This document shows positions 1 through 64,000 of a DNA stretch of 64,000 nucleotides, in pieces. The DNA is taken from the NCBI GenBank assembly GCA_045659785.1, contig JAZRCM010000003.1, positions 31,982 to 95,981 on the forward strand, in the 5' to 3' direction. Positions within the stretch are counted from its first letter, which is position 1, and each line of letters starts with the position of its first letter. Both the position numbers and the translations under genes were made by a program. The notes under the pieces were generated by a model, which was not told the origin of the DNA, searched no databases, and saw nothing but the letters and a program-made list of their open reading frames with translations. This DNA comes from Alphaproteobacteria bacterium. GTDB taxonomy: Bacteria; Pseudomonadota; Alphaproteobacteria; RF32; CAG-239.

Positions 1-1973
1 GAAAAAGCACTTGCTAAAGTTAGGTTATAGCTTCCTTTCCAAATCAGATATGCTATAATTTCACGAACGTTTGTTCTGGCAATGATAACGTTATAGCTTC
101 CTTTCCAAATCAGATATGCTATAATCCTTTGCTAACTCTTTACCATTAACTTTGAGTTATAGCTTCCTTTCCAAATCAGATATGCTATAATGTCAGGAAG
201 CGGAAAGACATACAGAGCTAAGTTATAGCTTCCTTTCCAAATCAGATATGCTATAATATGACAACTTATTTTATAAAAAGATGACTTGTTATAGCTTCCT
301 TTCCAAATCAGATATGCTATAATTTTAAGTCGTGTTAATGGCGTTTCTTTCGCGTTATAGCTTCCTTTCCAAATCAGATATGCTATAATTAAGGAGTCTG
401 CCGAATAACCAATAAGGCAGTTATAGCTTCCTTTCCAAATCAGATATGCTATAATGCTGCTTGTCCGTCAATATCAGCATACCCAGTTATAGCTTCCTTT
501 CCAAATCAGATATGCTATAATAGTTCGGACTTGCTTAAAGGCTCGGCTAAAGTTATAGCTTCCTTTCCAAATCAGATATGCTATAATAAATTCTCGTCTT
601 CAATTTTGACTTCGTTTGTTATAGCTTCCTTTCCAAATCAGATATGCTATAATTATTCGCCAACTGTCCACGATAAACTTAATGTTATAGCTTCCTTTCC
701 AAATCAGATATGCTATAATCATTGAAAACGGAATAACAAATGAAATACTGTTATAGCTTCCTTTCCAAATCAGATATGCTATAATTACCTTTGACCGCCT
801 GTCATTCGTAATAATGTTATAGCTTCCTTTCCAAATCAGATATGCTATAATTATTTGGCTCTTAATGTTTCCGTTTCTTCTGTTATAGCTTCCTTTCCAA
901 ATCAGATATGCTATAATCAAGCAAATGGTGTTGAAGTGCTGTATTACGTTATAGCTTCCTTTCCAAATCAGATATGCTATAATGAAGCCGGAGCGATTGC
1001 GTCATAGATGATTGTTATAGCTTCCTTTCCAAATCAGATATGCTATAATAACCGAAAACAAAACCGTGTATGATTTCAGTTATAGCTTCCTTTCCAAATC
1101 AGATATGCTATAATCTGTTCATTCTTTAACCCTCATATAATCATGTTATAGCTTCCTTTCCAAATCAGATATGCTATAATAAGTGTATTTTTTACTTGGA
1201 CATTTAATTTGTTATAGCTTCCTTTCCAAATCAGATATGCTATAATCTCCTATAAAATTTATGGTTGCCAATAACTGTTATAGCTTCCTTTCCAAATCAG
1301 ATATGCTATAATCAAAGTCATCGTATATATAAAAGAGCTTACGTTATAGCTTCCTTTCCAAATCAGATATGCTATAATACAGTACCGACAAAAGGTGTCT
1401 TCGTATCTGTTATAGCTTCCTTTCCAAATCAGATATGCTATAATACACAACGCACAGACCGCATGCACATATAAGTTATAGCTTCCTTTCCAAATCAGAT
1501 ATGCTATAATGGGAGCAAAAGAAAGGGCGGTAATACCCGAGTTATAGCTTCCTTTCCAAATCAGATATGCTATAATGTGTTCAAAAGTCATCAAATGGAC
1601 GACCACGTTATAGCTTCCTTTCCAAATCAGATATGCTATAATAATCTATCCGCAAAGGCGAGACCGGAACACGTTATAGCTTCCTTTCCAAATCAGATAT
1701 GCTATAATTCACAATGTAATATAACTATATTAATATTAGTTATAGCTTCCTTTCCAAATCAGATATGCTATAATTTCAATTCTTCAACATTCTTATAACC
1801 TACGAGTTATAGCTTCCTTTCCAAATCAGATATGCTATAATAAGTACGGGCAGCTTCTCCAGTTTCCTTGCGTTATAGCTTCCTTTCCAAATCAGATATG
1901 CTATAATTTAATCCGTGAAACGTTGTCATAACATCAAGTTATAGCTTCCTTTCCAAATCAGATATGCTATAAT
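1..1973 (+). CRISPR. CRISPR array with at least 30 identical 36-nt repeats (GTTATAGCTTCCTTTCCAAATCAGATATGCTATAAT), first full repeat at 24..59 and then every 66 nt (30-nt spacers) to the last repeat at 1938..1973. Positions 1..23 look like a partial spacer, so the array continues upstream of the window.
   Basis: Seen directly: exact 66-nt periodicity, identical repeats, unique 30-nt spacers. Each repeat ends in TGcTATAAT, a perfect extended -10 element, which implies + strand transcription from every repeat. I recall the N. meningitidis II-C repeat as GTTGTAGCTCCCTTTCTCATTTCGCAGTGCTACAAT, which is strongly similar. Confidence 0.97.
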
Positions 1974-1984
1974 ACATACAAATT

Positions 1985-2020
1985 AACCTGTTGATTTTTC
2001 AACAGGTTTTCTTCTTTTTT
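1985..2020 (+). terminator. Rho-independent terminator closing the array transcript (stem aacctgttg/caacaggtt followed by a T-run)
   Basis: Perfect 9-bp inverted repeat followed by ttcttctttttt, immediately after the last repeat. Confidence 0.6.
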
Positions 2021-2030
2021 CAATAAAAAA

Positions 2031-2381
2031 TCACAACAATAAAAGCTGTTTATCACCAATTTTTTCCTCTTTTTTTAGTGTTCCAACCAATATCTCCATA
2101 GAAGCATATTGTTTTTCCGTTACTGTCAATAGTCTAACACTTCCTTCTTTTGGAATCAAGGACTTAAGTCGTTTTGCGTGCTTATCCACAGCATCTTGCC
2201 CCTTACAAATTCGAGAATATACTGATAATTGCAGCATTGTATACCCGTCTTTCACTAGGAAATTCCTAAAGCGACTCGCATTTCGTCTATCTGTTTTTGT
2301 CAGCGTCGGAAGATCAAAAAACACTATTATTCGCATATATCTTTCTCCTCCTACTGCCATTTTATCCACAGCCTCAATCAA
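2031..2381 (-). CDS. cas2: CRISPR-associated endoribonuclease Cas2. The true start may be an internal Met (MAVGG... or MRIIVFFDLP...).
   Basis: ~100-aa protein with an MRIIVFFDLP...L.VYSR Cas2-like N-terminal beta-strand. Overlaps the cas1 stop and is adjacent to the array. Confidence 0.85.
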   Translation of the reverse strand: MIEAVDKMAVGGERYMRIIVFFDLPTLTKTDRRNASRFRNFLVKDGYTMLQLSVYSRICKGQDAVDKHAKRLKSLIPKEGSVRLLTVTEKQYASMEILVGTLKKEEKIGDKQLLLL

Positions 2382-3276
2382 AAAGTGGCATTTTTTTTAG
2401 TATGGGTACTTGCAGATATTTTACATCTTTATTTTTTATCGCTTTGACCATACTTATCGCCATCAGTTCACACGATTTTAAAATATTTATTTCTTCATCA
2501 TTTATTATACAGTTTTGAGTTAACACACTCACTAATTCATTTTTTAAAACAGGAGACAACTCTTTCACATCTTCCAAATTAAGTTTATTAACCTGATAAT
2601 CAACAAAAGCTCGATAAGGCTCCATCATATCGTCAACCAAATTAAACTGATTTAATTTATTAGCATGATGAACTCCGAAACAAGGCAATAATCCGGCTCC
2701 AACTACCGCTCGAGCCATACAACCTCGCATAATTGCGTAACCATAATTCAATGCAGAATTTCGAATATCGAAATCATCATTACGATTAAAATTATCAAAT
2801 AAACTTTTCCAATAAACATTTGCAGCAAAAGCTTCTGAATTTTTAGAATCTCCGGACTGCACCTGTTTAGATATTTCTCGCAATTTTTTTGCATTTACAC
2901 AATTAAACAACTCTAAACACATAGCCTGATTATTAATTTTTGCTTTTACAATTTCTTGCCAAATTCTTTTCTTTAATGGCTCTGACATTTCTATCTGATT
3001 CCAAGCAATTTCAGAATATCGAGAATGATTATGAAAAGGAAAAAATGCCCCCGACGGTAAGTGGGAGGCATCTGTTGAAAACATAACTATATTATTATTG
3101 GCAAATTCTGAAATAAGCGAATTATGTAAAGATATTTGTTTATTTTCTAGAATAATAACCGAAATATCTTCTAAAGGAAGTGTCAAACTTTCTCCTTCTA
3201 AGGGTTGATATAAAAGTTGCTTATTCTTTACTGCCAAATGACATGGCTTTGTTATTTGTAAAATTCGCCACCCCAT
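2374..3276 (-). CDS. cas1: CRISPR-associated integrase Cas1 (type II)
   Basis: 300 aa, translationally coupled to cas9 upstream and cas2 downstream. Cas1-like conserved acidic/His residues are present in the C-terminal half. Confidence 0.9.
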   Translation of the reverse strand: MGWRILQITKPCHLAVKNKQLLYQPLEGESLTLPLEDISVIILENKQISLHNSLISEFANNNIVMFSTDASHLPSGAFFPFHNHSRYSEIAWNQIEMSEPLKKRIWQEIVKAKINNQAMCLELFNCVNAKKLREISKQVQSGDSKNSEAFAANVYWKSLFDNFNRNDDFDIRNSALNYGYAIMRGCMARAVVGAGLLPCFGVHHANKLNQFNLVDDMMEPYRAFVDYQVNKLNLEDVKELSPVLKNELVSVLTQNCIINDEEINILKSCELMAISMVKAIKNKDVKYLQVPILKKMPLFD

Positions 3277-3279
3277 ACA

Positions 3280-6200
3280 TTATCCTTTCTGTTGTTTCCT
3301 TTTTGCTCTATCCTCACGACGTTGCCGTTCTGGTTTGATTTTTTGTGAAAATCTTTCTTTTTCTTTATTTATTTTTGTTAAATTTCCAAGTCTATCTATT
3401 GTAAATTTTTGTAATTTTTCAATAACAGATATATTTACTTTCTTTTCCTTATTGATTTTTATATATGGCTTAGTAGTAATATATTTTTTAGTTGTTTTTC
3501 CTTTTTTATCTAATTTTTCTTTAGCCTCAATAACATTGTATTTACCACTACTTGTAATTGAGCGTAAAACACTTTTTTCATTGTCATATTCAACAATCTG
3601 TGCCTCTATTATCTCTTCATCATCAATCTGTACACGAATATAATCTCCTACTTCCAAAGTACTAGTGTTAATTTCATATTCTCTACTACCATTAATACTT
3701 TCTACAAAAATCTGTCCTGTTCCAGAATCATATTGCTTTACATAACCTGTAAATTCTTCTTTCTCCATAGTCAATATCTTAATATAAGACCCTTTGTATA
3801 AACTGAATACAAAATCATCCGCAACAGCCTCCTTTTCAATACCATCTTTTCCAACAGGCTGAATGATATGTTTGAAATTTTTCTTATGCAGATCAATAGC
3901 ATATATAGGTACACAATAATAACCTTCTACCCCATGATATATATCATATCTAAACATTGAATCTAGTTGGACATCTATGGTATTTTGAGCTGCACTTCTC
4001 GTAATAAGTTCATAACCTTTTTTCTTTTTATTAGGTTGTTTGTGAGCTTGCCCAGTTGCGGAACAACGCACCATTTTGGAAACAGTAACTTTTTCAAGAG
4101 ATTCTAAAACTTGTTCTCTAAATCCCACCCAAGGTACTAAATCTTCTTTATTAGAATGTATTCCTTTTTCTTCAAATTGCTTTAACACACTACATATATA
4201 ATAAATATGTCCGAAAGAAGCACATGCTATTACTATAGCATCTTGAGCATGGTGCTTATTATTTTCGTTTCTATTTTTATCAAGCCCCCACATATGACGG
4301 AGTTTAGCGGTTATTCCTCCTCCTAGAACACGTATACGATTAACATCAAGTATAGTATTATTTTGTGATTGTTCAAAACTAAAATATTTACGCAAATATT
4401 CTGCAATATGACGTGTTGCATAACGAGTATTATTCAAATCTCGAGATATAAAATTCTTCATATCTTCTTCGGTAAAACTTTCACGCAATAAATTACGTTT
4501 TTTTGCACTACTCATCTTATTACCACTTAATACTCTTACCTTGAATTTTTGCCATTCTTCCTTTGTTTTAACCTTATCAAAATATTCATATGGGGTACGA
4601 TTTGCCTTTTCTCTATTTGCCAAATTTGAACACAACACCTTATTTTGTAAGCTATCATTAAAAGAGCGACTAATAGGTATAATATGATCAATATCACAGT
4701 CAAATATACTTATTTGATCTGTTGAAGTATTTACACTATTTTCTAAAGATATTCCTTTTCCTGTATATATACACTTAAAATCTTGTTCTTCAGCTAATCT
4801 GAAACGTAGCAAATTATCTCCCTCATCTGGATTAATACTATTTGCTATACACCTTTCTTTTGCAGCATCACGTTGTTCTTTGTAACGTATTTGTCCATTA
4901 TAAATACGAGCGATTTTATCTTTAGAGTTGGCAACATCTGTTGCTAATTCTATATGAATCTCATCTATAACACCATATGTCTTGTTAATAGCATTAACAG
5001 TTTTACGAAATTCTGCAATAATTCGAGATACAGTCGCATTATTCTTAAATGATCCTGTATATGGTTCTATTAAAGTTGTTTTTTCTACTGCTATGTCTCC
5101 ATAACCTAATTCATTTTTAGCATCATTGAATAACATACCATTTGACATTTTGAAATTCAATTCTGATAAAGCTTTACGTGAAAAATGTGTAACTTCCTTC
5201 ATATTTAATTCAAGAATTTTATTAATGATTTCTTCATTATCAATTCCTTTATCTTTCAAATATGAGACACGCATTTCATCTGTTTGATAATATACAAGAG
5301 CTTCTGCTATATCATTTAGCTTGTCTTTAATATCATTAAAAAAGCTTCCTAGGCCTTTTTTTAACATATGGTAACCAGAAAACTCAACAAATATTTCTTT
5401 TTCAAACTGAGCAAGATACTTATCAATTCCTATCTCTGCTTCTGATAAACAGTAGTCCTTCTTAATTATTTCAAAACGGCTATTTTCAGAAATTGATAAT
5501 TGTTTACGTACATCAGAAAAATAATATTTAATTTTTTTTGCATTTACATACTTGTTAAAATATTCATTTGCTTTTGCCTTTAGCTCTTCCCAGCAACTAT
5601 ATTGATATTCACCAGTATTCGTATCGTACAAATTTAATTTTTCATCATTAAATTCTTCCAACTTATCTTTTTCTATTGTAATACTTTTTTCATATTCAGG
5701 ATTAAATTCTCGATATGAACATAAATTAAATCTTTGGCAAACATCTAATTTAAGTAACTGTCGCAAATCGCTAAAAGAAACTTTAACTTTCTTGTTAAGA
5801 GCAAAATCTAATATTTTTTTACGCTCATCATCTTTTAAATCTTCCCTATTTTTTATCTTCAAATTATTTACGCGATTATAAAACGTGAATAGTTCCGCTT
5901 CATAACCATGTTTAGGAAAACGCAGTTCTCCGCGTAGTAACTCGCACTCTCCTATCATTTTTTTGATATTGGTATCATTCAATGGATGAGTGTACATTAA
6001 AACTTCTTTAATATAACGTTCTTCAAACTCTTTAGATAAAATAGTATTACCCTGTCCTCTCTGGAACTCAAAAATCTTATTCACTTCATCTATCAATTCC
6101 GTTCTATATAATGAAATGCCATAATCATCCTTATGATTATGTTTTTTACCTTCTTTGTTAAAAATATACTCCCCTATCGTAGTGCAACCACTCTCTTTAA

Positions 6201-6783
6201 ACTCATTTCTAATAGTTGCAATTCCAAATTTTACTTTTTTATCTTCAGAAGTTTTGTTTTCTTTGGACGGTTCTAATATTTCTTTTTCCTCTGCTTTTGT
6301 TGGAAAATAAAAACCTCTATGATTGGCAATATGATATAATATTCTAAATATTTCTTTTTTTTGCAACTTTTCATATATTGATCGTTTTCTTAATCTCCAT
6401 ATATCCCAATCTTTATCTTTCCAACATGTTGCTTTTTTAGTAGTATTTTGTTCTTTTGGTGCAGAAAATACTTCATTAAAATTAAAATCTTTTGAAATGA
6501 TACCATATTCTTTGGCTAATTTAATAAGGTATCTAAGACGTTCAGCTTTTCGCTCAATAGTCGCTCTTGTTCTGCGCTTCTCTCCTCTATCTGCTAATAA
6601 ACTCTTTCCTGATCTGTCAACAGGTTCATCAAAAACTCTTACTCCACTAGCAACAATCTTTCCATTTTTAATTCGGTACTTAGCCTCATTTTCTTTACCA
6701 TCTAGTAGTTCTTCATCCAAATCAACTACAGCCCAACCGAGTGAGCCTATACCTAAATCTAATCCAAGTACTCTCTTTTTCAT
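3280..6783 (-). CDS. cas9: Cas9 endonuclease, type II-C. Probably ~1167 aa, starting at MKKRVLGLDLGIGSLGWAVV; the ORF track extends 18 codons further upstream.
   Basis: RuvC-I motif (LGLDLGIGSLGWAV) at the N-terminus, an arginine-rich bridge helix (RGEKRRTRATIERKAERLRYL), an HNH motif (DIDHIIPISRSFNDSLQNKVLCSNLANREK) and RuvC-III (HHAQDAIVIA). Followed directly by cas1-cas2 with no csn2 or cas4. Confidence 0.97.
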   Translation of the reverse strand: MKKRVLGLDLGIGSLGWAVVDLDEELLDGKENEAKYRIKNGKIVASGVRVFDEPVDRSGKSLLADRGEKRRTRATIERKAERLRYLIKLAKEYGIISKDFNFNEVFSAPKEQNTTKKATCWKDKDWDIWRLRKRSIYEKLQKKEIFRILYHIANHRGFYFPTKAEEKEILEPSKENKTSEDKKVKFGIATIRNEFKESGCTTIGEYIFNKEGKKHNHKDDYGISLYRTELIDEVNKIFEFQRGQGNTILSKEFEERYIKEVLMYTHPLNDTNIKKMIGECELLRGELRFPKHGYEAELFTFYNRVNNLKIKNREDLKDDERKKILDFALNKKVKVSFSDLRQLLKLDVCQRFNLCSYREFNPEYEKSITIEKDKLEEFNDEKLNLYDTNTGEYQYSCWEELKAKANEYFNKYVNAKKIKYYFSDVRKQLSISENSRFEIIKKDYCLSEAEIGIDKYLAQFEKEIFVEFSGYHMLKKGLGSFFNDIKDKLNDIAEALVYYQTDEMRVSYLKDKGIDNEEIINKILELNMKEVTHFSRKALSELNFKMSNGMLFNDAKNELGYGDIAVEKTTLIEPYTGSFKNNATVSRIIAEFRKTVNAINKTYGVIDEIHIELATDVANSKDKIARIYNGQIRYKEQRDAAKERCIANSINPDEGDNLLRFRLAEEQDFKCIYTGKGISLENSVNTSTDQISIFDCDIDHIIPISRSFNDSLQNKVLCSNLANREKANRTPYEYFDKVKTKEEWQKFKVRVLSGNKMSSAKKRNLLRESFTEEDMKNFISRDLNNTRYATRHIAEYLRKYFSFEQSQNNTILDVNRIRVLGGGITAKLRHMWGLDKNRNENNKHHAQDAIVIACASFGHIYYICSVLKQFEEKGIHSNKEDLVPWVGFREQVLESLEKVTVSKMVRCSATGQAHKQPNKKKKGYELITRSAAQNTIDVQLDSMFRYDIYHGVEGYYCVPIYAIDLHKKNFKHIIQPVGKDGIEKEAVADDFVFSLYKGSYIKILTMEKEEFTGYVKQYDSGTGQIFVESINGSREYEINTSTLEVGDYIRVQIDDEEIIEAQIVEYDNEKSVLRSITSSGKYNVIEAKEKLDKKGKTTKKYITTKPYIKINKEKKVNISVIEKLQKFTIDRLGNLTKINKEKERFSQKIKPERQRREDRAKRKQQKG

Positions 6784-6849
6784 TTTTAACACCCATATAA
6801 AAATTATCTTGACTACAACTTTAGCATTTGCTATCAATAAAGCAAGATA

Positions 6850-6974
6850 TTTTTAATTGTATTGTCTGATTTGGAAAGGAAGCATTATAACAATTGAAAA
6901 TTTCTTATCGAAATTTTTCGAGTGGGGCCCTGGCGATAGTCAACTTGTTTGATGTGTAGCCATCCCCTTTTTTG
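6850..6974 (+). ncRNA. tracrRNA candidate, divergent from cas9. Anti-repeat at ~6861..6891 (ATTGTCTGATTTGGAAAGGAAGCATTATAAC), then a small hairpin and a 3' G/C-rich hairpin ending in a T6 run at 6968..6973.
   Basis: 19 contiguous nt (TCTGATTTGGAAAGGAAGC) plus flanking partial matches are complementary to the CRISPR repeat, with a bulge. Orientation is compatible with + strand crRNAs. A possible promoter sits upstream (TTGACT 6809..6814, then a TGcTATCAAT-like -10). Confidence 0.75.
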
Positions 6975-6978
6975 ATAC

Positions 6979-7010
6979 AAAAAAACAGGCCGGAGCCTGT
7001 TATTTTTGTG
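6979..7010. terminator. Bidirectional hairpin terminator (acaggc-cgga-gcctgt) with A-run and T-run flanks, shared by tracrRNA read-through and the convergent membrane-protein gene
   Basis: aaaaaaacaggccggagcctgttatttttgtg. Confidence 0.5.
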
Positions 7011-7971
7011 TTATTTCTTTTAACATTTTGCGGCGACGAACACCTAAATATGTTTCATACCCCACTAGAGCAACTGCCGAAACTATCAACGGCAATAAAT
7101 AGTATATAATTCGATATGCAATCAAAGCTCCGAATAACATTAAGCGGTCATTATCGCCAGGAATTATGAACATAAACAATCCTTCAAAAACTCCCAATCC
7201 ACCCGGAACCTGACTAAATACACCCAGTACTTGAGCAATAATAAACACTCCCATAAATGTCATAAATTCGATATGCACAAACGGAATAAGCACAAAATAC
7301 AGCACCAATGACGCCATAACAATATCAATCGCTCCCAAGAGCATTTGAGCCAAAGCCATTGAGAAAGAAGGCATATCCAATGAAACACCTTTTACATCTA
7401 TCGGTTTTTTATAAAAAATGCTTAATCCGAAATAGCCTAACAAACCGACAAATGACAACAAAGTCACAATTTGAGTTGTAAATTTAGAAACAGTTCCGGC
7501 TCCGATTGCTTGTGACGGAGTTAAGAGATAACCGACAATAATCAAAAAGAAACAAGCAACTAAATATGTAAATCCTGAAAACGTAACCATACGAACAATT
7601 TCTGTCGCTCTGAAACGCCAACGAGTATATAAACGATATCTTATTGTTCCACCGGAAACAATCGCATGTCCTGCATTATTACTCACCGAAAAACCGATAA
7701 ATCCGGCAAACACCCATTTCCAAATTGCAACACGTCGTTTTATGTAACGAAGCGCCAAATAATCGTATGAAGACAAAGCAATATATCCGCCAAAAGAGGC
7801 TAATCCGGCCATAATCAAATTTTTATGCGGAATATCCAACAACGCATTTTTTATATCTTCCAAACTATATTTCGAAAGCTGATGATAAAGCATATACGCA
7901 GCCAAGGCAAAGAAAAATAATCCTGCCCATGAAACAGCTTTCTTTAATACTCTTTTGGTTTGAAATGCCAT
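7000..7971 (-). CDS. Polytopic membrane protein, flippase-like / lysylphosphatidylglycerol-synthase transmembrane-domain family
   Basis: 323 aa with ~8 predicted TM helices. The family assignment is from memory of the LPG_synthase_TM domain pattern. Confidence 0.45.
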   Translation of the reverse strand: MAFQTKRVLKKAVSWAGLFFFALAAYMLYHQLSKYSLEDIKNALLDIPHKNLIMAGLASFGGYIALSSYDYLALRYIKRRVAIWKWVFAGFIGFSVSNNAGHAIVSGGTIRYRLYTRWRFRATEIVRMVTFSGFTYLVACFFLIIVGYLLTPSQAIGAGTVSKFTTQIVTLLSFVGLLGYFGLSIFYKKPIDVKGVSLDMPSFSMALAQMLLGAIDIVMASLVLYFVLIPFVHIEFMTFMGVFIIAQVLGVFSQVPGGLGVFEGLFMFIIPGDNDRLMLFGALIAYRIIYYLLPLIVSAVALVGYETYLGVRRRKMLKEITQK

Positions 7972-8029
7972 TTATCAACTCCATTAATTTTCTAAATATA
8001 TAATCACTAATTACTAAAAGATTATAAAC

Positions 8030-8869
8030 TTAATAAAAAAAATCTAATAAAATTCCGCTCACAACCGCTGAAACATATAAAATCGCCACAATTTTAAGAT
8101 TTTCGTTTCGGTTATGATTAATCCTAAACAAAACCAAAAGACCTACCCCTGCTCCCGATAATGTTCCCGCCATCATAGAACCAAAACTCATCGCACCGTC
8201 AATATATAATTGCGTAATTGCTACAGATGCGGAACAATTCGGAACCAAACCGACAAAAGCGGATGTAATCGGACCTAAAATCGGTCGATTAAAAACAATA
8301 TCATTCAAAAAACTTTCGCCTAATATGGTCAATAGTCCATTAAGAGCCAACGTTACCAACAACACAAAAATTGTTATCTTAAAGGAATGAATTAATGCCG
8401 GCTTTATAATTCCGCCACCATCACAGTGACAGTCTTCTTGCTCACATAAAGTTTCAACATCAACCGGCAACGGAGATTTTCGAAAAGCAACATCACACAG
8501 TAAGCCGAAAAATATTCCTAAAAACAACTTTATCGCTAATATTTTTACAATCAATATAGGTTCAACCGTATTAGAAATTAAAATCGGCAACATCTCATCT
8601 GAGGTTGTCAAAAACACGGCAATCAATGTACCTAACGAAATTGCTTTTACCGCATAAAAGTTCGAAGCCGCAGCGGCAAAACCGCATTGAGGTAACAATC
8701 CGGCAAATGCTCCGGCGATTGTTCCTAATTTTCCTGCTTTTCCGATTAGATTAAGTGATTTTTCCGATGATTTTTTCTCTAACCATTCCAATAATAAATA
8801 CGTCAGAAATAAAAAAGGAAAAACCTTCAATGCACTAAAAAAACTATGTATTATCATTTCAATTAACAA
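8030..8869 (-). CDS. COG0701-like permease (ArsP/YraQ-like) with duplicated Cys motifs and a Cys/His-rich loop
   Basis: Two repeated halves containing LPQCGF and VPNCSAS motifs. The central loop CEQEDCHCDGGG suggests metal or metalloid binding. Confidence 0.4.
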   Translation of the reverse strand: MLIEMIIHSFFSALKVFPFLFLTYLLLEWLEKKSSEKSLNLIGKAGKLGTIAGAFAGLLPQCGFAAAASNFYAVKAISLGTLIAVFLTTSDEMLPILISNTVEPILIVKILAIKLFLGIFFGLLCDVAFRKSPLPVDVETLCEQEDCHCDGGGIIKPALIHSFKITIFVLLVTLALNGLLTILGESFLNDIVFNRPILGPITSAFVGLVPNCSASVAITQLYIDGAMSFGSMMAGTLSGAGVGLLVLFRINHNRNENLKIVAILYVSAVVSGILLDFFY

Positions 8870-10245
8870 TTAATGTTTGTAGCAAGTCCGGCTAATGATG
8901 TTTCTTTATACTTTGAACTCAAACTCAAACCGGTTTCATACATTGTTTTAATAATGTTATCAAGACTGACAATATGCGGACCATTAGGATTGCGCATAGC
9001 TAAACGAGCCGCATTAACCGCTTTAACTGCCCCCATTGCATTACGTTCAATACATGGTACCTGAACAAGTCCTTTAATCGGGTCACAGGTCAAACCTAAA
9101 TTGTGCTCCATTGCAATTTCCGCAGCATTTTCAATTTGACGTAAATTACCACCCAAAACTGCAACCAAACCACCGGCGGCCATAGAACACGCAACTCCTA
9201 TTTCGCCCTGACATCCGACTTCGGCACCGGAAATAGAGGCATTTGTACGATATAAACTGCAAATAGCAGAAGCTGTTGTCAAAAATACTATATTGGCTTT
9301 TTCTAAACTAAAAGGTGATTTTTGAATTGCAAAACGTTGATAATAGCGCATAACAGCCGGGAGAACGCCTGCAGATCCCATTGTCGGAGCGGTAACGATT
9401 TTACCTCCACAAGCATTTTCTTCTGCAACAGCAAATGCCCATAAATTAATCCAATCAACAATCATCAATGCATCAACATTGTTTTCGGCAAATTTTGTAG
9501 TTAAATCATTATAGATTCCGGCAGCTCGTCTTTTCAATTTTAATCCGCCGGGCAAAATTCCCTCAATTTTAACACCTCTGTCAACCGTTGCCTGCATAAT
9601 ATCGGCAATACGCAAAATTTCTTTTCTGACTTTAGCGGGAGATTGTAATTTTTGTTCGTTTTTCAGCACCAATTCTGATATTGTTAATTGGTCTTTATGA
9701 CACATTTCTAAAAGTTCTTTACAACTATTAAATTGGTACGGAACTTTATATGGCTTACGTTCAATTCGTTGTGTCATTTCATCTTGGCGAGCAATGGTAC
9801 CACCGCCAACGGAAAAATATGTTTCTTCCAAAATGATATTATCGTTGCCGTCATAGGCCGTAATTTTCATACCGTTTGAATGTTCGGGAAGAAATATTTT
9901 TTTCTCTAAAATTATATCTTCATCAAAATTAAAATCGATAACCGATTTTCCGCCTAAATTAAGTTTTTTGCTTTCCTTAACCTGTCCGATATAATCAATA
10001 TCCAAATCTATATTTTGTGCTTCAAGCCCCATCAAACCATAGACAACCGCGTTTAACGTTCCGTGTCCTAATCCGGTCAAAGCCAAAGAACCGTACAAAG
10101 TTGTTTTGACAGTTTTGACATTATTCAAATCTGTTTTTTCTGCCAAATTATCTACATATCTTTTTGCTGCTCTCATCGGACCAACCGTATGAGAACTTGA
10201 CGGACCGATTCCTACCGAAAAAATTTCAAACAAACTATAATACAT
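8863..10245 (-). CDS. sdaA: L-serine dehydratase, single-chain iron-sulfur type
   Basis: N-terminal [19 protein letters not shown] signature and 460 aa length. Confidence 0.85.
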
Positions 10246-10310
10246 ATTTCACCTCATGAGGCGATATTAGCCTTTCTTTTTTATTTTGCAAGCTTCAACA
10301 TCCCTCTTTT

Positions 10311-10345
10311 AAACAAAAAAATAAGCGTCCCAAAGGACGCCTATC
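10311..10345 (-). terminator. Terminator for the GC-rich secreted-protein gene (gcgtcc-caaa-ggacgc followed by a T-run on the - strand)
   Basis: Perfect 6-bp stem hairpin with a poly-T on the minus strand, just downstream of the 10365 stop. Confidence 0.55.
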
Positions 10346-10364
10346 TTTTCATTTCGCGATGAAC

Positions 10365-11270
10365 TTAGCAAACAACGTCAACCAACACGCGAGGTGGCTG
10401 GAAAGTTGTCATCGACACCTTCTTAGGCTCTCCGGAGTATCCGGGGAAGAACACAGTACCACAACCGCGGAAGTAACCCAACACCTTGTAAGATGCCAGC
10501 TTACCGTCCCAACCCCAGAATACCTGGTAGTTGCAACCATACACGTCATTCTCGTTTGTGATGTTGATCATCGGAGTTGTAAGAAACTCGAGACCACCCC
10601 ACAAAACGCCGTAGACGTTACTGTCGGAGTAAACCCACTGGCTAACTGCGTCAGCCTTAGGCTTATAGACGTCGAAGTCAAATTGAGATTCTACAAACTC
10701 ATACTTCTCCTCAAGAGCAGCTGCGGAAATACCGTAGAACTCACCCTTAAGGATGTTCTGAGCTGCGAAGAAACCCTCTTCTAGAACAACTTCGTGTTCT
10801 ACAAAGCCGTCAATTACTGACTGCAACTTCTCGCCCGGCTTCACGTTTTTCCAAACGCGAATGCTCTCCTGCTTTACAGCTGTGAAGATACCGTGCTTAC
10901 GAGCCATCTTGAGACCATGCTCCTTATAAGATACGAAGTGGTAGTCCACTCCAATCTCATTGTAAAGCACCTCCGGCATAGCCACGAAGTCTCCATTGAG
11001 ACGGCAAATGGCCTCTGTCTTCTTGTCCTCCTTAGAAGCGATAACCTCCTGAGGGAAGTCTTCGCCTTTGAGAAGAGCCTGATAATGAGCCTTGCTCACT
11101 ACCGAGATAAAGTTACCCTTGCAAGAAGCAATCTCTGCTGCATTGATGCGATTGAAAACGTTGTTAGAACCATCACGAAAAATCTTGTTCATTTCCATAA
11201 TTAAAAAAGAAATTAAAATTAACCCCATAAGCTTCATCCGGGAAAATAAAGAATCAACGTAAGCGAGCAT
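10365..11270 (-). CDS. Secreted hypothetical protein with anomalously high G+C. Likely start at MKLMGLILISFLIMEM (~11237).
   Basis: N-terminal signal peptide. The gene has visibly higher G+C and GC-rich third codon positions compared with its neighbours, and carries its own terminator. Confidence 0.6.
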   Translation of the reverse strand: MLAYVDSLFSRMKLMGLILISFLIMEMNKIFRDGSNNVFNRINAAEIASCKGNFISVVSKAHYQALLKGEDFPQEVIASKEDKKTEAICRLNGDFVAMPEVLYNEIGVDYHFVSYKEHGLKMARKHGIFTAVKQESIRVWKNVKPGEKLQSVIDGFVEHEVVLEEGFFAAQNILKGEFYGISAAALEEKYEFVESQFDFDVYKPKADAVSQWVYSDSNVYGVLWGGLEFLTTPMINITNENDVYGCNYQVFWGWDGKLASYKVLGYFRGCGTVFFPGYSGEPKKVSMTTFQPPRVLVDVVC

Positions 11271-11505
11271 CGAAAAATTTTCAACGCCGTTGAAGTTTTG
11301 TTTCTACATATTCCCACATATCACTTGAAAGATTAAAATCCTTATCAATATGAAATGAACCTATATAATTGACATATACGTAAACTAGAATAATACAAAA
11401 CTAAGTTTAGTATATCACGTTCAACTCATTTTTCAACAAAATTTTGACAAAATTGTTATATTTTTTTTTACTTTTATATGTTACTCCATATAACAAGAGG
11501 GAAAA

Positions 11506-12441
11506 ATGAAATCTGCAAAAAACAAAACTATTGATATAAGCTTAACCGACGGACAAGAATATTTGGAACGTTGCATTTCCGTCAATCGCAAAACGGAAGT
11601 GAAAAATATACTCAACAAAACCATAATTGGTGATTCGCTGAAAGTTATGGAAAAGCTTCCTCGCTCATTTGTAGATTTGTTGATTGTAGATCCGCCTTAT
11701 AATTTGAACAAAAATTATCACGGTAATAAATTTAACCAAACAAACAACGAAGAATATGAACAATACACCACCGCATGGATAGAAAAAGTCTTACCGTTGT
11801 TAAAACCCAATGCCTCGATTTATGTATGTTGTGATTGGAAATCAAGTTTGGTTATCGGTCCGGTTTTGGAAAAATATTTTCAAATTCAAAATCGCATAAC
11901 CTGGCAAAGAGAAAAAGGACGAGGTGCAAATCATAACTGGAAAAACGGTATGGAAGATATATGGTTTGCCACCATGAACAATGATTATACCTTTAATCTT
12001 GATGACGTAAAAATTCGCAGACGAGTTTTAGCACCATATAAAGAAAACGGTAAACCTAAAGATTGGGAACAAACCGAAAACGGACGTTTTCGTAACACTT
12101 GCCCTTCTAACTTTTGGGATGACATTTCTATTCCCTACTGGTCAATGCCCGAAAATACTGCTCACCCGACACAAAAACCGGAAAAACTCATCGCTAAACT
12201 GATATTGGCAAGCTCTAATAAAGATGATGTAGTTTTTGACCCGTTTTTAGGCTCCGGAACAACATCGGTTACAGCGAAAAAACTGGGAAGAAAATATATC
12301 GGTATCGAACAAAATCCCAATTATTGCATTTGGGCCGAAAAACGTCTTGAACTGGCTGAAACCAATTCACAAATACAAGGATATTCCGATGGAATTTTTT
12401 GGGAAAGAAACGCTCAACCAAATAAAAAAGCTCCGAATTAA
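11506..12441 (+). CDS. Beta-class DNA N6-adenine (or N4-cytosine) methyltransferase, CcrM/M.HinfI-like, orphan
   Basis: Motif IV DPPYNL is followed by motif I FDPFLGSGTT, and AHPTQKPEKLI ... GRKYIGIE closely resembles Caulobacter CcrM as I recall it. No adjacent endonuclease gene. Confidence 0.8.
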   Translation: MKSAKNKTIDISLTDGQEYLERCISVNRKTEVKNILNKTIIGDSLKVMEKLPRSFVDLLIVDPPYNLNKNYHGNKFNQTNNEEYEQYTTAWIEKVLPLLKPNASIYVCCDWKSSLVIGPVLEKYFQIQNRITWQREKGRGANHNWKNGMEDIWFATMNNDYTFNLDDVKIRRRVLAPYKENGKPKDWEQTENGRFRNTCPSNFWDDISIPYWSMPENTAHPTQKPEKLIAKLILASSNKDDVVFDPFLGSGTTSVTAKKLGRKYIGIEQNPNYCIWAEKRLELAETNSQIQGYSDGIFWERNAQPNKKAPN

Positions 12442-12473
12442 TTTTCGGAGCTTTTCTTAATGAATATCAAACC

Positions 12474-13247
12474 TTATTTGATAAATTTACGGGCCTCTTC
12501 AAGCTCTTCCATTGTATCAATATCAGCCGGAGCTTCTTTGTTCAACTTGAGTTCACTGACCAACTTAGCTCTGATAACCATACCATCTTCCAATGCACGG
12601 AGTTGTTCCAAAGATTCTCTTGCTTCCAAGACACCAACCGGTAAGTTTACGATACGTTGCAAAGAAGCCGCATTATAAACATAAATACCGATATGATGAT
12701 AAAAGTCTTTATTATCACATTTTTCAGGATTACGGATAAAAGGAGCAGCGGCACGAGTAAAGTATAAACAACGACCTTCTGTTTCTCCGTCACGAAGTCC
12801 CATTACGATTTTTACATTATTCGGACTGTCAATATCTGCTTGTGATTTGAACACCATACCAACAGTTGCAATATCACAACCGGTTTCTTCCACAATCTTA
12901 ATCAAATCATTATTAATTTCCGGATTAACATTGATGGCATCGCCTTGGAAATTAACCACGATATCATATTTGTTGCCTTCAGGATCAATTTCTTTTAATG
13001 CAGCAGCAATTCTATCTGTGCCGGAAGGAAGTTTCGGGTCTGTCAAAATAGCCGGAGCACCGAACTCTTTACAAGCATCGATAATAACCTGATCGCCGGC
13101 AGCAACATACACATCACCGGGAACAACTTTCTTCACGTTTTCATAAACACGTTGCAACAAGGTTTTTCCGTTAATATCAAGCAATGGTTTATTCGGCAAA
13201 CGAGTAGATGCCATACGAACCGGAATCATAGTGATAATTTTAGACAT
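12474..13247 (-). CDS. kdsB: 3-deoxy-manno-octulosonate cytidylyltransferase (CMP-KDO synthetase)
   Basis: MIPVRMASTRLPNKPL N-terminus and 257 aa length. Confidence 0.85.
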   Translation of the reverse strand: MSKIITMIPVRMASTRLPNKPLLDINGKTLLQRVYENVKKVVPGDVYVAAGDQVIIDACKEFGAPAILTDPKLPSGTDRIAAALKEIDPEGNKYDIVVNFQGDAINVNPEINNDLIKIVEETGCDIATVGMVFKSQADIDSPNNVKIVMGLRDGETEGRCLYFTRAAAPFIRNPEKCDNKDFYHHIGIYVYNAASLQRIVNLPVGVLEARESLEQLRALEDGMVIRAKLVSELKLNKEAPADIDTMEELEEARKFIK

Positions 13248-13321
13248 TTGTTTCTCCTTATAAGTTCTTGCAAATATTTATTGTATATACTATAACAGCA
13301 ACAAATAAAAGGACAAAAACA

Positions 13322-14407
13322 ATGCAAGTGGATATTTTTGATTTTGAATTAGATCGCAATTTGATTGCTTCCCAACCGGTTAATCCTCGTGATACATCTC
13401 GTTTACTTGACTTAAGCGATGAGACCTCTATTAACGACCGACATTTTTATGACCTTCCTGATATTTTGCAAAAGGGAGATGTATTGGTATTTAACGATAC
13501 CAAAGTTATTCCCGCTCGTTTATACGGAGCAAGAGGAGAAGCAAAAGTAGAAGTAACGCTTTATCGTCCGGTTGACGGTATTCAATGGTGGGCTTTTATC
13601 AAAAATGCCAAAAGATTGCATCCTGATGATACTATTTATTTCTATACCGACGAAATAACTCCCGAGCAAAGCGACTTTACCGCTAAGGTTATAGAAAAAA
13701 AAGACGATGACGGAGTATTGATAAGCTTTAATTGTTCCCCTGAAATATTGGCAACCAATTTGCAAAAATACGGATTAATGCCTCTTCCTCCGTACATCAA
13801 AAGAGATAAACCCACACAGGGAGGAATATGGGATAAATATAACGATAAAGAAAACTATCAAACCATATATGCGCATTATGAAGGCGCGGTTGCTGCTCCT
13901 ACTGCAGGATTGCACTTTACTCCGCAAGTTTTCGAAGCTTTGGAAAAAAAAGGGATAGAAAAAGTTTTTGTAACTTTACACGTTGGGGCAGGCACTTTTT
14001 TGCCGGTTAAAACCGATGATACCAAAGACCATAAAATGCATGCAGAATATGGCGAAATAAATGCTCAAACCTGTGAAATCATCAACAAAGCCAAAAAAGA
14101 AGGACGCAGAATTATTGCCGTAGGCACGACATCACTTCGTCTTTTGGAAACCGCAACCGATGACAACGGAGTCGTCCACCCTTACGCAGACAGCACCAAT
14201 ATTTTTATTACTCCTGGATATAAGTTTAAATTAATTGATATGATTATAACTAATTTCCACTTACCTAAATCAACTCTTTTTATGTTAATTTGTGCTATTG
14301 CCGGCACTGAAAGAATGAAAAAAGCATATCAACATGCTATTGACAGCAAATATCGTTTCTATTCTTACGGTGACAGTTCAATTATCAAATGCGTAAATAA
14401 AATTTAA
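13322..14407 (+). CDS. queA: S-adenosylmethionine:tRNA ribosyltransferase-isomerase
   Basis: MQVDIFDFELDRNLIASQPV start and a conserved QueA core (GLHFTPQ..., AVGTTSLR). The ORF track has an 18-codon 5' extension. Confidence 0.85.
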   Translation: MQVDIFDFELDRNLIASQPVNPRDTSRLLDLSDETSINDRHFYDLPDILQKGDVLVFNDTKVIPARLYGARGEAKVEVTLYRPVDGIQWWAFIKNAKRLHPDDTIYFYTDEITPEQSDFTAKVIEKKDDDGVLISFNCSPEILATNLQKYGLMPLPPYIKRDKPTQGGIWDKYNDKENYQTIYAHYEGAVAAPTAGLHFTPQVFEALEKKGIEKVFVTLHVGAGTFLPVKTDDTKDHKMHAEYGEINAQTCEIINKAKKEGRRIIAVGTTSLRLLETATDDNGVVHPYADSTNIFITPGYKFKLIDMIITNFHLPKSTLFMLICAIAGTERMKKAYQHAIDSKYRFYSYGDSSIIKCVNKI

Positions 14408-14445
14408 ACTTATCACAATTATAATCACCTCTCAGAAGGTGAAAA

Positions 14446-15624
14446 GTGATAAGAAAATGTAAATATTATTTGCGGCAAATCTTACCGCTAATGCAAAATT
14501 CGTGGCTTCCGGCAGCATTTTTGCTGATTTTCGGTTGTGTTCATTTATTGTTTAATCCACTCCCCATTTATTTGCAAAATATTTTACATTTTTCCTTTTT
14601 TATAATCAATATTATCAGTATTGTAACGTTAGGAATATATAACCGAAACAGGTCTTTATTTATGGTAGTCATAATGCTATTGGGGTATATGGCTATCAAT
14701 TATCAAAAATATACTTTTGGTGTAATTTATTATCTGACTCCTGCATATCTTAATATGACATTTTTGATTATTGCCGGACTGATATTTTTCTACTTTTTAC
14801 CTAATCGTCCGTTTTTTTCTATCGATACTTTGAGTTTTTTGATTGTTATTTTTGCCGCTTTTGCGTTATGCGAGTGGTTAAGTGCATTACAAATAAAAAT
14901 GGACTTCAGTCCCTTTATCGAATTTGAAACAGGCTTGCAAATTTTCAGTATCTCACTTTTTGTTGCGGGAATTTTGATAATGCTTTTGCATTCATCTATA
15001 AACAACAAAATATTAAGCACATATAATGCTTATACCGCTATAAATATTATGCTTGCTCTTTATCTTTCCAATCAATCATCAAGCATGTCTTTGTTTTTTG
15101 TATCCGCTTCGGCGACAACCCTTTGCGGAATAGTAAGCCAGCATATTTTCACCATATATAAAGACCCGACAACCGGAATTTTTAACGGTAAAGCATTTAT
15201 AAAACACACCGGAAAAATGAATAACAAATACGGTCTCGGCATCATCTATATAGATGACTATAAACATCTGTTACAAGCCTTTCGCAAAAACGGGGCAAAT
15301 GATGTTGTCAAAATGATAAGCAAACGAATAAAATCTATTGAGCCGAGCGGAATTTTATATCGTTGTACCCCAAACGAATTTGTTATTATTTTTCCCAGTA
15401 TCGAAAAAGGAACCGCATTCAAAAGACTTGACGATATTCGCCGTCAAATTGCAGCATCAGAGTTTATGCTCCCAAAAATAAAGCGTCCTCTTAAGATTAC
15501 GGTTTCTTGCTGTATCGCCGTGAGAAAACGCGAAGAAAAAGTCGCTAATTTATACATGAGAGCTCTCAAAAAATTACAAAAAGCATCTCGCTTTTCACAG
15601 AATATTACTTCTGAGGCTTCTTAA
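14446..15624 (+). CDS. Multi-pass membrane protein with a C-terminal degenerate GGDEF domain (GGDEF replaced by TPNEF). GTG start preceded by an AGAAGGTGA Shine-Dalgarno sequence.
   Basis: About 7 N-terminal TM helices. The C-terminus has a GIIYIDDYKHL...RCTPNEFVIIFP... diguanylate-cyclase-like fold signature with non-canonical active-site residues. Confidence 0.6.
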   Translation: MIRKCKYYLRQILPLMQNSWLPAAFLLIFGCVHLLFNPLPIYLQNILHFSFFIINIISIVTLGIYNRNRSLFMVVIMLLGYMAINYQKYTFGVIYYLTPAYLNMTFLIIAGLIFFYFLPNRPFFSIDTLSFLIVIFAAFALCEWLSALQIKMDFSPFIEFETGLQIFSISLFVAGILIMLLHSSINNKILSTYNAYTAINIMLALYLSNQSSSMSLFFVSASATTLCGIVSQHIFTIYKDPTTGIFNGKAFIKHTGKMNNKYGLGIIYIDDYKHLLQAFRKNGANDVVKMISKRIKSIEPSGILYRCTPNEFVIIFPSIEKGTAFKRLDDIRRQIAASEFMLPKIKRPLKITVSCCIAVRKREEKVANLYMRALKKLQKASRFSQNITSEAS

Positions 15625-16417
15625 CACAAAAATACCACAATAAAGCAAAACCGAATAACAACACCGGAAAAGATAAAATCTGCCCCATGGTTATGGAACC
15701 GAAGAAAAATCCGAGTTGCTCATCGGGTTGTCGGTAATATTCCAAAATCATACGGAAGAACCCGTACATAATTACAAACAAAGCAGAAATGATACCGTTA
15801 TTTTTTCGAATCTTCTGATTTTTCCAAAGCAAATTAAGAACTATAAAAATAACCAAACCTTCCGCAACAGCTTCATATAATTGAGAAGGATGACGCGGTA
15901 AAAAACCACCACTGGGAAAACGAACCGCCCAAGAAACATCAGTAATTCTGCCCCATAATTCATCATTGATAAAATTTGCTATTCTGCCTAAAAAAATTCC
16001 TATCGGAGCAAATAATGCCGCCATATCCGTAAGCAACCAAAAATTTACTTTGCGAGAATATGCCGTATATAAAATCCCCATAACCGCACCGATTGCTCCT
16101 CCATGAAAAGACATTCCGCCTTGCCATATTGCAAAAATTTTTAACGGATTTTGCAAATAATATTCCCCGCCATAAAAAAGCACATATCCCAGACGACCGC
16201 CGACAACAATACCTATTGTTGTAAAAAAAACCGTATCTTCAACTTGTTGACGTGTAAGCGGTAAATCATACTTTTTTATAAGTCGTAATATCAAAAGCCA
16301 TGCGGCAACAATACCCACTAAATAAGCCATTGAATACCAACGAACAGCTATCGGACCTATCGCAAAAATAACCGGAGAAATTGCCGGAAATTCAAAACCT
16401 GTCATTTTCATCTCCAA
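15605..16417 (-). CDS. lgt: Prolipoprotein diacylglyceryl transferase
   Basis: Lgt signature (MAYLVGIVAAWLL..., multiple TM helices, GGRLGY motif). Confidence 0.85.
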   Translation of the reverse strand: MEMKMTGFEFPAISPVIFAIGPIAVRWYSMAYLVGIVAAWLLILRLIKKYDLPLTRQQVEDTVFFTTIGIVVGGRLGYVLFYGGEYYLQNPLKIFAIWQGGMSFHGGAIGAVMGILYTAYSRKVNFWLLTDMAALFAPIGIFLGRIANFINDELWGRITDVSWAVRFPSGGFLPRHPSQLYEAVAEGLVIFIVLNLLWKNQKIRKNNGIISALFVIMYGFFRMILEYYRQPDEQLGFFFGSITMGQILSFPVLLFGFALLWYFCVKKPQK

Positions 16418-16635
16418 AACATATTAATTGGTAAAGAGTATATTAATTTTCTTAAACATATCCACATCAAAAATTTTTATTCAACAATCTTAAAAAATAT
16501 CTCATTGTTTTTGCGCATTTTTTATTTTCAAAAAAATTTTTTTAATAAATAAAGTGGAAAACTTGAATCGGCTGATTGTATTTTGCGACTCGATGATGTT
16601 ATTTATAAATATGCAAATTGCATTTTAAAATTTAA

Positions 16636-17145
16636 GTGGAGCAATTTATGAACTCGGCAAATGGAACTGTTTTAGCAAATAACCCTATTGATGAAGTTGA
16701 AAACTTCCTCAATTTACGTTCCTATGTAACCGAGCGTCGCGGTTCTAATGAAGTTGTCGTCGCAGTTCAAGGGAAATGGAACGATATGCTGATTTTTTTC
16801 TCTTTTGAAGAAAATATGCGTTGCCTTCATGTTTCATGCCTCATAAATATTGAAAATCAAATTGAGAACAAAAGCAAAATATTTGAACTGCTTGCTCTTA
16901 TAAATGATGACTTATGGATGGGACATTTTTCTTATTGGGCAGAACAAAAAATGATGGTATATCGCCACTCGCTGTTTTGTAATGAAAAAAGCATTCATTT
17001 CGAGGGACAGATTGCTCAAATTATGGATATAGCAATAAAAGAATGTGAAAGAATGTATCCGGTATTTAATGTTGTAATGACTAAAGGTATGGAACCGTCT
17101 CAAGCTCTTTACCCAATGATGATGGAAACCGTAGGTCAAGCATAA
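16636..17145 (+). CDS. YbjN-like (putative T3SS-chaperone-fold) cytoplasmic protein
   Basis: 169 aa, acidic, resembles YbjN family members. Weak assignment from memory. Confidence 0.35.
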   Translation: MEQFMNSANGTVLANNPIDEVENFLNLRSYVTERRGSNEVVVAVQGKWNDMLIFFSFEENMRCLHVSCLINIENQIENKSKIFELLALINDDLWMGHFSYWAEQKMMVYRHSLFCNEKSIHFEGQIAQIMDIAIKECERMYPVFNVVMTKGMEPSQALYPMMMETVGQA

Positions 17146-17192
17146 AAAAAGAGCTCTTTTTCAAGAGCTCATAGCGGTTAAACATCGAAAGA

Positions 17193-17408
17193 CTAATCTT
17201 TCTTATAATTCTCAAACTCACGGCACAAACGGCGGTAAGTAAGTTGGGTCGCGGACTGTTTTCCGAAACGGCGCATATCGTTACAACGATAAGGAGCTTT
17301 ATGCCTTATCTCTGTGACTACCGGTGCGGGAATATGGAACTCCGGAATAAGACCCTGAGCTATCATAATAAAATTAAGACAGCTGATAGTTTTGTAGTAG
17401 TTTAACAT
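17193..17408 (-). CDS. Small hypothetical protein (71 aa)
   Basis: ORF only. A gagctc hairpin terminator lies downstream. Confidence 0.3.
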   Translation of the reverse strand: MLNYYKTISCLNFIMIAQGLIPEFHIPAPVVTEIRHKAPYRCNDMRRFGKQSATQLTYRRLCREFENYKKD

Positions 17409-17476
17409 GTTAGAGTAATTTTTAGAATAGTACGTACATTAGTGCAGATTATACACCATTATATCGTGCTAATCAA

Positions 17477-18433
17477 CTATTTATTTTTCAAAAATTTTCT
17501 ATACAAAGCAACATTATCATTATGCTCAGATAATGTTTTAGCAAATCTATGCCCTCCATTACCTTTTGCTACAAAATATAAATAATCTGCAGAACTCGGA
17601 TTTGCAGCTGCATAAATAGCCTCTTTTCCCGGATTACAAATAGGCGCCGGAGGAAGTCCGTAATTTTTATATGTATTATACGGACTGTCGTATTCTAAAT
17701 CTTTTTTCAAAAGAGAACGACCTAAAATTTTTTTGCCTAAAGTTATTGCATATATAACCGTCGGATCGGTTTGAAGTCTCATCCCCTTATTCAAACGATT
17801 AACAAAAACTGCAGCAACATCACGGCGTTCTTCCGGCAATCCGGTTTCTTTTTCAATAATCGAAGCTAAAACAAGCAATTCTTTTTTATTTTTCAAAACT
17901 CCTACATTGTTACTTTTCCAAGCATCATCCAACACTTTATCCATTGCTTTTTGAGCTTGTTTAACGATACTGTTGCGGCTGTCTCCTTTTGAAAAGCTAT
18001 ATGTCTCGGGAAGCATACTGCCTTCTTCCGCCTTTATTGAAATATCTCCCGTTAAATTAGGTTCATTATTTATAAAATCTACCATTTGAGTAGAAGTCCA
18101 CCCCTCATTTAAGGTAATTCGACGATAATAAACTTCTCCGTTTTGCAACTGTTTGGCAATTTGCATCATATTAGCTTTAGGCGGAAACATATACTCTCCG
18201 GCTTGAAGCTTTTTATCAATCCCCAATCCTCTGACAACTAAACGAAAAAGCAAGGATGAATTTATCACCCTTGCTTTTTGTAAATCTTTGGATAAACGGC
18301 GTACACTGACACCTTTCGCTAATACGATTCCCTTTTCTTCAGTCAACCTATTAGGGCAATTAACCATATAAATAGCCAATGATGTAATTGCAATTACAAA
18401 AACCGTAAATAAGCTGGCTAAAAACTTCATCAT
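17477..18433 (-). CDS. mltG: Endolytic murein transglycosylase MltG (YceG family)
   Basis: N-terminal TM anchor plus a YceG-like domain. Translationally coupled to fabF. Confidence 0.75.
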   Translation of the reverse strand: MMKFLASLFTVFVIAITSLAIYMVNCPNRLTEEKGIVLAKGVSVRRLSKDLQKARVINSSLLFRLVVRGLGIDKKLQAGEYMFPPKANMMQIAKQLQNGEVYYRRITLNEGWTSTQMVDFINNEPNLTGDISIKAEEGSMLPETYSFSKGDSRNSIVKQAQKAMDKVLDDAWKSNNVGVLKNKKELLVLASIIEKETGLPEERRDVAAVFVNRLNKGMRLQTDPTVIYAITLGKKILGRSLLKKDLEYDSPYNTYKNYGLPPAPICNPGKEAIYAAANPSSADYLYFVAKGNGGHRFAKTLSEHNDNVALYRKFLKNK

Positions 18434-19704
18434 TAGTCTTCAATTTTCTTGAAAATTACTGATGAGTTTGTTCCGCCAAAGCCAAATGAATTTGACATAG
18501 CTGCTTTAATTTCACGTTTTTTAGCTTTTAATGGAACCAAATCCATACCCTCAACTTCCGGATCAGGATTTTCAAGATTTAATGTCGGAGGACAGATTTG
18601 TTCATTGATTGACTTAATTGTCAAAACAGCTTCAACCGCTCCGGCAGCCCCCAACAAGTGACCGATTGCCGATTTTGTAGAAGACATAGAAACATTTTTG
18701 ATATTGTCACCAAACAAACGGGCAACAGCTTTAGCCTCGCCGACATCTCCGGCAGGAGTTGATGTTCCGTGGGCATTAACATAGCCGATATCTTCCATTT
18801 TCACACCATGTTCTTCCGCATGAGAAACAGCCATTTTCATCGCACGATAAGCACCATCGCCGGAAGGAGCTGTAATGTGATATGCGTCACCGCTCATACC
18901 ATAGCCGACAACTTCGGCATAAATTTTTGCACCACGTTTTTTAGCATGTTCATATTCTTCTAAAACCAATGCACCGGCACCTTCGCCCATAACAAAGCCA
19001 CTACGACCTTGATCCCACGGACGAGATGCTTTTTCGGGCTCGTCATTAAATTCGGCTGTAATAGCTTTCATTCTGGCAAAACCGGATAATCCCAAAATAT
19101 TAACCGCAGATTCGGCACCGCCGGCAAGCATCAAATCAGCATCACCACGAGCAATCATAGCTGCTGCATCACCGATAGCATGTGTTCCGGTAGAACAAGC
19201 TGTAACACAAGCATGATTCGGACCTTTTAACGCAAAACGAATTGATAAATGTCCGGAAATCATATTAATCAAACAAGACGGAATAAAGAATGGTGACACC
19301 TTATGAATGCTCTTGTTTTCGGTAATCAAAACAGAGTTTTCATAAATAGCACTCAAACCACCGATTCCCGAGCCCATCATAACACCGGCACGATAACTGT
19401 CTTCTTCATCAATCGGGCTCCAACCGCTATCTTCCATAGCATCAATACCTGCAGCCAATCCGAACAAAATAAACTTATCAACACGACGTTGCTCTTTCGG
19501 AGGCATAACCGTATCCGGATCAAACTGATTCGGTTCTTTACCGAAAGGAACTTGTCCGGCAATTTTTACCGGCTCATCATAAAGTTCAATACCCTCAATT
19601 TTTCTGATAGCAGATTTTCCTGCAATAATATTGTTCCAGTTATATTCAACACCTCTTCCGAAAGGAGATAGCATTCCCATACCTGTTACGACTACTCTTC
19701 TCAT
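18433..19704 (-). CDS. fabF: 3-oxoacyl-ACP synthase II
   Basis: KAS II motifs (active-site Cys in ACSTG, HGTSTPAGD, and the GFGG region). Confidence 0.9.
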   Translation of the reverse strand: MRRVVVTGMGMLSPFGRGVEYNWNNIIAGKSAIRKIEGIELYDEPVKIAGQVPFGKEPNQFDPDTVMPPKEQRRVDKFILFGLAAGIDAMEDSGWSPIDEEDSYRAGVMMGSGIGGLSAIYENSVLITENKSIHKVSPFFIPSCLINMISGHLSIRFALKGPNHACVTACSTGTHAIGDAAAMIARGDADLMLAGGAESAVNILGLSGFARMKAITAEFNDEPEKASRPWDQGRSGFVMGEGAGALVLEEYEHAKKRGAKIYAEVVGYGMSGDAYHITAPSGDGAYRAMKMAVSHAEEHGVKMEDIGYVNAHGTSTPAGDVGEAKAVARLFGDNIKNVSMSSTKSAIGHLLGAAGAVEAVLTIKSINEQICPPTLNLENPDPEVEGMDLVPLKAKKREIKAAMSNSFGFGGTNSSVIFKKIED

Positions 19705-19804
19705 AGAAAAAATCCTTATTTTATTATCTTTACAAGCAATTTTTATATGAAAAAACTCGCTTTATGTCAAGCGAGTTTAATCACATATACTCTTTGAACA
19801 AGAA

Positions 19805-20038
19805 TTAAGCGTTTTTGTTCAAATAATCAATAGCGTCTTTAACTGTCAAGATTTTTTCAGCTGCTTCGTCTGGGATTTCGCAACCGAATTCTTCTTCGAA
19901 TGCCATAACCAATTCAACGGTATCCAAGCTATCAGCACCTAAATCATCGATGAAGCTTGCAGTATCAGTAACCTTAGATTCTTCAACACCAAGGTGTTCT
20001 GCAACAATTTTCTTAACGCGATTAGCTGTATCAGTCAT
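19805..20038 (-). CDS. acpP: Acyl carrier protein
   Basis: DLGADSLD phosphopantetheine attachment motif. The true start is at [12 protein letters not shown]. Confidence 0.9.
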
Positions 20039-20307
20039 TTGATAAACCTCTAAAATATTAAAACAATTAAAATTCTCGGGCACAAAACTCGGACCCGTGG
20101 CTATCTGTTACCACAATTTTATATTAATTGACAAGCATTATTTTTATTTTTATCGAAAATTTATTATCATAAAAAGCTGTAAGCCTTTATTTTTATAGAA
20201 TTTATACATTTAACATAATGTGTAAAAAAATACTTTTTACTTCCTGTCTATTGCGTCAGGCGTTTCAAATTCCTATTTATATAGTGTACAATAAAAGGAG
20301 AAAAATA

Positions 20308-21249
20308 ATGAAAATAGGAATTATAGGAGCCGGAGGAGTAGGAAGCTCAACCGCCTTTGCACTGATTATGCGAGGCGTTGCAAGAAAAGTTGTCTTAATC
20401 GACCAAAATCAGTCAAGAGCAGAAGCTGAAGCCGAAGATATTGCTCACGCAACACCATTTGCTTATGCCAACAAAATAAAAGCAGGAAAATACGAAGATT
20501 TGAAAAATGCCGAAGTAGTAATTATTACTGCCGGAGCCAATCAAAAACCCGGACAAACCCGAAATGATTTATTGGCAACTAATGTTAAAATTTTTGAAAG
20601 CATAATCCCTGAAATAAAAAAATATGCCCCTAATACTATTTTATTAATTGCAACAAATCCTGTTGACGTTATGACCAAAGTTGCGCTTAAAATTTCAGAC
20701 TTTCCCGATAACAGAGTTTTCGGAAGCGGCACAGTGCTAGACACTGCTCGTTTTCGCACTTTGTTAGGCTATCATTTAGGAGTATCTCCAAAATCCATTC
20801 ACGCTAATGTCGTCGGTGAACATGGGGATAGCGAAGTACTTATATGGTCAAATGCTGATGCCGGCACGGTTCAAATTGAACAACTGGCTAAAGATATAAA
20901 CAAGCCTCTGACCGAAGAAATTAAGTCAGAAATAGATAACAATGTTCGCAATGCCGCATATCATATAATAAACGGCAAAGGTTCGACAACTTTCGGAATT
21001 GCAGGCGCATTAACCAGAATATGTCAAGCTATCGGCTCAAACGAATATGCAATTTTAAATGTATCTTCTCATCATGAAGAAGTTGAAAACATAAAAGACA
21101 TTTGCATATCACTTCCCTGCATAATCGGGAAAAGAGGTATTCACAGCAAAATTTACCCTACTTTTTCAGACGATGAGCATAAATTGATAGAAAAAAGTGT
21201 ACGCACCGTAAAACAGTTTACGGACATAGCTGTTGAAAATGTGAAATAA
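20308..21249 (+). CDS. ldh: L-lactate dehydrogenase (LDH/MDH family, Gln at the specificity position in AGANQKPGQTR)
   Basis: GAGGVGS Rossmann motif and GEHGDS. The Q rather than R in the substrate-specificity loop suggests LDH. Confidence 0.75.
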   Translation: MKIGIIGAGGVGSSTAFALIMRGVARKVVLIDQNQSRAEAEAEDIAHATPFAYANKIKAGKYEDLKNAEVVIITAGANQKPGQTRNDLLATNVKIFESIIPEIKKYAPNTILLIATNPVDVMTKVALKISDFPDNRVFGSGTVLDTARFRTLLGYHLGVSPKSIHANVVGEHGDSEVLIWSNADAGTVQIEQLAKDINKPLTEEIKSEIDNNVRNAAYHIINGKGSTTFGIAGALTRICQAIGSNEYAILNVSSHHEEVENIKDICISLPCIIGKRGIHSKIYPTFSDDEHKLIEKSVRTVKQFTDIAVENVK

Positions 21250-21299
21250 GAAAAAGGTGTCACTTCTGAAGTGGCACCTTTTTAACAATCAAGATTAGC

Positions 21300-21788
21300 T
21301 TAAACAGGATGCAATTCCAAGTAATAAGCTTGTGTTCTTCTATCGGCTTTAATAAGAAACTCTTTATATACTTCGTCACAAAACTTAAAAATTTTGATAA
21401 AACGACGAATATCTTCATTTTTTCTTTTAAGCAGATGTTTTTGAGCAAGTACTCCCGGACAATGAGCATACTTATAGTAAAGGCGGCTCAGGTCGGAATT
21501 TTCAACAATCAGCGATTCGTTTTTCTCATGGCAACTACACTCACGAAAATAAACCTCTTGCAAATCGCGACGATGAGATTCAAGCAACTTTCTTTCGTCT
21601 TCAAGTTTAAGCTGACCATGTACTTTCACATAGTGTTCAAATTTTTCAGCTCCACGATGAATTCGAGGCTTTAATAACTCAGCGATTGCCTTGCTTTTTA
21701 ATCTAAATTCATTCGTATAACGAACAAATTCAATCAAACTATCTCGTCTTACAAGATCAATTTGATTATCTAAAGTTTTAACGTCCAT
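21300..21788 (-). CDS. Hypothetical protein (162 aa), basic, contains a CSCH..HCP cluster
   Basis: ORF only. Confidence 0.35.
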   Translation of the reverse strand: MDVKTLDNQIDLVRRDSLIEFVRYTNEFRLKSKAIAELLKPRIHRGAEKFEHYVKVHGQLKLEDERKLLESHRRDLQEVYFRECSCHEKNESLIVENSDLSRLYYKYAHCPGVLAQKHLLKRKNEDIRRFIKIFKFCDEVYKEFLIKADRRTQAYYLELHPV

Positions 21789-21918
21789 AATTAAGTGAAT
21801 AATTGTTTAGGTAATTACAGTTTACTAAAAATATTCTTATATATCAAGATATTTTATTATTGAAAATTAATACTTTTGATAGTAGAATATACGCAGTAAA
21901 TATGTGGGAGAATATTTC

Positions 21919-22377
21919 ATGAATAACCTCATTAAAACTGCATTAATATTGTCAGTTGCTCTTTTTACCTCTAATGCCGATGCCGGAGTACGTTTTTTAG
22001 TTGATTCTTCGACACATACTCATAGAGATGCATTAAAGGGAGACAGCGGACTTAAGATAAAAAAAATGTGTAACAATAGAGGATATACCAAAACAAACTG
22101 TAAGCGTAATGAAGTTGCTTTAGAGTTCTGCCCGCAAAACAGTTCATATTTCAGATATTGTTGCCCTGAAGGATTTTCTTCCACCAAAGAAGAATGCTAC
22201 GATGCAGGTATGAAACCAGGTAGCAGAAGTTGTCACGGATATTATCGTTGTGAAACGCCGGAAGAAGCATCTGAAAAAGAAGATTATACATATGATTATG
22301 ACGGATACTACGAAGAGGATGATTCCAACAGAAGAGAGCGAGCATATCCGACAATCAGAACTCAACAGATACAATAA
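21919..22377 (+). CDS. Secreted cysteine-rich protein with an acidic Tyr/Asp/Glu-rich C-terminal tail
   Basis: Signal peptide (MNNLIKTALILSVALFTSNADA), 12 Cys residues, C-terminal DYTYDYDGYYEEDD. A strong bidirectional terminator lies at 22381..22413. Confidence 0.55.
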   Translation: MNNLIKTALILSVALFTSNADAGVRFLVDSSTHTHRDALKGDSGLKIKKMCNNRGYTKTNCKRNEVALEFCPQNSSYFRYCCPEGFSSTKEECYDAGMKPGSRSCHGYYRCETPEEASEKEDYTYDYDGYYEEDDSNRRERAYPTIRTQQIQ

Positions 22378-22432
22378 CAAAAAAAATCTCCGGAAATTCC
22401 GGAGATTTTTTTTGAAAGTTTTTTAGAACAGA

Positions 22433-22639
22433 CTAGAATCCTTCTGTATCTAAACGTTTGCGAAGTTGCTTACGTGATCTGCGAATAGCTTCAGCCTGAC
22501 GACGAGCCTTTTTCTCACAGTTCTTTTCATGACAACGTCTCAGCTTCATTTCACGGAAAATACCTTCGCGTTGCATTTTCTTTTTCAACACTTTCAAAGA
22601 CTGACCGACATCATTACCGATAACAGTAACTTGAACCAC
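22433..22639 (-). CDS. rpsU: 30S ribosomal protein S21
   Basis: MVQVTV...REGIFREMK...[15 protein letters not shown] matches S21. Confidence 0.9.
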
Positions 22640-22719
22640 TTAAATCACCTCTTTTCAACTTCAATAAATTGTTAAAACTAAGCCTTGTTATCATACAAAA
22701 TTTTAAATTGCAACAATTA

Positions 22720-22932
22720 TTATGCAATAATGTTCGGCATAATACGAGCTTCTACGGTTGCTATTTTCTTTTTAACACCGCTACGTAGAGCATTAAGCTG
22801 TTTAGCCTTTGCAAAATCAATCATATTGTTGCGAGCCACCAAATGGCGAATATCAGAACACACACGTCTTTCCTCCAACTTCAATTCACAAAGCTGAAGT
22901 TGCAGTTTACTGATATTGTCGTTTTTTATCAT
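22720..22932 (-). CDS. Small coiled-coil protein, DUF465/YdcH-like
   Basis: 70 aa helical protein. Weak family guess. Confidence 0.3.
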   Translation of the reverse strand: MIKNDNISKLQLQLCELKLEERRVCSDIRHLVARNNMIDFAKAKQLNALRSGVKKKIATVEARIMPNIIA

Positions 22933-23074
22933 ATTTTGTAGTTCCTATATTAAAAACATAAATAAATTTTTGATAACCAAAAAATTTTACTGGAAATTTT
23001 CATGTAAAATTTGTATTGAAATGTATCATATTTATGGTAATAAATCAACCTATAAAATTAAATAGGAGTCAAAA

Positions 23075-24151
23075 ATGAATAAAACTAAAAGAATCGGTAT
23101 TTTAACAAGCGGCGGAGACTGTGCCGGTCTTAATGCAGTAATTCGCTCTGTTGTAAACGCAGCCACAATGAAAGGTTGGGAGGTTTATGGCATCAAATTC
23201 GGAACAGACGGTTTAACCAATCGCCCGCTACAATACGAAGTACTAACCCAAGACAACTTTTCCAACACCCCATGGCCTCGTTTAAGCGGTTCTTATTTAG
23301 GTTCATTAAATAGTGGTGTCAAACTCGACTCAATGGAAACCCTATCCAAAAAATTCGGCGAAGGAGCTCGTGAATTAGGGCTTGACGCTTTGGTTGTTGT
23401 CGGTGGTGATGGCTCCATGAATATTGTCAGCAACTATTGTCACATGGCCGGTATCAAAATGGTAGGTATTCCGAAAACCATTGATAACGATACTCCTATT
23501 ACCGATTCGTCTGTCGGTTTTGCAACAGCTTGCCAAGTTTGTACCGAAGCTTTGGATAGCCTTTTGTTAACAGCTCGTTCACACAACCGAGCTTTGATAT
23601 TGGAAGTTATGGGACGTGATGCCGGTCACTTGGCTATGCACTCTGCTCTCGCAGGCATGGCTGACGTTTGTTTGGTTCCGGAAATTCCCTATAAAATCGA
23701 TTCGATTATTGCAAAACTTAAATCCATTAAAGAATCCGGAAGAAATCATGCCCTCATCGTTGTTTCGGAAGGTGTAAAACGTGAAGACGGACAACATGTA
23801 TCTTCTGCAACCAACAAAATCGGTGAAACAGTTTATGGCGGCATCGGACATTATTTAAGTGCTGAATTAAATAAGCGTTATAAAGAATTTCAAACTCGTG
23901 TGACCTCTTTGGGACACACACAGCGTTCAGGCAATCCTTCTCCGATTGACCGAATTTTGGCTACAATGTTCGGTGCTAAAGCCGTTGAGCTTTTGGAAGA
24001 AGGAAAAACCAATCGTATGGTTGTATGGAAGAACAATGCAATTTCCGATTATGACATTGATGAAGTCGTAAAAGAAGGAACAACATTACTTGACCCGAAC
24101 AGCGATTATGTAAAAGCAGCTCGTGCTACAGGAATGTACGTTGGAGAATAA
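23075..24151 (+). CDS. pfkA: 6-phosphofructokinase (GGDGS, so probably ATP-dependent)
   Basis: GILTSGGDCAGLNAVIRSVV, GGDGS and MGR motifs. Confidence 0.85.
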   Translation: MNKTKRIGILTSGGDCAGLNAVIRSVVNAATMKGWEVYGIKFGTDGLTNRPLQYEVLTQDNFSNTPWPRLSGSYLGSLNSGVKLDSMETLSKKFGEGARELGLDALVVVGGDGSMNIVSNYCHMAGIKMVGIPKTIDNDTPITDSSVGFATACQVCTEALDSLLLTARSHNRALILEVMGRDAGHLAMHSALAGMADVCLVPEIPYKIDSIIAKLKSIKESGRNHALIVVSEGVKREDGQHVSSATNKIGETVYGGIGHYLSAELNKRYKEFQTRVTSLGHTQRSGNPSPIDRILATMFGAKAVELLEEGKTNRMVVWKNNAISDYDIDEVVKEGTTLLDPNSDYVKAARATGMYVGE

Positions 24152-24185
24152 AAACTTTCTTAAGCAACTAAAGAGCCTGATTTAA

Positions 24186-24644
24186 TCAGGCTCTTTTTAA
24201 TGCATCTAAAAATCCTTGCAAAATATACGATGCAGCGGAAGCATCCAAAACTTTTTTACGTTTTCCTCGTGACATATCAACTTCTTTTATCAAAAAGCTC
24301 TCAACTGCGGAAGAAGATAAACGTTCATCCCAAAAAGCACAAGGAAGACCAAATTCTCTTTCCAATTCTGCGGCAAATTTTCTCACTTCTCCGGCGACCT
24401 CACCTTCCTCTCCGTTCATTTGCAAAGGAAGCCCGAACACCATACCGCCGATTTCTTTATCTTCGATAATTTTTCTGATTTGAGCCAAATCTCGCACCTT
24501 ATTTTCTCGATAAATTATGGTATATGAACTCGCAATGGTTAGTGTTAAATCCGATACGGCAACACCTAATCTTTTGGTTCCGAAATCAAAACCGATAAGA
24601 GCTTTTTTAGCGGGCAATTTTTGTTTAAAATCCGTTAAATCCAT
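24186..24644 (-). CDS. ruvX: Putative pre-16S rRNA nuclease / Holliday junction resolvase-like YqgF
   Basis: LIGFDFGTKRLGVAVSD N-terminus. Confidence 0.85.
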   Translation of the reverse strand: MDLTDFKQKLPAKKALIGFDFGTKRLGVAVSDLTLTIASSYTIIYRENKVRDLAQIRKIIEDKEIGGMVFGLPLQMNGEEGEVAGEVRKFAAELEREFGLPCAFWDERLSSSAVESFLIKEVDMSRGKRKKVLDASAASYILQGFLDALKRA

Positions 24645-24734
24645 AACTTTTCCTTTATACTGCTAATGAAATTTTAACAATATTATACTATCTTGTATGG
24701 CAAGTAAATTTAAATTTTTGAAAGTATCGAAATA

Positions 24735-26048
24735 ATGAAAAAGTTTTCTTTTTTATGCTTAATTTTAACAATGATAACCCTTACCGCAAAAGCCGAACTC
24801 ACTATTGATGTAAACGGAGCTATGCGTGATCCTATGCCATTGGCTATCGCAGAGATGGTCAGCTCTACTCCCAGCGCTGAAAACTATGGCGAAAAAATTC
24901 GTGAGGTTGTTATTGCCGACTTGGAACGTTCGGGATTATTCCGCATAATATCAGAAAAAAGCTATATTCAAAAATTTAAATCCATTGATGAAATGCCTAC
25001 CTTCACAGACTGGCAAGCCATAAATGCTCTCGGATTGGTACAAAGTGCTATTACCGAAACATCTCCGACAACTCTTAAAATTGAATTTCGTTTGTGGGAT
25101 GTTTTTTCGGAAGAGCAGCTTAAAGGACAGTCTTTCTCAACCGAAAAAGATAACTGGCGCAGAGTTGCTCACGTAATTGCCGATGCCATTTACGAACAAC
25201 TCACCGGCGAAAAAGGTTATTTTGATACTCGCGTGGTTTATATTTCCGAAAGCGGACCGGCAACACGCCGAGTAAAAAGACTCGCCATAATGGATCAAGA
25301 CGGAGAAAATCATAAATTTTTAACCAGTGGTGCCTCTATGGCTTTAACCCCACGTTTTTCTCCGAATTTGCAAAAAGTAACCTATTTATCTTATGCGGGA
25401 GAAACTCCAAAAGTTTATATTTTGGATATTGAAACCGGCAAACAAAAATTAGTCGGACATTTCAAAGGAATGACCTTCGCTCCCGTATTTTCTCCGGACA
25501 GTACCAAGCTGTTGTTAAGTTATGCTCAAAATGGTGTTACCAATATCTATGAAATGGATATGAATTCCGGCACAACAAAACAATTAACCAACTCATCAGC
25601 TATTGATACCTCTCCGAGTTATTCTCCGGACGGCAAAAAAATTGTTTTCAATTCTGACAGAGGAGGAAATCAACAGCTTTATGTAATGAACTCTGACGGA
25701 AGTGATGTAAAAAGAATCAGCTTCGGACAAGGACGTTATGCAACTCCGGTATGGTCACCGAGAGGGGACTATATTGCCTTTACTAAACTTGCAAACGGAC
25801 AGTTTTATATCGGAGTTATGTATCCTGACGGTAGCGGAGAACGTTTAATTACCAGCGGATATTTGGTAGAAGCTCCGGTTTGGGCTCCTAACGGTCGTGT
25901 TTTGATGTACTTCCGTCAAGAAGCTCCTTCGGGAAGAACTACTGCTCCGGTAAAACTTTATACGATAGACTTGACCGGTTATAATGAAAGAATGATTATA
26001 ACTCCGGCCGATGCATCGGACCCGGCTTGGTCTCCATTATTACCATAA
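24735..26048 (+). CDS. tolB: Tol-Pal system periplasmic protein TolB
   Basis: Signal peptide, TolB N-terminal domain, beta-propeller repeats ([27 protein letters not shown]). Confidence 0.9.
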
Positions 26049-26120
26049 ACTAAAAAACTCGGGAATTTATTCCCGAGTTTTTTATATAGAAAAAGCTCCG
26101 AAATAACGGAGCTTTTTAAT

Positions 26121-26246
26121 CTATACACAACATTAGCAGATTATCCCTGACAAGCTTTGTACTTCGGGTTCTTCTTATTAATGATGAAAATGCGACCTTT
26201 ACGACGAACAATCTTGCAGTCCTTATCGCGATTTTTCTTTGATTTT
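26121..26246 (-). CDS. rpmJ: 50S ribosomal protein L36, zinc-independent alpha-type (41 aa: [41 protein letters not shown])
   Basis: Translated by hand from the minus strand. Not in the ORF track because it is under 60 aa. Resembles alphaproteobacterial L36 (MKIRNSLKSLK...VIRRRGR..VINK.N.R.KARQG). Confidence 0.8.
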
Positions 26247-26412
26247 AACGAACTAAACAATTTCATAACACATTTCCTTTATCACAATGTTTTGCTGCAA
26301 CTTATGATAAAAGTAATCATTTGTCAACCATATTTTTGTTAAATGGTAAAGAATATTTGCAAAGTAAAATATTTTACATATAATCAAGACAAGACAACAT
26401 CGAGGAAACAAA

Positions 26413-27066
26413 ATGAAAAAATTTTTAATTTTTACAATATTCGCACTTTTAAGCTCTAATGCCAATGCTCAAATCAGCTCCACTCCGAGTTATATAGAAG
26501 AAATGAAAGCACTGGGAAACGTTTCCGGAACGGGCATGGCTTGCGGAGCATCAAAATTTGCCACTTTTGAAATGTTGGCAAGAGCAATTTTAATAACCAA
26601 AGCTGCTAGTGATAAAAACCAAGAAGAAGGAATGATTGCATACAATACGGCAAAAGCAGATGCTTTTTTAGCTAAACAGGCAGACGGAATGTATAATTGC
26701 GACGAATTGAATGCTCGTTTTAATAATCAAAAAATATTCAAGACCAAGCTTTATGCCGACGGAACAATAAAAATGTATGACGGAAAAGTTTTTTATCCTC
26801 GCCATGCTTATGATGCTACAATGTTAAGAGATGATGAAAATCTTAACCGATATGATGCGGTAAAAATTTATGAAAAAGCAAAAAATAAAAGTAAAGGTCA
26901 GAAAAAATCAGCTACAAGTGAGGACGGAACAGATATTGCTATAAAAAAAGCAAATAAACCTAACCCTACAAATGCTCAACCTCTGCAATCATCTGCCGTT
27001 AGAGCATCTGAATTCAGAAACACTGATGATGGCGGAATCGGCCACATCAGCAACAAAAGACGATAA
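26413..27066 (+). CDS. Secreted hypothetical protein (217 aa). Not Pal; no OmpA-like domain.
   Basis: Signal peptide MKKFLIFTIFALLSSNANA. Lys-rich C-terminal tail. Confidence 0.5.
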   Translation: MKKFLIFTIFALLSSNANAQISSTPSYIEEMKALGNVSGTGMACGASKFATFEMLARAILITKAASDKNQEEGMIAYNTAKADAFLAKQADGMYNCDELNARFNNQKIFKTKLYADGTIKMYDGKVFYPRHAYDATMLRDDENLNRYDAVKIYEKAKNKSKGQKKSATSEDGTDIAIKKANKPNPTNAQPLQSSAVRASEFRNTDDGGIGHISNKRR

Positions 27067-27104
27067 TATTAATTTTAACACTTATTTAGGAGGCAAACAC
27101 CATT

Positions 27105-28784
27105 ATGGCGTCTTACCAATATATTTATGTAATGCAAAATCTTACCAAAGTTTTTCCGGGCGGCAAAGAACTGTTCAAAGGAATTACTTTATCATTTTTC
27201 CCCGGAGCAAAAATCGGTGTTCTTGGTGTCAATGGTGCCGGTAAATCTACCCTGTTAAAAATTATGGCCGGTGTCGATAAAGACTTTAACGGCGAAGCTT
27301 GGCCGGCAGAAGGTGTAAAAGTCGGATATTTGGAACAAGAACCGAAATTAGACCCGAATAAAAATGTTATCGAAAACATCATGGACGGTTTAGGCGAAAC
27401 CCGTGATTTGTTGAAACGTTACGAAGAAGTTTCAATGAAATTTGCCGAACCTATGACTGATGATGAAATGAATGCTCTCATTGAAGAACAAGCAGAACTT
27501 CAAGAAAAAATCGATGCTTGCAACGGTTGGGATTTAGAAAGAAGCATAAAAATTGCTATGGATGCCCTTCGTTGCCCTCCTGCAGAAAGCGATGTTACAA
27601 AACTTTCCGGTGGAGAAAAACGTCGTGTAGCTCTTTGTCGTTTGTTATTGCAAAAACCGGATATGTTGTTGTTAGACGAACCGACTAACCACTTAGATGC
27701 AGAATCCGTAGCATGGCTTGAAAAACATTTACAAAACTATAGCGGAACCGTTGTTATGGTAACTCACGACCGCTATTTCCTTGATAACGTTACCGGTTGG
27801 ATTCTTGAACTTGACAGAGGTCAAGGCATTCCTTATGAAGGCAACTATTCTTCTTGGTTGGAACAGAAACAAAAACGTCTTGAACAAGAAGAAAAAGAAG
27901 AATCCGCTCGTCAACGTACTTTAGCTAATGAGTTAGAATGGATTAGAAAAAATCCGAAAGCTCGTCAGGCTAAATCAAAAGCTCGTATCAATGCTTATGA
28001 TGAATTATTGCAGGCTTCTACAAAAGATAAAATTACCACCGCAAATATCAATATCCCGATGACCGAAAGATTAGGCGATTTGGTTATTGAAGCAGAACAT
28101 ATCTCTAAAGGATATGGCGACAGAATGCTCATTGATGACTTATCATTCAAAATTCCGAGAGGCGCTATCGTTGGTATTATTGGTCCTAACGGTGCCGGAA
28201 AAACCACTCTCTTCCGCATGATTACAGGACAAGAAGCTCCCGATTCGGGAACCATCAGACTTGGTGAAACCGTAGATTTGGGTTACGTTGACCAAGGTCG
28301 TGATGAACTGGACGCAAACAAAACCATTTGGGAAGAAATTTCCGATGGTTTGGATATGATAACATTGGGCAAAAAAGAATTTCCTTCACGTGCTTATGTA
28401 GGACAGTTCAACTTCAAAGGTGCAGACCAACAAAAGAAAGTAGGACAACTCTCCGGCGGTGAACGCAATCGTGTACACTTGGCAAAAATGCTCCGTAAAG
28501 GCGCAAACGTAATTTTGCTCGACGAACCTACCAATGACTTGGATGTTGATACCTTACGCTCCTTAGAAGAAGGAATTATGAATTATCCCGGTTGCGTATT
28601 GGTTACATCGCACGACCGTTGGTTCCTTGACCGTTTGGCAACTCATATTTTAGCCTATGAAGGAGATAGTAAAGTTGTATGGTTTGAAGGAAACTTTGAA
28701 GAATACGAAAAGGATAAAAAGGCTCGCTTAGGCGAAGATGCTTGTAATCCTCATGCTATCAAATATAAACCTTTGGAAAGATAA
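27105..28784 (+). CDS. ettA: Energy-dependent translational throttle protein EttA (ABC-F ATPase)
   Basis: Two ABC cassettes ([34 protein letters not shown] and [34 protein letters not shown]), ~555 aa. Confidence 0.9.
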
Positions 28785-28819
28785 AAAGAACGGGCGAGGA
28801 AAAATCCTCGCCCTTTTTG

Positions 28820-30625
28820 TTATTGTTCACCAATGCGTAACGCTTCAATAAATGCAGATTGCGGAATTTCCACTTTTCCGAATTGTCGCATACGAAGTTT
28901 ACCTTTCTTTTGCTTATCCAAAAGTTTGCGTTTACGAGTTATATCTCCGCCATAACATTTTGCGGTAACATCTTTACGTAGCGCAGAAATTGTTTCACGA
29001 GCAATAACTCTACCGCCGATAGCCGCTTGAATCGGAATTTTAAATAAGTGTCTGGGAATCAAATCTTTAAGTCTTTCACAAATTTGACGACCTCGAGATT
29101 CTGCTTGTGAACGGTGACACAAAAATGCTAAAGCATCTACCGGTTCTTCATTAATCAATATCTGAACTTTCACCAAATCAGAAACCTGGTGTCCTACAAT
29201 TTCATAATCGAAACTTGCATAACCGCTGGTTATAGATTTTAAGCGGTCATAAAAATCAAAAACTATCTCATTGAGCGGAACTTTATAAACAACCATTGCT
29301 CTTGAACCGACATAAGTCAACTCTTCTTGTACACCGCGACGATCATTACATAATTTCAATACTGCTCCTAAATATTCGTCAGGAACCATAATTGTAGCCC
29401 TAACAACCGGTTCTTCAATCGATGAAATCTGTGTCGGGTCCGGCATATCGGCAGGATTATGCAGAGTAATTTGCTGACCTGAAGTAAGATTTATATTATA
29501 AGCCACGGACGGAGCTGTGGTTATTAAATCTAAATCAAACTCTCTTCCTAATCTTTCTTGGATAATTTCCATGTGCAACAAGCCGAGAAAACCGCAACGG
29601 AAACCTAAACCTAAAGCAGCAGAGTTTTCATTTTGATAATCAATACTGGCATCGTTCAACTTTAATTTTGCAAGAGCATCTTTTAAGTTTTCATATTGAC
29701 TGCTGTCAACAGGAAAGATTGAACAAAACACCACCGGAACCGAAGGTTTAAATCCTTGCAAAGCCTCAGCACAAGGAGTTCTGTTATCCGTAATAGTATC
29801 ACCGATACTGCAATCACTCACACTCTTTATACTGGCAGTAATAAAACCGATTTCCCCCGGATATAACGCATCAACATCTTGCATTTTAGGTGTAAAAATG
29901 CCTACTTTATCAATTTGATAAACAGCATTATTTGACATCATTCTTATTTGTTGTTTTTTACGAATAATCCCGTCATGAACACGAACTAAAATGATAACTC
30001 CCAAATAGCTGTCATACCAACTGTCAATCAACAAAGCCTTCAGCGGATTTTCTGTATTTCCGGTCGGAGCAGGAAGTTTGTTCACAATAGCTTCCAGCAA
30101 ATCAGGTATTCCAAGTCCTGTTTTTCCGGAAGCTTCCACCGCATCAGAGGCATCAAGTCCTATAACATCTTCAATTTGTTGACGAACTTTATCCGGTTCC
30201 GCAGACGGTAAGTCTATTTTGTTTAAAACCGGAACAATTTCGTGATTATTATTTATTGAAAGATAAACATTGGCCAGAGTTTGTGCTTCTACACCTTGAG
30301 TTGCATCAACTACCAATACGGAGCCTTCACAAGATGCCAAAGAACGGCTTACCTCATAAGAAAAGTCAACGTGTCCGGGAGTATCCATCAAATTCAGTTG
30401 ATAATCTTTTCCGTCTTTAGCCTTATAATTCAAACGAACGGTTTGAGCCTTAATCGTTATACCTCTTTCACGTTCAATATCCATAGAATCAAGTACTTGC
30501 TCTTGCATTTCGCGTGAAGTCAACCCCCCGCAATATTCAATAATGCGGTCAGCAATGGTTGATTTTCCGTGGTCGATGTGAGCAATAATTGCGAAGTTAC
30601 GTATTAAACTTAAATCCTGAGCCAT
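28820..30625 (-). CDS. lepA: Elongation factor 4 (LepA)
   Basis: [21 protein letters not shown]1 motif plus a LepA-specific C-terminal domain. The true start is at [11 protein letters not shown]. Confidence 0.92.
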
Positions 30626-30757
30626 ATCTTTCCTATTTTTTATCAAATTATTATTTGTATTCATAAATAGAATAAATTTTTAAGTAAAGCAATATATTAT
30701 TGATTATAATGCTTAAATATGATAATAATAAAATATAACAATCCCAGGAGGTGCCAA

Positions 30758-31195
30758 ATGAAAAAAATGATTGATATTGATTTTGGTTCGGCTCGTTATG
30801 ACGAATTGGTTGAACTTCGTTATAAAGTGTTGCTTGAGCCACTGGGGCTAAAGTTTCTTGATAAATATCGTGAAAATGAAATGAGTTATTTGCACATCGG
30901 CTGTATCGAAAGTTTAGATGACAAACTCGTCGGTGGTATGATGATGATACCTATTGATGACGAAGAAATCAGAATGATGCAAGTTGCCGTTGACGGAAAA
31001 TATCAAAGAGAAGGTGTCGGACACATGATGGTCGCTTATGCCGAGCAAAGAGCAAAAGAAGCCGGATATTCTCGTTTGATAATGCACGCAATGTTATCGG
31101 TGGTTCATTTCTATGAAAAACTTGGTTTTGAAGCCGAGGGAGATATTTTTGAAGAACACGGAATAACTTTTGTAAAAATGGTAAAATCTATTTAG
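30758..31195 (+). CDS. GNAT-family N-acetyltransferase
   Basis: QVAVDGKYQREGVGHMMVAYAEQRAKEAGYSRL acetyl-CoA-binding motif. Confidence 0.7.
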   Translation: MKKMIDIDFGSARYDELVELRYKVLLEPLGLKFLDKYRENEMSYLHIGCIESLDDKLVGGMMMIPIDDEEIRMMQVAVDGKYQREGVGHMMVAYAEQRAKEAGYSRLIMHAMLSVVHFYEKLGFEAEGDIFEEHGITFVKMVKSI

Positions 31196-31205
31196 GCAGA
31201 CGGAT

Positions 31206-31970
31206 ATGGTACAAAAAACTTTTGAAGAATATAAGCAGGAAATGCGCGATTATTATACTTTATCCGAAAGAGAACGTTGCGGAAAAATAGTCCCCGGCGA
31301 AAAAACAACTTCAGATATGAGTATTCAAGAGATAACCGACGGACTATATGCAAATTTTCCTAAAAAACCGACTTTAAGCGATAAAATGGCAAAATGTTAT
31401 GCTTATTGGTATCTTTCCGAATTGCCTATGTCTGAAGTTTATTATCACGATTGGCGTAAACAGTTAAAATCTTGTATCAACGAGTTACCGGAAAACAATC
31501 CTGATAATGACGGCAGACTGTTCTTTTTGTTGTGCTCTCTGCAACGAGCTAAAGGAAATAATAGTGGTGAGGCTTTCAAATATGCAGAAAAAATAGTGAA
31601 AAAACTTACCAAGAAAAATAAAACTCATCCTAAAGTACAACAAATTGTAGGAGAACTGGCGAAACCTTACTATCACGAATTGTTAGAAAATGCAAATAAC
31701 GAGAAAAACTTTGCTAATTATCAAGAACACATAAAAGCTTTTGATAAAGTTATTCCGGTTATGCTAAAACTTCCGGAAGGTTCAAGATATAAGGCATCTC
31801 AAGAGTTATTGCAAAAGATGTATCCTGTTTATCAGCAAAGCGAATGGGGTAGAAACGAGTTCGGCTATAAACGTAAATCTATCAGACATCGAGTTTATGA
31901 AAGCATGTCAGAAACGACTAAACTTCACATGCGTAACCAAAAAGCAAAAAACGATTGGTTGTATAAATAA
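31206..31970 (+). CDS. Hypothetical protein (254 aa)
   Basis: ORF only. Lys-rich. Confidence 0.4.
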   Translation: MVQKTFEEYKQEMRDYYTLSERERCGKIVPGEKTTSDMSIQEITDGLYANFPKKPTLSDKMAKCYAYWYLSELPMSEVYYHDWRKQLKSCINELPENNPDNDGRLFFLLCSLQRAKGNNSGEAFKYAEKIVKKLTKKNKTHPKVQQIVGELAKPYYHELLENANNEKNFANYQEHIKAFDKVIPVMLKLPEGSRYKASQELLQKMYPVYQQSEWGRNEFGYKRKSIRHRVYESMSETTKLHMRNQKAKNDWLYK

Positions 31971-32142
31971 TACATATTTAAGCATCATCGCAAAAATTTT
32001 TAATTTTCATGGCAATTCATACTCGGAATCGTCATTACGAAGCCCTTTAGGGCTGTGGCAATCCAGTTAAGAAAATAAGCATCTTGTCCTAGATTGCTTC
32101 GCAAGGACTTATACCCGCTCGCAAAGACGAGAGGAGCGAGCG

Positions 32143-32249
32143 GAGAATGGCTTGGATAAAGTTAAAATAAAAAGAGAAAAAATTTTAGTGTATACAGAAA
32201 TACATGAATTTTTTCTCTTTGAAATTTTGGCTTTATCCAAGCCATTCTC
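32143..32249. repeat. Long nested inverted repeat / ~107-nt near-perfect hairpin (outer 19-bp arms gagaatggcttggataaag / ctttatccaagccattctc, inner arms aaaagagaaaaaatt / aattttttctcttt)
   Basis: Seen directly in the sequence. Lies immediately downstream (minus-strand sense) of the 32252 stop and next to a GC-rich block at 32040..32142 with direct repeats TCGCAAgGAC. Confidence 0.7.
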
Positions 32250-32251
32250 CG

Positions 32252-33013
32252 CTATTTTAAGCGAGTTTTGAGCTTGTTCCACCCTGTATTCTGTTTTTTA
32301 ACCTCAGCTTCTTGTTTTTTTACTTTTTCGGTAGCTTTTTCTTCCCATTTACGAATAGGCTCTTTAGATTTATAAACCATTTTTCTTTGGCTTTCGTTTT
32401 GAATTACACCGACAGGCATAAGCTGATTTAACAGAGCCGGAGATACAAATTCCTGATGTTTAGTTTGAAGATTTTTCACCAAAGCATCAACAAGCTCTGC
32501 AGATGGTTTGAAGTTATATGCACTTATACTTCCGGCATAAAAGATTACAAACGCGTGGCAAGGAGAAGACAAAAGAACATCGGTATAGTCAACACCGCGA
32601 ATAAAACGCAAAATCACTTTAGGCTGAACCTCGCATTGTTCGGCTTCTTCAAAATTAACCGCTGTCGGATTAGCAAAAAAACTTGCAGCCAAAGTATCAC
32701 GAACGGTTTGGTTCAACATTCCGCAAAAGCCTCTAATCGGAAAGCCGTCTAATGTATATCCTTTATGTTCGCCATCTTGGGGAAAAACTTCATAACAAAA
32801 AATCTGCTCAGCTTCAAAAATATTTTTCATCGCAATCGAACCGGACAAGTTCTCAAATTGGTACAAAGGTTTCAGCTCAGGTGGTGCTTGTTCTTCTCTG
32901 GTCCAACTGTTACTTTGTTGTTGAGGTTCTAAAGAAACATCTCCACCCCAAATCCCTTGTGCAAAGGCAGAAAAAGAAAACAAGACTGTTACCAATAAAA
33001 CTTTATAGAACAT
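32252..33013 (-). CDS. Secreted hypothetical protein (start at MFYKVLLVTVLFSFSAFA)
   Basis: Signal peptide, Lys-rich C-terminus. Last gene of the prepilin-like operon. Confidence 0.5.
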   Translation of the reverse strand: MFYKVLLVTVLFSFSAFAQGIWGGDVSLEPQQQSNSWTREEQAPPELKPLYQFENLSGSIAMKNIFEAEQIFCYEVFPQDGEHKGYTLDGFPIRGFCGMLNQTVRDTLAASFFANPTAVNFEEAEQCEVQPKVILRFIRGVDYTDVLLSSPCHAFVIFYAGSISAYNFKPSAELVDALVKNLQTKHQEFVSPALLNQLMPVGVIQNESQRKMVYKSKEPIRKWEEKATEKVKKQEAEVKKQNTGWNKLKTRLK

Positions 33014-33132
33014 CAAAATTCTCCCCAAATAATTATCTGTTTTCTATTATAAATAGATAGAAGATATTTTACAAGCAAAAACACAAACAAAAAGCCCTCG
33101 ATTTTCTCGAGGACTTTTTGTTGTAGCTCAAA

Positions 33133-36100
33133 CTACCACGGATCATCATATTTAAGCTTCGGATCGTTCAGACGATTGAGATATTCTGTACCGTTACCTC
33201 TGTCACCTTTTTCATATGAATTTATAGATCCTGCCCCAAATGCTTCAAGTTGGTTATAATCCTTATCAACTTCTGCAGCTGTATAATTTTCATCACTCCT
33301 GTCAAAATAGCAATATACAGTAGCATAACCTTCTATTTGTCTATAATATACAGGGAACAAATTCCACCATACATTCTGCGACCCGGCACCTCCGCCCATA
33401 TATTCAGCATAATAACTTTCGGGATATATAAAGCCCATTACAGCACCCCAGCCCCAAAAGTATGGATTTGTTTCATCTCCATCTTCCTTAAATTTACAAC
33501 CGGTTCCTCCTTCTGAGCCGTAACACGGCAATACCATCGAGCGTAACCATGTACTCTTTTGAAATGTAAGCGGGGTAATATCGGAGAAAGATTTCTCTCC
33601 GGCTATAATTTTTTCAACGGTATCTAAATATTCATTCGGATTTGTTATTTGGTTTACATCAATCGTATTATCCTCTTTCTTATAAGGAAGACCTGCTTGT
33701 GCCATAGCCCAGCCTGACGGAGTTAATGTTGCAACTTTTGCATATAAAGGAGGACATTTCGGGGTTGGAATAAATCCGGCATACTCCGAAACTTCTTGTT
33801 CCATAGAAACTTCCGCACCACCATACGCTAAATCATTACCTTCGGGACTTGGAGCATTTTTTCCATCAGCCCATTCCGTACCTTTTGCATACGAAGTATC
33901 AACCAAATATATACCCTTATTGATAAAGTCAGGCAAAATGTCGCTCAGACGAGCCCCACCGCGAGTTGTCAATTTAATATCATGCATTACTGAAGTATAT
34001 GCAGGATTAACTTCATAACCATCATATGCGACAGGATCAGTAGCATGATGATTTGCGGATGCAGCAACCTCAAGTTTCTCTGTAAAATTCAAACCTTGAG
34101 GTTTATAGTGTGAGATAAATCTATCTGCAGCTATATAACCGACAGCATCTTTTTTATTTTTATATTGTCCATCAATAGCAGCATTGGTCAAGTTGCGATC
34201 ATACCCTACAGGAATATCTGTACCTGTTGATTTATCATAATTGCTTTCTAAAGCTATAGCCCCCTTCCTTATATACACAGAACCATGGCTTTCAGCATTA
34301 TCCGGAACATATGTCGCATTTTGGTGGCTATCCACTACTAATAACTTATCTTTCTTTTTTATATCCCTAGTTTCATCATCTATTGTAGACCTTATTTCAA
34401 AACGCCCAATATTAGCATAAATTGCAGCATCACGACCATGTCCTTCTTGCTTAGTAATATTGTCACTACTACTGGCTATATGCGAATAATTATAATCATA
34501 TATAGCCATACCACCTGTCATTTTAATACTTGCACCATAATCAGGATACCACGACGTTCCTGCACTGGGACCACTTCCTCCACCAGCAACAGGAAACGCT
34601 TCAAATACCGGCTCTCCGTTTTTCGCTCCAACAATAAAGGCTGTATCTCCTACATACATTCTACCATGAAGTGTTCTACTCCACCAAGCTCTCCAATACT
34701 TATCTGAATTTTTCTTTTCATTTGTAGTATCGATTTGTGTTGAGAAAATATTAAAACTGTCCACAACTTGATCTATTGTATCAAAGTAGCTTCCTCCATT
34801 ATAATCTCGGCGCCTCCAAGCTCTAAACATGACATCATTGATTGATACAGGAGCATCAGTTGCAATATTATTATTTGTACCAGTATATGCGGACAAAAAT
34901 ACACCTTTTAAGCCACCGATTCTGACTGTATTGTCGTCAGGGAAAGCATCTTCATCGACAGTAAAAGATTCTGCTGTCGTCGAATTACCTTTTTCATACG
35001 TCATAAAACCTGTATTACCTGCAGCAATATCAATACCTCTTGCTCCTTCCAAGGCATCTGCGGTACTGATAGAAACACCACCGGGGATAACTCTTCCTGT
35101 ATTGTCAGTAGTTTCTCCATCGGCAATGGTCATCATCGGAATTTCATTTGTACCGACAATAAAGCTACCACCATAATCGTGGGGACCGATTTGTTCACTT
35201 TTTGCCACAATATAGAACTCATTATCATCTGTTGCAGCATTAAACGCTGCCCGGTCAATACCTGCACGTAAAGTTCCTGCATCAACATCATAGGCCTTTA
35301 GTTTGCCGGCGAGCATTGTGTCTTTAACAAAGGCAGAACCATTGATTGAAACCTCATATTTTCCTGTTTTTTCTGTTTCATAACGAGGCGCTCCTCCTTC
35401 CCATACATAAGTACTACGACCTCCTTCATGAGCTGTTGCATTACCTGCCGCATCTTTTTTGATAACGGTGTACCAATCTGTTCCGTCTTTAGTCATATTT
35501 AAGTTTCCGTCACCGGCACGGAAATTAGTCTTGTCTGCATACAGCGATTCTACACCTGCTTGTGCAGGAGTTCCTCCATTTGCAGGAACGGCTGAAGTTC
35601 CAAAACTCATACTACCTGCAGATTTTACGGTTAACTTAGCTTTTCCCGCTCCGGGGTCGCCATAAACCAACTCTGCCCCATCAATTTTTAATGTCGGATC
35701 ATTTGCACGAGTCGTGGTGGTTGTCGTATTTCCGGTATTCGGATCTGTTGTTGATGTACTATTGGTGCCATAATACTTAATACCGTCTTCTTTTACTGTA
35801 AACAGTGAGTTCATGGCTTGTAATGCACCTTCCATATAAGCACCACCGCCTTTAGCAATGTATAATGCTTTATTTAAAGTGTTGCTATATCCTCCCGGAT
35901 CAAGAGTATCTGTCGGAGTATCTCCGGTTCGTTCCGAATTATCGCCATCATCTCCACCAACCATTCTTGATTCATCCGGATGCATAATGATTTGGTTTAC
36001 AAAACGAATATTTCTGGTATCGCCGAGAGTATATCCCATAAATAAATCGGTTTCCATCGTATTTAATTCATCATCTGCGTCAGGTTCGTTTTTACGGTGC

Positions 36101-36816
36101 AAAACATCTTCATTTGCCAAGCCTTGTGAAGAAATCGGCTGAACCGACGATACCACAAAAGTATTATCAGCCAAAGTTACACCATCAAACTCAGAAGTCG
36201 GAACACTCCAAATACCTTGAGCACCCATAGCAACCTGTCCGCCATCTTCCGTAATCACATAACCGCCATTACTACCTATCATACTGGCAATACGAGAAGC
36301 ACGAACATTACCTATTTCATCGGGAATTTTCGGAGTTGCAGTAACAAAACCGGTCAATGTTTGGCTCATTACTTTATCGACACCACCAACATTTTTTATA
36401 TCACTCTCAAGTTTGATAATAACATTATATTCATCATCAAAGAGTTTGGTTTCCCTGGGAGTACCATCGGCATTCAAAAAACCATAAGGCAAATAATCCA
36501 AAAAATGAGAAATACTCAAAGGTCCGACTTGTCCCGTTTCTGCTCCTTTGAAAGTTGCGAAATCAACTTCATTTCCCGCACTATTGGTTATTTTTTCGCC
36601 CTTGGTAATGCGAGCAAAATTGTCCTTCAAATAGCTGTCTATTGCTGTCGACAAGGCTCTCATTTGTGCCGAAGCATTAACATCTTGCAACTCTACGGTT
36701 CGCTCCGACGCCTTTTTGTACAGCACAGGAGTAACCATGGCTATCAAGCCCAACATAGCCATTGCCTCAACCAGCAATGTACCTGTTTCGTTAACTTTTT
36801 TCAGTATCTTTTTCAT
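33133..36816 (-). CDS. Giant (1227 aa) type IV prepilin-like protein: 12-aa leader ending in Gly, then TLLVEAMAMLGLIAMVTPVLY (Glu at +5), then a large Gly/Thr/Asp-rich extracellular region with a Thr tract and a C-terminal Cys-containing aromatic-rich domain
   Basis: N-terminal prepilin peptidase cleavage/methylation motif (G|TLLVE) read directly. No ATPase, platform protein or prepilin peptidase in the window. Confidence 0.7.
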   Translation of the reverse strand: MKKILKKVNETGTLLVEAMAMLGLIAMVTPVLYKKASERTVELQDVNASAQMRALSTAIDSYLKDNFARITKGEKITNSAGNEVDFATFKGAETGQVGPLSISHFLDYLPYGFLNADGTPRETKLFDDEYNVIIKLESDIKNVGGVDKVMSQTLTGFVTATPKIPDEIGNVRASRIASMIGSNGGYVITEDGGQVAMGAQGIWSVPTSEFDGVTLADNTFVVSSVQPISSQGLANEDVLHRKNEPDADDELNTMETDLFMGYTLGDTRNIRFVNQIIMHPDESRMVGGDDGDNSERTGDTPTDTLDPGGYSNTLNKALYIAKGGGAYMEGALQAMNSLFTVKEDGIKYYGTNSTSTTDPNTGNTTTTTTRANDPTLKIDGAELVYGDPGAGKAKLTVKSAGSMSFGTSAVPANGGTPAQAGVESLYADKTNFRAGDGNLNMTKDGTDWYTVIKKDAAGNATAHEGGRSTYVWEGGAPRYETEKTGKYEVSINGSAFVKDTMLAGKLKAYDVDAGTLRAGIDRAAFNAATDDNEFYIVAKSEQIGPHDYGGSFIVGTNEIPMMTIADGETTDNTGRVIPGGVSISTADALEGARGIDIAAGNTGFMTYEKGNSTTAESFTVDEDAFPDDNTVRIGGLKGVFLSAYTGTNNNIATDAPVSINDVMFRAWRRRDYNGGSYFDTIDQVVDSFNIFSTQIDTTNEKKNSDKYWRAWWSRTLHGRMYVGDTAFIVGAKNGEPVFEAFPVAGGGSGPSAGTSWYPDYGASIKMTGGMAIYDYNYSHIASSSDNITKQEGHGRDAAIYANIGRFEIRSTIDDETRDIKKKDKLLVVDSHQNATYVPDNAESHGSVYIRKGAIALESNYDKSTGTDIPVGYDRNLTNAAIDGQYKNKKDAVGYIAADRFISHYKPQGLNFTEKLEVAASANHHATDPVAYDGYEVNPAYTSVMHDIKLTTRGGARLSDILPDFINKGIYLVDTSYAKGTEWADGKNAPSPEGNDLAYGGAEVSMEQEVSEYAGFIPTPKCPPLYAKVATLTPSGWAMAQAGLPYKKEDNTIDVNQITNPNEYLDTVEKIIAGEKSFSDITPLTFQKSTWLRSMVLPCYGSEGGTGCKFKEDGDETNPYFWGWGAVMGFIYPESYYAEYMGGGAGSQNVWWNLFPVYYRQIEGYATVYCYFDRSDENYTAAEVDKDYNQLEAFGAGSINSYEKGDRGNGTEYLNRLNDPKLKYDDPW

Positions 36817-36832
36817 TTTTTAGTCTCCTGCC

Positions 36833-37687
36833 TTAAAATGTCGACATATAGATTAAACAATATTCGCATTGCTTATAATAAGCATCGCTACCTTCTTCTT
36901 CATCAGGTCCAACAGGTGTTGAATCTCTACCGCTTCCGCAAACATGATTAAACGATCTGTCTGCGGCAATACCCGGCAAATTGAAATCACTCATATATTC
37001 CGGAATTGAATAGTAGTTTCTGCTTCCCTGCCCTACAATACCATAATCTGTTCCCAACGTATCATAATCCACTTCAACTAAGTGTCCGTCTTTATCATGT
37101 ATTGTACCGCCTCCAGTAGTCGGTTTATCTTTTTCTTTATTAACCACATAACCGAATCCGTTGACATAGCCTAAGGTATCTTTCATCGCATTAAGCAACT
37201 CGGCACTGGGTTTGCCGGTTTTAATATCGCGCCACTTATACGGAACACATCCGTATGTCACCAAATAAACAATCCTATTTTTTGCCGCACAACAATTTGC
37301 TACTGTTGGAGGCGTAGGATTTGCGGGATCTCCCCCCCCTGTTTGACAATCAGACGGCAAAGCAGAATGTCCGTCACTGTTTTTATCTAAACAATAAATC
37401 GCGGTGGTAAAAGTTGCCGTTCCGGAATCTTTTTTGAAACCGTAAGGAGCATACCCTTTCAAATTATCCATGGTAACCTCTCCGGCTTCAAAACCGATAC
37501 CACCGTCAGCTCCGCTTTTACGATTCTTATGAACATATTTCATTGCGGCACGATGTTGAGTATATATTTTGGTAACTACATTTTGGGCTTGAGGCTCGAC
37601 AAACAAATGCTTCATGTCCGGCCGCAAAGACGTGGACATAAAAGCTATCGCCGTAATGAAAGTTGCAATAATTACCCAAAGATACAT
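36833..37687 (-). CDS. Signal-anchored Gly/Tyr/Cys-rich protein (284 aa), first gene of the prepilin-like operon
   Basis: N-terminal hydrophobic segment MYLWVIIATFITAIAFM. An in-frame stop lies 2 codons upstream of the ATG. Separated from the downstream giant gene by 16 nt. Confidence 0.5.
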   Translation of the reverse strand: MYLWVIIATFITAIAFMSTSLRPDMKHLFVEPQAQNVVTKIYTQHRAAMKYVHKNRKSGADGGIGFEAGEVTMDNLKGYAPYGFKKDSGTATFTTAIYCLDKNSDGHSALPSDCQTGGGDPANPTPPTVANCCAAKNRIVYLVTYGCVPYKWRDIKTGKPSAELLNAMKDTLGYVNGFGYVVNKEKDKPTTGGGTIHDKDGHLVEVDYDTLGTDYGIVGQGSRNYYSIPEYMSDFNLPGIAADRSFNHVCGSGRDSTPVGPDEEEGSDAYYKQCEYCLIYMSTF

Positions 37688-37890
37688 GTCTTACCCCAAA
37701 AATATACACTAATCACTATTGTGAGTGTATCATAAATATTTTTCAAATAAAAGCACTGAATGGTTAATATATACTAAAATTCATATATCTGTAACAAAAT
37801 TTTTACATTTTCAAGCCATCCAAAAATAAATATTGTTATGTGAGTAAATATTGGGTAAAATACCCGCATAAAACAATCACGGATGTCAAA

Positions 37891-38691
37891 ATGAACAACA
37901 AAAGCGATATATCGGTCAGCAACTTACTATCAGCAGAAGAGATAACCGCCCTTTTAAGCGGTCATAAAAAAAACGAAACCAATAATATTTTATCCTTTTT
38001 TGCCTCTTCGGAATATAAGCAAAAAGCTGATACCTACGCACAAAAAATCAACAAGAAATTGTTGGAAATATATCGCATTGATGCAAGCATCACTCCGATT
38101 ACTCCCTCTTTGGATAGCAATGATTTTTTTATCGTTTTTTCGATAGAAAATAACGAACAATCAGGAAAGATTTTGCTGTCAAAAACTTTTTGCTCAAACA
38201 TTATCAATCTCGTTTTAGGCGGAAAATCGCAAAACGAAGATATAACCAAAACACCTACCACAATTAAAATTATCGAAAATATTGCTAAAGTATTTTGTGA
38301 AGAAGTAATTTCCGAAAATACAAAAATAACGATATCCGAACCCAAAAACAATATTACAAACATTTGTGCGGAAAATTGTTTTTCATTTACCTTGTCAGAA
38401 GACGGAGTATTTTGCTTTATTTTTCCGGAAATACAAATCAATGAAGATATACATTATGAAGAAAATCAACCTTTTAGCGATGACATACCGCTAAAATTAA
38501 GTGCCGTTGCCAAGCAATCCGAAATAACATTACAAAACCTGTCAACATGGAAAGTCGGAGACTTTTTACCCATAGGTATTGAAAAAAATGCAGAAATATC
38601 TATACTATGTGAAAACAAACCGTTATTTAGAGCCGTTATGGGGCAAAAAAATAATCATATCGCTATCAAAATAACCAAGAAAGAGAAGTAA
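37891..38691 (+). CDS. fliM: Flagellar motor switch protein, FliM-like (short): N-terminal CheY-P binding motif LLSAEEITALL and a C-terminal SpoA (FliN/FliM) domain
   Basis: LSxEEIxALL N-motif, and a C-terminal WKVGDFLPIG...ISILCENKPLFRAVMGQ matching the FliN/SpoA consensus. The ORF track starts 17 codons earlier, at 37840. Confidence 0.55.
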   Translation: MNNKSDISVSNLLSAEEITALLSGHKKNETNNILSFFASSEYKQKADTYAQKINKKLLEIYRIDASITPITPSLDSNDFFIVFSIENNEQSGKILLSKTFCSNIINLVLGGKSQNEDITKTPTTIKIIENIAKVFCEEVISENTKITISEPKNNITNICAENCFSFTLSEDGVFCFIFPEIQINEDIHYEENQPFSDDIPLKLSAVAKQSEITLQNLSTWKVGDFLPIGIEKNAEISILCENKPLFRAVMGQKNNHIAIKITKKEK

Positions 38692-38692
38692 A

Positions 38693-39130
38693 ATGAATAA
38701 TATAGAATTAGCAATCAACATAGTTGTTATCGTACTTTTAATTGCCACCATAATCTGTATTTGGCGTTTCAGTCGCAATTTATCTGTTTTGCGAAACAAA
38801 CACGATAGTTTGCAAAATTTGGTATTAGCATTAAACACAGCTGCCGACAAGGCTAATAACGCCATAAACGGATTGAAGTCTGCGGTAAATGAAGCTTCTT
38901 ACAATGTAGATATAGCGATTGAAAAAGCTAAAGTGGCAGAAGAAAATTTACAAAAAGCGACTCGTAATTTTGCAAAAGAAACCGATTATTCTTATCCGAC
39001 ATCTACTCCGCAAAATCGCTTGGCAAAAAACATTCAAAAACAATATGAACCAAGTTTTGAAGATGATAATATGGAAGAAAAATCAGAATCGGAAATAGAA
39101 TTGTTAAAAGTTCTGCGTTCTATCAGATAG
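38693..39130 (+). CDS. Membrane-anchored coiled-coil protein (145 aa), possibly flagellar-associated
   Basis: Single N-terminal TM followed by a coiled coil. Translationally coupled to the fliM-like gene. Confidence 0.35.
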   Translation: MNNIELAINIVVIVLLIATIICIWRFSRNLSVLRNKHDSLQNLVLALNTAADKANNAINGLKSAVNEASYNVDIAIEKAKVAEENLQKATRNFAKETDYSYPTSTPQNRLAKNIQKQYEPSFEDDNMEEKSESEIELLKVLRSIR

Positions 39131-39140
39131 GAGAGAAATC

Positions 39141-39533
39141 TTGTCGGCAAAACACTTAAAAACATTATTCACATTGCTTATCTTTACCGCATCACTGCTT
39201 GTCGGAATAAAAATATTTGTCATAGTTGCTGACTTTTATCATAGACAACCTGAAATAAAACCGGACACTTGTCTGATGCAAAATTATGATGAACTCTATC
39301 AAATCAGCAATGAACTGGAAGCTCGCCGGCTTGAAATCGAAACCAAAACCGATGTATTAAATGCGTTAAGCGCAGAAATTGACGATAAATTGGAGATGTT
39401 GCAACAGGCAGAAGACAACTTTTTGCAAATGATAAAAACACATAACGACAATTTACAAAACAATGTTTCGGTAACGACAGATGCCGAAACAGAAACCGTT
39501 ATAATCGAAATCGGCAATACCGATGAGCAATAA
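39141..39533 (+). CDS. Membrane-anchored coiled-coil protein (130 aa), possibly flagellar-associated
   Basis: Single TM plus a coiled coil. Its stop overlaps the uvrB start. Confidence 0.35.
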
Positions 39534-41529
39534 ATTCAAAATCAACAGCCCTTTTGAACCGGCAGGCGACCAACCGCAAGCAATATTCGAGCTTTGCACA
39601 GGGTTAAAGCAAGGAATAAGAAACCAAGTTTTGTTAGGTGTTACCGGATCCGGAAAAACTTTCACAATGGCAAAAATAATTGAGCAATGCCAAAGACCTG
39701 CTCTGATAATGGCTCCCAACAAAATATTGGCAGCCCAACTTTACAGCGAAATGAAAGAATTTTTCCCTAACAATAACGTTGAATATTTTGTGTCGTATTA
39801 TGACTACTATCAACCGGAAGCCTACGTGCCTAAAACCGATACTTATATTGAAAAAGATTCGGCAATCAACGAACAGATCGACCGTATGCGAAATGCCGCA
39901 ACTCGCAGTATTCTTGAAAACAGAGATGTAATTATTGTCGCCTCGGTATCCTGCATATACGGTTTAGGTGATGTCGCTTCTTATTCGGCAATGACCTGTG
40001 AATTAAAAGTAGGAGATGAGGTAGAAACTTCCGATGTTTGTCGCCGCTTAGCCGAGTTACAATATGAACGCAATCAGCAAAATTTTGTTCGTACAACCTT
40101 TCGAGTTCAGGGAGATACATTAGATATTTTTCCGGCACACTACGAAGATAGAGCATGGCGAATTTCTTTTTTTGGTGATGAGATTGAAAACATTTATGAA
40201 TTTGATGCTCTAACCGGTAAAAAAATTGTAGATTTGGAACGTATCGTTGTTTATCCGGCAAGTCACTATGTAACCCCTCGCCCTACATTATCACAAGCAA
40301 TAACCGGCATCAAAAAAGAACTTGAAGAACAATTACAAATCTATCGTAACAGCAATCAACTTCTGGAAGCTCAAAGACTGGAACAACGAACCAGATTTGA
40401 TTTGGAAATGTTGGAAACTTCCGGACATTGTAAAGGAATCGAAAATTATTCCCGTTATTTAACCGGGCGTTCAGCCGGAGAACCACCTCCCACTTTATTT
40501 GAATATTTGCCGCCTGATGCACTCCTGTTTATTGATGAAAGTCATATATCGGTTCCGCAAATAGGCGGAATGTTCAGGGGGGACAGAAACAGAAAATCCA
40601 CACTGGCTCAATATGGTTTTCGTTTGCCATCATGCTTGGACAATCGTCCGCTAAAATTAGAAGAATGGGAACAAATGCGTCCGCAAACAATTTTTGTTTC
40701 AGCCACCCCCGGAGATTGGGAACTTGAACAAAGTCAAGGATGCTTCGCTGAGCAAGTTATTCGTCCTACCGGTCTTGCCGATCCGATATGTATTGTTCGT
40801 CCGGTAGAAAATCAAATTGACGATTTGATGGAAGAATGCCGCAAAACTATTTTGAAGAAAGAACGTGTTTTAGTAACTACACTTACCAAAAAAATGGCGG
40901 AAGATTTAACCGAATATCTCAATGAAAACGGTATCAAAGTTCGTTATATGCACTCGGATATAGACACTTTGGAAAGAATAGAAATCATTAGAGATTTACG
41001 ACTTGGAGTTTTTGATGTTTTAGTCGGAATCAACTTGTTAAGAGAAGGACTTGATATTCCCGAATGTTCGTTAGTGGCAATTCTTGATGCAGATAAGGAA
41101 GGGTTTTTACGTTCTGCACGCTCTCTTATTCAAACCATCGGTCGTGCGGCAAGAAACGCCGAAAGCAAAGTGATTCTTTATGCCGACAAAATTACAAAAT
41201 CGATAAAAGAAGCTCTTGATGAAACATCCAGAAGAAGAGAAAAACAACTTAAATTCAACATTGAACACGGAATAACCCCGCAAACAATCAAGAAAAGCAT
41301 TTCATCAACATTGCGAGAAATGAGCGAAACCGATTATGCCAAAAATGAACCGATAAACAAAGGCGATGCAAAAGATATCGAAAAACAAATAAAAGAATAT
41401 ACTAAACTTATGAGAGAAGCTGCTGCCAATTTAGAATTTGAACAAGCAGTTATTTATCGTGACAAGATAAAATCATTGGAACATTTGGCAATGCGAATAT
41501 ATGACAACAGCATATATGAAAACGGCTAA
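39523..41529 (+). CDS. uvrB: Excinuclease ABC subunit B
   Basis: GVTGSGKT Walker A, helicase motifs, and a C-terminal UvrB/UvrC interaction motif ([12 protein letters not shown]). Confidence 0.95.
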
Positions 41530-42017
41530 ACTTGGTAAAGCCAACTTTTTTTGATTTCAACATCATATTTGCTTCTTAAAAACTTTAACTGTGCATTTGT
41601 TATCTTAGCACAAAACATCCTCTTTTTATTGCCGTCTTCGGTTAAGGTTAATGAAAACAAGTCGTTCAAAACCCTAGGACGAATATAAGCGCAAGTTAAT
41701 ATCATTTTGGGTAAAGCAAATGATTTTTCAATAAAAAACCACCCTCCGCGACAAATAACTCTGCGATTTGTAATCACAACTTCCTGCCATAATGCTAATA
41801 ACAAAGTATAAAAAATTATCGGAATAAGAAAAGTATCATATATCACCATCGGTAAAAAAATCAGCGATACAAAATAATAATACCAGTGGCTTTTTATTCT
41901 GCAAATAACCGTTTCATCTTCTCGCAATTTAACCGAAAATAAATTACGCATATTTTGCCATAACTCTTGCTTTTTCTCGATTCCAATCTCTCGTCTTTTC
42001 GGTTTCACGTTTATCAT
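41526..42017 (-). CDS. bPH_2 (YdbS/YdbT-like, DUF304) membrane protein. The true start is probably an internal Met near 41951, since the 5' end of the ORF overlaps smpB.
   Basis: Two TM helices followed by a PH-like domain pattern. Confidence 0.4.
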
Positions 42018-42429
42018 AGAGCTTTTTACCTACACCAAGACCAACTTCCAGTTTTGCTCGTCCTTTTTCATTAAAAAACAAACGTATTGCAACCAATGTA
42101 GTTCCTTTTTTTGCAATAGAACCGATTATATCGTTTATTTCTTTTTTCTTTAGCAAAAGCTTTCTGTCTCGTTTTTCTACGTGAGAAGAATATCCTTTAT
42201 TTGAATATTCGGCAATAAACATATTGGAAATATAAACTTCGCCGTTTTTATCAATACCGAACGCATCAATAATATTCGCATGACCTAAACGCAAGGACTT
42301 AACCTCTGTTCCGGTCAATTCAATTCCGGCAACAAATTTTTCTGATATATGATAGTCAAACGAAGCTCGGCGGTTTTGAGCCACCAAGCCTGTTGAGATA
42401 AAATCTGATTTTATTTTTTTAGCTGCCAT
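41944..42429 (-). CDS. smpB: SsrA-binding protein
   Basis: Conserved SmpB core (GIELTGTEVKSLR...LLLKK..I). Confidence 0.9.
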   Translation of the reverse strand: MAAKKIKSDFISTGLVAQNRRASFDYHISEKFVAGIELTGTEVKSLRLGHANIIDAFGIDKNGEVYISNMFIAEYSNKGYSSHVEKRDRKLLLKKKEINDIIGSIAKKGTTLVAIRLFFNEKGRAKLEVGLGVGKKLYDKRETEKTRDWNREKARVMAKYA

Positions 42430-42431
42430 AA

Positions 42432-42869
42432 CTATTTGGCTACTCTTGTAGCAGTTTTTACTTCTGTTTTAGATTCTACAACAGATAAAGACGGTTTGCT
42501 TCTTATACAACGTCCTTCAATATATGCCCCCGGTTCAATAGCAATGGTATTATGACTTGCATCACCGATTAAACGAGCTGTTTGAGCAATAAACAAACTG
42601 TCGGCATAAGCCTCTCCTTGTAAAGCGCCATATAAATGCATACTTTGAGCTCTGACTGTTCCAGTAATTGAACCTTTAACCCCAATTATCAATTCTTCGC
42701 AAGTAACATCGCCATCAATAGTTCCGTCAACATGCAAAATGCCTGTTGAATTCATATTGCCTTTTACGATAGTATTTTCAGCAATAATTGTCGGAACTGA
42801 AACACCGTTTCTGCCTCGTCCCAAAAGTCTTGCAAATTTCAAATAAATGGTTTTTCTTAACTTTTTCAT
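42432..42869 (-). CDS. Bactofilin-family cytoskeletal protein
   Basis: Beta-helical bactofilin (DUF583) repeat pattern, including IIGVKGSITGTV and ALQGEAYADSLFIAQTARLIGDA. Confidence 0.75.
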   Translation of the reverse strand: MKKLRKTIYLKFARLLGRGRNGVSVPTIIAENTIVKGNMNSTGILHVDGTIDGDVTCEELIIGVKGSITGTVRAQSMHLYGALQGEAYADSLFIAQTARLIGDASHNTIAIEPGAYIEGRCIRSKPSLSVVESKTEVKTATRVAK

Positions 42870-42877
42870 TTTTACCT

Positions 42878-44092
42878 CTATGATATTTTTGCTTTAACAA
42901 ACGGCATCGGGTTTACATCTTTGCCTTGATATATAATTTCATAATGAAGGTGCGGTCCGGTTGAACGTCCGGTTGAACCTAATTCCCCTACATCATCACC
43001 TCTTTCAAGGTGTTGTCCTTTTTTCACATAAGATTTATGCAAGTGAGCATATTTAGTTACAAAGCCGTTTCCGTGGTCAATTTCCACAAGATTTCCATAG
43101 CTCTTGCTATAATATGACTTTGTAACTTTTCCTTTTGCCATAACCTTAATTTTGTTACCGGTTCTGCCGGCAAAATCCAACCCTTTATGTGAAGCTTTTG
43201 TTTTCTTAAACGGATCTTTTCTGGTTCCGTATTGTGAAGATATCCAAAAACTTCTTACCGGTTTACCGATAGGAACATATTCTAAAACCTCACGATAATA
43301 GGCAACATCATCAACCGTTTCATACAAACGGCTTATTTTATCGTTAACCTTTTTCTCCTGCAAAAACTTATTATCTACCGGAACATACGGACCACCGCTG
43401 CGATGTTTTTTATTATTAGCCAAAGCATTAAAGTAAAGTCCTTTTTTCTTTAGCGGCTCATTAATTGCACTGATTGCACTTTTTATTTTGCTCATTTCTT
43501 CTTCGGCAATTTGTGAAACCTTATCTAAAACATCCATTTCTGCAGCTCTGATATCTTCAACCATTTTCTGCATTTCAACAAGTTTACGACGCAACTCATC
43601 TCTTTCAGAAACAGCTATATCTCTTTGTAACGAAACTTCATTAATACTGGTCTTTTCTTCCAGTTTTTCAGCATCAATCCATTCCGAATTGCTGGTAATT
43701 TGCTTTACCTTTTCCTCAACCAACGTAGCCTGTTGTTTGTATTGTTCCACATCCAGATTTTTATCTTCCGTTTCATCGAGATTTTTAATCATTTGAGCAA
43801 TATTACTTTGCAAAGTAACAAAATCGCCCATCAAATCCATATAGGCATCACGGGTTGCATTAAGCTCGGAATTTTTACGATTGATAATAAGGCCGGAACG
43901 ATTATACATGTGATGGGAATATCCGCTCCAAACAGCAACAAACACAACTAATATCAATGTTATCAGTTGCATTTTTGACGATATATTAAAAACCCTTGCT
44001 CGCCCGTTACTTCTGAAAATAATTTCTTTGTTTGAAAAGAACGGTTTTTTTTCAGTATAATTGCGAACAATCTTTTTTGGTAGTTTCTTCAT
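42878..44092 (-). CDS. M23-family (LytM/EnvC-like) peptidase with an N-terminal TM segment and a long coiled coil
   Basis: C-terminal HxxxD...GSTGRSTGPHLHYEI M23 signature. Confidence 0.8.
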   Translation of the reverse strand: MKKLPKKIVRNYTEKKPFFSNKEIIFRSNGRARVFNISSKMQLITLILVVFVAVWSGYSHHMYNRSGLIINRKNSELNATRDAYMDLMGDFVTLQSNIAQMIKNLDETEDKNLDVEQYKQQATLVEEKVKQITSNSEWIDAEKLEEKTSINEVSLQRDIAVSERDELRRKLVEMQKMVEDIRAAEMDVLDKVSQIAEEEMSKIKSAISAINEPLKKKGLYFNALANNKKHRSGGPYVPVDNKFLQEKKVNDKISRLYETVDDVAYYREVLEYVPIGKPVRSFWISSQYGTRKDPFKKTKASHKGLDFAGRTGNKIKVMAKGKVTKSYYSKSYGNLVEIDHGNGFVTKYAHLHKSYVKKGQHLERGDDVGELGSTGRSTGPHLHYEIIYQGKDVNPMPFVKAKIS

Positions 44093-44195
44093 AATTACAC
44101 ATGTTCCTTATTCGGAACATATATATCAAAAAAAAACAAAAAAATACAGAACTTTTTTTTACGTATTGAAAAATAAGGAGTCGCAAGCAATTTAA

Positions 44196-44540
44196 TTATT
44201 CTTCATCAAGAATAACGAACTCACCTTCACCTACAAAATTGAGAACTGTTCTTGCACGTTCATCGAGCATATCTAAATCTAAACTTTCCGATGACAACAG
44301 TTTAACTTGTTGGTCGAGTGTTTCTTTGTTTCTACGATAATGGTCGGCAATATTGCGAGCATGAGCTACCTCTTTTTGCAAATAAACCAATTTTTGCAAT
44401 CCTCGTTCTCCGAATATCGCATTAAAAGTAAAATATATGCCAAGAAGCAAAAACAACACCCAAAAAGCTGTTTTGGTCATTTTTTGCCTTATATCTTGAA
44501 ACCACCCCATTTTATCAAATCCGACTCTGTTTATAATCAA
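44196..44540 (-). CDS. ftsB: Septum formation initiator FtsB/DivIC family
   Basis: Single TM helix plus a short coiled coil, ~100 aa. Confidence 0.65.
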   Translation of the reverse strand: MIINRVGFDKMGWFQDIRQKMTKTAFWVLFLLLGIYFTFNAIFGERGLQKLVYLQKEVAHARNIADHYRRNKETLDQQVKLLSSESLDLDMLDERARTVLNFVGEGEFVILDEE

Positions 44541-44601
44541 CTACCGCTGATTATCGGATTTTTTTATTAAAAATTAGTAACTCTGATTAAAATAAACTAA
44601 A

Positions 44602-45072
44602 TTATCTTGTTTTCATGCCCTTAGGCGGATTTTTTATCATCTTCCATTTACCGGAAGTCCTGCCTTCTCTTATAGCAACAATTCGTCCGGCATCAACAGA
44701 TTTGAATATCGGAATATATATTTCTCTGGTTTCACCGACCGCCATCTCTCCCACATCTTTCAACTGCGGAAAAAACACTTTTTTATTGATACTTACATGA
44801 GTTGATTTATGCAAAACCGTGAGATTGGAAAAATCATTAACCTCTTCACTTTCCGAACCCGACAAAGGAAAAATATGATGAATATCCAAATCTTTCGGCA
44901 ATTTCCCCTCTTTTGCACGCGCAATTTCTTCTTCGGTTAAAACGCCGTCAAACTGATGTGTATATGCTAAATATTGGACAAACGCTTTTTTAACATGGCG
45001 CTCATAAAAACGTCGGTGTTTTTTGCTCACCTCGGGTGAAACTTTGGTAAATACGACCTTTTTATATTTCAT
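44602..45072 (-). CDS. HNH-endonuclease-family protein (156 aa)
   Basis: DIHHIFPLSGSESEEVNDFSNLTVLHKSTH matches the HNH H-H...N...N...H pattern. No Zn-finger cysteines. Confidence 0.5.
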   Translation of the reverse strand: MKYKKVVFTKVSPEVSKKHRRFYERHVKKAFVQYLAYTHQFDGVLTEEEIARAKEGKLPKDLDIHHIFPLSGSESEEVNDFSNLTVLHKSTHVSINKKVFFPQLKDVGEMAVGETREIYIPIFKSVDAGRIVAIREGRTSGKWKMIKNPPKGMKTR

Positions 45073-45143
45073 GGTGCCCCTTTCGGTTTATATTGACATA
45101 TTATAACTTTCGATTCGAAACACCAATAATTTATTACGATTGT

Positions 45144-45608
45144 CTACAACTTTTTCTTTCGTTTATTTCTAAAAAATGTTTTCAAAATTTCCGAACACTC
45201 TTTTTCTAATATTCCGCTTTCAAATTCCGGACGATGATGGCAAGTTTTCGCTTCAAAAAACCTAACTCCGTTTTCGATAGCCCCGCCTTTTTCATCACAA
45301 GCACCAAAATACACTTTTCTGATTCGCATAAACGAAATTGCAGCAACACACATTGTGCATGGCTCTAATGTAACATATAAATCCATATCTCGCAAACGAT
45401 TTTGTTTTAACTTTTTGCAAGCTTTTTTCATCGCCTCTACTTCGGCATGAGCCAAAGCGTTTTCTCCGTATTCACTGCGATTTCCCGCTTTTGCGATAAC
45501 CTCTCCCGTTTGAGAATCTACAACTACTGCTCCGACAGGAACTTCATCTTTTTCAAAAGCTTTTTGAGCTTCTTTTAGAGCTATTTGCATATAATCTTGC
45601 GAATTCAT
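45144..45608 (-). CDS. tadA: tRNA-specific adenosine deaminase
   Basis: HAEVEAM and PCTMC zinc-binding CDA motifs. Confidence 0.9.
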   Translation of the reverse strand: MNSQDYMQIALKEAQKAFEKDEVPVGAVVVDSQTGEVIAKAGNRSEYGENALAHAEVEAMKKACKKLKQNRLRDMDLYVTLEPCTMCVAAISFMRIRKVYFGACDEKGGAIENGVRFFEAKTCHHRPEFESGILEKECSEILKTFFRNKRKKKL

Positions 45609-45658
45609 CTTTATTTTTCTCCGTGTTTAATATATGATACTCCAAAATTTGTTGAGGA

Positions 45659-46387
45659 TTGTTTAAGATGAGTGAAAGAATAGCAAAATTTATCGCACGT
45701 TCAGGGGTTTGTTCTCGTCGTGCAGCCGAAGAATTAATTATGCAAAAAAGAGTTACCGTCAATGGAGAAACAATCAACTCTCCCGCTTATAACGTTGACG
45801 GAACCGAAAAAATATTAATTGACGGAGAAAGACTTCCGGCAATTGAGCAAACACGCCTTTGGTTATATTACAAACCGGTCGGTTTAATTACTTCGCACAA
45901 AGATGCAAACCGTCCGACTGTTTTCGATAATCTGCCCGACAATATGCCGCGTGTTATTTCTGTCGGTCGTCTTGACCTCAACTCCGAAGGGCTGTTGCTT
46001 CTTACAAATAACGGCGAACTTTCTCGTATGCTCGAGCTTCCGCAAAACGGCTGGAGCAGACGATATAAAGTCAAAGTACACGGATTCGTTACTCAACAAA
46101 AATTGGATTCGCTTAAAAACGGAGTTACTATCGAAGGCGTAAATTATGGTCCGGTAAAAATCAGTATCGAAAGCACCCAAGGAACAAATACTTGGCTTAT
46201 GGTAACTCTTAACGAAGGAAAAAATCGTGAAATTCGTCGCCTTATGCAACATATCGGTTTAGACGTTGCTCGTCTGATTCGTTTATCATACGGACCATTT
46301 CAGCTCGGAAGCCTTAAAAAAGGCGAAGTAAAAGAGGTTCCTCATAAAGTGCTGAAAGAACAGCTCGGAGGAAAATTTGAGCTATGA
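45659..46387 (+). CDS. RsuA/RluB-family rRNA pseudouridine synthase with an N-terminal S4 domain
   Basis: S4 domain at the N-terminus and a GRLD catalytic Asp motif (VGRLDLNSEGLLLLTNNGEL). Probable start at MSERIAKF (45671). Confidence 0.8.
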   Translation: MFKMSERIAKFIARSGVCSRRAAEELIMQKRVTVNGETINSPAYNVDGTEKILIDGERLPAIEQTRLWLYYKPVGLITSHKDANRPTVFDNLPDNMPRVISVGRLDLNSEGLLLLTNNGELSRMLELPQNGWSRRYKVKVHGFVTQQKLDSLKNGVTIEGVNYGPVKISIESTQGTNTWLMVTLNEGKNREIRRLMQHIGLDVARLIRLSYGPFQLGSLKKGEVKEVPHKVLKEQLGGKFEL

Positions 46388-46926
46388 GAATAATCGGTGG
46401 ATTATACAGAGGCAAAAAACTACTGTCTCCTTCTACAACAGACATCAGACCAACCGCGGATAAAGCAAGAGAATCTGTTTTTAATATTCTTTTTTCAAAA
46501 CTTGATAAACAATGGCAAGAAATTACGATTGCCGATATTTTTTGCGGAACCGGAGCTTTTGGTCTTGAGGCTATATCACGAGGAGTTAAACAAGTAACAT
46601 TGGTGGATATAAACACTAATGCAGCCGCAAAAAACGTCGCATTATTCCCGCAGGAAAAAAATAAGATAAGTTTAATCAAGGCAAACGCCATAAACTTACC
46701 CTTTTCCGCTAAACAATATGATGTTATTTTTATGGATGCTCCATATCAGCAAAATTTAAGCGAAAAGACTCTTGCTTCGGTTATTGAAAAAAAATGGCTT
46801 TCTCCCAACGGAATATGCATTGTGGAAACCGCTCACGATGAAGAATTGCCGATTCCCGAAAACATGGAAGTTATCGACATTCGCAAATACGGAATAGCCA
46901 AATTCCATTTTATCACTTTCAAATAA
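46384..46926 (+). CDS. rsmD: 16S rRNA (guanine966-N2)-methyltransferase RsmD
   Basis: MRIIGGLYRGKKL N-terminus and the DPPY-like motif DAPYQ. Confidence 0.8.
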   Translation: MRIIGGLYRGKKLLSPSTTDIRPTADKARESVFNILFSKLDKQWQEITIADIFCGTGAFGLEAISRGVKQVTLVDINTNAAAKNVALFPQEKNKISLIKANAINLPFSAKQYDVIFMDAPYQQNLSEKTLASVIEKKWLSPNGICIVETAHDEELPIPENMEVIDIRKYGIAKFHFITFK

Positions 46927-46985
46927 AAAACACATCTTTTGCTCTCAGCAACAAAAAACCGCTCTGAAATCAGAGCGGTTTTACT

Positions 46986-47744
46986 TTACTTATCGCCGTA
47001 ATAATTCGCTTTAGTTTCGGGATAGTTTTTCATTGTTTCTTGATTTAATTCTTCACATTTATCTTCAATGCGTTTTTGCAACTTTTCGATAAATTCGTTT
47101 TTATCTCCCTCAACCGTCATCGGCGACATAAATTCAACAATAATCTTTCCCGAAAGATGACTGAAAGAACTTCTCGGCCAAAACATACCACTGTTTAACG
47201 CCACGGGAACTATCGGCATTTTCAAACTTTGTGCCAAGAACAAAAATCCGGGTTTATATTTCAAACTTGTTCCGGCTTTAACTCTGTGTCCCTCAGGAAA
47301 GATAACAATAGAACGACCTTTCTCAACTTCTTTTTTAGCGGAAGCCAACATTTTCTTCATCGCACTTGCGCCGGCAGAGCGGTCCACCGGAATCATTCCG
47401 TACAATGCTTGAGCCCATCCGAAAAGCGGAATATAAGTCAGCTCTTTTTTCAATATCATTGTGCATTTTTTTACAACTGTCGGGAGAGCATAAGTTTCCC
47501 ATGCAGATTGATGCTTAGAGGCATAAATTACACCATCTTGTATATTTTCCAAACCTCTAAACTCTACCGAAAGACCGCCAAAAACTCTCAAGCCCCATAA
47601 AACAATCGGCAATATTATATTACACCACCAATACCAATGCCATTTTTGCGGTACAAACCAGCCTATCGTACTACAAACTATTACCGAAAAGCCAATAACA
47701 CCATAAGTCCATATATTTCCTAATAACGAGCGTATAAAATTCAT
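46986..47744 (-). CDS. plsC: 1-acyl-sn-glycerol-3-phosphate acyltransferase
   Basis: N-terminal TM helices, HQSAWET (H-x4-acidic) and FPEGHR motifs. Confidence 0.8.
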   Translation of the reverse strand: MNFIRSLLGNIWTYGVIGFSVIVCSTIGWFVPQKWHWYWWCNIILPIVLWGLRVFGGLSVEFRGLENIQDGVIYASKHQSAWETYALPTVVKKCTMILKKELTYIPLFGWAQALYGMIPVDRSAGASAMKKMLASAKKEVEKGRSIVIFPEGHRVKAGTSLKYKPGFLFLAQSLKMPIVPVALNSGMFWPRSSFSHLSGKIIVEFMSPMTVEGDKNEFIEKLQKRIEDKCEELNQETMKNYPETKANYYGDK

Positions 47745-47745
47745 T

Positions 47746-48330
47746 TTAATCCTCCTTTTCGATAACCAAGCCGTTTGATAACAAAACGTACAAAAATTTA
47801 TTATACTCTCCGGCTAACAAAGTAAATGTTCGCCAACTTTTCCACCAATCTTTCGATACCTTATCCGAAAAAACCGGATAAGCAATAATTTCCAATTTCG
47901 GATTGCGATAATTAAATTCCGCCATACTGCGTGGCATGTGATAATTTGAAGTAACCAAATATATCGATTTAATTTTATTTTCTTTAACCCAATGCGACAC
48001 TTCTATTGCATTCTCAACGGTATTTGTGGCTTTTTTATCCAAAGTTATATTTTCCGAATTTATAATTTCTACATCTTTTCTTTTTTGCAGTGACTTTAAT
48101 GATGTATCTTTATACACACCGGAAATAAACATCTTGTCGGCTTTTTTATTATTCAACAACTTAACCGCTTCTTTGAGACGATTTCTGCCTCCGGTCAAAA
48201 TAACTATCGCATCAACTTTTTGAGTATCATCAATCTTAAAATCATTTATACGATGATTGAAAGCAATAAATCCGCTAAACCAAAGCAAGAACAATATAAG
48301 AATAAATGCAATTTGTTTTTTGGTAATCAT
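47746..48330 (-). CDS. DUF218 (SanA/YdcF/ElyC-like) membrane-anchored protein
   Basis: N-terminal TM helix and an ILTGG...SNYHMPRS pattern typical of DUF218. Confidence 0.65.
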   Translation of the reverse strand: MITKKQIAFILILFLLWFSGFIAFNHRINDFKIDDTQKVDAIVILTGGRNRLKEAVKLLNNKKADKMFISGVYKDTSLKSLQKRKDVEIINSENITLDKKATNTVENAIEVSHWVKENKIKSIYLVTSNYHMPRSMAEFNYRNPKLEIIAYPVFSDKVSKDWWKSWRTFTLLAGEYNKFLYVLLSNGLVIEKED

Positions 48331-49245
48331 TTACATCATTCTCTCTAATGTGCGTTTTACCGTATAATATGCCGTCTGCATCGCCACCAACGATGAAAAT
48401 AGCGGCAAACTCAAAATTATTATCCATGCACCGGTTGAAAGATTTGCTTCATTAATGATACCACCTTCAATTTGTTGCGCCAAATGAGCAATCAAAAAGA
48501 TAACCGGTATTGATATTGCCACTCCGATAACCCCGCCAATACCGCCAAGCCAAGCTGTTCTGACTGCATATTGTTGTGCAATATATGTGTCTTTTGCTCC
48601 CATAAGGTGCAAAATCTCAATCACATCTTTATGCAACCCTAAACTTGTTTGTGTGGTATAGAATATCGCTCCCGATGTTACGCAAACAACCAGTAACAAT
48701 ACCGCCAAAGCCAACATTTTTAATCCGGCAGCAAAATTTATCAACTTATTAAGCCATAGCTTATGATTATCCAAAGATGCTTGCGGAGCGATATGTGCAA
48801 GCTTTTGAGCCAAAATATTAAAGTCAACATCTGCTCCGGGTTTCAACCTGACATCTATCAAACGAGGGATGGGCAAATCACCGGCATTTATGTCATCTCC
48901 CAACCACGGTTTCAAAAGTCTTTGCAACTGTTCGTCCGTGAGCGGAGTAACCTTTTGAACTTCCGGCATAGCTTCAAGCATTGCAACCGTTCTTTGTTCC
49001 TGAATTATGGTCTCGTTTCTGGCTTTTTCTTTATCCACACTGTTCTCGGGAATGATTTGAACCGTTAAAGAGCCTAAAATACTACTGTTCCAGTTAACTA
49101 ACATCGAGTTAATTGATAAAACACCGGCCAATGTTACCGAAAACAAAAATACCGAAATAGATATCATAACTTTCAAAAACAGATTAGAACTGTCTTTTGA
49201 CAAGGGCAATTCTCGGTCACGCAAAGATTTAAATTTCCATATCAT
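48331..49245 (-). CDS. ftsX: Cell division ABC transporter permease FtsX
   Basis: FtsX topology with a large periplasmic loop. Overlaps ftsE. Confidence 0.8.
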   Translation of the reverse strand: MIWKFKSLRDRELPLSKDSSNLFLKVMISISVFLFSVTLAGVLSINSMLVNWNSSILGSLTVQIIPENSVDKEKARNETIIQEQRTVAMLEAMPEVQKVTPLTDEQLQRLLKPWLGDDINAGDLPIPRLIDVRLKPGADVDFNILAQKLAHIAPQASLDNHKLWLNKLINFAAGLKMLALAVLLLVVCVTSGAIFYTTQTSLGLHKDVIEILHLMGAKDTYIAQQYAVRTAWLGGIGGVIGVAISIPVIFLIAHLAQQIEGGIINEANLSTGAWIIILSLPLFSSLVAMQTAYYTVKRTLERMM

Positions 49246-49945
49246 CTGTGCGCTCCCCCGGTTTTACTATTGAAAGTCCTTTGTTTTTCAGATGAATACA
49301 CGGATATTTAAAATCACGAATAAGATTTTCATTGTGAGTTGCAATAACCACGGTCGTACCCAAACGATTAAGCTCAACAAACAGCTTCATCAATTTTGGA
49401 GCAATATCATTATCCACGTTACCCGTAGGTTCGTCAGCAAGCAAAATATCAGGACGATTAATCACCGCTCTAGCTATCGCCACACGTTGTTTTTCACCAC
49501 CGGATAAGGTAGATGTAAGCGCTGATGTGCTTCGGTCTATTTCCACCCAACGCAATAACTCATTAACGCGTTTTTTTATCTCTTTTTCGCCCATACCGCA
49601 TACTCGCAACGGCAAGGCTACGTTATCAAAAGCCGAAGTATGTTCCAACAATCGGAAATCCTGAAACACAACTCCGATTCGACGTCTAAACATAGCCAAA
49701 GAATTGCGATTGGTAAAATTAACATTATTACCAAACACGCTAACTCGTCCTCGGCTCGGCTTTTGTGCCAAATACATCATACTCAACAAAGATGTTTTTC
49801 CGGCACCGCTTCGTCCGGTTAAAAAATGAAACGAACCTCGCTCCAACGAAAGATTAACATTACTGAGAATTTCCGGACCTCTGCCGTATCTGATACCGAC
49901 ATCCTCCATCTCAATAATAATATCTTTTTTCGGGTTATTTGCCAT
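49229..49945 (-). CDS. ftsE: Cell division ABC transporter ATP-binding protein FtsE
   Basis: Walker A GRSGAGKTSLL, signature LSGGEKQRVAIARA, Walker B ILLADEPTGN. Confidence 0.9.
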   Translation of the reverse strand: MANNPKKDIIIEMEDVGIRYGRGPEILSNVNLSLERGSFHFLTGRSGAGKTSLLSMMYLAQKPSRGRVSVFGNNVNFTNRNSLAMFRRRIGVVFQDFRLLEHTSAFDNVALPLRVCGMGEKEIKKRVNELLRWVEIDRSTSALTSTLSGGEKQRVAIARAVINRPDILLADEPTGNVDNDIAPKLMKLFVELNRLGTTVVIATHNENLIRDFKYPCIHLKNKGLSIVKPGERTDDMEI

Positions 49946-50054
49946 ATATCCTCCTAAAAAACTGCCTTTATACTATTATATTATTGCATTTAATAAAGTA
50001 TTTTTTTGCAGATGTTCCCCATAAAAAAAGTCGCAACCGCGACTTTTTATGTTT

Positions 50055-51785
50055 TTAAGCTTTAGGCATAACCTCCGGAGCTTCAATTCCCAATAGATAC
50101 AACAGCGTTATTAAGACATCTCTGGTTAATTTTGCCAAACCGACACGAGAAGATGCAATATCAACGGTTTCCGCTCCTTTTACCGGAGAAGCATTATAAA
50201 AACTGCTGAATAACTGCGCCAATGTATATGCGTAATCTGAAATAATGCTGGGTTCTTTCTCGGAAGCAGAACGCATAATAACATTACTCATCTGAGCAAT
50301 TTTTAATGCAAGGTTACGTTCTTCATTGTTGGTTATAATGATTTTTCCGGCTTGAACATCGGCATTTTTACGCATAACGGAGTTTATACGAGCGATTGCA
50401 TACTGAATATACGGACCGGTTTTACCTTCAAAATTAGCAAAATCTTCCAAATCAAAAATATATCCTGATGCAATATTGTTCTTCAAATCCTGAAACTTAA
50501 TTGCTCCGACCGCAACTTGAGAAATGAGCTTATCTAATTCTTCTTGAGAAAGACCGCTCTCTCCTCCTGCTTTAGGCATAGATTCGGCCACTTTGTCTTT
50601 TGACATTTGAATCATATCACACAAATTCATTACACCGCCGTCACGTGTTTTAAACGGTTTTCCGTCTGCTCCGTTTACGGTTCCGAAACCGATATGTTTC
50701 ATAGTTACATTTGGAGCAATACCAAGTTTTTCAACTGCTTCAAAAACCTGTTCAAAGTGTAATGATTGACGTTTATCTACGAAATATATAATCTCGTCAG
50801 CTTTCAAATCATCAACTCTCATTTTGATAGTCGCAATATCGGTCGCATGGTATGTAAAACCGCCGTCAGACTTCTCAATAATTACCGGAGGCTTAGGTTT
50901 ATTGCCCTCTTCCAAACGAATAATATAAGCCCCGTCATCGCATTCCAATAAACCTTTATCTTCGGCAATTTTCTTTATATCGAAACAAGTTTTATGAGCA
51001 TCGGATTCACCCAACCACAAATCAAAATGCACACCGAGTTCCTTATAGTTTTCTTTAACGGCATCAACGGAAACTTTTCTGATATGTCTCCAGGCCGTAG
51101 TATATTCTTCATCACCATCTTGGAATTTTGCGGTAATTACACGGGCTTTTTCTTTTGCCTTTTCATCTTCTTTACAACGAATATTGGCTTGTTTGTAAAA
51201 TGCCGTAATTTCTGCAATATTATAATTTTCCATTTTATCCAAATTGCCGTCATGTTCTATGACTTCGGCTAAAATCATTCCGATAGGAGTACCCCAGTCA
51301 CCGAAGTGAACATCGGAAATAGGCTTATTTCCCACAAATTCTTCTATTCTTCTGAACGATTCGCCAATTACACCTGAACGCAAATGTCCGACGTGCATTT
51401 CTTTTGCAACATTAGGACCGCCATAATCCAAAACAACGTTTTTAGGCTCGGCAACGACAGCACATCCGAAACGTTCATCGCTTGCCATTTTATCCATACT
51501 TTCGGCAATCAAATCATCATTAAGGGTAATATTCAAAAATCCCGGGCCATCAACAGATATTTTGGCAAAATCTTTATCGGCATTTAATTTTTCGGCAATC
51601 AATTCCGCAATTTGACGAGGATTCTTTTTTTCCGTTTTTGCTAAAGCCAGAGCTCCGTTACATTGAAAATCACTTAAATCCGGACGATCGGAATTTTTGG
51701 CAACAGCATACTTTTTATCAAAACCTAATTCTTCAAAAACATTTATCAATTTTTTATTTATTAATTCTTCTAAAACATAAGTCAT
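50055..51785 (-). CDS. argS: Arginine--tRNA ligase
   Basis: HVGH class I motif region (EMHVGHLRSGVIG), 576 aa. Confidence 0.92.
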   Translation of the reverse strand: MTYVLEELINKKLINVFEELGFDKKYAVAKNSDRPDLSDFQCNGALALAKTEKKNPRQIAELIAEKLNADKDFAKISVDGPGFLNITLNDDLIAESMDKMASDERFGCAVVAEPKNVVLDYGGPNVAKEMHVGHLRSGVIGESFRRIEEFVGNKPISDVHFGDWGTPIGMILAEVIEHDGNLDKMENYNIAEITAFYKQANIRCKEDEKAKEKARVITAKFQDGDEEYTTAWRHIRKVSVDAVKENYKELGVHFDLWLGESDAHKTCFDIKKIAEDKGLLECDDGAYIIRLEEGNKPKPPVIIEKSDGGFTYHATDIATIKMRVDDLKADEIIYFVDKRQSLHFEQVFEAVEKLGIAPNVTMKHIGFGTVNGADGKPFKTRDGGVMNLCDMIQMSKDKVAESMPKAGGESGLSQEELDKLISQVAVGAIKFQDLKNNIASGYIFDLEDFANFEGKTGPYIQYAIARINSVMRKNADVQAGKIIITNNEERNLALKIAQMSNVIMRSASEKEPSIISDYAYTLAQLFSSFYNASPVKGAETVDIASSRVGLAKLTRDVLITLLYLLGIEAPEVMPKA

Positions 51786-51800
51786 TATCTTTTCCTACAA

Positions 51801-52151
51801 TTATCTGACACATTGAAACTTTGCATAAGTGGGAGTAAACAAACGGCACGAAAATCTGTCCTCATTTTCTAAAGATGCAGATGTTCCCGTATTATGTTTT
51901 ACACATTCATCATCTGCCATTTTCTGTACTTCTTCAAAATCCGTAACCCACCCGTTATAACATACAACCGGAGCATCTGTCTTTGATGTACCGACATATA
52001 GCCCCGCGCCGGTCATTCCGGCCTCCCTTCGTCGATCAACAAAAGGCTGTGTTAAAGAACAAGCTCCCAAAAACAAAACCAATAAAACAGCTTGAGCCAT
52101 TTTTTTTCTAGACAATTTCAAAATCTCCATTAAATTAAATATGTAGTACAA
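51801..52151 (-). CDS. Small Cys-containing lipoprotein (probable start at MAQAVLLVLFLGAC, lipobox LGAC)
   Basis: Lipoprotein signal with a lipobox Cys, and 4 further Cys residues. Confidence 0.5.
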   Translation of the reverse strand: MYYIFNLMEILKLSRKKMAQAVLLVLFLGACSLTQPFVDRRREAGMTGAGLYVGTSKTDAPVVCYNGWVTDFEEVQKMADDECVKHNTGTSASLENEDRFSCRLFTPTYAKFQCVR

Positions 52152-52177
52152 ACAATTTATACATGAAGAAGTGAAAA

Positions 52178-52765
52178 ATGCAAATTCAAAATGACTATAT
52201 TGGTGATGATAAATTTACAAAGCTGTTAGAACACTACAAATGTCCGGCTCCTTTATCATTAATTAGAATGCGCTTTGCTGGTGCAATGTGCTCTCCTAAC
52301 CTGAATTTACGTCCGACGGATGTGATTGCTTCATTGTGGTCAGACGGGCAAGAACCTCGTCTTCAAACAAAAGAAGAGGCTGATTTGTTCTTCAAGTTTT
52401 TTATGGGCTTCTGGGATGAAATTTTCAGACAAGTAACAAGTCGTAAATTCAAATTGCCTTTGCATAAAATTATTACCGGTAATGATTTGGTATCGACTTG
52501 CAGACAACGAGCTCTCGATGTTGAAGACGGATTTTTGGAAGGTTTTTGGGGCGGTCTTGAAGATGCTGACCTTCCGGAAGACATTGCCGAAATTATCGAT
52601 TCTATCTCTGAATTGGTTGAAGCATACGGATATTTAGGCAACTGTACTTTTACCGAAAAAGAACTTAATGCGTTGAGCAGAACCGTTACCGAGACAGACG
52701 AAATGGTTAATCGTTGTATTGATTACGTTATCGAAAACTACGCTTTGCCACGTTTTAAAAAGTAA
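52178..52765 (+). CDS. UPF0149/YecA-like family protein
   Basis: Acidic, helical, ~195 aa. Weak family recollection. Confidence 0.35.
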   Translation: MQIQNDYIGDDKFTKLLEHYKCPAPLSLIRMRFAGAMCSPNLNLRPTDVIASLWSDGQEPRLQTKEEADLFFKFFMGFWDEIFRQVTSRKFKLPLHKIITGNDLVSTCRQRALDVEDGFLEGFWGGLEDADLPEDIAEIIDSISELVEAYGYLGNCTFTEKELNALSRTVTETDEMVNRCIDYVIENYALPRFKK

Positions 52766-52780
52766 TTTCAAGAGGTAAAA

Positions 52781-53314
52781 ATGGATTTATACGAAGGCTT
52801 ATTAACTCGTCGTTCGATTCGCAAGTATGCGGATAAGAAAATTCCTCACGATGTTTTGGAAGAAATTATCAAAGCTGCACAATATGCTCCTTCCGCACAT
52901 AACAAACAATCTTGGGAATTTTTAGTAATTGAAGACAAAGAAACTTTAGCAAGCTTGCGAGTTATTCAACGTTGGACATCTTTTGCGAAAGATGCCTCTT
53001 GTGCTGTTATCGTATGCGGTAATTTGAATAATGTTTTTTGTCGCGATAAAGACGGAGAAAAGTGGGATTATGCCGATATTGATTGCACATTGGCATCACA
53101 AAATTTGATGTTGGCAGCTCACTCGAAAGGTATAGGAACATGTTTCTGCGGAGCTTCACCGATGCCTTTAGTAATTGACGGATTGCGTGAAAAATTCAAT
53201 CTTCCCGAATATATTCGTCCGGTTTCTATTATCATTATGGGCTATCCTGATGAAACACCAGCCCAACCGGATAACCGATACGTTGCCGAAAAAATACACT
53301 GGGAAAAATGGTAA
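52781..53314 (+). CDS. Nitroreductase-family protein
   Basis: RRSIRKY N-motif and a nitroreductase fold pattern. Confidence 0.8.
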   Translation: MDLYEGLLTRRSIRKYADKKIPHDVLEEIIKAAQYAPSAHNKQSWEFLVIEDKETLASLRVIQRWTSFAKDASCAVIVCGNLNNVFCRDKDGEKWDYADIDCTLASQNLMLAAHSKGIGTCFCGASPMPLVIDGLREKFNLPEYIRPVSIIIMGYPDETPAQPDNRYVAEKIHWEKW

Positions 53315-53402
53315 ACAAAAAAGGAGGTATAAAGACCTCCTTCTTTTATGCAAAAAAAAGAGGAGCAGATGCCCCTCTCTTTTCAATTTTTACAACTGTC
53401 CT

Positions 53403-53852
53403 TTACTTGCCGTAGATAACAATGTAAAGGTCTTTCGAACCAGAGCTGTTTTTATGATAAGCCCAGGTCCACTTGTATTTAACAAGAGGTTCGTCCAGAT
53501 TAGCAAAACCTTCAGGTTTCCAATCGAATTTAGCACGATCTTCTTCCTTTATCGCAGGAACAACCTCTACTGTACGACCAACGACTTTTAGCGTCATATC
53601 TCCGGCCACTACATAGTAATTGCCCTCTGCATCCTTTGCCTGTGCCACATCAGCCCAGTCAGAAGTCTGTTCTCCGGTTACTTTGAAAGCCTGCAAGAAC
53701 TTCACCTCCTTGAACTCGCTCATGTCAGTCTTAATAACTGTGCCTTCATCATTAACTGTTAACGTAATACCGTTAACTTTGATGTAATCCCCCGCAAAAG
53801 CAGAAGTTACACAAGCACATACACACACGAGAATTGCAAAAATTTTCTTCAT
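53403..53852 (-). CDS. Secreted hypothetical protein with anomalously high G+C (149 aa)
   Basis: Signal peptide MKKIFAILVCVCACVTSAFA. Codon usage and G+C are clearly unlike neighbouring genes. Confidence 0.55.
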   Translation of the reverse strand: MKKIFAILVCVCACVTSAFAGDYIKVNGITLTVNDEGTVIKTDMSEFKEVKFLQAFKVTGEQTSDWADVAQAKDAEGNYYVVAGDMTLKVVGRTVEVVPAIKEEDRAKFDWKPEGFANLDEPLVKYKWTWAYHKNSSGSKDLYIVIYGK

Positions 53853-53974
53853 AACTTTATCTATAGTAATTGGTTTAACATACGAACAATATAACTCTGT
53901 TTAGTTTTTTTGTCAATATAGTCGAGCTTGAACAAAGCTCAAAAATAACTTGAAAAAAAATACTAAAGTGTTAA

Positions 53975-55048
<1,074 letters not shown>

Positions 55049-55130
55049 TCGTTATTACCCCGTAGGTATCCGAGCGGCTTTTTGCCGCTCATTACCGCGG
55101 GGATTTTTTATTTTTTTAAGGAAACAATAA

Positions 55131-56339
55131 ATGAATTACAAAACAATTGATGATTTAGGTGATTTGCATGGCAAAGTTGTTATGCTCCGTGCCGACTTAA
55201 ACGTACCTATGGATGAAAACTTTAATGTTACCAATACTGCTCGTATCGACAGAACCGTTCCTACAATCAAAGAACTTATGAGCAAAGGTGCAAAGGTTGT
55301 GGTTATTTCTCACTTCGGTCGTCCGGAAGGCAAAGGGGATATGAAAAACTCTCTTTCTCATATTGTTAGCGACTTAGAAAAAGCCCTTGGTAAAAAAGTT
55401 ACTTTTGTAGAAGATTGTATCGGCGAAAAAGTAGAACAAGCCGTTAAAGCTATGAGCGACGACGAAGTTTTGTTGCTTGAAAATCTGCGCTTCTATAACG
55501 AAGAAAAGAAAGGCAATGAAGATTTCGCCAAAGAATTGGTAAAAGTTGCCGATTTTTACGTTTCTGATGCTTTCTCAACAGCTCACAGAGCACATGCCTC
55601 TATGGTTGCCGCAGCAAAAGAACTTCCTGCTTCTATGGGACGTTTGATGGAAGAAGAAGTAAAAGCTCTTGAAGGTGCTTTATCTAATCCTACTCGTCCG
55701 TTGATTGCCATTGTCGGCGGTTCTAAAGTTTCTACAAAATTAGATTTGTTGAACAACTTGGTTAAAAAAGTTGATAAATTGGTAATTTCAGGCGGTATGG
55801 CTCATACCTTTATGAAAGCTAAAGGAATTGATACCGTTAACGAAGCTAATTCATTGGTTCAAATGGATATGCTCGAAACAGCAAAAGAAATCATGTCCGT
55901 AGCACAAGCAAATAATTGCGAAATTATTTTGCCGGAAGATGTAGTTGTTTCTAAAGAGTTCAAACCTCATGCAGAACACAAAACCGTTTCATTGAACGAT
56001 ATTCCTGCAGAAGGTTGGAGCTTGTTAGATGTAGGCGAAAAAACCATTGCAAAAATCAATGAAAAACTTGATGAGTGCAAAACTTTAGTTTGGAACGGAC
56101 CTCTCGGTGTGTTTGAAATGAAACCTTTTGACAATGCAACCAATAAAGTTGCTGAACATGCCGCAGAACTTACACAAGCAGGAAAATTGATGTCTGTTGC
56201 CGGTGGTGGAGACACTGTTTCTGCTTTAGAAAATGCAGGTGTTGCAAATAAGTTTTCTTATATTTCAACTGCTGGCGGTGCTTTCCTTGAATGGATGGAA
56301 GGAAAAGAACTTCCGGGTGTAGCTGTTTTGAAAAAATAA
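55131..56339 (+). CDS. pgk: Phosphoglycerate kinase
   Basis: PGK signature and 402 aa length. Confidence 0.95.
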   Translation: MNYKTIDDLGDLHGKVVMLRADLNVPMDENFNVTNTARIDRTVPTIKELMSKGAKVVVISHFGRPEGKGDMKNSLSHIVSDLEKALGKKVTFVEDCIGEKVEQAVKAMSDDEVLLLENLRFYNEEKKGNEDFAKELVKVADFYVSDAFSTAHRAHASMVAAAKELPASMGRLMEEEVKALEGALSNPTRPLIAIVGGSKVSTKLDLLNNLVKKVDKLVISGGMAHTFMKAKGIDTVNEANSLVQMDMLETAKEIMSVAQANNCEIILPEDVVVSKEFKPHAEHKTVSLNDIPAEGWSLLDVGEKTIAKINEKLDECKTLVWNGPLGVFEMKPFDNATNKVAEHAAELTQAGKLMSVAGGGDTVSALENAGVANKFSYISTAGGAFLEWMEGKELPGVAVLKK

Positions 56340-56406
56340 GCAACAATCACAACAAAAAAGACATATGGCAAGCCATATGTCTTTTTTTTTATAATCAGAG
56401 ATAATC

Positions 56407-56868
56407 TTACTCGATGTAGCAATCCGCCACAATCAAAACTCCGTGGTCGAAAATACGCACCCAGCAGATGTCAACATACTGAACCCAATAATCAAGGGTT
56501 TCCTTCCACACGGGAGTACAGTGCTTCGACCATACGTCATAAACTTTTTCTGACGGGAACAATTTTTGCAACTCTGCTTTGAGCTTAAACTCATCAGGAC
56601 GAGCAACACACTCTGAAGCCATAGGAAGCCGCTGCGCACACTCATCGCTAAAGTCTTCTACCACATAATCGTGAGCCTTGACATCTCGATAGTGTTCCAT
56701 TGCATTACTTGCCTCTCTCAGCAAATCAACAATCTTTCGTTGGTTTTCACTTGAGAAAAAGCCTTCCAATTCAGGCTCATTTGCTGTAACCAAACAACGA
56801 TATGCACCTATGTTTGTGCAAATCTTTCCCTTTTTTACGAACTTGTAGTTCTTGAAGTTTTTAATCAT
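56407..56868 (-). CDS. Hypothetical protein with anomalously high G+C (153 aa)
   Basis: ORF with GC-rich codon usage. No signal peptide. Confidence 0.45.
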   Translation of the reverse strand: MIKNFKNYKFVKKGKICTNIGAYRCLVTANEPELEGFFSSENQRKIVDLLREASNAMEHYRDVKAHDYVVEDFSDECAQRLPMASECVARPDEFKLKAELQKLFPSEKVYDVWSKHCTPVWKETLDYWVQYVDICWVRIFDHGVLIVADCYIE

Positions 56869-56974
56869 AAGCTAAAAATAATATTTTTTTAAGTTAGGTT
56901 TTAGCGGGATAAACCCCTTTTTTTAGATAAAGACATCTTCGGCTTTTACCGAAGATGCCTGTACTGATGGAAAA

Positions 56975-57376
56975 CTAAAGCTTAAACAGCATACCGGCAT
57001 TCTCACCTTGGCAGCCCATAAATTGAACTTTACCGCTACCGAGCTCATAAGCCTCCATGTCCTCAACTTTGTCCGCCGCTGTCCAGATAATATTTTTATG
57101 AGTAATCTGGAAACCGCAGTCACACTTCTTAAGCATCATTCGAACACCGCTCAAACGGCTACTCACAATCTTGATATCCGCAGGAGTTAACAGCTTCTTC
57201 TCAAAGATTTCGGCATAATCAACTGCCATAGAAGCAGAAAAATCCTCTAGCATACCCTCGGTAAGCAGGCAACAATCTTCGGAAATTCGAATAGCCTTCA
57301 CAACTTTGTCTTCGATAAAATCGACAGACTCCGTATTGTCCGTATAGACAAACAGAAATTTAAACTTCTCTTTCAT
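56975..57376 (-). CDS. Hypothetical protein with anomalously high G+C (~133 aa from MKEKFKFLF)
   Basis: ORF with GC-rich codon usage, adjacent to the 56407..56868 gene. Confidence 0.45.
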   Translation of the reverse strand: MKEKFKFLFVYTDNTESVDFIEDKVVKAIRISEDCCLLTEGMLEDFSASMAVDYAEIFEKKLLTPADIKIVSSRLSGVRMMLKKCDCGFQITHKNIIWTAADKVEDMEAYELGSGKVQFMGCQGENAGMLFKL

Positions 57377-57500
57377 AATTAAATTGATAATTGATTTTAC
57401 TTTCGTCAGTATAGACAAAATTTTCACAAAAAGCAATAACCTTTTTACAAAAAAAAGAGGAACAAATAATGTTCCTCTTTTTCGATTACAGATTATTATC

Positions 57501-57938
57501 TTATTCTGCTTTTTCTGCAGCTTCAGCAGCAGCTTTTTCAGCAGCTACACGAGCTTTATCTTTAGCACCTTTAGCATTAACATCTCTGTCAACCAATTCA
57601 ATGATTGCCATAGGAGCAGCGTCACCATAACGGATACCGGCTTTCAATACACGAGTATAACCGCCGTTACGAGTGCTGTAACGTTCTGCTAAAGTAGAAA
57701 ACAACTTAGAAACAACTTCTTCGTCGCGCAAAAAGGCCAAAGCCAAACGACGACTGTTCAAATCACCTTTTTTAGCAAAAGTAATCATGTTGTCAGCAAA
57801 AGTTCTCAATTCTTTAGCACGTGGCAAAGTAATTTTGATTTGTTCATGATTCAACAATGCGCAAGTCAAGTTAGAGAACAAAGCTCTTCTTTGGCTGGTT
57901 GGCATATTAAATTTTCTATGTGCATCACCATGTCTCAT
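57501..57938 (-). CDS. rplQ: 50S ribosomal protein L17
   Basis: L17 conserved core (RRLALAFLRDEEV..., NGGYTRVLK) with a C-terminal Ala/Lys/Glu tail. Confidence 0.9.
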   Translation of the reverse strand: MRHGDAHRKFNMPTSQRRALFSNLTCALLNHEQIKITLPRAKELRTFADNMITFAKKGDLNSRRLALAFLRDEEVVSKLFSTLAERYSTRNGGYTRVLKAGIRYGDAAPMAIIELVDRDVNAKGAKDKARVAAEKAAAEAAEKAE

Positions 57939-58129
57939 GGCATTTTCCTTTCTTTATTAAACAGTGCTTTGACAGGCAAAGCGGATAAAACACCGGTTTT
58001 TACTACGGAGTCGCAATGCAACCATACATAAAAACCCACACTTTCGAAACGGCTTATAACATACAACTTTTTGAAAAGCAAGAAAAAACGTCACATTTTT
58101 CAATGTGACGCATTACAGATTAATAAAAA

Positions 58130-58426
58130 TCACTCCTGTTCGAGAGCCTTCTTATTAAGTTCAACATACTCCTGATAAGATTTTCGAGCCTTTCTGTAGC
58201 AAACTCCAAGGCCTACCACACAGAAAATCATCAGTGCTCCCATAAATCCTACCCCTAATTTTGAGTAAAGCGGCATTGTAGAGAGAGGAGGACTTAAAAT
58301 AGCGTAAACAATTCCTCCGCAACCGATAATGGTCAAAACAACACTTATCCAAAATGTTACCTTCAGATTCCATACATTTGCGGCCAAATAAGCGGCAATG
58401 TTTTTTTCAAAATTTTTCATATACAA
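58130..58426 (-). CDS. Small two-TM membrane protein (98 aa)
   Basis: Two hydrophobic helices. Hairpin terminator at ~58093..58125. Confidence 0.45.
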   Translation of the reverse strand: MYMKNFEKNIAAYLAANVWNLKVTFWISVVLTIIGCGGIVYAILSPPLSTMPLYSKLGVGFMGALMIFCVVGLGVCYRKARKSYQEYVELNKKALEQE

Positions 58427-58509
58427 AATGTTAGTTAATAATATTCTTTAATGGACAAATGATAGCAAATTCGGTTAAAAAGTCAATAAAAGTATATGGG
58501 AGAAAATTT

Positions 58510-58947
58510 ATGAAATTACTGATACAACGAGTAAAAAAGGCCTCGGTTAGTGTAAACAATGAAGTAGTCGGAAAAATAGAACAAGGCATATTGATATTTA
58601 TCGGAGTTTGCAAAGGCGATACTAAAGAGCAGGCAGATTTTCTCGTCCGTAAAGCTGCTAATTTACGAATTTTTGAAGATGAAAACGGAAAAATGAACTT
58701 ATCGGTAAAAGATATATCCGGTTCAGCATTGGTAATTTCACAATTTACACTTGCCGGCGATTGCACCAGGGGGAATCGCCCCGGATTTGACCAAGCAGCA
58801 CATCCCGATATTGCAAAACCGATGTATGAATATTTTTCAGAACAACTGCGTAATGAAAATATAAAAGTTGAAAACGGTATCTTTCAAGCAGATATGCAAG
58901 TAAGCTTAATTAATGATGGTCCGGTTACGTTCATTCTGGAAAAATAG
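58510..58947 (+). CDS. dtd: D-aminoacyl-tRNA deacylase
   Basis: MKLLIQRV N-terminus and the SQFTL motif. Confidence 0.9.
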   Translation: MKLLIQRVKKASVSVNNEVVGKIEQGILIFIGVCKGDTKEQADFLVRKAANLRIFEDENGKMNLSVKDISGSALVISQFTLAGDCTRGNRPGFDQAAHPDIAKPMYEYFSEQLRNENIKVENGIFQADMQVSLINDGPVTFILEK

Positions 58948-58963
58948 TTTTCACCCATCAAGC

Positions 58964-59383
58964 TTAATTACAAATTTTATATAGCATATCAACCACTGTT
59001 TTAAACTTTTTCCAATTATTTTTATTTTGCAAAAAACAGATAAACTCATGCCACTTTTCTAATTCAGATGGTTGGTAATAACAATCTGTAATTACATTTG
59101 CTCTAGGGCTCATTGATTTTATTTCTGTCGGCATATCCGCATAAAAATAACCGACATCAACATCTAAAACCACCGAAAAATCATATAATCGACTGGCACT
59201 AACCCGATTCGCTCCGTTTTCATATTTTTGCAATTGCTGAAAGCTTAAATTTAGCGATTGAGCCAGTTGCTCTTGAGTAAACCCTAACGACAATCTTCGT
59301 AATTTTATTCGTTGTCCGACATATATATCTACCGGATTCGGTGCTCTATCCGGTTGTTTTCCTCGATTCTGTTTGTGTTTCAT
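58964..59383 (-). CDS. XRE-family HTH transcriptional regulator with a C-terminal domain
   Basis: HTH_3 pattern IKLRRLSLGFTQEQLAQSLNLSFQQLQKYENGANRVSASRL. Confidence 0.75.
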   Translation of the reverse strand: MKHKQNRGKQPDRAPNPVDIYVGQRIKLRRLSLGFTQEQLAQSLNLSFQQLQKYENGANRVSASRLYDFSVVLDVDVGYFYADMPTEIKSMSPRANVITDCYYQPSELEKWHEFICFLQNKNNWKKFKTVVDMLYKICN

Positions 59384-59429
59384 TCCCGCCTCTTAAAAAA
59401 AGAAAAAGTCACTTGATGAGAGTGACTGG

Positions 59430-59630
59430 GAGCTGAAAACTACACAACAATAGTGCGACTTATTACCGCATGGCTATTAGGTCGCCTCCCAGTCATAAGA
59501 CCAAAAGGCAACCAAGTTTCGTCTTGATTAGACGTGCTGTGAAAGGTTTTCAGACCTTAAAACGTTCATCATTCGTTTCAAGAAGAATCTATAAAAGAAA
59601 CAACAAAAAGTAAAGAATAAAAATTGCCAT
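59430..59630 (-). ncRNA. Candidate structured small RNA or leader between two minus-strand terminators (rpoA terminator at 59640..59672; hairpin with U-run at 59394..59426)
   Basis: GC-enriched, no ORF over 18 aa. Nested long-range stems (tgactgggag 59423..59432 with ctcccagtca 59486..59495; gcgac with gtcgc). Confidence 0.25.
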
Positions 59631-59681
59631 ACAAAAAAGCCCCTTTTCATAAGAAAAGAGGCTTTATAAATTCAGATACTT

Positions 59682-60692
59682 TTAGAAATGATCATCTACA
59701 CGTTTAATCAATTCTTCAATATTCTCTGGAGGCCAACCCGGAGTTTCCATACCAAGATGAATTCCCATTTTAGCCAATACTTCTTTAATTTCGTTCAAAG
59801 ATTTACGACCGAAGTTTGGAGTTCTCAACATTTCAGCTTCTGTCTTTTGTACCAAATCACCAATATAAACGATGTTATCGTTTTTGAGACAATTTGCAGA
59901 ACGAACTGACAATTCGAGTTCTTCAACCTTTTTCAACAAGTTCTTGTTGAACGGTAATTCTTCTTTTTCTTCTTCTACTTCATTTTCCGGTTCATCGAAA
60001 TTAATAAACGGTTTTAATTGATCTTGAAGGATACGAGCAGAGAATGCTACAGCATCTTCAGGAGTAACAACACCGTTTGTTTCAACAACCAATGTCAATT
60101 TATCATAGTCTGTAACTTGACCGACACGAGTATTATCTACACGATAAGAAACGCGTTTTACAGGAGAATAAATAGCATCAACAGCTATCAAACCGATAGG
60201 AGCATCTGCAGGTTTGTTCTGACTAGCAGGAACATAACCTTTACCTGTATTAACAGTCAATTCCATATTAATTTTAGCACCTGCGTCAAGGTTACAAATA
60301 ACCAAGTCAGGATTCATGATCTCTACATCATGACCGGTTTCAATCATAGATGCAGTAACCGCACAAGGACCTTCTGCTTTCAATGTCATTGTTCTAGTAC
60401 CTTCGCTGTGAACAGCAACAGCCAAGCATTTAACATTGAGCACAATGTCGGTTACATCTTCTCTAACACCGGGGATAACCGAAAATTCGTGTAAAACACC
60501 GTCAATTTTGATTGCGGTAACAGCACCGCCTTGCAAAGAAGACAACAAAATTCTTCTTAATGCGTTACCCAGAGTAAGACCGAAGCCTCTCTCCAAAGGT
60601 TCAACAACTATTTTAGCTTTGTTGCCGCCTTCGCTGGGAACAATTTCTAAATTAGTCGGTTTAATAAGTTCTTGCCAATTCTTTTGAATCAC
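59682..60692 (-). CDS. rpoA: DNA-directed RNA polymerase subunit alpha
   Basis: N-terminal assembly domain plus a C-terminal alpha-CTD, 336 aa. Confidence 0.97.
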
Positions 60693-60781
60693 TGGGATAT
60701 CCTCTATTTTTTAGTGCGCTTTATTACGAAAATCAAAAGATGGCGAGGCCGATTCTTATCAGCCTCACTATCATAAATCTA

Positions 60782-61165
60782 TTATACGCGGCGGCGTTTA
60801 CGCAAACGACAACCGTTGTGTGGAATCGGAGTTACATCACGAATTGTTGTGATTGTAAAGCCAATTACTTGCAAAGCTCTGATAGCAGATTCACGACCAG
60901 AACCCGGTCCTTTAACTTCTACTTCAAGAGTTTTCACACCACACTCCATAGCCTTTCTTCCGGCATCTTCAGCAGCTACTTGAGCAGCATAAGGGGTAGA
61001 CTTACGAGAGCCTTTGAAACCTTGTGCACCTGCAGTAGCCCAAGAAACGGTATTGCCTTGAGCGTCTGTAATTGTAATACGAGTATTATTGAAAGTAGAA
61101 TTCACATGTGCGACACCAGCTGTGATATTCTTCTTTTCTTTTTTCTTCTGTGTTGCTTTTGCCAT
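60782..61165 (-). CDS. rpsK: 30S ribosomal protein S11
   Basis: S11 signature sequence. Confidence 0.95.
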
Positions 61166-61183
61166 TTGGGAACCTACCTCTTA

Positions 61184-61552
61184 TTATTTCTTCTTATTGG
61201 CGACAGTTTTACGTTTACCCTTACGAGTACGAGCATTTTGTTTTGTACTCTGTCCGCGAACAGGCAAACCTTTACGATGTCTCAAACCTCTGTAACAACC
61301 AAGATCCATAAGTCTCTTGATGTTAACACCAACTTCACGACGTAATTCACCTTCTACGAGGTAATCACGGTCAATCACTTCACGTACTTTAGCAACATCT
61401 TCATCAGACATATCGCTAACACGCACGTCTGGGTTGACTCCCGATTTTGCACAAATATCTTGAGCATTTTTTCTACCGATACCAAATATGTAAGTCAAAG
61501 CTATTTCAATCTTTTTGGCAGTCGGAATATTTACACCAGCTATACGAGCCAA
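61184..61552 (-). CDS. rpsM: 30S ribosomal protein S13
   Basis: [10 protein letters not shown] start. Confidence 0.95.
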
Positions 61553-61677
61553 ATTTCATCTCCATTAATTAAAATATTAAACTCAAAAAGTTGATCACCA
61601 CTTTTCAAAAGTTAGCCGGATTATATGCCAATATTTGTTAGTGTCAACTATTATCTTTAAGCATTTATTAAAAAAAA

Positions 61678-62361
61678 TTACAAATGCTCTTTCAAATTCA
61701 GCAGTTTATCGATACGGGCAGCAACGACATCAACCGTTCCGTTCCCGTCAACACTGCGCAAAACTCCTTTTTCTCGATAATAAGAAATCGTCGGATATGT
61801 AAAATCACGATATTTTACCAAACGCTTTTCGACTGTTTCTCTTGTATCATCGAGTCGTTTTGAAAACTTAAAACCACCGCATATATCACATACACCGGCA
61901 ACTTTAGGTTTATGAAACTTATCACTATAATTTTCGCCACATGTAACACATGTATAACGTCCCATTATGCGATCAACAATAATTTCATCAGGAACCAATA
62001 TCTCCAAAACGGCATCAAGTTTGATTCCTTTCTCGGCAAGCATCCCGTCCAAAAACTCAGCTTGCTTAAGTGTTCTGGGAAATCCGTCCAAAATAAAACC
62101 GTTTACGCAATCCGGTTCTTCGATTCGGCGAGAAACCATTTCGATAATAAGTTCATCGGGAGCAAAATTACCTCCGGCCAACAACGGCTCAAGCTTTTTA
62201 CCGACTTCAGAACCTTTACGAATTTCCTCTCTCAACATTGCACCTGCTGACAAATGGCATATACCGAACTTCCTTTTCAAGACTCCGGCTTGAGTGCCTT
62301 TGCCTGTTCCGGGAGCTCCGGTTATAACCAAATGCAGACCTTTATTTTGGCCTATAAACAT
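61678..62361 (-). CDS. adk: Adenylate kinase (long form with a Cys4 LID)
   Basis: GAPGTGKGTQ P-loop and a LID with CVTCG...CDICGG. Confidence 0.92.
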   Translation of the reverse strand: MFIGQNKGLHLVITGAPGTGKGTQAGVLKRKFGICHLSAGAMLREEIRKGSEVGKKLEPLLAGGNFAPDELIIEMVSRRIEEPDCVNGFILDGFPRTLKQAEFLDGMLAEKGIKLDAVLEILVPDEIIVDRIMGRYTCVTCGENYSDKFHKPKVAGVCDICGGFKFSKRLDDTRETVEKRLVKYRDFTYPTISYYREKGVLRSVDGNGTVDVVAARIDKLLNLKEHL

Positions 62362-63749
62362 TATTTTCTTTTGCCTTTCTTATTTACCAATGCTGCTCTC
62401 TTCAACAAACCCTCATATTGATAAGCAATAAGATGTGTTTGAACTTGGCTTACAAAATCCATAGTAACTTGAACCACGATAAGCAAAGTTGTACCCCCCA
62501 ATACAAATGGTACTGAAAGTTTAGAAATCAACACTTCCGGCAAAATACACAAAGCTGTCAAATAAGCAGCACCCAAAACTGTTAATCTGGTAATTACATA
62601 ATCCAAGTATTCAGCTGTATTTTTACCCGGACGAATACCTGCAACAAAACCACCATGTTTTTTCAAATTATCTGCAGTATCTTCAGGATTAAACACTACC
62701 GCTGTATAGAAAAATGCAAAGAAGATAATCAATGCAGAATACAAAGCCAAATACAACGGTTGACCATGACCGAGCAAACGACTCAATGTTTGCACCCAAG
62801 CCGGACCGTTATTAGCAGAAAAGTTAGCGATAGTAATCGGCAACAATAACAAAGAGCTTGCGAAAATCGGAGGAATAACACCTGTCGGATTTATTTTCAA
62901 CGGCAAGTGAGAACTTTCTGCCGAAGTCATTTTCATACCCATTTGACGCTTCGGATATTGAATAACGATTTTTCTTTGAGCTCTCTCAACCAAAACGATT
63001 ACATAAACCAAAGCCAAAACCATAGCCATTAACATCAAGATAACCCAAATTGACATTGAGCCTACACGTCCCAACTCAAAAGTTTGAGCTAAAGCAGTCG
63101 GAATATTGGCAATAATACCAACGGTAATAATCAATGATGAACCGTTACCGACACCTCGTGATGTAATTTGGTCACCGAGCCATACAATAAACATTGTACC
63201 GCCAACCAAAGAAACGATTGTTGTAAATCTGAATACAAAACCAGGCATAACAACTGCTGAAGCACCGCTACCTGCTGTCATTCCTTCAAGACCTACGGCA
63301 ATACCATAACCTTGAATAATGGTAATCAATACTGTTAAAACTTTTGTATAGTGAACCATTTTGCGATGACCGGCTTCGCCTTCTTTTTTCAAAGCAGCCA
63401 AAGAAGGAACGATAGACTGTCCGAGTTGCAAAATAATAGAAGCCGAAATGTATGGCATAATATTAAGTGCAAAAATAGTCATACGCTCTAACGCACCGCC
63501 GGCAAACATATTAAACATACCGAGAATACCGTTTCGGTTATTATCAAATATTTGCGCTAAAATATGCGGATCAATACCCGGCAACGGGATAAAAGTTCCT
63601 AAACGAAAAACAATCAAAGCCAAAATTGTAAACCACAATCTTTTCTTTAATTCTTCTGCTTTTCCAAAGGCTGACATATCTAAATTTGCAGCCATTTTTT
63701 CAGCAAGTGATACCATTTTTATTTCCTTATAATCATTTAAAATAAACAC
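62361..63749 (-). CDS. secY: Preprotein translocase subunit SecY
   Basis: 10-TM SecY pattern, 462 aa. Confidence 0.95.
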   Translation of the reverse strand: MFILNDYKEIKMVSLAEKMAANLDMSAFGKAEELKKRLWFTILALIVFRLGTFIPLPGIDPHILAQIFDNNRNGILGMFNMFAGGALERMTIFALNIMPYISASIILQLGQSIVPSLAALKKEGEAGHRKMVHYTKVLTVLITIIQGYGIAVGLEGMTAGSGASAVVMPGFVFRFTTIVSLVGGTMFIVWLGDQITSRGVGNGSSLIITVGIIANIPTALAQTFELGRVGSMSIWVILMLMAMVLALVYVIVLVERAQRKIVIQYPKRQMGMKMTSAESSHLPLKINPTGVIPPIFASSLLLLPITIANFSANNGPAWVQTLSRLLGHGQPLYLALYSALIIFFAFFYTAVVFNPEDTADNLKKHGGFVAGIRPGKNTAEYLDYVITRLTVLGAAYLTALCILPEVLISKLSVPFVLGGTTLLIVVQVTMDFVSQVQTHLIAYQYEGLLKRAALVNKKGKRK

Positions 63750-63851
63750 ACGGGGCAGAAAAGCCCTTTTTAGCTATGATATTAATACATCATATTTTTT
63801 TTAATTCAACTAAATAATGCCGATATTCAGCTAATTTTTTACACATAAAAT

Positions 63852-64000
63852 CTAAAACACCCAACAGATTGTATTATTACTGTCATGGCAAAGCTCTGCA
63901 GCTTTACTTACATTTACTGCCCCCTTAAATTCTTTTCCGTTTCCGGCTCCTAATGTTGCTCCGGGCGCATCCTTATTGATTGTAATTCTTGAAGCACCTT
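63852..64000 (-). CDS. Partial ORF running off the window end, possibly the 3' end of rplO (L15), unconfirmed
   Basis: Expected position upstream of secY in an alphaproteobacterial spc operon. The visible C-terminal 49 aa (..GAGNGKEFKGAVNVSKAAELCHDSNNTICWVF) only loosely resembles L15. Confidence 0.2.
   Translation of the reverse strand, partial: GASRITINKDAPGATLGAGNGKEFKGAVNVSKAAELCHDSNNTICWVF

What the first reader, a model, noticed from the sequence alone, without database searches (positions are those of the whole stretch)
1..1973. Nme-like type II-C array: every repeat carries a perfect extended -10 promoter (TGcTATAAT)
All 30 repeats are identical and end in TGCTATAAT, so each repeat should start its own crRNA a few nt into the downstream spacer, on the + strand. 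This is the RNase III-independent crRNA biogenesis seen in Neisseria and Campylobacter II-C systems. Perfect repeat identity across at least 30 units and unique 30-nt spacers suggest an active or recently active locus. The array runs off the window start. Array transcription is convergent with cas2-cas1-cas9, and the terminator hairpin at 1985..2020 stops read-through into the cas genes.
Basis: partly seen in the sequence, partly recalled or inferred. Interest (0 to 1): 0.7.

Follow-up and report, generated by a model that had tools for sequence, protein, structure and literature searches.

The report
Type II-C CRISPR array, promoter-bearing repeats
This is a real and probably active Cas9 (type II-C) CRISPR locus in which every repeat ends in a promoter-like TGCTATAAT, the arrangement already shown experimentally in Neisseria and Campylobacter, so it is a clean new example of a known mechanism and not a new one.

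Summary
Window 24..1973 holds 30 identical 36-nt repeats (GTTATAGCTTCCTTTCCAAATCAGATATGCTATAAT) and 29 unique spacers of 29-31 nt. The array runs off the window start.

It lies downstream of cas9-cas1-cas2 on the minus strand, with no csn2 or cas4, so the gene content is type II-C. A conserved tracrRNA gene on the plus strand (~6844..6973) fixes the crRNA strand as plus. Its anti-repeat (6865..6891) pairs with repeat nt 1-25 with a 2-nt bulge and is followed by two hairpins and a T-run.

Among 19 distinct 36-nt repeats from Cas9 relatives, the only invariant columns are G1, T31, A32 and A34. T36 is kept in 18 of 19. These are the key positions of a -10 hexamer, TAnAnT.

Repeat-embedded crRNA promoters are established for Neisseria meningitidis and Campylobacter jejuni, so this is a new member of a known kind. 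Promoter activity here is inferred, not shown. No protospacers were found, so the PAM is unknown.

The hairpin at 1985..2008 is real and conserved in relatives. It lies in what the II-C literature treats as the spacer-acquisition leader, so "terminator" may be only part of its role.

Side finding: the locus is a mosaic. Its cas1-cas2-leader module is 99.6% identical to that of a related genome whose Cas9 is only 35% identical.

The parts
1..23 (+). Partial spacer cut by the window start
   Evidence: 23 nt precede the first repeat, so the array continues beyond the window.
24..1973 (+). CRISPR array: 30 identical 36-nt repeats and 29 unique spacers of 29-31 nt. The crRNA sense is the + strand.
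   Evidence: Rfam CRISPR-DR34 matches the + strand at 26.1 bits. Orientation comes from the tracrRNA geometry.
51..59 (+). First of 30 copies of the repeat-terminal extended -10, TGCTATAAT (repeat nt 28-36). It recurs with each repeat (mostly every 66 nt), the last copy at 1965..1973. The predicted start of transcription is about spacer nt 6-8.
   Evidence: for the sequence. T31, A32 and A34 are invariant and T36 is kept in 18 of 19 related repeats. TSS position is by analogy with N. meningitidis (PMC12477760, Extended Data Fig. 4 legend: 6th nt of each spacer).
1974..2030 (+). Intergenic stretch between the last repeat and cas2. It is the likely spacer-acquisition leader of this II-C array.
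   Evidence: PMC12080349 states that II-C spacers enter at the last repeat. The stretch is 99.6% identical in L002. Conserved motifs lie next to the last repeat in 17 related loci.
1985..2020 (+). Hairpin (stem 1985..1994 / 1999..2008) plus T-run 2009..2020. It looks like an intrinsic terminator on the + strand. The same hairpin on the - strand follows the cas2 stop codon but has only a weak T tail.
   Evidence: A hairpin at the same distance from the last repeat is found in related loci, and 6 of 9 pairs show compensatory changes.
2031..2381 (-). cas2 (116-aa ORF from a TTG start; a 109-aa version is called in related loci)
   Evidence: TIGR01573, E 2.9e-25. for the 109-aa calls.
2374..3276 (-). 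cas1 (300 aa), type II (NMENI) class
   Evidence: TIGR03639 cas1_NMENI, 289 bits against a cutoff of 120.
3280..6783 (-). cas9, 1167 aa from the ATG at 6783. The 1185-aa call from the TTG at 6837 is probably too long.
   Evidence: TIGR01865, 535 bits. HNH_4, RuvC_III and Cas9_RuvC domains; the N-terminus reads MKKRVLGLDLGIGSLGWAVV. Relatives are 1163-1167 aa.
6809..6837 (+). Candidate tracrRNA promoter: TTGACT (6809..6814), 17 nt, TATCAA (6832..6837)
   Evidence: for the sequence. CTTGAC is invariant in 5 homologous loci and is followed by a TAT-rich -10 region.
6844..6973 (+). Predicted tracrRNA (~130 nt). The anti-repeat core is 6865..6891 (TCTGATTTGGAAAGGAAGCATTATAAC). Two hairpins follow, and the second (GGGG 6924..6927 / CCCC 6964..6967) is followed by T6 at 6968..6973.
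   Evidence: duplex with repeat nt 1-30, -41.2 kcal/mol, 2-nt bulge. Conserved in window, L001, L002, L003 and L004. No Rfam tracrRNA family matched.
6884..6892 (-). TGTTATAAT on the cas9 strand. The 2-nt bulge insertion in the repeat-like DNA opposite the anti-repeat creates it. Candidate cas9 promoter -10 (speculative).
   Evidence: best promoter-like site in 1..7600, 10 of 12 matches plus TG.. The same motif is present in L003 and L004.
6856..6861 (-). TACAAT at raw nt 31-36 of the repeat-like copy (equal to nt 29-34 once the 2-nt insertion is allowed for), close to the repeat's own -10. Second candidate cas9 -10 (speculative).
   Evidence: TATAAT, TACACT or TATACT sits at the equivalent place (within 1 nt) upstream of cas9 in L009, L011, L013, L020, L045, L046 and L047.

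Best explanation
This is a type II-C CRISPR-Cas9 locus. Each repeat ends in an extended -10 element (TGcTATAAT, no -35). RNA polymerase should therefore start a separate short pre-crRNA about 6-8 nt into each downstream spacer, on the + strand. That would leave a guide of about 23-25 nt followed by the next repeat. Repeat nt 1-25 then pairs with the anti-repeat of a tracrRNA transcribed divergently from just upstream of cas9. Cas9 binds the duplex. RNase III may trim the 3' side but is not needed to make the 5' end. Transcripts reaching the end of the array meet a hairpin plus T-run before cas2. The same short intergenic stretch probably serves as the leader where Cas1-Cas2 insert new spacers. 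Shown here: the anatomy, the strand, the tracrRNA and the conservation of the -10 positions. Inferred: promoter activity, start-site position, RNase III independence and the polarity of acquisition.
For: The 30 identical repeats all end in TGCTATAAT, and the motif is rare elsewhere in the window. The gene content is cas9-cas1-cas2 with cas1_NMENI and no csn2 or cas4. The nearest solved structures are compact Cas9s. The strand follows from the tracrRNA: the anti-repeat 6865..6891 (+) pairs with repeat nt 1-30 at -41.2 kcal/mol, with the 2-nt bulge typical of Cas9 guide duplexes. The duplex abuts the spacer, and two hairpins and a T-run follow. This tracrRNA gene, including its -35, is conserved in five loci. 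The - strand model puts the duplex at the spacer-distal end of the repeat and has no terminator before cas9. Across 19 distinct repeats whose Cas9s are 27-100% identical to the window's, including G+C-rich ones, the only invariant columns are G1, T31, A32 and A34. T36 is kept in 18 of 19 and TG is at nt 28-29 in 13 of 19. The 5' partners of the terminal palindrome vary more than the 3' side, and there is no covariation above shuffles. So the constraint sits on the 3' sequence itself. Repeat-embedded promoters with start sites inside spacers were shown experimentally in N. meningitidis and C. jejuni (PMC5965381, PMC3656092, PMC12477760). Five to six related genomes carry the same or a 1-nt variant repeat with entirely different spacer sets, which indicates turnover.
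Against: There is no transcript data for this organism, which is an uncultured low-G+C lineage whose relatives are labelled Alphaproteobacteria or Pseudomonadota MAGs. No protospacer was found, so the strand could not be cross-checked through a PAM. The generic sigma-70 scan did not list the repeats, because they have no -35. Activity would therefore depend wholly on the TG extension. The repeat's 3' end is also the leader-proximal end, so the Cas1-Cas2 integrase could contribute to its conservation. One related repeat (L025) ends in TATAAC.
Confidence: 0.8

Rival explanations
1. The array is transcribed as one long + strand precursor from a promoter beyond the window start and matured only by tracrRNA and RNase III, as in type II-A. 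The terminal TATAAT is then conserved because Cas1-Cas2 recognise the leader-proximal repeat end or the terminal inverted repeat (GTTATAGC...GCTATAAT), not because it is a promoter.
For: The repeat ends are near-palindromic, with 80% of cells paired across 19 repeats. The TATAAT end abuts the presumed leader (PMC12080349). No -35 is present. There is no expression data.
Against: The palindrome shows no covariation above shuffles and is broken in several repeats where TAnAnT is kept, such as L011, L014 and L045-L047. The invariant columns match the -10 profile: hexamer positions 1, 2, 4 and 6 are kept while 3 and 5 vary. TG sits at exactly the extended -10 spacing in 13 of 19 repeats. Experiments on the same repeat family in Neisseria and Campylobacter show internal start sites (PMC5965381, PMC3656092). 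The two roles are not mutually exclusive.
Confidence: 0.12
2. crRNAs come from the - strand, co-directional with cas9-cas1-cas2 (the II-A-like layout). The repeat-like copy upstream of cas9 on the - strand would then be the tracrRNA anti-repeat.
For: The array lies downstream of cas2 on the same strand, so read-through is conceivable. On the - strand the hairpin is followed by only a weak T tail. A repeat-like sequence with a good promoter lies on the - strand at 6892..6865.
Against: In that model the duplex covers repeat nt 11-36, far from the guide, and the 'tracrRNA' runs straight into the cas9 coding sequence without a terminator. Rfam CRISPR-DR34 matches the + strand only. The + strand tracrRNA has a conserved -35, hairpins and a terminator in five loci. 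All 36-nt relatives share the same layout.
Confidence: 0.03
3. The hairpin at 1985..2008 is mainly a structural element of the acquisition leader or the terminator of the cas operon, and not a device to stop crRNA read-through.
For: A hairpin sits at the same distance from the last repeat in 17 loci, with conserved GTAAC, TTG and GTT motifs and compensatory changes. Several of these loci have no T-run after it. It lies directly after the cas2 stop codon.
Against: In the window and in L001, L002 and L004 it is a textbook intrinsic terminator on the + strand: a G+C-containing 10-15-bp stem followed by a T-rich tail, weaker in L004. The roles can coexist.
Confidence: 0.35

Closest known systems
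Neisseria meningitidis type II-C CRISPR-Cas9 (Zhang et al. 2013, as summarised in PMC5965381; PMC12477760)
   Same: It has cas9-cas1-cas2 only and 36-nt repeats of the same family. The Rfam DR34 consensus is GUUgUAGCUCCCUUUC...GCUAcAAU, against GUUAUAGCUUCCUUUC...GCUAUAAU here. It also shares 30-nt spacers, an extended -10 at the repeat 3' end and an array transcribed towards the cas genes. The best solved-structure matches to this Cas9 are 1082-1095-aa Cas9 entries such as 6jdq; that these are Nme-type Cas9s is from memory.
   Different: Here the -10 is the full consensus TATAAT where Neisseria has TACAAT. Here the tracrRNA lies upstream of cas9 and is divergent from it; in N. meningitidis, from memory, it lies between cas9 and cas1. 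The Cas9 is longer (1167 aa). The Rfam score is below the gathering cutoff (26.1 against 35 bits). Nothing has been tested experimentally here.
Campylobacter jejuni minimal type II-C system (Dugar et al. 2013, PMC3656092)
   Same: [quoted passage not shown] Only three cas genes are present. The tracrRNA pairs with the repeat.
   Different: The C. jejuni arrays in that study are much shorter (4-8 repeats). The Cas9 is more distant (5x2g, E 3e-32). The hosts differ: an epsilonproteobacterium there, an uncultured low-G+C MAG lineage here.
Mechanisms against extraneous crRNA and the array polarity of II-C systems (Feussner et al. 2025, PMC12080349)
   Same: That paper describes each repeat carrying a promoter, new spacers entering at the last repeat, and the first (oldest-end) repeat often being mutated. 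L004, which has the same repeat, carries a 1-nt mutant as its first, cas-distal repeat.
   Different: The window's own cas-distal end is not visible. In L002 the distal repeat is intact and the neighbouring gene is divergent.

Membership tests
Type II-C CRISPR-Cas | cas9 effector gene with HNH and split RuvC domains | tested here: met
   TIGR01865, 535 bits against a cutoff of 100. HNH_4, RuvC_III and Cas9_RuvC.
Type II-C CRISPR-Cas | cas1 and cas2 present, with no csn2 (II-A) and no cas4 (II-B) in the operon | tested here: met
   cas9, cas1 and cas2 are contiguous. The next gene upstream is an MprF-like membrane protein, and the array follows cas2 directly.
Type II-C CRISPR-Cas | tracrRNA with an anti-repeat complementary to the CRISPR repeat | tested here: met
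   (-41.2 kcal/mol duplex, 2-nt bulge); conserved in 5 loci with promoter and terminator. This is sequence-level evidence only, and expression was not tested.
Type II-C CRISPR-Cas | Cas9 groups with II-C Cas9s and not with II-A or II-B | tested here: inconclusive
   the top PDB matches are compact Cas9s of 1055-1154 aa (E 1e-82 to 1e-64), far ahead of the 1368-aa SpCas9-type entries (E ~1e-14). No phylogeny was built, and the species of the PDB entries is from memory.
II-C arrays with repeat-embedded crRNA promoters (Nme/Cje type) | A -10 element, often with a TG extension, at the 3' end of every repeat in crRNA sense | tested here: met
   TGCTATAAT in 30 of 30 repeats; the TAnAnT columns are the most conserved in 19 related repeats.
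II-C arrays with repeat-embedded crRNA promoters (Nme/Cje type) | crRNA strand opposite to the cas operon | tested here: met
   Inferred from the tracrRNA duplex geometry and the Rfam strand. No RNA data.
II-C arrays with repeat-embedded crRNA promoters (Nme/Cje type) | Primary (5'-triphosphate) crRNA ends inside each spacer | not testable with these tools
   Needs dRNA-seq or 5' RACE.
II-C arrays with repeat-embedded crRNA promoters (Nme/Cje type) | Interference independent of RNase III | not testable with these tools
   Needs genetics in the host or a heterologous system.
Rfam RF01344 CRISPR-DR34 | Score at or above the gathering threshold (35 bits) | tested here: not met
   26.1 bits, E 0.09, full-length match on the + strand. 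It resembles the family but is not a member by Rfam's cutoff.

The most novel reading that the evidence does not exclude
The repeat-type -10 may also have been co-opted as the cas9 promoter. The DNA opposite the tracrRNA anti-repeat is a fossil repeat on the cas9 strand, about 100 nt upstream of cas9. In the window it carries TGTTATAAT, created by the very 2-nt insertion that forms the guide-duplex bulge, and TACAAT close to the place of the repeat's own -10. Seven related loci keep TATAAT, TACACT or TATACT at the equivalent place. If these sites are active, crRNAs and cas9 mRNA are driven by the same repeat-derived promoter module. The 5' ends of cas9 mRNA and tracrRNA would then overlap in antisense, which would allow coupled or RNase III-mediated control. 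In addition, the effector (cas9 plus the 5' half of the tracrRNA) appears to swap between genomes independently of an almost unchanged cas1-cas2-leader-repeat module.
Probability: 0.2. Interest if true: 0.5.

Novelty: new member of a known kind. Interest (0 to 1): 0.25.

Why it matters
It adds a clean, consensus-strength example of repeat-embedded crRNA promoters from an uncultured low-G+C lineage. The comparison across 19 related repeats also shows that the -10 positions are the most conserved part of the repeat. That supports the view that self-promoting repeats are a general trait of this branch of type II-C and not a peculiarity of Neisseria and Campylobacter.

There are two practical points. 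First, the locus gives a ready design for guide RNAs: a guide of about 24 nt, repeat nt 1-25, and the tracrRNA at 6865..6973. Second, two Cas9 proteins only 35% identical appear to use the same repeat and nearly the same tracrRNA. This could interest people looking for Cas9 orthologs with interchangeable guides and possibly different PAMs. None of this changes current understanding of CRISPR biology.

Tried and rejected
Protospacer and PAM search:
- The whole array against INPHARED phages gave only chance hits, with E >= 0.6 and several spanning repeat-spacer borders.
- PLSDB plasmids gave one chance hit.
- Eight 23-nt spacer cores against IMG/VR gave 0 hits each.
- All spacers of the window, L001, L002 and L004 against every fetched locus and the window gave only 14-19-nt chance matches and no self-targets.
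- The PAM therefore could not be inferred, and the strand could not be cross-checked that way.

Extending the array beyond the window start:
- The NCBI Cas9 call (P0001) is not on record in the contig index.
- The identical Cas1 led to a different genome, L002.

Other checks:
- The - strand crRNA/tracrRNA model was rejected on duplex geometry and the lack of a terminator.
- A terminal-palindrome hairpin as the reason for conservation showed no covariation above shuffles.
- Rfam gave no tracrRNA family hit and only a sub-threshold CRISPR-DR34 hit.
- The genome-contig scan returned a single relative, so the metagenome scan supplied the comparison set.
- The generic sigma-70 scan does not flag the repeats because it requires a -35.
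- Base composition at spacer nt 5-10 shows no strong start-site bias, which is uninformative.
- Zhang et al. 2013 itself is not held in the library, so its content is cited through PMC5965381 and PMC12477760.
Full report
OBSERVATION

The window begins inside a CRISPR array. An exact scan finds 30 copies of the 36-nt repeat GTTATAGCTTCCTTTCCAAATCAGATATGCTATAAT on the + strand, from 24 to 1973, with no mismatch in any copy. There are 29 complete spacers, all different: 27 of 30 nt, one of 29 nt and one of 31 nt. A 23-nt partial spacer lies at 1..23. A 3-mismatch search finds the same 30 sites and nothing else, with zero expected in shuffles. Every repeat ends in TGCTATAAT. Elsewhere in the window TGNTATAAT occurs only three times on both strands. 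The described features are real and sit at the stated coordinates.

SURROUNDINGS

Downstream of the array in + sense, on the - strand, lie three genes:
- cas2, 2031..2381 (TIGR01573);
- cas1, 2374..3276 (TIGR03639 cas1_NMENI, 289 bits);
- cas9, 3280..6783 (TIGR01865, 535 bits; HNH_4, RuvC_III and Cas9_RuvC domains).

The real cas9 start is most likely the ATG at 6783, giving MKKRVLGLDLGIGSLGWAVV and 1167 aa like its relatives. The TTG at 6837 used in the 1185-aa database call is less likely. The next gene upstream is an MprF-like membrane protein. There is no csn2 or cas4, so the gene content is type II-C. The best solved-structure matches are compact Cas9s of 1055-1154 aa (E 1e-82 to 1e-64). 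SpCas9-type entries score only about 1e-14.

WHICH STRAND IS THE crRNA?

The decisive evidence is a tracrRNA gene. The repeat has no exact or near-exact reverse-complement copy elsewhere in the window. A gapped search finds a degenerate copy just upstream of cas9. Read on the + strand, 6865..6891 is TCTGATTTGGAAAGGAAGCATTATAAC. It is complementary to repeat nt 1-25 with a 2-nt bulge.

RNAduplex gives -41.2 kcal/mol for repeat nt 1-30 against 6858..6892. The duplex starts at the first repeat nucleotide, next to the guide, as in all Cas9 guide RNAs. Two hairpins follow the anti-repeat. The second (GGGG 6924..6927 / CCCC 6964..6967) is followed by T6 at 6968..6973. Upstream lies TTGACT-17-TATCAA at 6809..6837.

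The whole unit is conserved in five homologous loci (window, L001, L002, L003, L004). The conserved parts are an invariant CTTGAC, a TAT-rich -10 region, the anti-repeat, a CGAAA...TTTCG hairpin and the GGGG...CCCC-T-run terminator.

The alternative - strand model puts the duplex at the far end of the repeat (nt 11-36) and has no terminator before the cas9 coding sequence. Rfam's Neisseria-type repeat model CRISPR-DR34 also matches the + strand only, though below its gathering score (26.1 against 35 bits). The + strand reading of the first stage is therefore supported by independent evidence.

IS THE TGCTATAAT MORE THAN A COINCIDENCE?

I collected loci encoding Cas9 relatives from genome and metagenome contigs and extracted their arrays. 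All 36-nt arrays lie downstream of cas2. In all but a few of these loci a repeat-like copy sits about 100 nt upstream of cas9 on the cas9 strand, so they share the same layout.

The loci give 19 distinct repeats. Their Cas9s range from 27% to 100% identity to the window's, and the set includes G+C-rich repeats. The only invariant columns are G1, T31, A32 and A34. T3 and T36 are at least 90% conserved. Columns 31-36 therefore read TAnAnT. The observed forms are TATAAT, TACAAT, TATACT and TACACT. Hexamer positions 1, 2, 4 and 6 are kept and positions 3 and 5 vary, which is the conservation profile of a sigma-70 -10 element (textbook knowledge). TG sits at nt 28-29 in 13 of the 19 repeats. One repeat (L025) ends in TATAAC.

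The repeat ends are also near-palindromic (GTTATAGC...GCTATAAT). Across the 19 repeats, however, the palindrome shows no covariation above shuffles. Its 5' partners vary more than the 3' side, and it is broken in several repeats that keep TAnAnT. A 1-nt repeat variant found in L084, L085 and L088 (A27G) also keeps TGCTATAAT.

The sequence constraint is therefore on the 3'-terminal motif itself. This part of the repeat is not needed for tracrRNA pairing. A promoter role explains the pattern best. A contribution from integrase recognition of the leader-proximal repeat end cannot be excluded.

WHAT IS KNOWN

Promoters embedded in each repeat, with transcription starting inside the downstream spacer, were shown for N. 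meningitidis and C. jejuni type II-C arrays:
- PMC5965381 reviews Zhang et al. 2013.
- PMC12477760 (Extended Data Fig. 4 legend) states that transcription "initiates from the 6th nt of each spacer".
- PMC12080349 treats this as the general II-C configuration. It also states that new spacers enter at the last repeat in transcription order.

THE HAIRPIN AT 1985..2008

The hairpin is real: a 10-bp stem and a 4-nt loop, -13.8 kcal/mol, followed by TTCTTCTTTTTT. On the + strand it looks like an intrinsic terminator. On the - strand it follows the cas2 stop codon but has only a weak T tail.

A hairpin at the same distance from the last repeat occurs in 17 related loci. Six of nine pairs show compensatory changes, and the motifs GTAAC, TTG and GTT are conserved. 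Several of these loci lack a T-run after the hairpin. PMC12080349 puts II-C acquisition at this end of the array, so 1974..2030 is probably the functional leader. The hairpin may serve acquisition as well as, or instead of, termination.

ACTIVITY

L002 is a related genome with identical Cas1. It carries 11 identical repeats with 9 other distinct spacers. L004 has the identical repeat with 23 other distinct spacers. L084/L085 and L088 have further spacer sets. No spacer is shared with the window. This supports recent spacer turnover. Tandem spacer duplications occur in L002, L004 and L084, and they point to recombination between the identical repeats.

No protospacer was found in cultured phages, plasmids, IMG/VR (eight spacer cores), the fetched loci or the window itself. 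The targets and the PAM remain unknown.

SIDE FINDINGS

(a) The locus is a mosaic. Against L002 the comparison gives:
- chromosomal flank upstream of cas9: 88.5% identical;
- cas1-cas2-leader (3297..1974): 99.6% identical;
- Cas9: only 35% identical (1167 against 1014 aa);
- tracrRNA: differs in its 5' half (no bulge in L002) but is identical in its 3' hairpin.

Cas1 proteins 94-100% identical to the window's are found in seven other loci. In the six of these where cas9 is visible, it is the short L002-type Cas9. The window-type Cas9's nearest relatives (L003, L004, L001) carry Cas1s only 69-73% identical to the window's. The effector has therefore been exchanged independently of the adaptation module and repeat.

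(b) The DNA opposite the anti-repeat reads as a fossil repeat on the cas9 strand. In the window the 2-nt bulge insertion creates TGTTATAAT (6892..6884). This is the best promoter-like site in 1..7600, and it points into cas9. TACAAT lies at 6861..6856, close to the place of the repeat's own -10. Seven relatives have TATAAT, TACACT or TATACT at the equivalent place. This suggests a repeat-derived cas9 promoter, but it is untested. In some loci it may simply reflect full-length anti-repeat complementarity.

VERDICT

This is a new member of a known kind: a Neisseria/Campylobacter-type II-C array with self-promoting repeats, in an uncultured low-G+C lineage. Interest is modest. The mechanism is textbook for II-C, and the value lies in the clean comparative support and the mosaic-locus side finding.

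Noticed in passing
window 1974..13745 compared with L002 1..11304; also L084, L085, L086, L087, L088: The locus is a mosaic. The flank upstream of cas9 is 88.5% identical to L002, cas1-cas2-leader is 99.6% identical, and Cas9 is only 35% identical (1167 against 1014 aa). Near-identical Cas1 (94-100%) is otherwise paired with the short L002-type Cas9, while the window-type Cas9's nearest relatives carry Cas1s only 69-73% identical. So cas9 plus the 5' half of the tracrRNA was exchanged independently of the adaptation module and repeat.
   Followed up: partly
window 6884..6892 (-) and 6856..6861 (-); L009, L011, L013, L020, L045, L046, L047 about 70 nt upstream of cas9: The DNA opposite the tracrRNA anti-repeat is a degenerate repeat on the cas9 strand. 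It keeps or re-creates -10 elements aimed at cas9: TGTTATAAT, made by the 2-nt bulge insertion, and TACAAT close to the place of the repeat's own -10. This may be a repeat-derived cas9 promoter whose transcript overlaps the tracrRNA 5' end in antisense.
   Followed up: partly
window 1974..2030 and the equivalent 55 nt in 16 related loci: The stretch next to the cas-proximal repeat has a positionally conserved hairpin with compensatory changes and conserved GTAAC, TTG and GTT motifs, even where no T-run follows. It is likely a leader element for spacer acquisition.
   Followed up: partly
L002 11869..12000; L004 array; L084 array: Tandem duplications of whole spacer-repeat units occur. In L002 the two cas-distal spacers are identical, L004 has one spacer three times in a row, and L084 repeats a two-spacer block. 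L085, which otherwise shares L084's spacers, lacks that duplication. This indicates recombination or slippage between identical repeats.
   Followed up: no
L004 11770..11805: The first (cas-distal, oldest-end) repeat of an array with the same repeat carries a point mutation (C8T). This fits the 'mutated extra repeat' described for II-C arrays in PMC12080349. In L002 the distal repeat is intact.
   Followed up: no
window 6784..6837 (-): The database protein for this cas9 (P0001, 1185 aa) starts at the TTG at 6837. Homologs and the conserved N-terminus indicate the ATG at 6783 (1167 aa). The extra 18 codons would lie over the tracrRNA promoter.
   Followed up: partly
window 6984..7001: A second hairpin (AACAGGCCGGAGCCTGTT) with T-runs on both strands lies between the tracrRNA end and the MprF-like gene. 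It looks like a bidirectional terminator and is identical in L002.
   Followed up: no
window 30085..30144 (+): There is a weak partial resemblance to the repeat (ATAGCTTCC..AGCAAATCAGGTAT, score 28 against 44 for the anti-repeat). It is probably chance.
   Followed up: no

What the first reader, a model, noticed from the sequence alone, without database searches (positions are those of the whole stretch)
2031..6837. Complete cas9-cas1-cas2 type II-C operon with a ~1167-aa Cas9 from a low-GC, probably alphaproteobacterial, host
Cas9 has all the catalytic signatures: RuvC-I, an Arg-rich bridge helix, HNH and RuvC-III. cas1 and cas2 are translationally coupled to it. There is no csn2 or cas4, which excludes II-A and II-B. 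The repeat strongly resembles the Neisseria meningitidis repeat, but the host backbone is alpha-like and AT-rich. That may make it a divergent II-C orthologue with an unknown PAM, of potential tool interest.
Basis: partly seen in the sequence, partly recalled or inferred. Interest (0 to 1): 0.6.

Follow-up and report, generated by a model that had tools for sequence, protein, structure and literature searches.

The report
Ordinary but intact type II-C CRISPR-Cas9 locus
This is a complete, apparently working Neisseria-style (type II-C) CRISPR-Cas9 immune locus in an uncultured low-GC alphaproteobacterium; its Cas9 belongs to a small uncharacterised branch, but the system is a familiar kind.

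Summary
On the minus strand lie cas9 (3280-6783, 1167 aa from the ATG), cas1 (2374-3276) and cas2 (2031-2360). No csn2 or cas4 is present.

A CRISPR array (24-1973, plus strand) has 30 identical 36-nt repeats and runs off the window's left edge. A predicted tracrRNA gene (about 6845-6973, plus strand) lies just upstream of cas9.

All catalytic residues are intact: D9, E612, H700, N723, H845 and D848. The closest solved structures are the II-C enzymes Nme1Cas9, ThermoCas9, GeoCas9 and HpaCas9, at only 21-23% identity.

The repeat matches the Neisseria-type repeat at 25 of 36 positions. It ends in TGCTATAAT, an extended -10 box, as in the repeat-embedded crRNA promoters of N. meningitidis. Eight related metagenomic loci share the same architecture, with co-varying repeat and anti-repeat.

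The host is an Alphaproteobacteria MAG. An exhaustive search found about six full-length cluster representatives (plus a few fragments) above 40% identity, so this Cas9 branch is small and uncharacterised.

The PAM is unknown, because protospacer searches failed. D1019 aligns with Nme1Cas9 H1024, which weakly suggests C at PAM position 5.

Verdict: a new member of a known kind, of modest interest.

The parts
24..1973 (+). CRISPR array. It has 30 identical 36-nt repeats (GTTATAGCTTCCTTTCCAAATCAGATATGCTATAAT) and 29 complete unique spacers of 29-31 nt. Bases 1-23 are a partial spacer, so the array continues beyond the window's left edge. It is oriented opposite to the cas genes, and each repeat ends in the extended -10 box TGCTATAAT.
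   Evidence: Orientation and promoter logic are by analogy with N. meningitidis (PMC3737331; PMC12477760).
1985..2008 (.). Hairpin between the array and the cas2 stop, with 10 base pairs (AACCTGTTGA-loop-TCAACAGGTT). It has a good T-run on the plus strand, so it could terminate array transcripts before they run antisense into cas2. The T-run on the minus strand is poor.
   Evidence: consensus scan only; function inferred
2031..2360 (-). cas2, 109 aa from the ATG at 2360. The ORF extends to a TTG at 2381, and an alternative ATG at 2336 has a strong AGGAGG ribosome-binding site.
2374..3276 (-). cas1, 300 aa, type II/NMENI subfamily. Its ATG lies 3 nt after the cas9 stop.
3280..6783 (-). cas9, 1167 aa. 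Catalytic residues: RuvC-I D9, RuvC-II E612, HNH H700 and N723, RuvC-III H845 and D848. The bridge helix spans about residues 62-92. There is a clade-specific REC insertion at about 358-470 and a PAM-interacting-domain insertion at about 1036-1117. The C-terminal tail is Lys/Arg-rich.
6809..6837 (+). Predicted tracrRNA promoter: -35 TTGACT (6809-6814), a 17-nt spacer, then -10 TATCAA (6832-6837). The -35 TTGAC is identical in the 4 of 5 loci aligned over that stretch. It overlaps the 5' extension of the TTG-called cas9 ORF.
6845..6973 (+). Predicted tracrRNA, about 129 nt, transcribed away from cas9. The anti-repeat is at 6856-6891 and pairs with the repeat as 6 bp, a 2-nt bulge, then about 23 more pairs, one interrupted by a single unpaired base (-41 kcal/mol). 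A nexus-like hairpin follows, then a GGGG...CCCC terminator hairpin and a U-run.
6884..6911 (-). Possible cas9 promoter, lying antisense within the tracrRNA gene: TCGATA, 16 nt, then TG-extended TATAAT. The TGTTATAAT is the anti-repeat read on the other strand.
   Evidence: best-scoring consensus match in the region; conserved in only some relatives; speculative

Best explanation
This is a functional Neisseria-type (type II-C) CRISPR-Cas9 adaptive immune system in the chromosome of an uncultured alphaproteobacterium.

Shown from sequence:
- an intact cas9-cas1-cas2 operon on the minus strand;
- a convergent 30+-repeat array;
- a tracrRNA gene upstream of cas9, divergent from it, with its own promoter, anti-repeat, two 3' hairpins and a U-run.

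Inferred by analogy with N. meningitidis:
- Each repeat ends in an extended -10 box (TGCTATAAT), so each spacer is probably transcribed from the repeat upstream of it.
- Transcription would start about 6 nt into the spacer, giving crRNAs with a guide of about 24 nt followed by the next repeat.
- These crRNAs pair with the tracrRNA anti-repeat and load into Cas9.
- Cas9 cuts PAM-flanked DNA with HNH (H700) and RuvC (D9/E612/H845/D848).
- Cas1-Cas2 add new spacers at the cas-distal end of the array, which lies off-window.

The PAM is undetermined. D1019 aligns with Nme1Cas9 H1024. In Nme1Cas9 orthologues, Asp at that position goes with C at PAM position 5, so an N4C-type 3' PAM is a weak prediction.
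For: **Gene identities and intact full-length ORFs:**

**Catalytic residues:** invariant across 44 homologues.

**Closest relatives are II-C.** By sequence, the best solved structures are ThermoCas9 at 279 bits and Nme1Cas9 at 260 bits. By fold, using an AlphaFold2 model with pLDDT 80.8, the best matches are Nme1Cas9 at TM 0.61-0.71, then ThermoCas9, HpaCas9 and GeoCas9.

**Array looks active.** It has 30 identical repeats and 29 unique spacers, and no spacer matches elsewhere in the window.

**Repeat.** 25/36 identical to the Neisseria-type repeat, including GTTnTAGCT at the 5' end and TGCTAnAAT at the 3' end.

**Nme precedents.** Repeat-embedded promoters start at the 6th nt of the spacer (PMC12477760). 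The array is transcribed opposite to the cas operon, and anti-repeats lie upstream of cas9 (PMC3737331).

**tracrRNA.** The promoter, anti-repeat, hairpins and U-run are conserved in 8 loci. The consensus fold has 7 pairs with compensatory changes and several G-U pairs, which only form on the plus strand. The 3' tail folds with z = -2.7.

**Repeat and anti-repeat co-evolve.** Each locus's own duplex is -41 to -45 kcal/mol. The window repeat with the L001, L013 and L014 tracrRNAs gives only -28 to -33 kcal/mol; with the nearly identical L003/L005 tracrRNAs it is unchanged.

**Same architecture** in L001-L006 and L012-L015.

**Spacer turnover.** L003 and L004 encode the same Cas9, share the cas2-proximal spacers and differ at the cas-distal end, so spacers are gained there.

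**PAM-reading position.** D1019 aligns with Nme1 H1024. The D-to-C5 rule is from PMC9433092.
Against: - No expression, processing or cleavage data exist. The host is uncultured and nothing here tests activity.
- No credible protospacer was found for any of the 10 spacers searched individually in the viral or metagenome collections (4 more scans covered whole arrays). Targets and PAM are therefore unknown.
- Rfam has no family hit for the tracrRNA or the repeat, so the RNA parts are predictions.
- The D1019-to-C5 rule comes from orthologues 60-70% identical to Nme1Cas9. This protein is about 22% identical.
- The leader end of the array lies outside the window.
Confidence: 0.85

Rival explanations
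1. The locus is a relic, or has been repurposed. It would be silent, or Cas9 would act only in gene regulation or with apo-Cas9 functions, and the array would no longer confer immunity.
For: No protospacer was found for any spacer tried. One relative, L014, keeps cas9-cas1-cas2 and the tracrRNA but only a single repeat, so array collapse does occur in this clade.
Against: All three cas ORFs are full length with invariant catalytic residues. The 30 repeats are identical to the base and all spacers are unique. The tracrRNA and its pairing are conserved and co-vary. Sister strains differ by spacers at one end of the array. Missing protospacers are expected for an uncultured gut lineage that virus collections sample poorly.
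Confidence: 0.06
2. The RNA polarity is the reverse of what is proposed. The array would be transcribed on the minus strand, co-directionally with the cas operon, from a leader. The complementary RNA would be a minus-strand transcript through 6889-6854, for example part of the cas9 5' UTR, with RNase III processing as in type II-A.
For: The minus strand at 6911-6884 carries the best promoter-like match in the region, an extended -10 TGTTATAAT. Duplex complementarity alone cannot tell the two strand pairings apart.
Against: On the plus strand the anti-repeat is preceded by a conserved TTGAC(A/T)-17-TAnnnn promoter. It is followed by conserved hairpins and a U-run. Several stem pairs are G-U on the plus strand, which would be C-A mismatches on the other strand. 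On the plus strand every repeat in the clade ends with a -10 hexamer: TATAAT, TATACT or TACAAT. The Neisseria and Campylobacter precedent is convergent array transcription. A minus-strand tracr-like RNA would have no terminator before cas9.
Confidence: 0.07
3. The subtype or host assignment is wrong. The system would be II-A or II-B with an unrecognised fourth gene, or the locus would sit on a mobile element or a mis-binned contig rather than in an alphaproteobacterial chromosome.
For: GC in the cas genes is 0.30-0.31 against 0.34-0.41 elsewhere. Relatives sit in different genomic neighbourhoods, which suggests horizontal movement. One 40%-identical relative is labelled as coming from a 'Bathyarchaeia' MAG.
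Against: There is no room for a fourth cas gene. cas2 ends at 2031 and the array ends at 1973; upstream of cas9 come the tracrRNA gene and then an MprF-like gene. No Csn2 or Cas4 hit appears in any library. The same 64-kb contig segment carries lepA, uvrB, secY, rpoA, argS, tolB, kdsB and glycolytic genes. Its UvrB clusters at >=90% identity with Alphaproteobacteria MAG proteins. The only GTDB-representative genome with a relative is also an Alphaproteobacteria MAG.
Confidence: 0.03

Closest known systems
Neisseria meningitidis type II-C CRISPR-Cas9 (Nme1Cas9 system; PDB 6JDQ, 6JE4, 6KC8)
   Same: - The gene set and order: tracrRNA, cas9, cas1, cas2, then the array.
- The array is convergent with the cas operon.
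- 36-nt repeats that are 25/36 identical, with about 30-nt spacers.
- The repeat's 3' end forms an extended -10 box (TGCTATAAT here, TGCTACAAT in Nme).
- The tracrRNA gene lies upstream of cas9.
- It is the best structural match (TM 0.61-0.71).
- The PID core and C-terminal motif are homologous: MFRYDIY..YYCVPIY, FVFSLY and QKFTIDRLGN.
   Different: - Only about 21-22% identity in structural alignment.
- The protein is 85 aa longer.
- It has a REC insertion at about 358-470 and a beta-rich PID insertion at about 1036-1117.
- The PAM-reading H1024 is replaced by D1019, so the PAM is probably not N4GATT.
- The host is a low-GC alphaproteobacterium, not a betaproteobacterium.
ThermoCas9 / GeoCas9 (Geobacillus type II-C; PDB 9AR4, 9AR6, 8UZA, 8JTJ)
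   Same: ThermoCas9 is the best sequence match among solved structures (279 bits). The RuvC, bridge-helix, HNH and RuvC-III motifs align residue for residue.
   Different: About 23% identity. The hosts are Firmicutes thermophiles. The repeat and tracrRNA are unrelated. The PID aligns only in its first half.
Uncharacterised metagenomic clade: P0002 (71%), P0003-P0012 (61-64%), P0015-P0019 (44-53%), P0020-P0025 (about 40%)
   Same: True orthologues, with the same architecture. Repeats are identical or nearly so in L003-L006, and co-vary with the tracrRNA in L001, L013 and L014; the array of the 40%-identity relative L015 carries a clearly different repeat, and arrays were not recovered in the fetched stretches for L002 and L012. 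The REC insertion is shared. All come from MAGs or metagenome contigs, some labelled Alphaproteobacteria or Pseudomonadota.
   Different: None has been studied. The PID insertion is absent from the 40% group and from P0017. The residue at the Nme H1024 position varies (D/N/I/K/V/G/E), which suggests different PAMs.
EHCas9 (metagenomic type II-C Cas9 whose closest homologues are alphaproteobacterial; PMC10281378)
   Same: It is a precedent for a II-C Cas9 with alphaproteobacterial affinities mined from a metagenome and turned into a tool.
   Different: 1070 aa, Gasiunas clade IX, NGG-type PAM. Its sequence is not in the fetched data, so it was not compared directly, and its relationship to this clade is untested.

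Membership tests
Type II CRISPR-Cas (Cas9 effector) | A single large effector with a split RuvC-like nuclease (motifs I, II, III), an inserted HNH nuclease and an Arg-rich bridge helix | tested here: met
   TIGR01865 at 535 bits against a cutoff of 100, plus HNH_4, RuvC_III and Cas9_RuvC. D9, E612, H700, N723, H845 and D848 are invariant, and R66/R78 are invariant with R70/R73/R82 nearly so. The fold matches Cas9 structures.
Type II CRISPR-Cas (Cas9 effector) | A tracrRNA with an anti-repeat complementary to the CRISPR repeat, encoded in the locus | tested here: met
   The anti-repeat at 6856-6891 (plus strand) gives a duplex of -41 kcal/mol. It has its own promoter and terminator, is conserved in 8 loci and co-varies with the repeat. 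Expression was not tested.
Subtype II-C | A minimal cas9-cas1-cas2 operon with no csn2 (II-A) and no cas4 (II-B) | tested here: met
   The ORF map and the Pfam, NCBIfam and PADLOC scans of the operon and its flanks show only cas9, cas1 and cas2. The definition is from PMC3737331. The region beyond the off-window end of the array cannot be seen.
Subtype II-C | The Cas9 groups with II-C Cas9s rather than II-A or II-B | tested here: met
   The top sequence and fold matches are all II-C: Nme1, Thermo, Geo and Hpa. II-A Cas9s (Sau, St1, Spy) score lower. No formal tree with reference clades was built.
Neisseria-type II-C with processing-independent crRNAs | Each repeat carries a promoter (extended -10) at its 3' end, and the array is transcribed opposite to the cas operon | tested here: inconclusive
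   The sequence motif TGCTATAAT is present in all 30 repeats. A -10 hexamer is conserved at the repeat 3' end across the clade, and the orientation is convergent. Transcription starts cannot be measured with these tools.
Active Cas9 nuclease with defined PAM | RNA-guided, PAM-dependent double-strand DNA cleavage | not testable with these tools
   This needs a PAM-depletion or in vitro cleavage assay. The only in-silico route, protospacer flanks, gave no usable protospacer.

The most novel reading that the evidence does not exclude
This small Cas9 subclade would be functionally distinct from every characterised II-C enzyme. It has only about six full-length cluster representatives (plus a few fragments) above 40% identity among 1.84 billion. 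It carries a REC-lobe insertion of about 110 aa and a beta-rich insertion of about 80 aa in the PAM-interacting domain. Distinct function could mean a new PAM, a new guide or target geometry, or escape from known AcrIIC inhibitors. Its highly variable PAM-reading position would make it a natural PAM-diversity panel that shares one repeat/tracrRNA scaffold.
Probability: 0.25. Interest if true: 0.4.

Novelty: new member of a known kind. Interest (0 to 1): 0.25.

Why it matters
It adds an intact, fully specified II-C system from a poorly sampled lineage of uncultured low-GC Alphaproteobacteria. The description here covers the cas genes, the array, the tracrRNA and a predicted sgRNA scaffold.

In practical terms, several Cas9s only 61-71% identical to one another share an almost identical repeat and tracrRNA, yet differ at the position equivalent to the PAM-reading H1024 of Nme1Cas9. 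That pattern yielded PAM-diverse, guide-compatible tool sets among Nme orthologues (PMC9433092). The protein is not compact and nothing about the mechanism looks new, so the value is incremental.

Tried and rejected
**1. Protospacer and PAM hunt.**
- The whole window array searched against 50,697 phage records and 72,556 plasmids gave only chance-level matches, with E >= 0.2.
- The arrays of L005 and L013 against phages gave nothing credible.
- Eight 23-24-nt spacer patterns were scanned in IMG/VR and two in JGI metagenomes. Nine spacers gave no hit.
- Spacer 6 gave hits, but they turned out to be a dispersed motif of about 28 nt with unrelated flanks. I rejected it as a source of PAM information.

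**2. Self-targeting.** No spacer from the window, or from the arrays extracted from related loci (L001, L003-L006), matches the rest of the window or any fetched locus.

**3. Rfam.** Nothing in the window reached any family's gathering threshold, so there is no curated tracrRNA or CRISPR-DR family to lean on.

**4. Literature.** The repeat sequence appears in no searchable paper.

**5. Exact-product lookup.** The NCBI-called 1185-aa product could not be found, so the source record could not be fetched.

**6. cas9 and cas2 starts.** I considered the TTG-extended cas9 start at 6837, as in the NCBI call P0001. I rejected it because homologues start at MKKR and the extension overlaps the tracrRNA promoter. 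For cas2 I considered a TTG start overlapping cas1 and favour the ATG at 2360.

**7. RNAalifold on the lone tracrRNA.** It folds the anti-repeat on itself. I disregard that part, because the anti-repeat pairs with crRNA.
Full report
**What is in the sequence**

- The first is 3280..6837, 1185 aa from a TTG. All homologues begin MKKRVLGLD, so the real start is the ATG at 6783, giving 1167 aa.
- The second is 2374..3276, 300 aa.
- The third is 2031..2381. The N-terminus MAVGGER(Y/F)MR is conserved in four relatives, which puts the probable start at the ATG at 2360, giving 109 aa.

Pfam, NCBIfam and PADLOC identify them as Cas9, type II Cas1 and Cas2. Cas9 hits TIGR01865 at 535 bits, plus HNH_4, RuvC_III and Cas9_RuvC. 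Cas1 hits cas1_NMENI at 289 bits and Cas1_II. Cas2 hits Cas2_II.

The cas9 stop and the cas1 start are 3 nt apart. The cas1 stop and the likely cas2 start are 13 nt apart. This is a tight operon in which translational coupling is plausible but not demonstrated.

*The array.* Downstream of cas2, on the opposite strand, lies a CRISPR array at 24-1973.
- It has 30 base-identical 36-nt repeats: GTTATAGCTTCCTTTCCAAATCAGATATGCTATAAT.
- It has 29 unique spacers of 29-31 nt.
- Bases 1-23 are part of a further spacer, so the array continues off the window.
- A 10-bp hairpin at 1985-2008 separates the array from cas2.

*The tracrRNA gene.* Upstream of cas9, the plus strand carries a sequence complementary to the repeat at 6856-6891.
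- It is preceded by TTGACT-17 nt-TATCAA at 6809-6837.
- It is followed by a nexus-like hairpin, a GGGG...CCCC hairpin and a U-run ending near 6973.
- The predicted RNA is about 129 nt.
- It pairs with the repeat as 6 bp, a 2-nt bulge, then about 23 more pairs, one interrupted by a single unpaired base (-41 kcal/mol).

**Cas9 itself**

In a 44-sequence alignment, D9 (in LGLDLG), E612 (IHIELA), H700 (DIDHIIP), N723, H845 and D848 (HHAQDA) are invariant. The bridge-helix arginines are invariant or nearly so. The ORF has no interruption and aligns over 100% of its length with relatives.

The best solved-structure matches by sequence are ThermoCas9/GeoCas9 at 279 bits and Nme1Cas9 at 260 bits. An AlphaFold2 model (mean pLDDT 80.8) matches these structures best, at 21-23% identity; II-A enzymes rank lower:
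- Nme1Cas9, TM 0.61-0.71
- ThermoCas9
- HpaCas9
- GeoCas9

The protein is about 85 aa longer than Nme1Cas9.
- A mixed alpha/beta insertion in the REC lobe (about 358-470) is shared by all relatives at 40% identity or more.
- A beta-rich insertion in the PAM-interacting domain (about 1036-1117) is present only in the nearer relatives. It is the least conserved segment, at 29-48% identity.

**How isolated it is**

An exhaustive HMMER pass over 1.84 billion cluster representatives found 4597 Cas9 relatives. Only about six full-length representatives (plus a few fragments) are above 40% identity. Below that lies a continuum at 30-39%.

The word-indexed search gave the same picture. One protein is at 71%, about ten at 61-64%, a handful at 44-53%, and six at about 40%. 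All are metagenomic and none is characterised.

**Related loci**

I fetched eight relatives: L001-L006 and L012-L015.
- All have an anti-repeat 49-104 nt upstream of cas9, apart from L015, where my search for this clade's anti-repeat found nothing. All have cas9 followed by cas1, and cas2 wherever the contig reaches that far. Where the contig extends further they have an array in the opposite orientation.
- The repeat is identical or nearly so even where Cas9 is only about 64% identical.
- Where the repeat changes (L001, L013, L014), the anti-repeat changes with it. Each locus's own duplex is -41 to -45 kcal/mol, against -28 to -33 for the window repeat with those tracrRNAs.
- The tracrRNA alignment's consensus fold has 7 pairs with compensatory changes, including G-U pairs that only work on the plus strand.
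- Every repeat in the clade ends in a -10-like hexamer: TATAAT, TATACT or TACAAT.
- L003 and L004 encode the same Cas9, share their cas2-proximal spacers and differ at the cas-distal end. Spacers are therefore gained at the far end, which lies off-window here.

**How it most likely works**

The anatomy matches N. meningitidis point for point.
- The repeat is 25/36 identical to the Neisseria-type repeat GTTGTAGCTCCCTTTCTCATTTCGCAGTGCTACAAT. No shuffle out of 100000 reaches that.
- In Neisseria the repeat's 3' end is an extended -10 promoter. crRNAs start at the 6th nt of each spacer (PMC12477760).
- In Neisseria the array is transcribed opposite to the cas operon, and anti-repeats usually lie upstream of cas9 in II-C (PMC3737331).

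I therefore infer the following sequence of events.
1. Repeat-embedded promoters (TGCTATAAT) drive transcription.
2. The resulting crRNAs have a guide of about 24 nt.
3. They pair with the divergently transcribed tracrRNA.
4. Cas9 cleaves using HNH and RuvC.
5. Cas1-Cas2 integrate new spacers at the distal end.

The gene content, RNA genes, complementarity and conservation are shown. Transcription starts, processing, cleavage and the PAM are inferred.

**PAM**

No usable protospacer was found. The searches are listed under "tried and rejected".

Within the PID, HMMER aligns GYVKQYDSGTGQIFV with Nme1Cas9 GYFASCHRGTGNINI. This places D1019 opposite H1024, T1022 opposite T1027 and Q1024 opposite N1029.

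[quoted passage not shown] That gives a weak, testable prediction of an N4C-type PAM here.

The same column reads N, I, K, V, G or E in relatives. PAMs therefore probably differ within the clade, even though the guide scaffold is shared.

**Host and context**

The window is ordinary chromosome. It carries lepA, ettA, uvrB, argS, secY, rpoA, tolB, kdsB, queA, fabF, gap, pgk, pfk and ldh.

Its UvrB belongs to a >=90%-identity cluster whose named members are 'Alphaproteobacteria bacterium' MAGs. The only GTDB representative genome with a relative is an Alphaproteobacteria MAG.

GC is 0.30-0.31 across cas9 and cas1, against 0.34-0.41 elsewhere. Relatives sit in different neighbourhoods. Together these suggest the locus moves horizontally within this group.

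**Comparison, novelty and verdict**

By gene content, closest relatives, tracrRNA position, array polarity and repeat sequence this is a type II-C, Neisseria-style system. Every defining feature that can be read from sequence is met. Activity and PAM cannot be tested here.

The Cas9 is a new, divergent member of an uncharacterised subclade with two lineage-specific insertions. Nothing points to a new mechanism. Metagenomic II-C Cas9s with alphaproteobacterial affinities have already been developed as tools (PMC10281378).

I rate it a new member of a known kind, interest about 0.25.

Noticed in passing
window 390-419 (spacer 6); L007 5811-5841; L009 2330-2353; L010 2116-2139; L011 322-345: The 3' 24 nt of spacer 6 (GTCTGCCGAATAACCAATAAGGCA, followed by G) occur exactly in an IMG/VR viral contig, 24 nt past the 3' end of an integrase gene. 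They also occur in three further metagenome contigs with GC of 0.41-0.62. Flanks on both sides are unrelated; only about 28 nt (GGnGTCTGCCGAATAACCAATAAGGCAG, a CTGCC/GGCAG hairpin with a 13-nt loop) are shared, and the copies checked (L007, L009, L010) are intergenic. There is no Rfam hit and no match in the phage or plasmid collections. I do not know what this dispersed motif is.
   Followed up: partly
L014 5278-5313 (relative encoding Cas9 P0019): This relative keeps cas9-cas1-cas2 and a matching tracrRNA anti-repeat. Downstream of cas2 it has only one repeat-like unit and no array, followed by unrelated genes. This looks like a collapsed or nascent array.
   Followed up: partly
window 6784-6837: The public gene call for this Cas9 (P0001, 1185 aa) starts at a TTG 18 codons upstream of the conserved MKKR start. 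The extension overlaps the predicted tracrRNA promoter, so the start is probably mis-called.
   Followed up: yes
window 10365-12441: A type II DNA methyltransferase (11506-12441, plus strand; PADLOC MTase_II at 241 bits) sits divergent from a 301-aa ORF (10365-11270, minus strand) that has no family hit. This may be a restriction-modification pair, about 3.5 kb from the CRISPR locus.
   Followed up: no
window 33133-36816 (-): A 1227-aa ORF has no Pfam or NCBIfam hit. Its N-terminus (…NETG|TLLVEAMAMLGLIAMV…) looks like a type IV prepilin cleavage and methylation signal. It lies next to a 284-aa ORF with no hit and a gene with a FliN C-terminal domain (37840-38691).
   Followed up: no
P0020: A 40%-identical Cas9 relative is labelled in NCBI as coming from a 'Candidatus Bathyarchaeia archaeon' MAG. 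A Cas9 in an archaeal bin is more likely a binning error than a real archaeal system.
   Followed up: no
L003, L004, L005, L006, L014 (contig starts): Several metagenome contigs for relatives begin only 230-490 nt upstream of cas9, or end inside the array. The repeat and its anti-repeat copy probably break assemblies there, so the tracrRNA and array will often be missing from short contigs of this clade.
   Followed up: no

Follow-up and report, generated by a model that had tools for sequence, protein, structure and literature searches.

We describe here an element that very probably encodes the tracrRNA of a type II-C Cas9 system, lying at 6844-6973 on the + strand of a 64,000-nucleotide stretch of DNA (the window). 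The original prediction had placed a divergently transcribed tracrRNA candidate upstream of cas9, and this is supported here by 12 other loci in which the same order and orientation were found. A gene for a tracrRNA, a helper RNA that base-pairs with CRISPR RNAs and brings them into Cas9, is to be expected in such a system and, since most anti-repeats of type II-A and II-C loci lie upstream of cas9 (Chylinski 2013, PMC3737331), the finding is in itself unsurprising; its novelty is only that of a sequence family. The CRISPR locus presents the following features.

24..1973, + strand: CRISPR array of at least 30 identical 36-nt repeats (GTTATAGCTTCCTTTCCAAATCAGATATGCTATAAT) and 29-31-nt spacers
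3' end of every repeat of the array, + strand: extended -10 TGCTATAAT
1985..2020, no strand assigned: hairpin terminator between the array and cas2, with the stronger T run on the + strand
2031..2381, - strand: cas2 (ORF and Pfam Cas2)
2374..3276, - strand: cas1 (ORF and Pfam Cas1)
3280..6783, - strand: cas9, 1167 aa from the ATG at 6783 (Pfam HNH and RuvC)
7000-7971, - strand: membrane-protein gene upstream of the tracrRNA (Pfam)

The window opens inside the array, which continues beyond the window start. The cas operon consists of cas9, cas1 and cas2, a fourth cas gene being absent from the ORFs and Pfam matches; as neither csn2 nor cas4 was found at the locus by these means, the system is type II-C. 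Homologous Cas9 proteins align from residue 1 at the ATG at 6783 (beginning MKKRVLGLDLGIGS) and, for this reason, the public 1185-aa Cas9 gene call (P0001, TTG start at 6837) is probably an 18-codon over-extension into the tracrRNA promoter. Similarly, the true start of cas2 is probably an ATG near 2360, its homologues being 109 aa long. The genes flanking the locus (LPG_synthase_TM-like, ArsP_2 and serine dehydratase by Pfam) are unrelated to CRISPR, and a bidirectional terminator hairpin with T runs on both sides (AACAGGCCGGAGCCTGTT, 6984-7001) lies between the tracrRNA and the 7000-7971 (-) gene. Homologues of the window Cas9 were found only in metagenomes and metagenome-assembled genomes, at no more than 71% identity; the records of the nearest relatives are labelled Alphaproteobacteria or Pseudomonadota, and several derive from metagenomes of the gut or human gut. 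Among solved structures, the nearest are Cas9 chains of 1082-1095 residues, presumably those of the Nme/Geo (Geobacillus) Cas9 group; the window Cas9 is longer (1167 aa) and distant from them (279 bits, mainly over residues 498-898).

The tracrRNA gene and its neighbourhood can be divided as follows.

6809..6814, + strand: -35 hexamer TTGACT (TTGACA at the same position in the other loci)
6829..6837, + strand: extended -10 TG-c-TATCAA (TGcTATCAA(T) spans 6829-6838)
6844..6973, + strand: predicted primary tracrRNA of about 130 nt, its start taken from the promoter geometry and its end from the U tract
6844..6860, + strand: conserved 5' leader, predicted to form helix P0 with 6891-6907 in the free RNA
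6859..6891, + strand: anti-repeat, complementary to the CRISPR repeat
6859-6864, + strand: wobbly extension GTAT-G, extending the duplex through wobble pairs
6865-6883, + strand: perfect 19-mer TCTGATTTGGAAAGGAAGC, exact reverse complement of repeat positions 7-25
6884-6885, + strand: AT bulge, unmatched in the duplex
6886-6891, + strand: lower-stem strand TATAAC, complementary to repeat positions 1-6
6884..6892, - strand: TGTTATAAT, a perfect extended -10 within the anti-repeat lower stem and AT bulge; candidate cas9 promoter element
6894..6921, + strand: stem-loop 1, in the nexus position (UUGAAAAUUUC / loop UUAUC / GAAAUUUUUCGA)
6924..6973, + strand: stem-loop 2 and intrinsic terminator (GGGG:CCCC, UGGC:GCCA, inner hairpin, U6)

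The repeat, which reads GUUAUAGC... on the + strand of the array, and the anti-repeat form a duplex made of a 6-bp lower stem, the 2-nt AT bulge, 19 perfect pairs and the wobbly extension, with 25 Watson-Crick pairs altogether. Its energy in RNAduplex was -41.2 kcal/mol, to be compared with a background of -9.6 +/- 3.4 kcal/mol over 24,801 50-nt windows taken from both strands outside the array. No second anti-repeat was found by RNAduplex outside the array in the 64 kb, the other strong scores overlapping the last array repeat. Thus, the proposed bulged anti-repeat to the + strand repeat was recovered at 6859-6891 as a unique match, and folding of the duplex in silico, as had been suggested, agreed with the predicted architecture: a co-fold of a spacer-repeat RNA with 6844-6973 yielded the canonical bulged duplex followed by AA, stem-loop 1, a GU linker, stem-loop 2 and U6. 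The arms of stem-loop 1 are 6894-6904 and 6910-6921 and, in stem-loop 2, GGGG (6924-6927) pairs with CCCC (6964-6967) immediately before T6 (6968-6973); the small hairpin and the G/C hairpin ending in T6 of the original prediction were therefore correctly positioned. In sequence, the tail is presumably unrelated to that of the Nme tracrRNA, reading AAUCGAAAAUUUCGAGUGGGG... here and AAGGCCGUCUG... there.

A promoter-like sequence, TTGACT ... TGcTATCAAT, had been proposed at 6809..6845. Both hexamers are present, and they are separated in the window by exactly 17 nt. A consensus promoter scan missed this + strand promoter because its imperfect -10 hexamer, TATCAA, terminates in A, a defect for which the TG two bases upstream may compensate. 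The arrangement was nonetheless constant in the comparative set presented below, in which TTGACA (TTGACT in the window), the 17-nt spacing and a TAnnnT hexamer were found in 13/13 loci. From this promoter geometry, and from a AAGAAAUUUUU conserved across the 13 loci about 6 nt past the -10 (AAGAAA, 6-7 nt past it in our reading), we infer a start at about 6844, divergent from cas9 and 61 nt from its ATG.

Rfam release 15, searched with positions 1-9000 at E <= 1, returned only CRISPR-DR34, and this on the repeats alone; the match was weak (26 bits), the consensus (GUUgUAGCUCCCUUUC...GCUAcAAU) being alike and presumably resembling the N. meningitidis repeat. The tracrRNA had no match to any tracrRNA family in that search, and the element thus belongs to no curated tracrRNA sequence family. 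At the gathering score, the whole 64 kb matched no Rfam family, i.e. no tRNA, rRNA or riboswitch, and the repeat and tracrRNA strings were found in no paper of the searchable literature.

We collected related elements from the contigs of Cas9 homologues and from metagenome contigs scanned with a motif taken from the element (TTTGGAAAG N15-45 TCGAGTGGGG). The motif was too loose, since it retrieved at least 120 loci of which 8 were true among the matches listed. Altogether, the contigs of the Cas9 homologues and the motif matches listed gave 13 distinct copies (the window and 12 other loci), each of them at a cas9 gene and divergent from it. The close divergent arrangement is shared with 11 of the 12 related loci, the exception being L047, which carries a 4.2-kb insert between cas9 and the tracrRNA. 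The order and orientation of promoter, anti-repeat, small hairpin and terminator hairpin were the same across the 13 loci, even though the Cas9s of the 12 related loci are 30-71% identical.

These alignments also gave support to the RNA structure. Without guidance, RNAalifold arrived at stem-loop 1 and at a stem-loop 2 composed of GGGG:CCCC, UGAC:GUCA plus an inner hairpin, with compensatory changes in 8 of the 18 predicted pairs. When scored directly, the tail structure named above had 95.9% of its cells paired, versus 45-72% when the partners were slid by 1-3 columns, and its covariation score was reached by 0 of 500 shuffles. All cells of stem-loop 1 were paired across the 13 sequences, with one compensatory change (G:C to A:U) and several wobble changes, and both sides had changed in three pairs out of the four that make up the UGAC:GUCA helix. 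In this helix the window carries UGGC:GCCA, a G:C replacing the A:U of most relatives, while L003 and L009 alter other pairs; in L003, CCCC is not immediately followed by a U tract. When a covariance model was constructed from the 13 copies, the window gave a single full-length match (6843-6975, 110 bits), a score that is partly by construction because the window sequence is one of the 13 used for training. The other matches in the window were weak and involved the model's anti-repeat portion, on the strand opposite to the array repeats; a marginal one at 53352-53435 (-) was rejected as a gene terminator. The comparative set therefore represents a putative tracrRNA family whose structure is supported by covariation and for which Rfam holds no model.

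The anti-repeat co-varies with its cognate repeat. Two or three positions distinguish the repeat of L011, and likewise that of L001, from the window repeat, and the differences are compensated in the respective anti-repeats: cognate duplexes ranged from -40.6 to -44.9 kcal/mol versus -30.6 to -35.6 kcal/mol for non-cognate ones, the cognate advantage in L011 and L001 being 5-14 kcal/mol. This bears on the possibility that the element is a degenerate, inverted orphan repeat left without function by an array rearrangement, an idea in keeping with the view that tracrRNA genes derive from degenerate repeats (PMC3737331). We regard it as extremely unlikely, as an anti-repeat that tracks the changes of the repeat, the compensatory changes of the tail and the retention at cas9, in 13 loci, of the element together with promoter, tail and terminator despite Cas9 divergence to 30-71% are not what such a remnant would show. 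Moreover, a type II system needs a tracrRNA, and the element is the only anti-repeat in the 64 kb.

A second explanation, which we consider very unlikely, is that the element acts mainly on the - strand, as a repeat-derived cas9 promoter or 5' UTR element, and that the + strand RNA is incidental. Read on the cas9 strand, the anti-repeat does look like a repeat. In most loci, the cas9 ATG lies 25-30 nt from the tracrRNA -35 (25 nt in the window), so that the cas9 promoter must overlap the tracrRNA gene, and the sole promoter called between 6600 and 7200 is in fact on the - strand (TCGATA, 16 nt, TATAAT with TG, 6911-6884). In addition, TGTTATAAT or a close variant occurs at the same site in most loci of the Cas9 lineage to which the window belongs. 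However, the -10-like hexamer is absent in L001 and weak in the other Cas9 lineage (lineage B, see below), and the sequence is for the most part imposed by having to complement GTTATA, the 5' end of the repeat, for which reason we list TGTTATAAT as a candidate only. A - strand reading would also leave unexplained the conserved + strand promoter, the compensated stem-loops and the U tract, and the G:U pairs of the duplex, of stem-loops 1 and 2 and of P0 would become A-C mismatches. A - strand promoter role and the tracrRNA role can co-exist. Outside the array, the window contains only three motifs of this kind, TGTTATAAT being one.

The direction in which the array is transcribed was considered next to the pairing, as the guide-RNA architecture proposed originally assumed a + strand repeat. 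Transcription on the + strand is favoured by the wobble pairs of the duplex and by the extended -10 of each repeat, in line with that assumption. Owing to its G:U pairs, the + sense duplex exceeded the opposite-sense one in stability by 2-11 kcal/mol in each of the 7 loci that have an array, and the arrays on related contigs are oriented with respect to the element just as the window array is. All 30 of 30 window repeats terminate in TGNTATAAT, a perfect extended -10 on the + strand, and variants of TGCTATAAT are present in the repeats of the relatives. In L003, L011 and L038, the degenerate cas-distal repeat keeps this promoter part, as TGCTATA(A/C)T or a TATAAT box; this repeat, the first one in crRNA orientation, has a degenerate 5' part and an intact 3' box. 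Repeat degeneracy as a rule for direction has been found to give the wrong answer for Neisseria and Campylobacter arrays (Chylinski 2013, PMC3737331). The hairpin that follows the array, whose position at the array/cas2 boundary is conserved in related loci, has a strong T run and lends weak support to + strand transcription, weak because it also passes a lenient terminator scan on the other strand.

That last observation, and the fact that type II arrays are often co-directional with the cas genes, would agree with the array being transcribed on the - strand together with the cas operon, the functional partner then being a repeat-like RNA of the - strand in the cas9 5' UTR. This we find extremely unlikely as well. 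The opposite-sense duplexes were the weaker ones in 7/7 loci, the "tail" on the - strand would be the tracrRNA promoter region, which is conserved at two hexamers only and has no terminator, and it is on the + strand that an extended -10 closes every repeat. Furthermore, the type II-C arrays of Nme and Cje are known to run opposite to the cas operon (PMC3737331). Protospacers gave no further clue: blastn of the whole array against isolate phages yielded only two weak matches (85-88%), three spacers searched as exact patterns in IMG/VR yielded none usable, and the 166 spacers of all arrays matched only themselves among all fetched loci, so that neither a PAM nor a target-based check of crRNA orientation was obtained. 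In comparisons between sister contigs, the spacer-acquiring end of the array was not discernible.

By analogy with the type II-C systems of N. meningitidis as well as C. jejuni, this array would be read on the + strand, in the direction of cas2. In those systems, crRNAs begin within the spacers, at promoters carried by the repeats (PMC5965381) and, likewise, short crRNAs would probably start here about 7 nt into each spacer from the TGCTATAAT of the preceding repeat, leaving about 23-24 nt as guide. Pairing of the repeat with the anti-repeat would involve its 5' 25-30 nt and give a 6-bp lower stem, a 2-nt bulge in the tracrRNA strand and an upper stem of at least 19 bp, which RNase III may trim, and Cas9 would bind the duplex and stem-loops 1 and 2 to form the DNA-targeting complex. 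An sgRNA made of the guide, repeat positions 1-22, GAAA and 6868-6973 should accordingly be functional if this scheme holds. The tracrRNA would complete the parts list of an uncharacterised 1167-aa type II-C Cas9 from an uncultured bacterium and its definition makes it possible to write down a dual-RNA or sgRNA scaffold and to put the enzyme directly to the test.

The N. meningitidis type II-C system (Zhang et al. 2013 via PMC5965381; PMC3737331) resembles the window in its minimal cas9-cas1-cas2 operon, in the same kind of 36-nt repeats with an extended -10 at each 3' end, in an array convergent with the cas operon, and in an anti-repeat upstream of cas9 whose duplex is followed by two stem-loops, the second being the terminator. 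The S. pyogenes type II-A tracrRNA (Deltcheva 2011 via PMC5965381) is similarly located upstream of cas9 on the opposite strand and has the same layout of lower stem, bulge, upper stem, nexus and terminator hairpin. That system differs from the window in an array co-directional with the cas genes, a leader promoter, the presence of csn2 and obligatory RNase III processing. There is no sequence similarity between the two tracrRNAs, and the Rfam search gave no match to a tracrRNA family.

Comparison of the Cas9 proteins beside the 13 elements disclosed two lineages. Lineage A includes the window, L002, L003, L008, L013, L011 and L001 (47-71% mutual identity, 1115-1219 aa), and L006 and L009 were assigned to it by their identity of about 64% to the window Cas9. 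Lineage B comprises L038, L070, L047 and L095 (57-75% mutual identity, 998-1071 aa), with cas9 genes at the following positions.

L038, 4955-7951, - strand: lineage B cas9, 998 aa
L095, 8633-11788, + strand: lineage B cas9
L047, 523-3738, - strand: lineage B cas9
L070, start at 3740, - strand: lineage B cas9

Identity between the lineages was 30-41%, and lineage B was nearer to the solved Cas9s of 1082-1095 residues (516 bits) than to lineage A. In contrast with this divergence, Cas1 (67-78%) and Cas2 (77-95%) were similar irrespective of the Cas9 lineage, and identity of the tracrRNA to that of the window was 60-75% in lineage A and 54-68% in lineage B. The repeat of L038, the sole lineage B locus with an array on its contig, differs from that of the window by one base. 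Judging from these sequences, a single putative tracrRNA family, together with its repeat and Cas1-Cas2, accompanies two Cas9 lineages. Since Cas9 and its dual RNA usually co-evolve (Fonfara 2014, PMC3936727), a guide RNA shared in this manner departs, at the sequence level, from the usual pattern. If confirmed, it would be an exception to that co-evolution, and one guide format could serve nucleases that possibly differ in PAM.

The 5' leader (AAGAAAUUUUUGAU) has no partner in the repeat and is nevertheless as conserved as the anti-repeat. In the minimum-free-energy fold of the free RNA, its partner in 13/13 sequences was formed by the linker together with the 5' arm of stem-loop 1. The resulting helix, P0 (6844-6860 with 6891-6907), encloses the anti-repeat core in its loop, and no more than 1-3 nt separate its beginning from the predicted transcription start. 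It comprised 10-16 bp with energies of -8.3 to -14.5 kcal/mol, versus about -3 to -4 kcal/mol for shuffled leaders, of which 0 to 6 of 300 matched P0. The proportion of P0 cells paired was 87%, to be compared with 37-64% when the partner was slid by 1-3 columns, and none of 500 shuffles reached its covariation score. Changes that preserve the helix can be read from the sequences (G:C to A:U in the window; A:U to U:A in L013), the A-to-G changes of the leader are each opposite a U, and L002 and L009 display a register shift compensated on both sides. In 11 of the 13 sequences, the stability of P0 on the tracrRNA strand exceeded that on the cas9 strand by 4-11 kcal/mol. We know of no description of such a helix in Nme.

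P0 and stem-loop 1 are mutually exclusive and, in the co-fold with crRNA, the open form wins, which makes a switch from a closed to an open form plausible. P0 would then block the nexus-like stem-loop 1, and only its opening by pairing with the repeat would create the scaffold to which Cas9 binds. We put forward tentatively, as a possibility that we rate as doubtful when taken as a whole, that the primary tracrRNA is closed and self-inhibited through P0, that crRNA pairing opens it, making the loading of Cas9 crRNA-dependent, and that this one RNA scaffold serves both Cas9 lineages.

The S. pyogenes long-form tracrRNA (bioRxiv 10.1101/2020.05.21.102756) also has a 5' part that folds back, and its gene overlaps the cas9 promoter region. 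The leader in the window differs from it in being about 20 nt long and in pairing with the linker and the stem-loop 1 arm, instead of with the anti-repeat lower stem as a crRNA repeat does. Workman et al. (bioRxiv 10.1101/2020.05.21.102756) described tracrRNA autoregulation as conserved in type II-A loci, II-C loci being unmentioned. The leader was considered as a "natural single guide" of that kind and rejected, as the predicted folds lack a repeat-like lower stem and the PAM is undefined; no targeting segment with a PAM-flanked site was identified in the window leader.

Finally, a three-gene module was observed twice near these loci, encoding an adenosine-deaminase-domain protein (718-815 aa), a 233-aa protein without Pfam match and a serine resolvase. 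It lies between cas9 and the tracrRNA in L047 (3842-7867) and just past the array in L003/L004 (about 6450-9765), and could represent a cassette, mobile or defensive, that accompanies these CRISPR loci.
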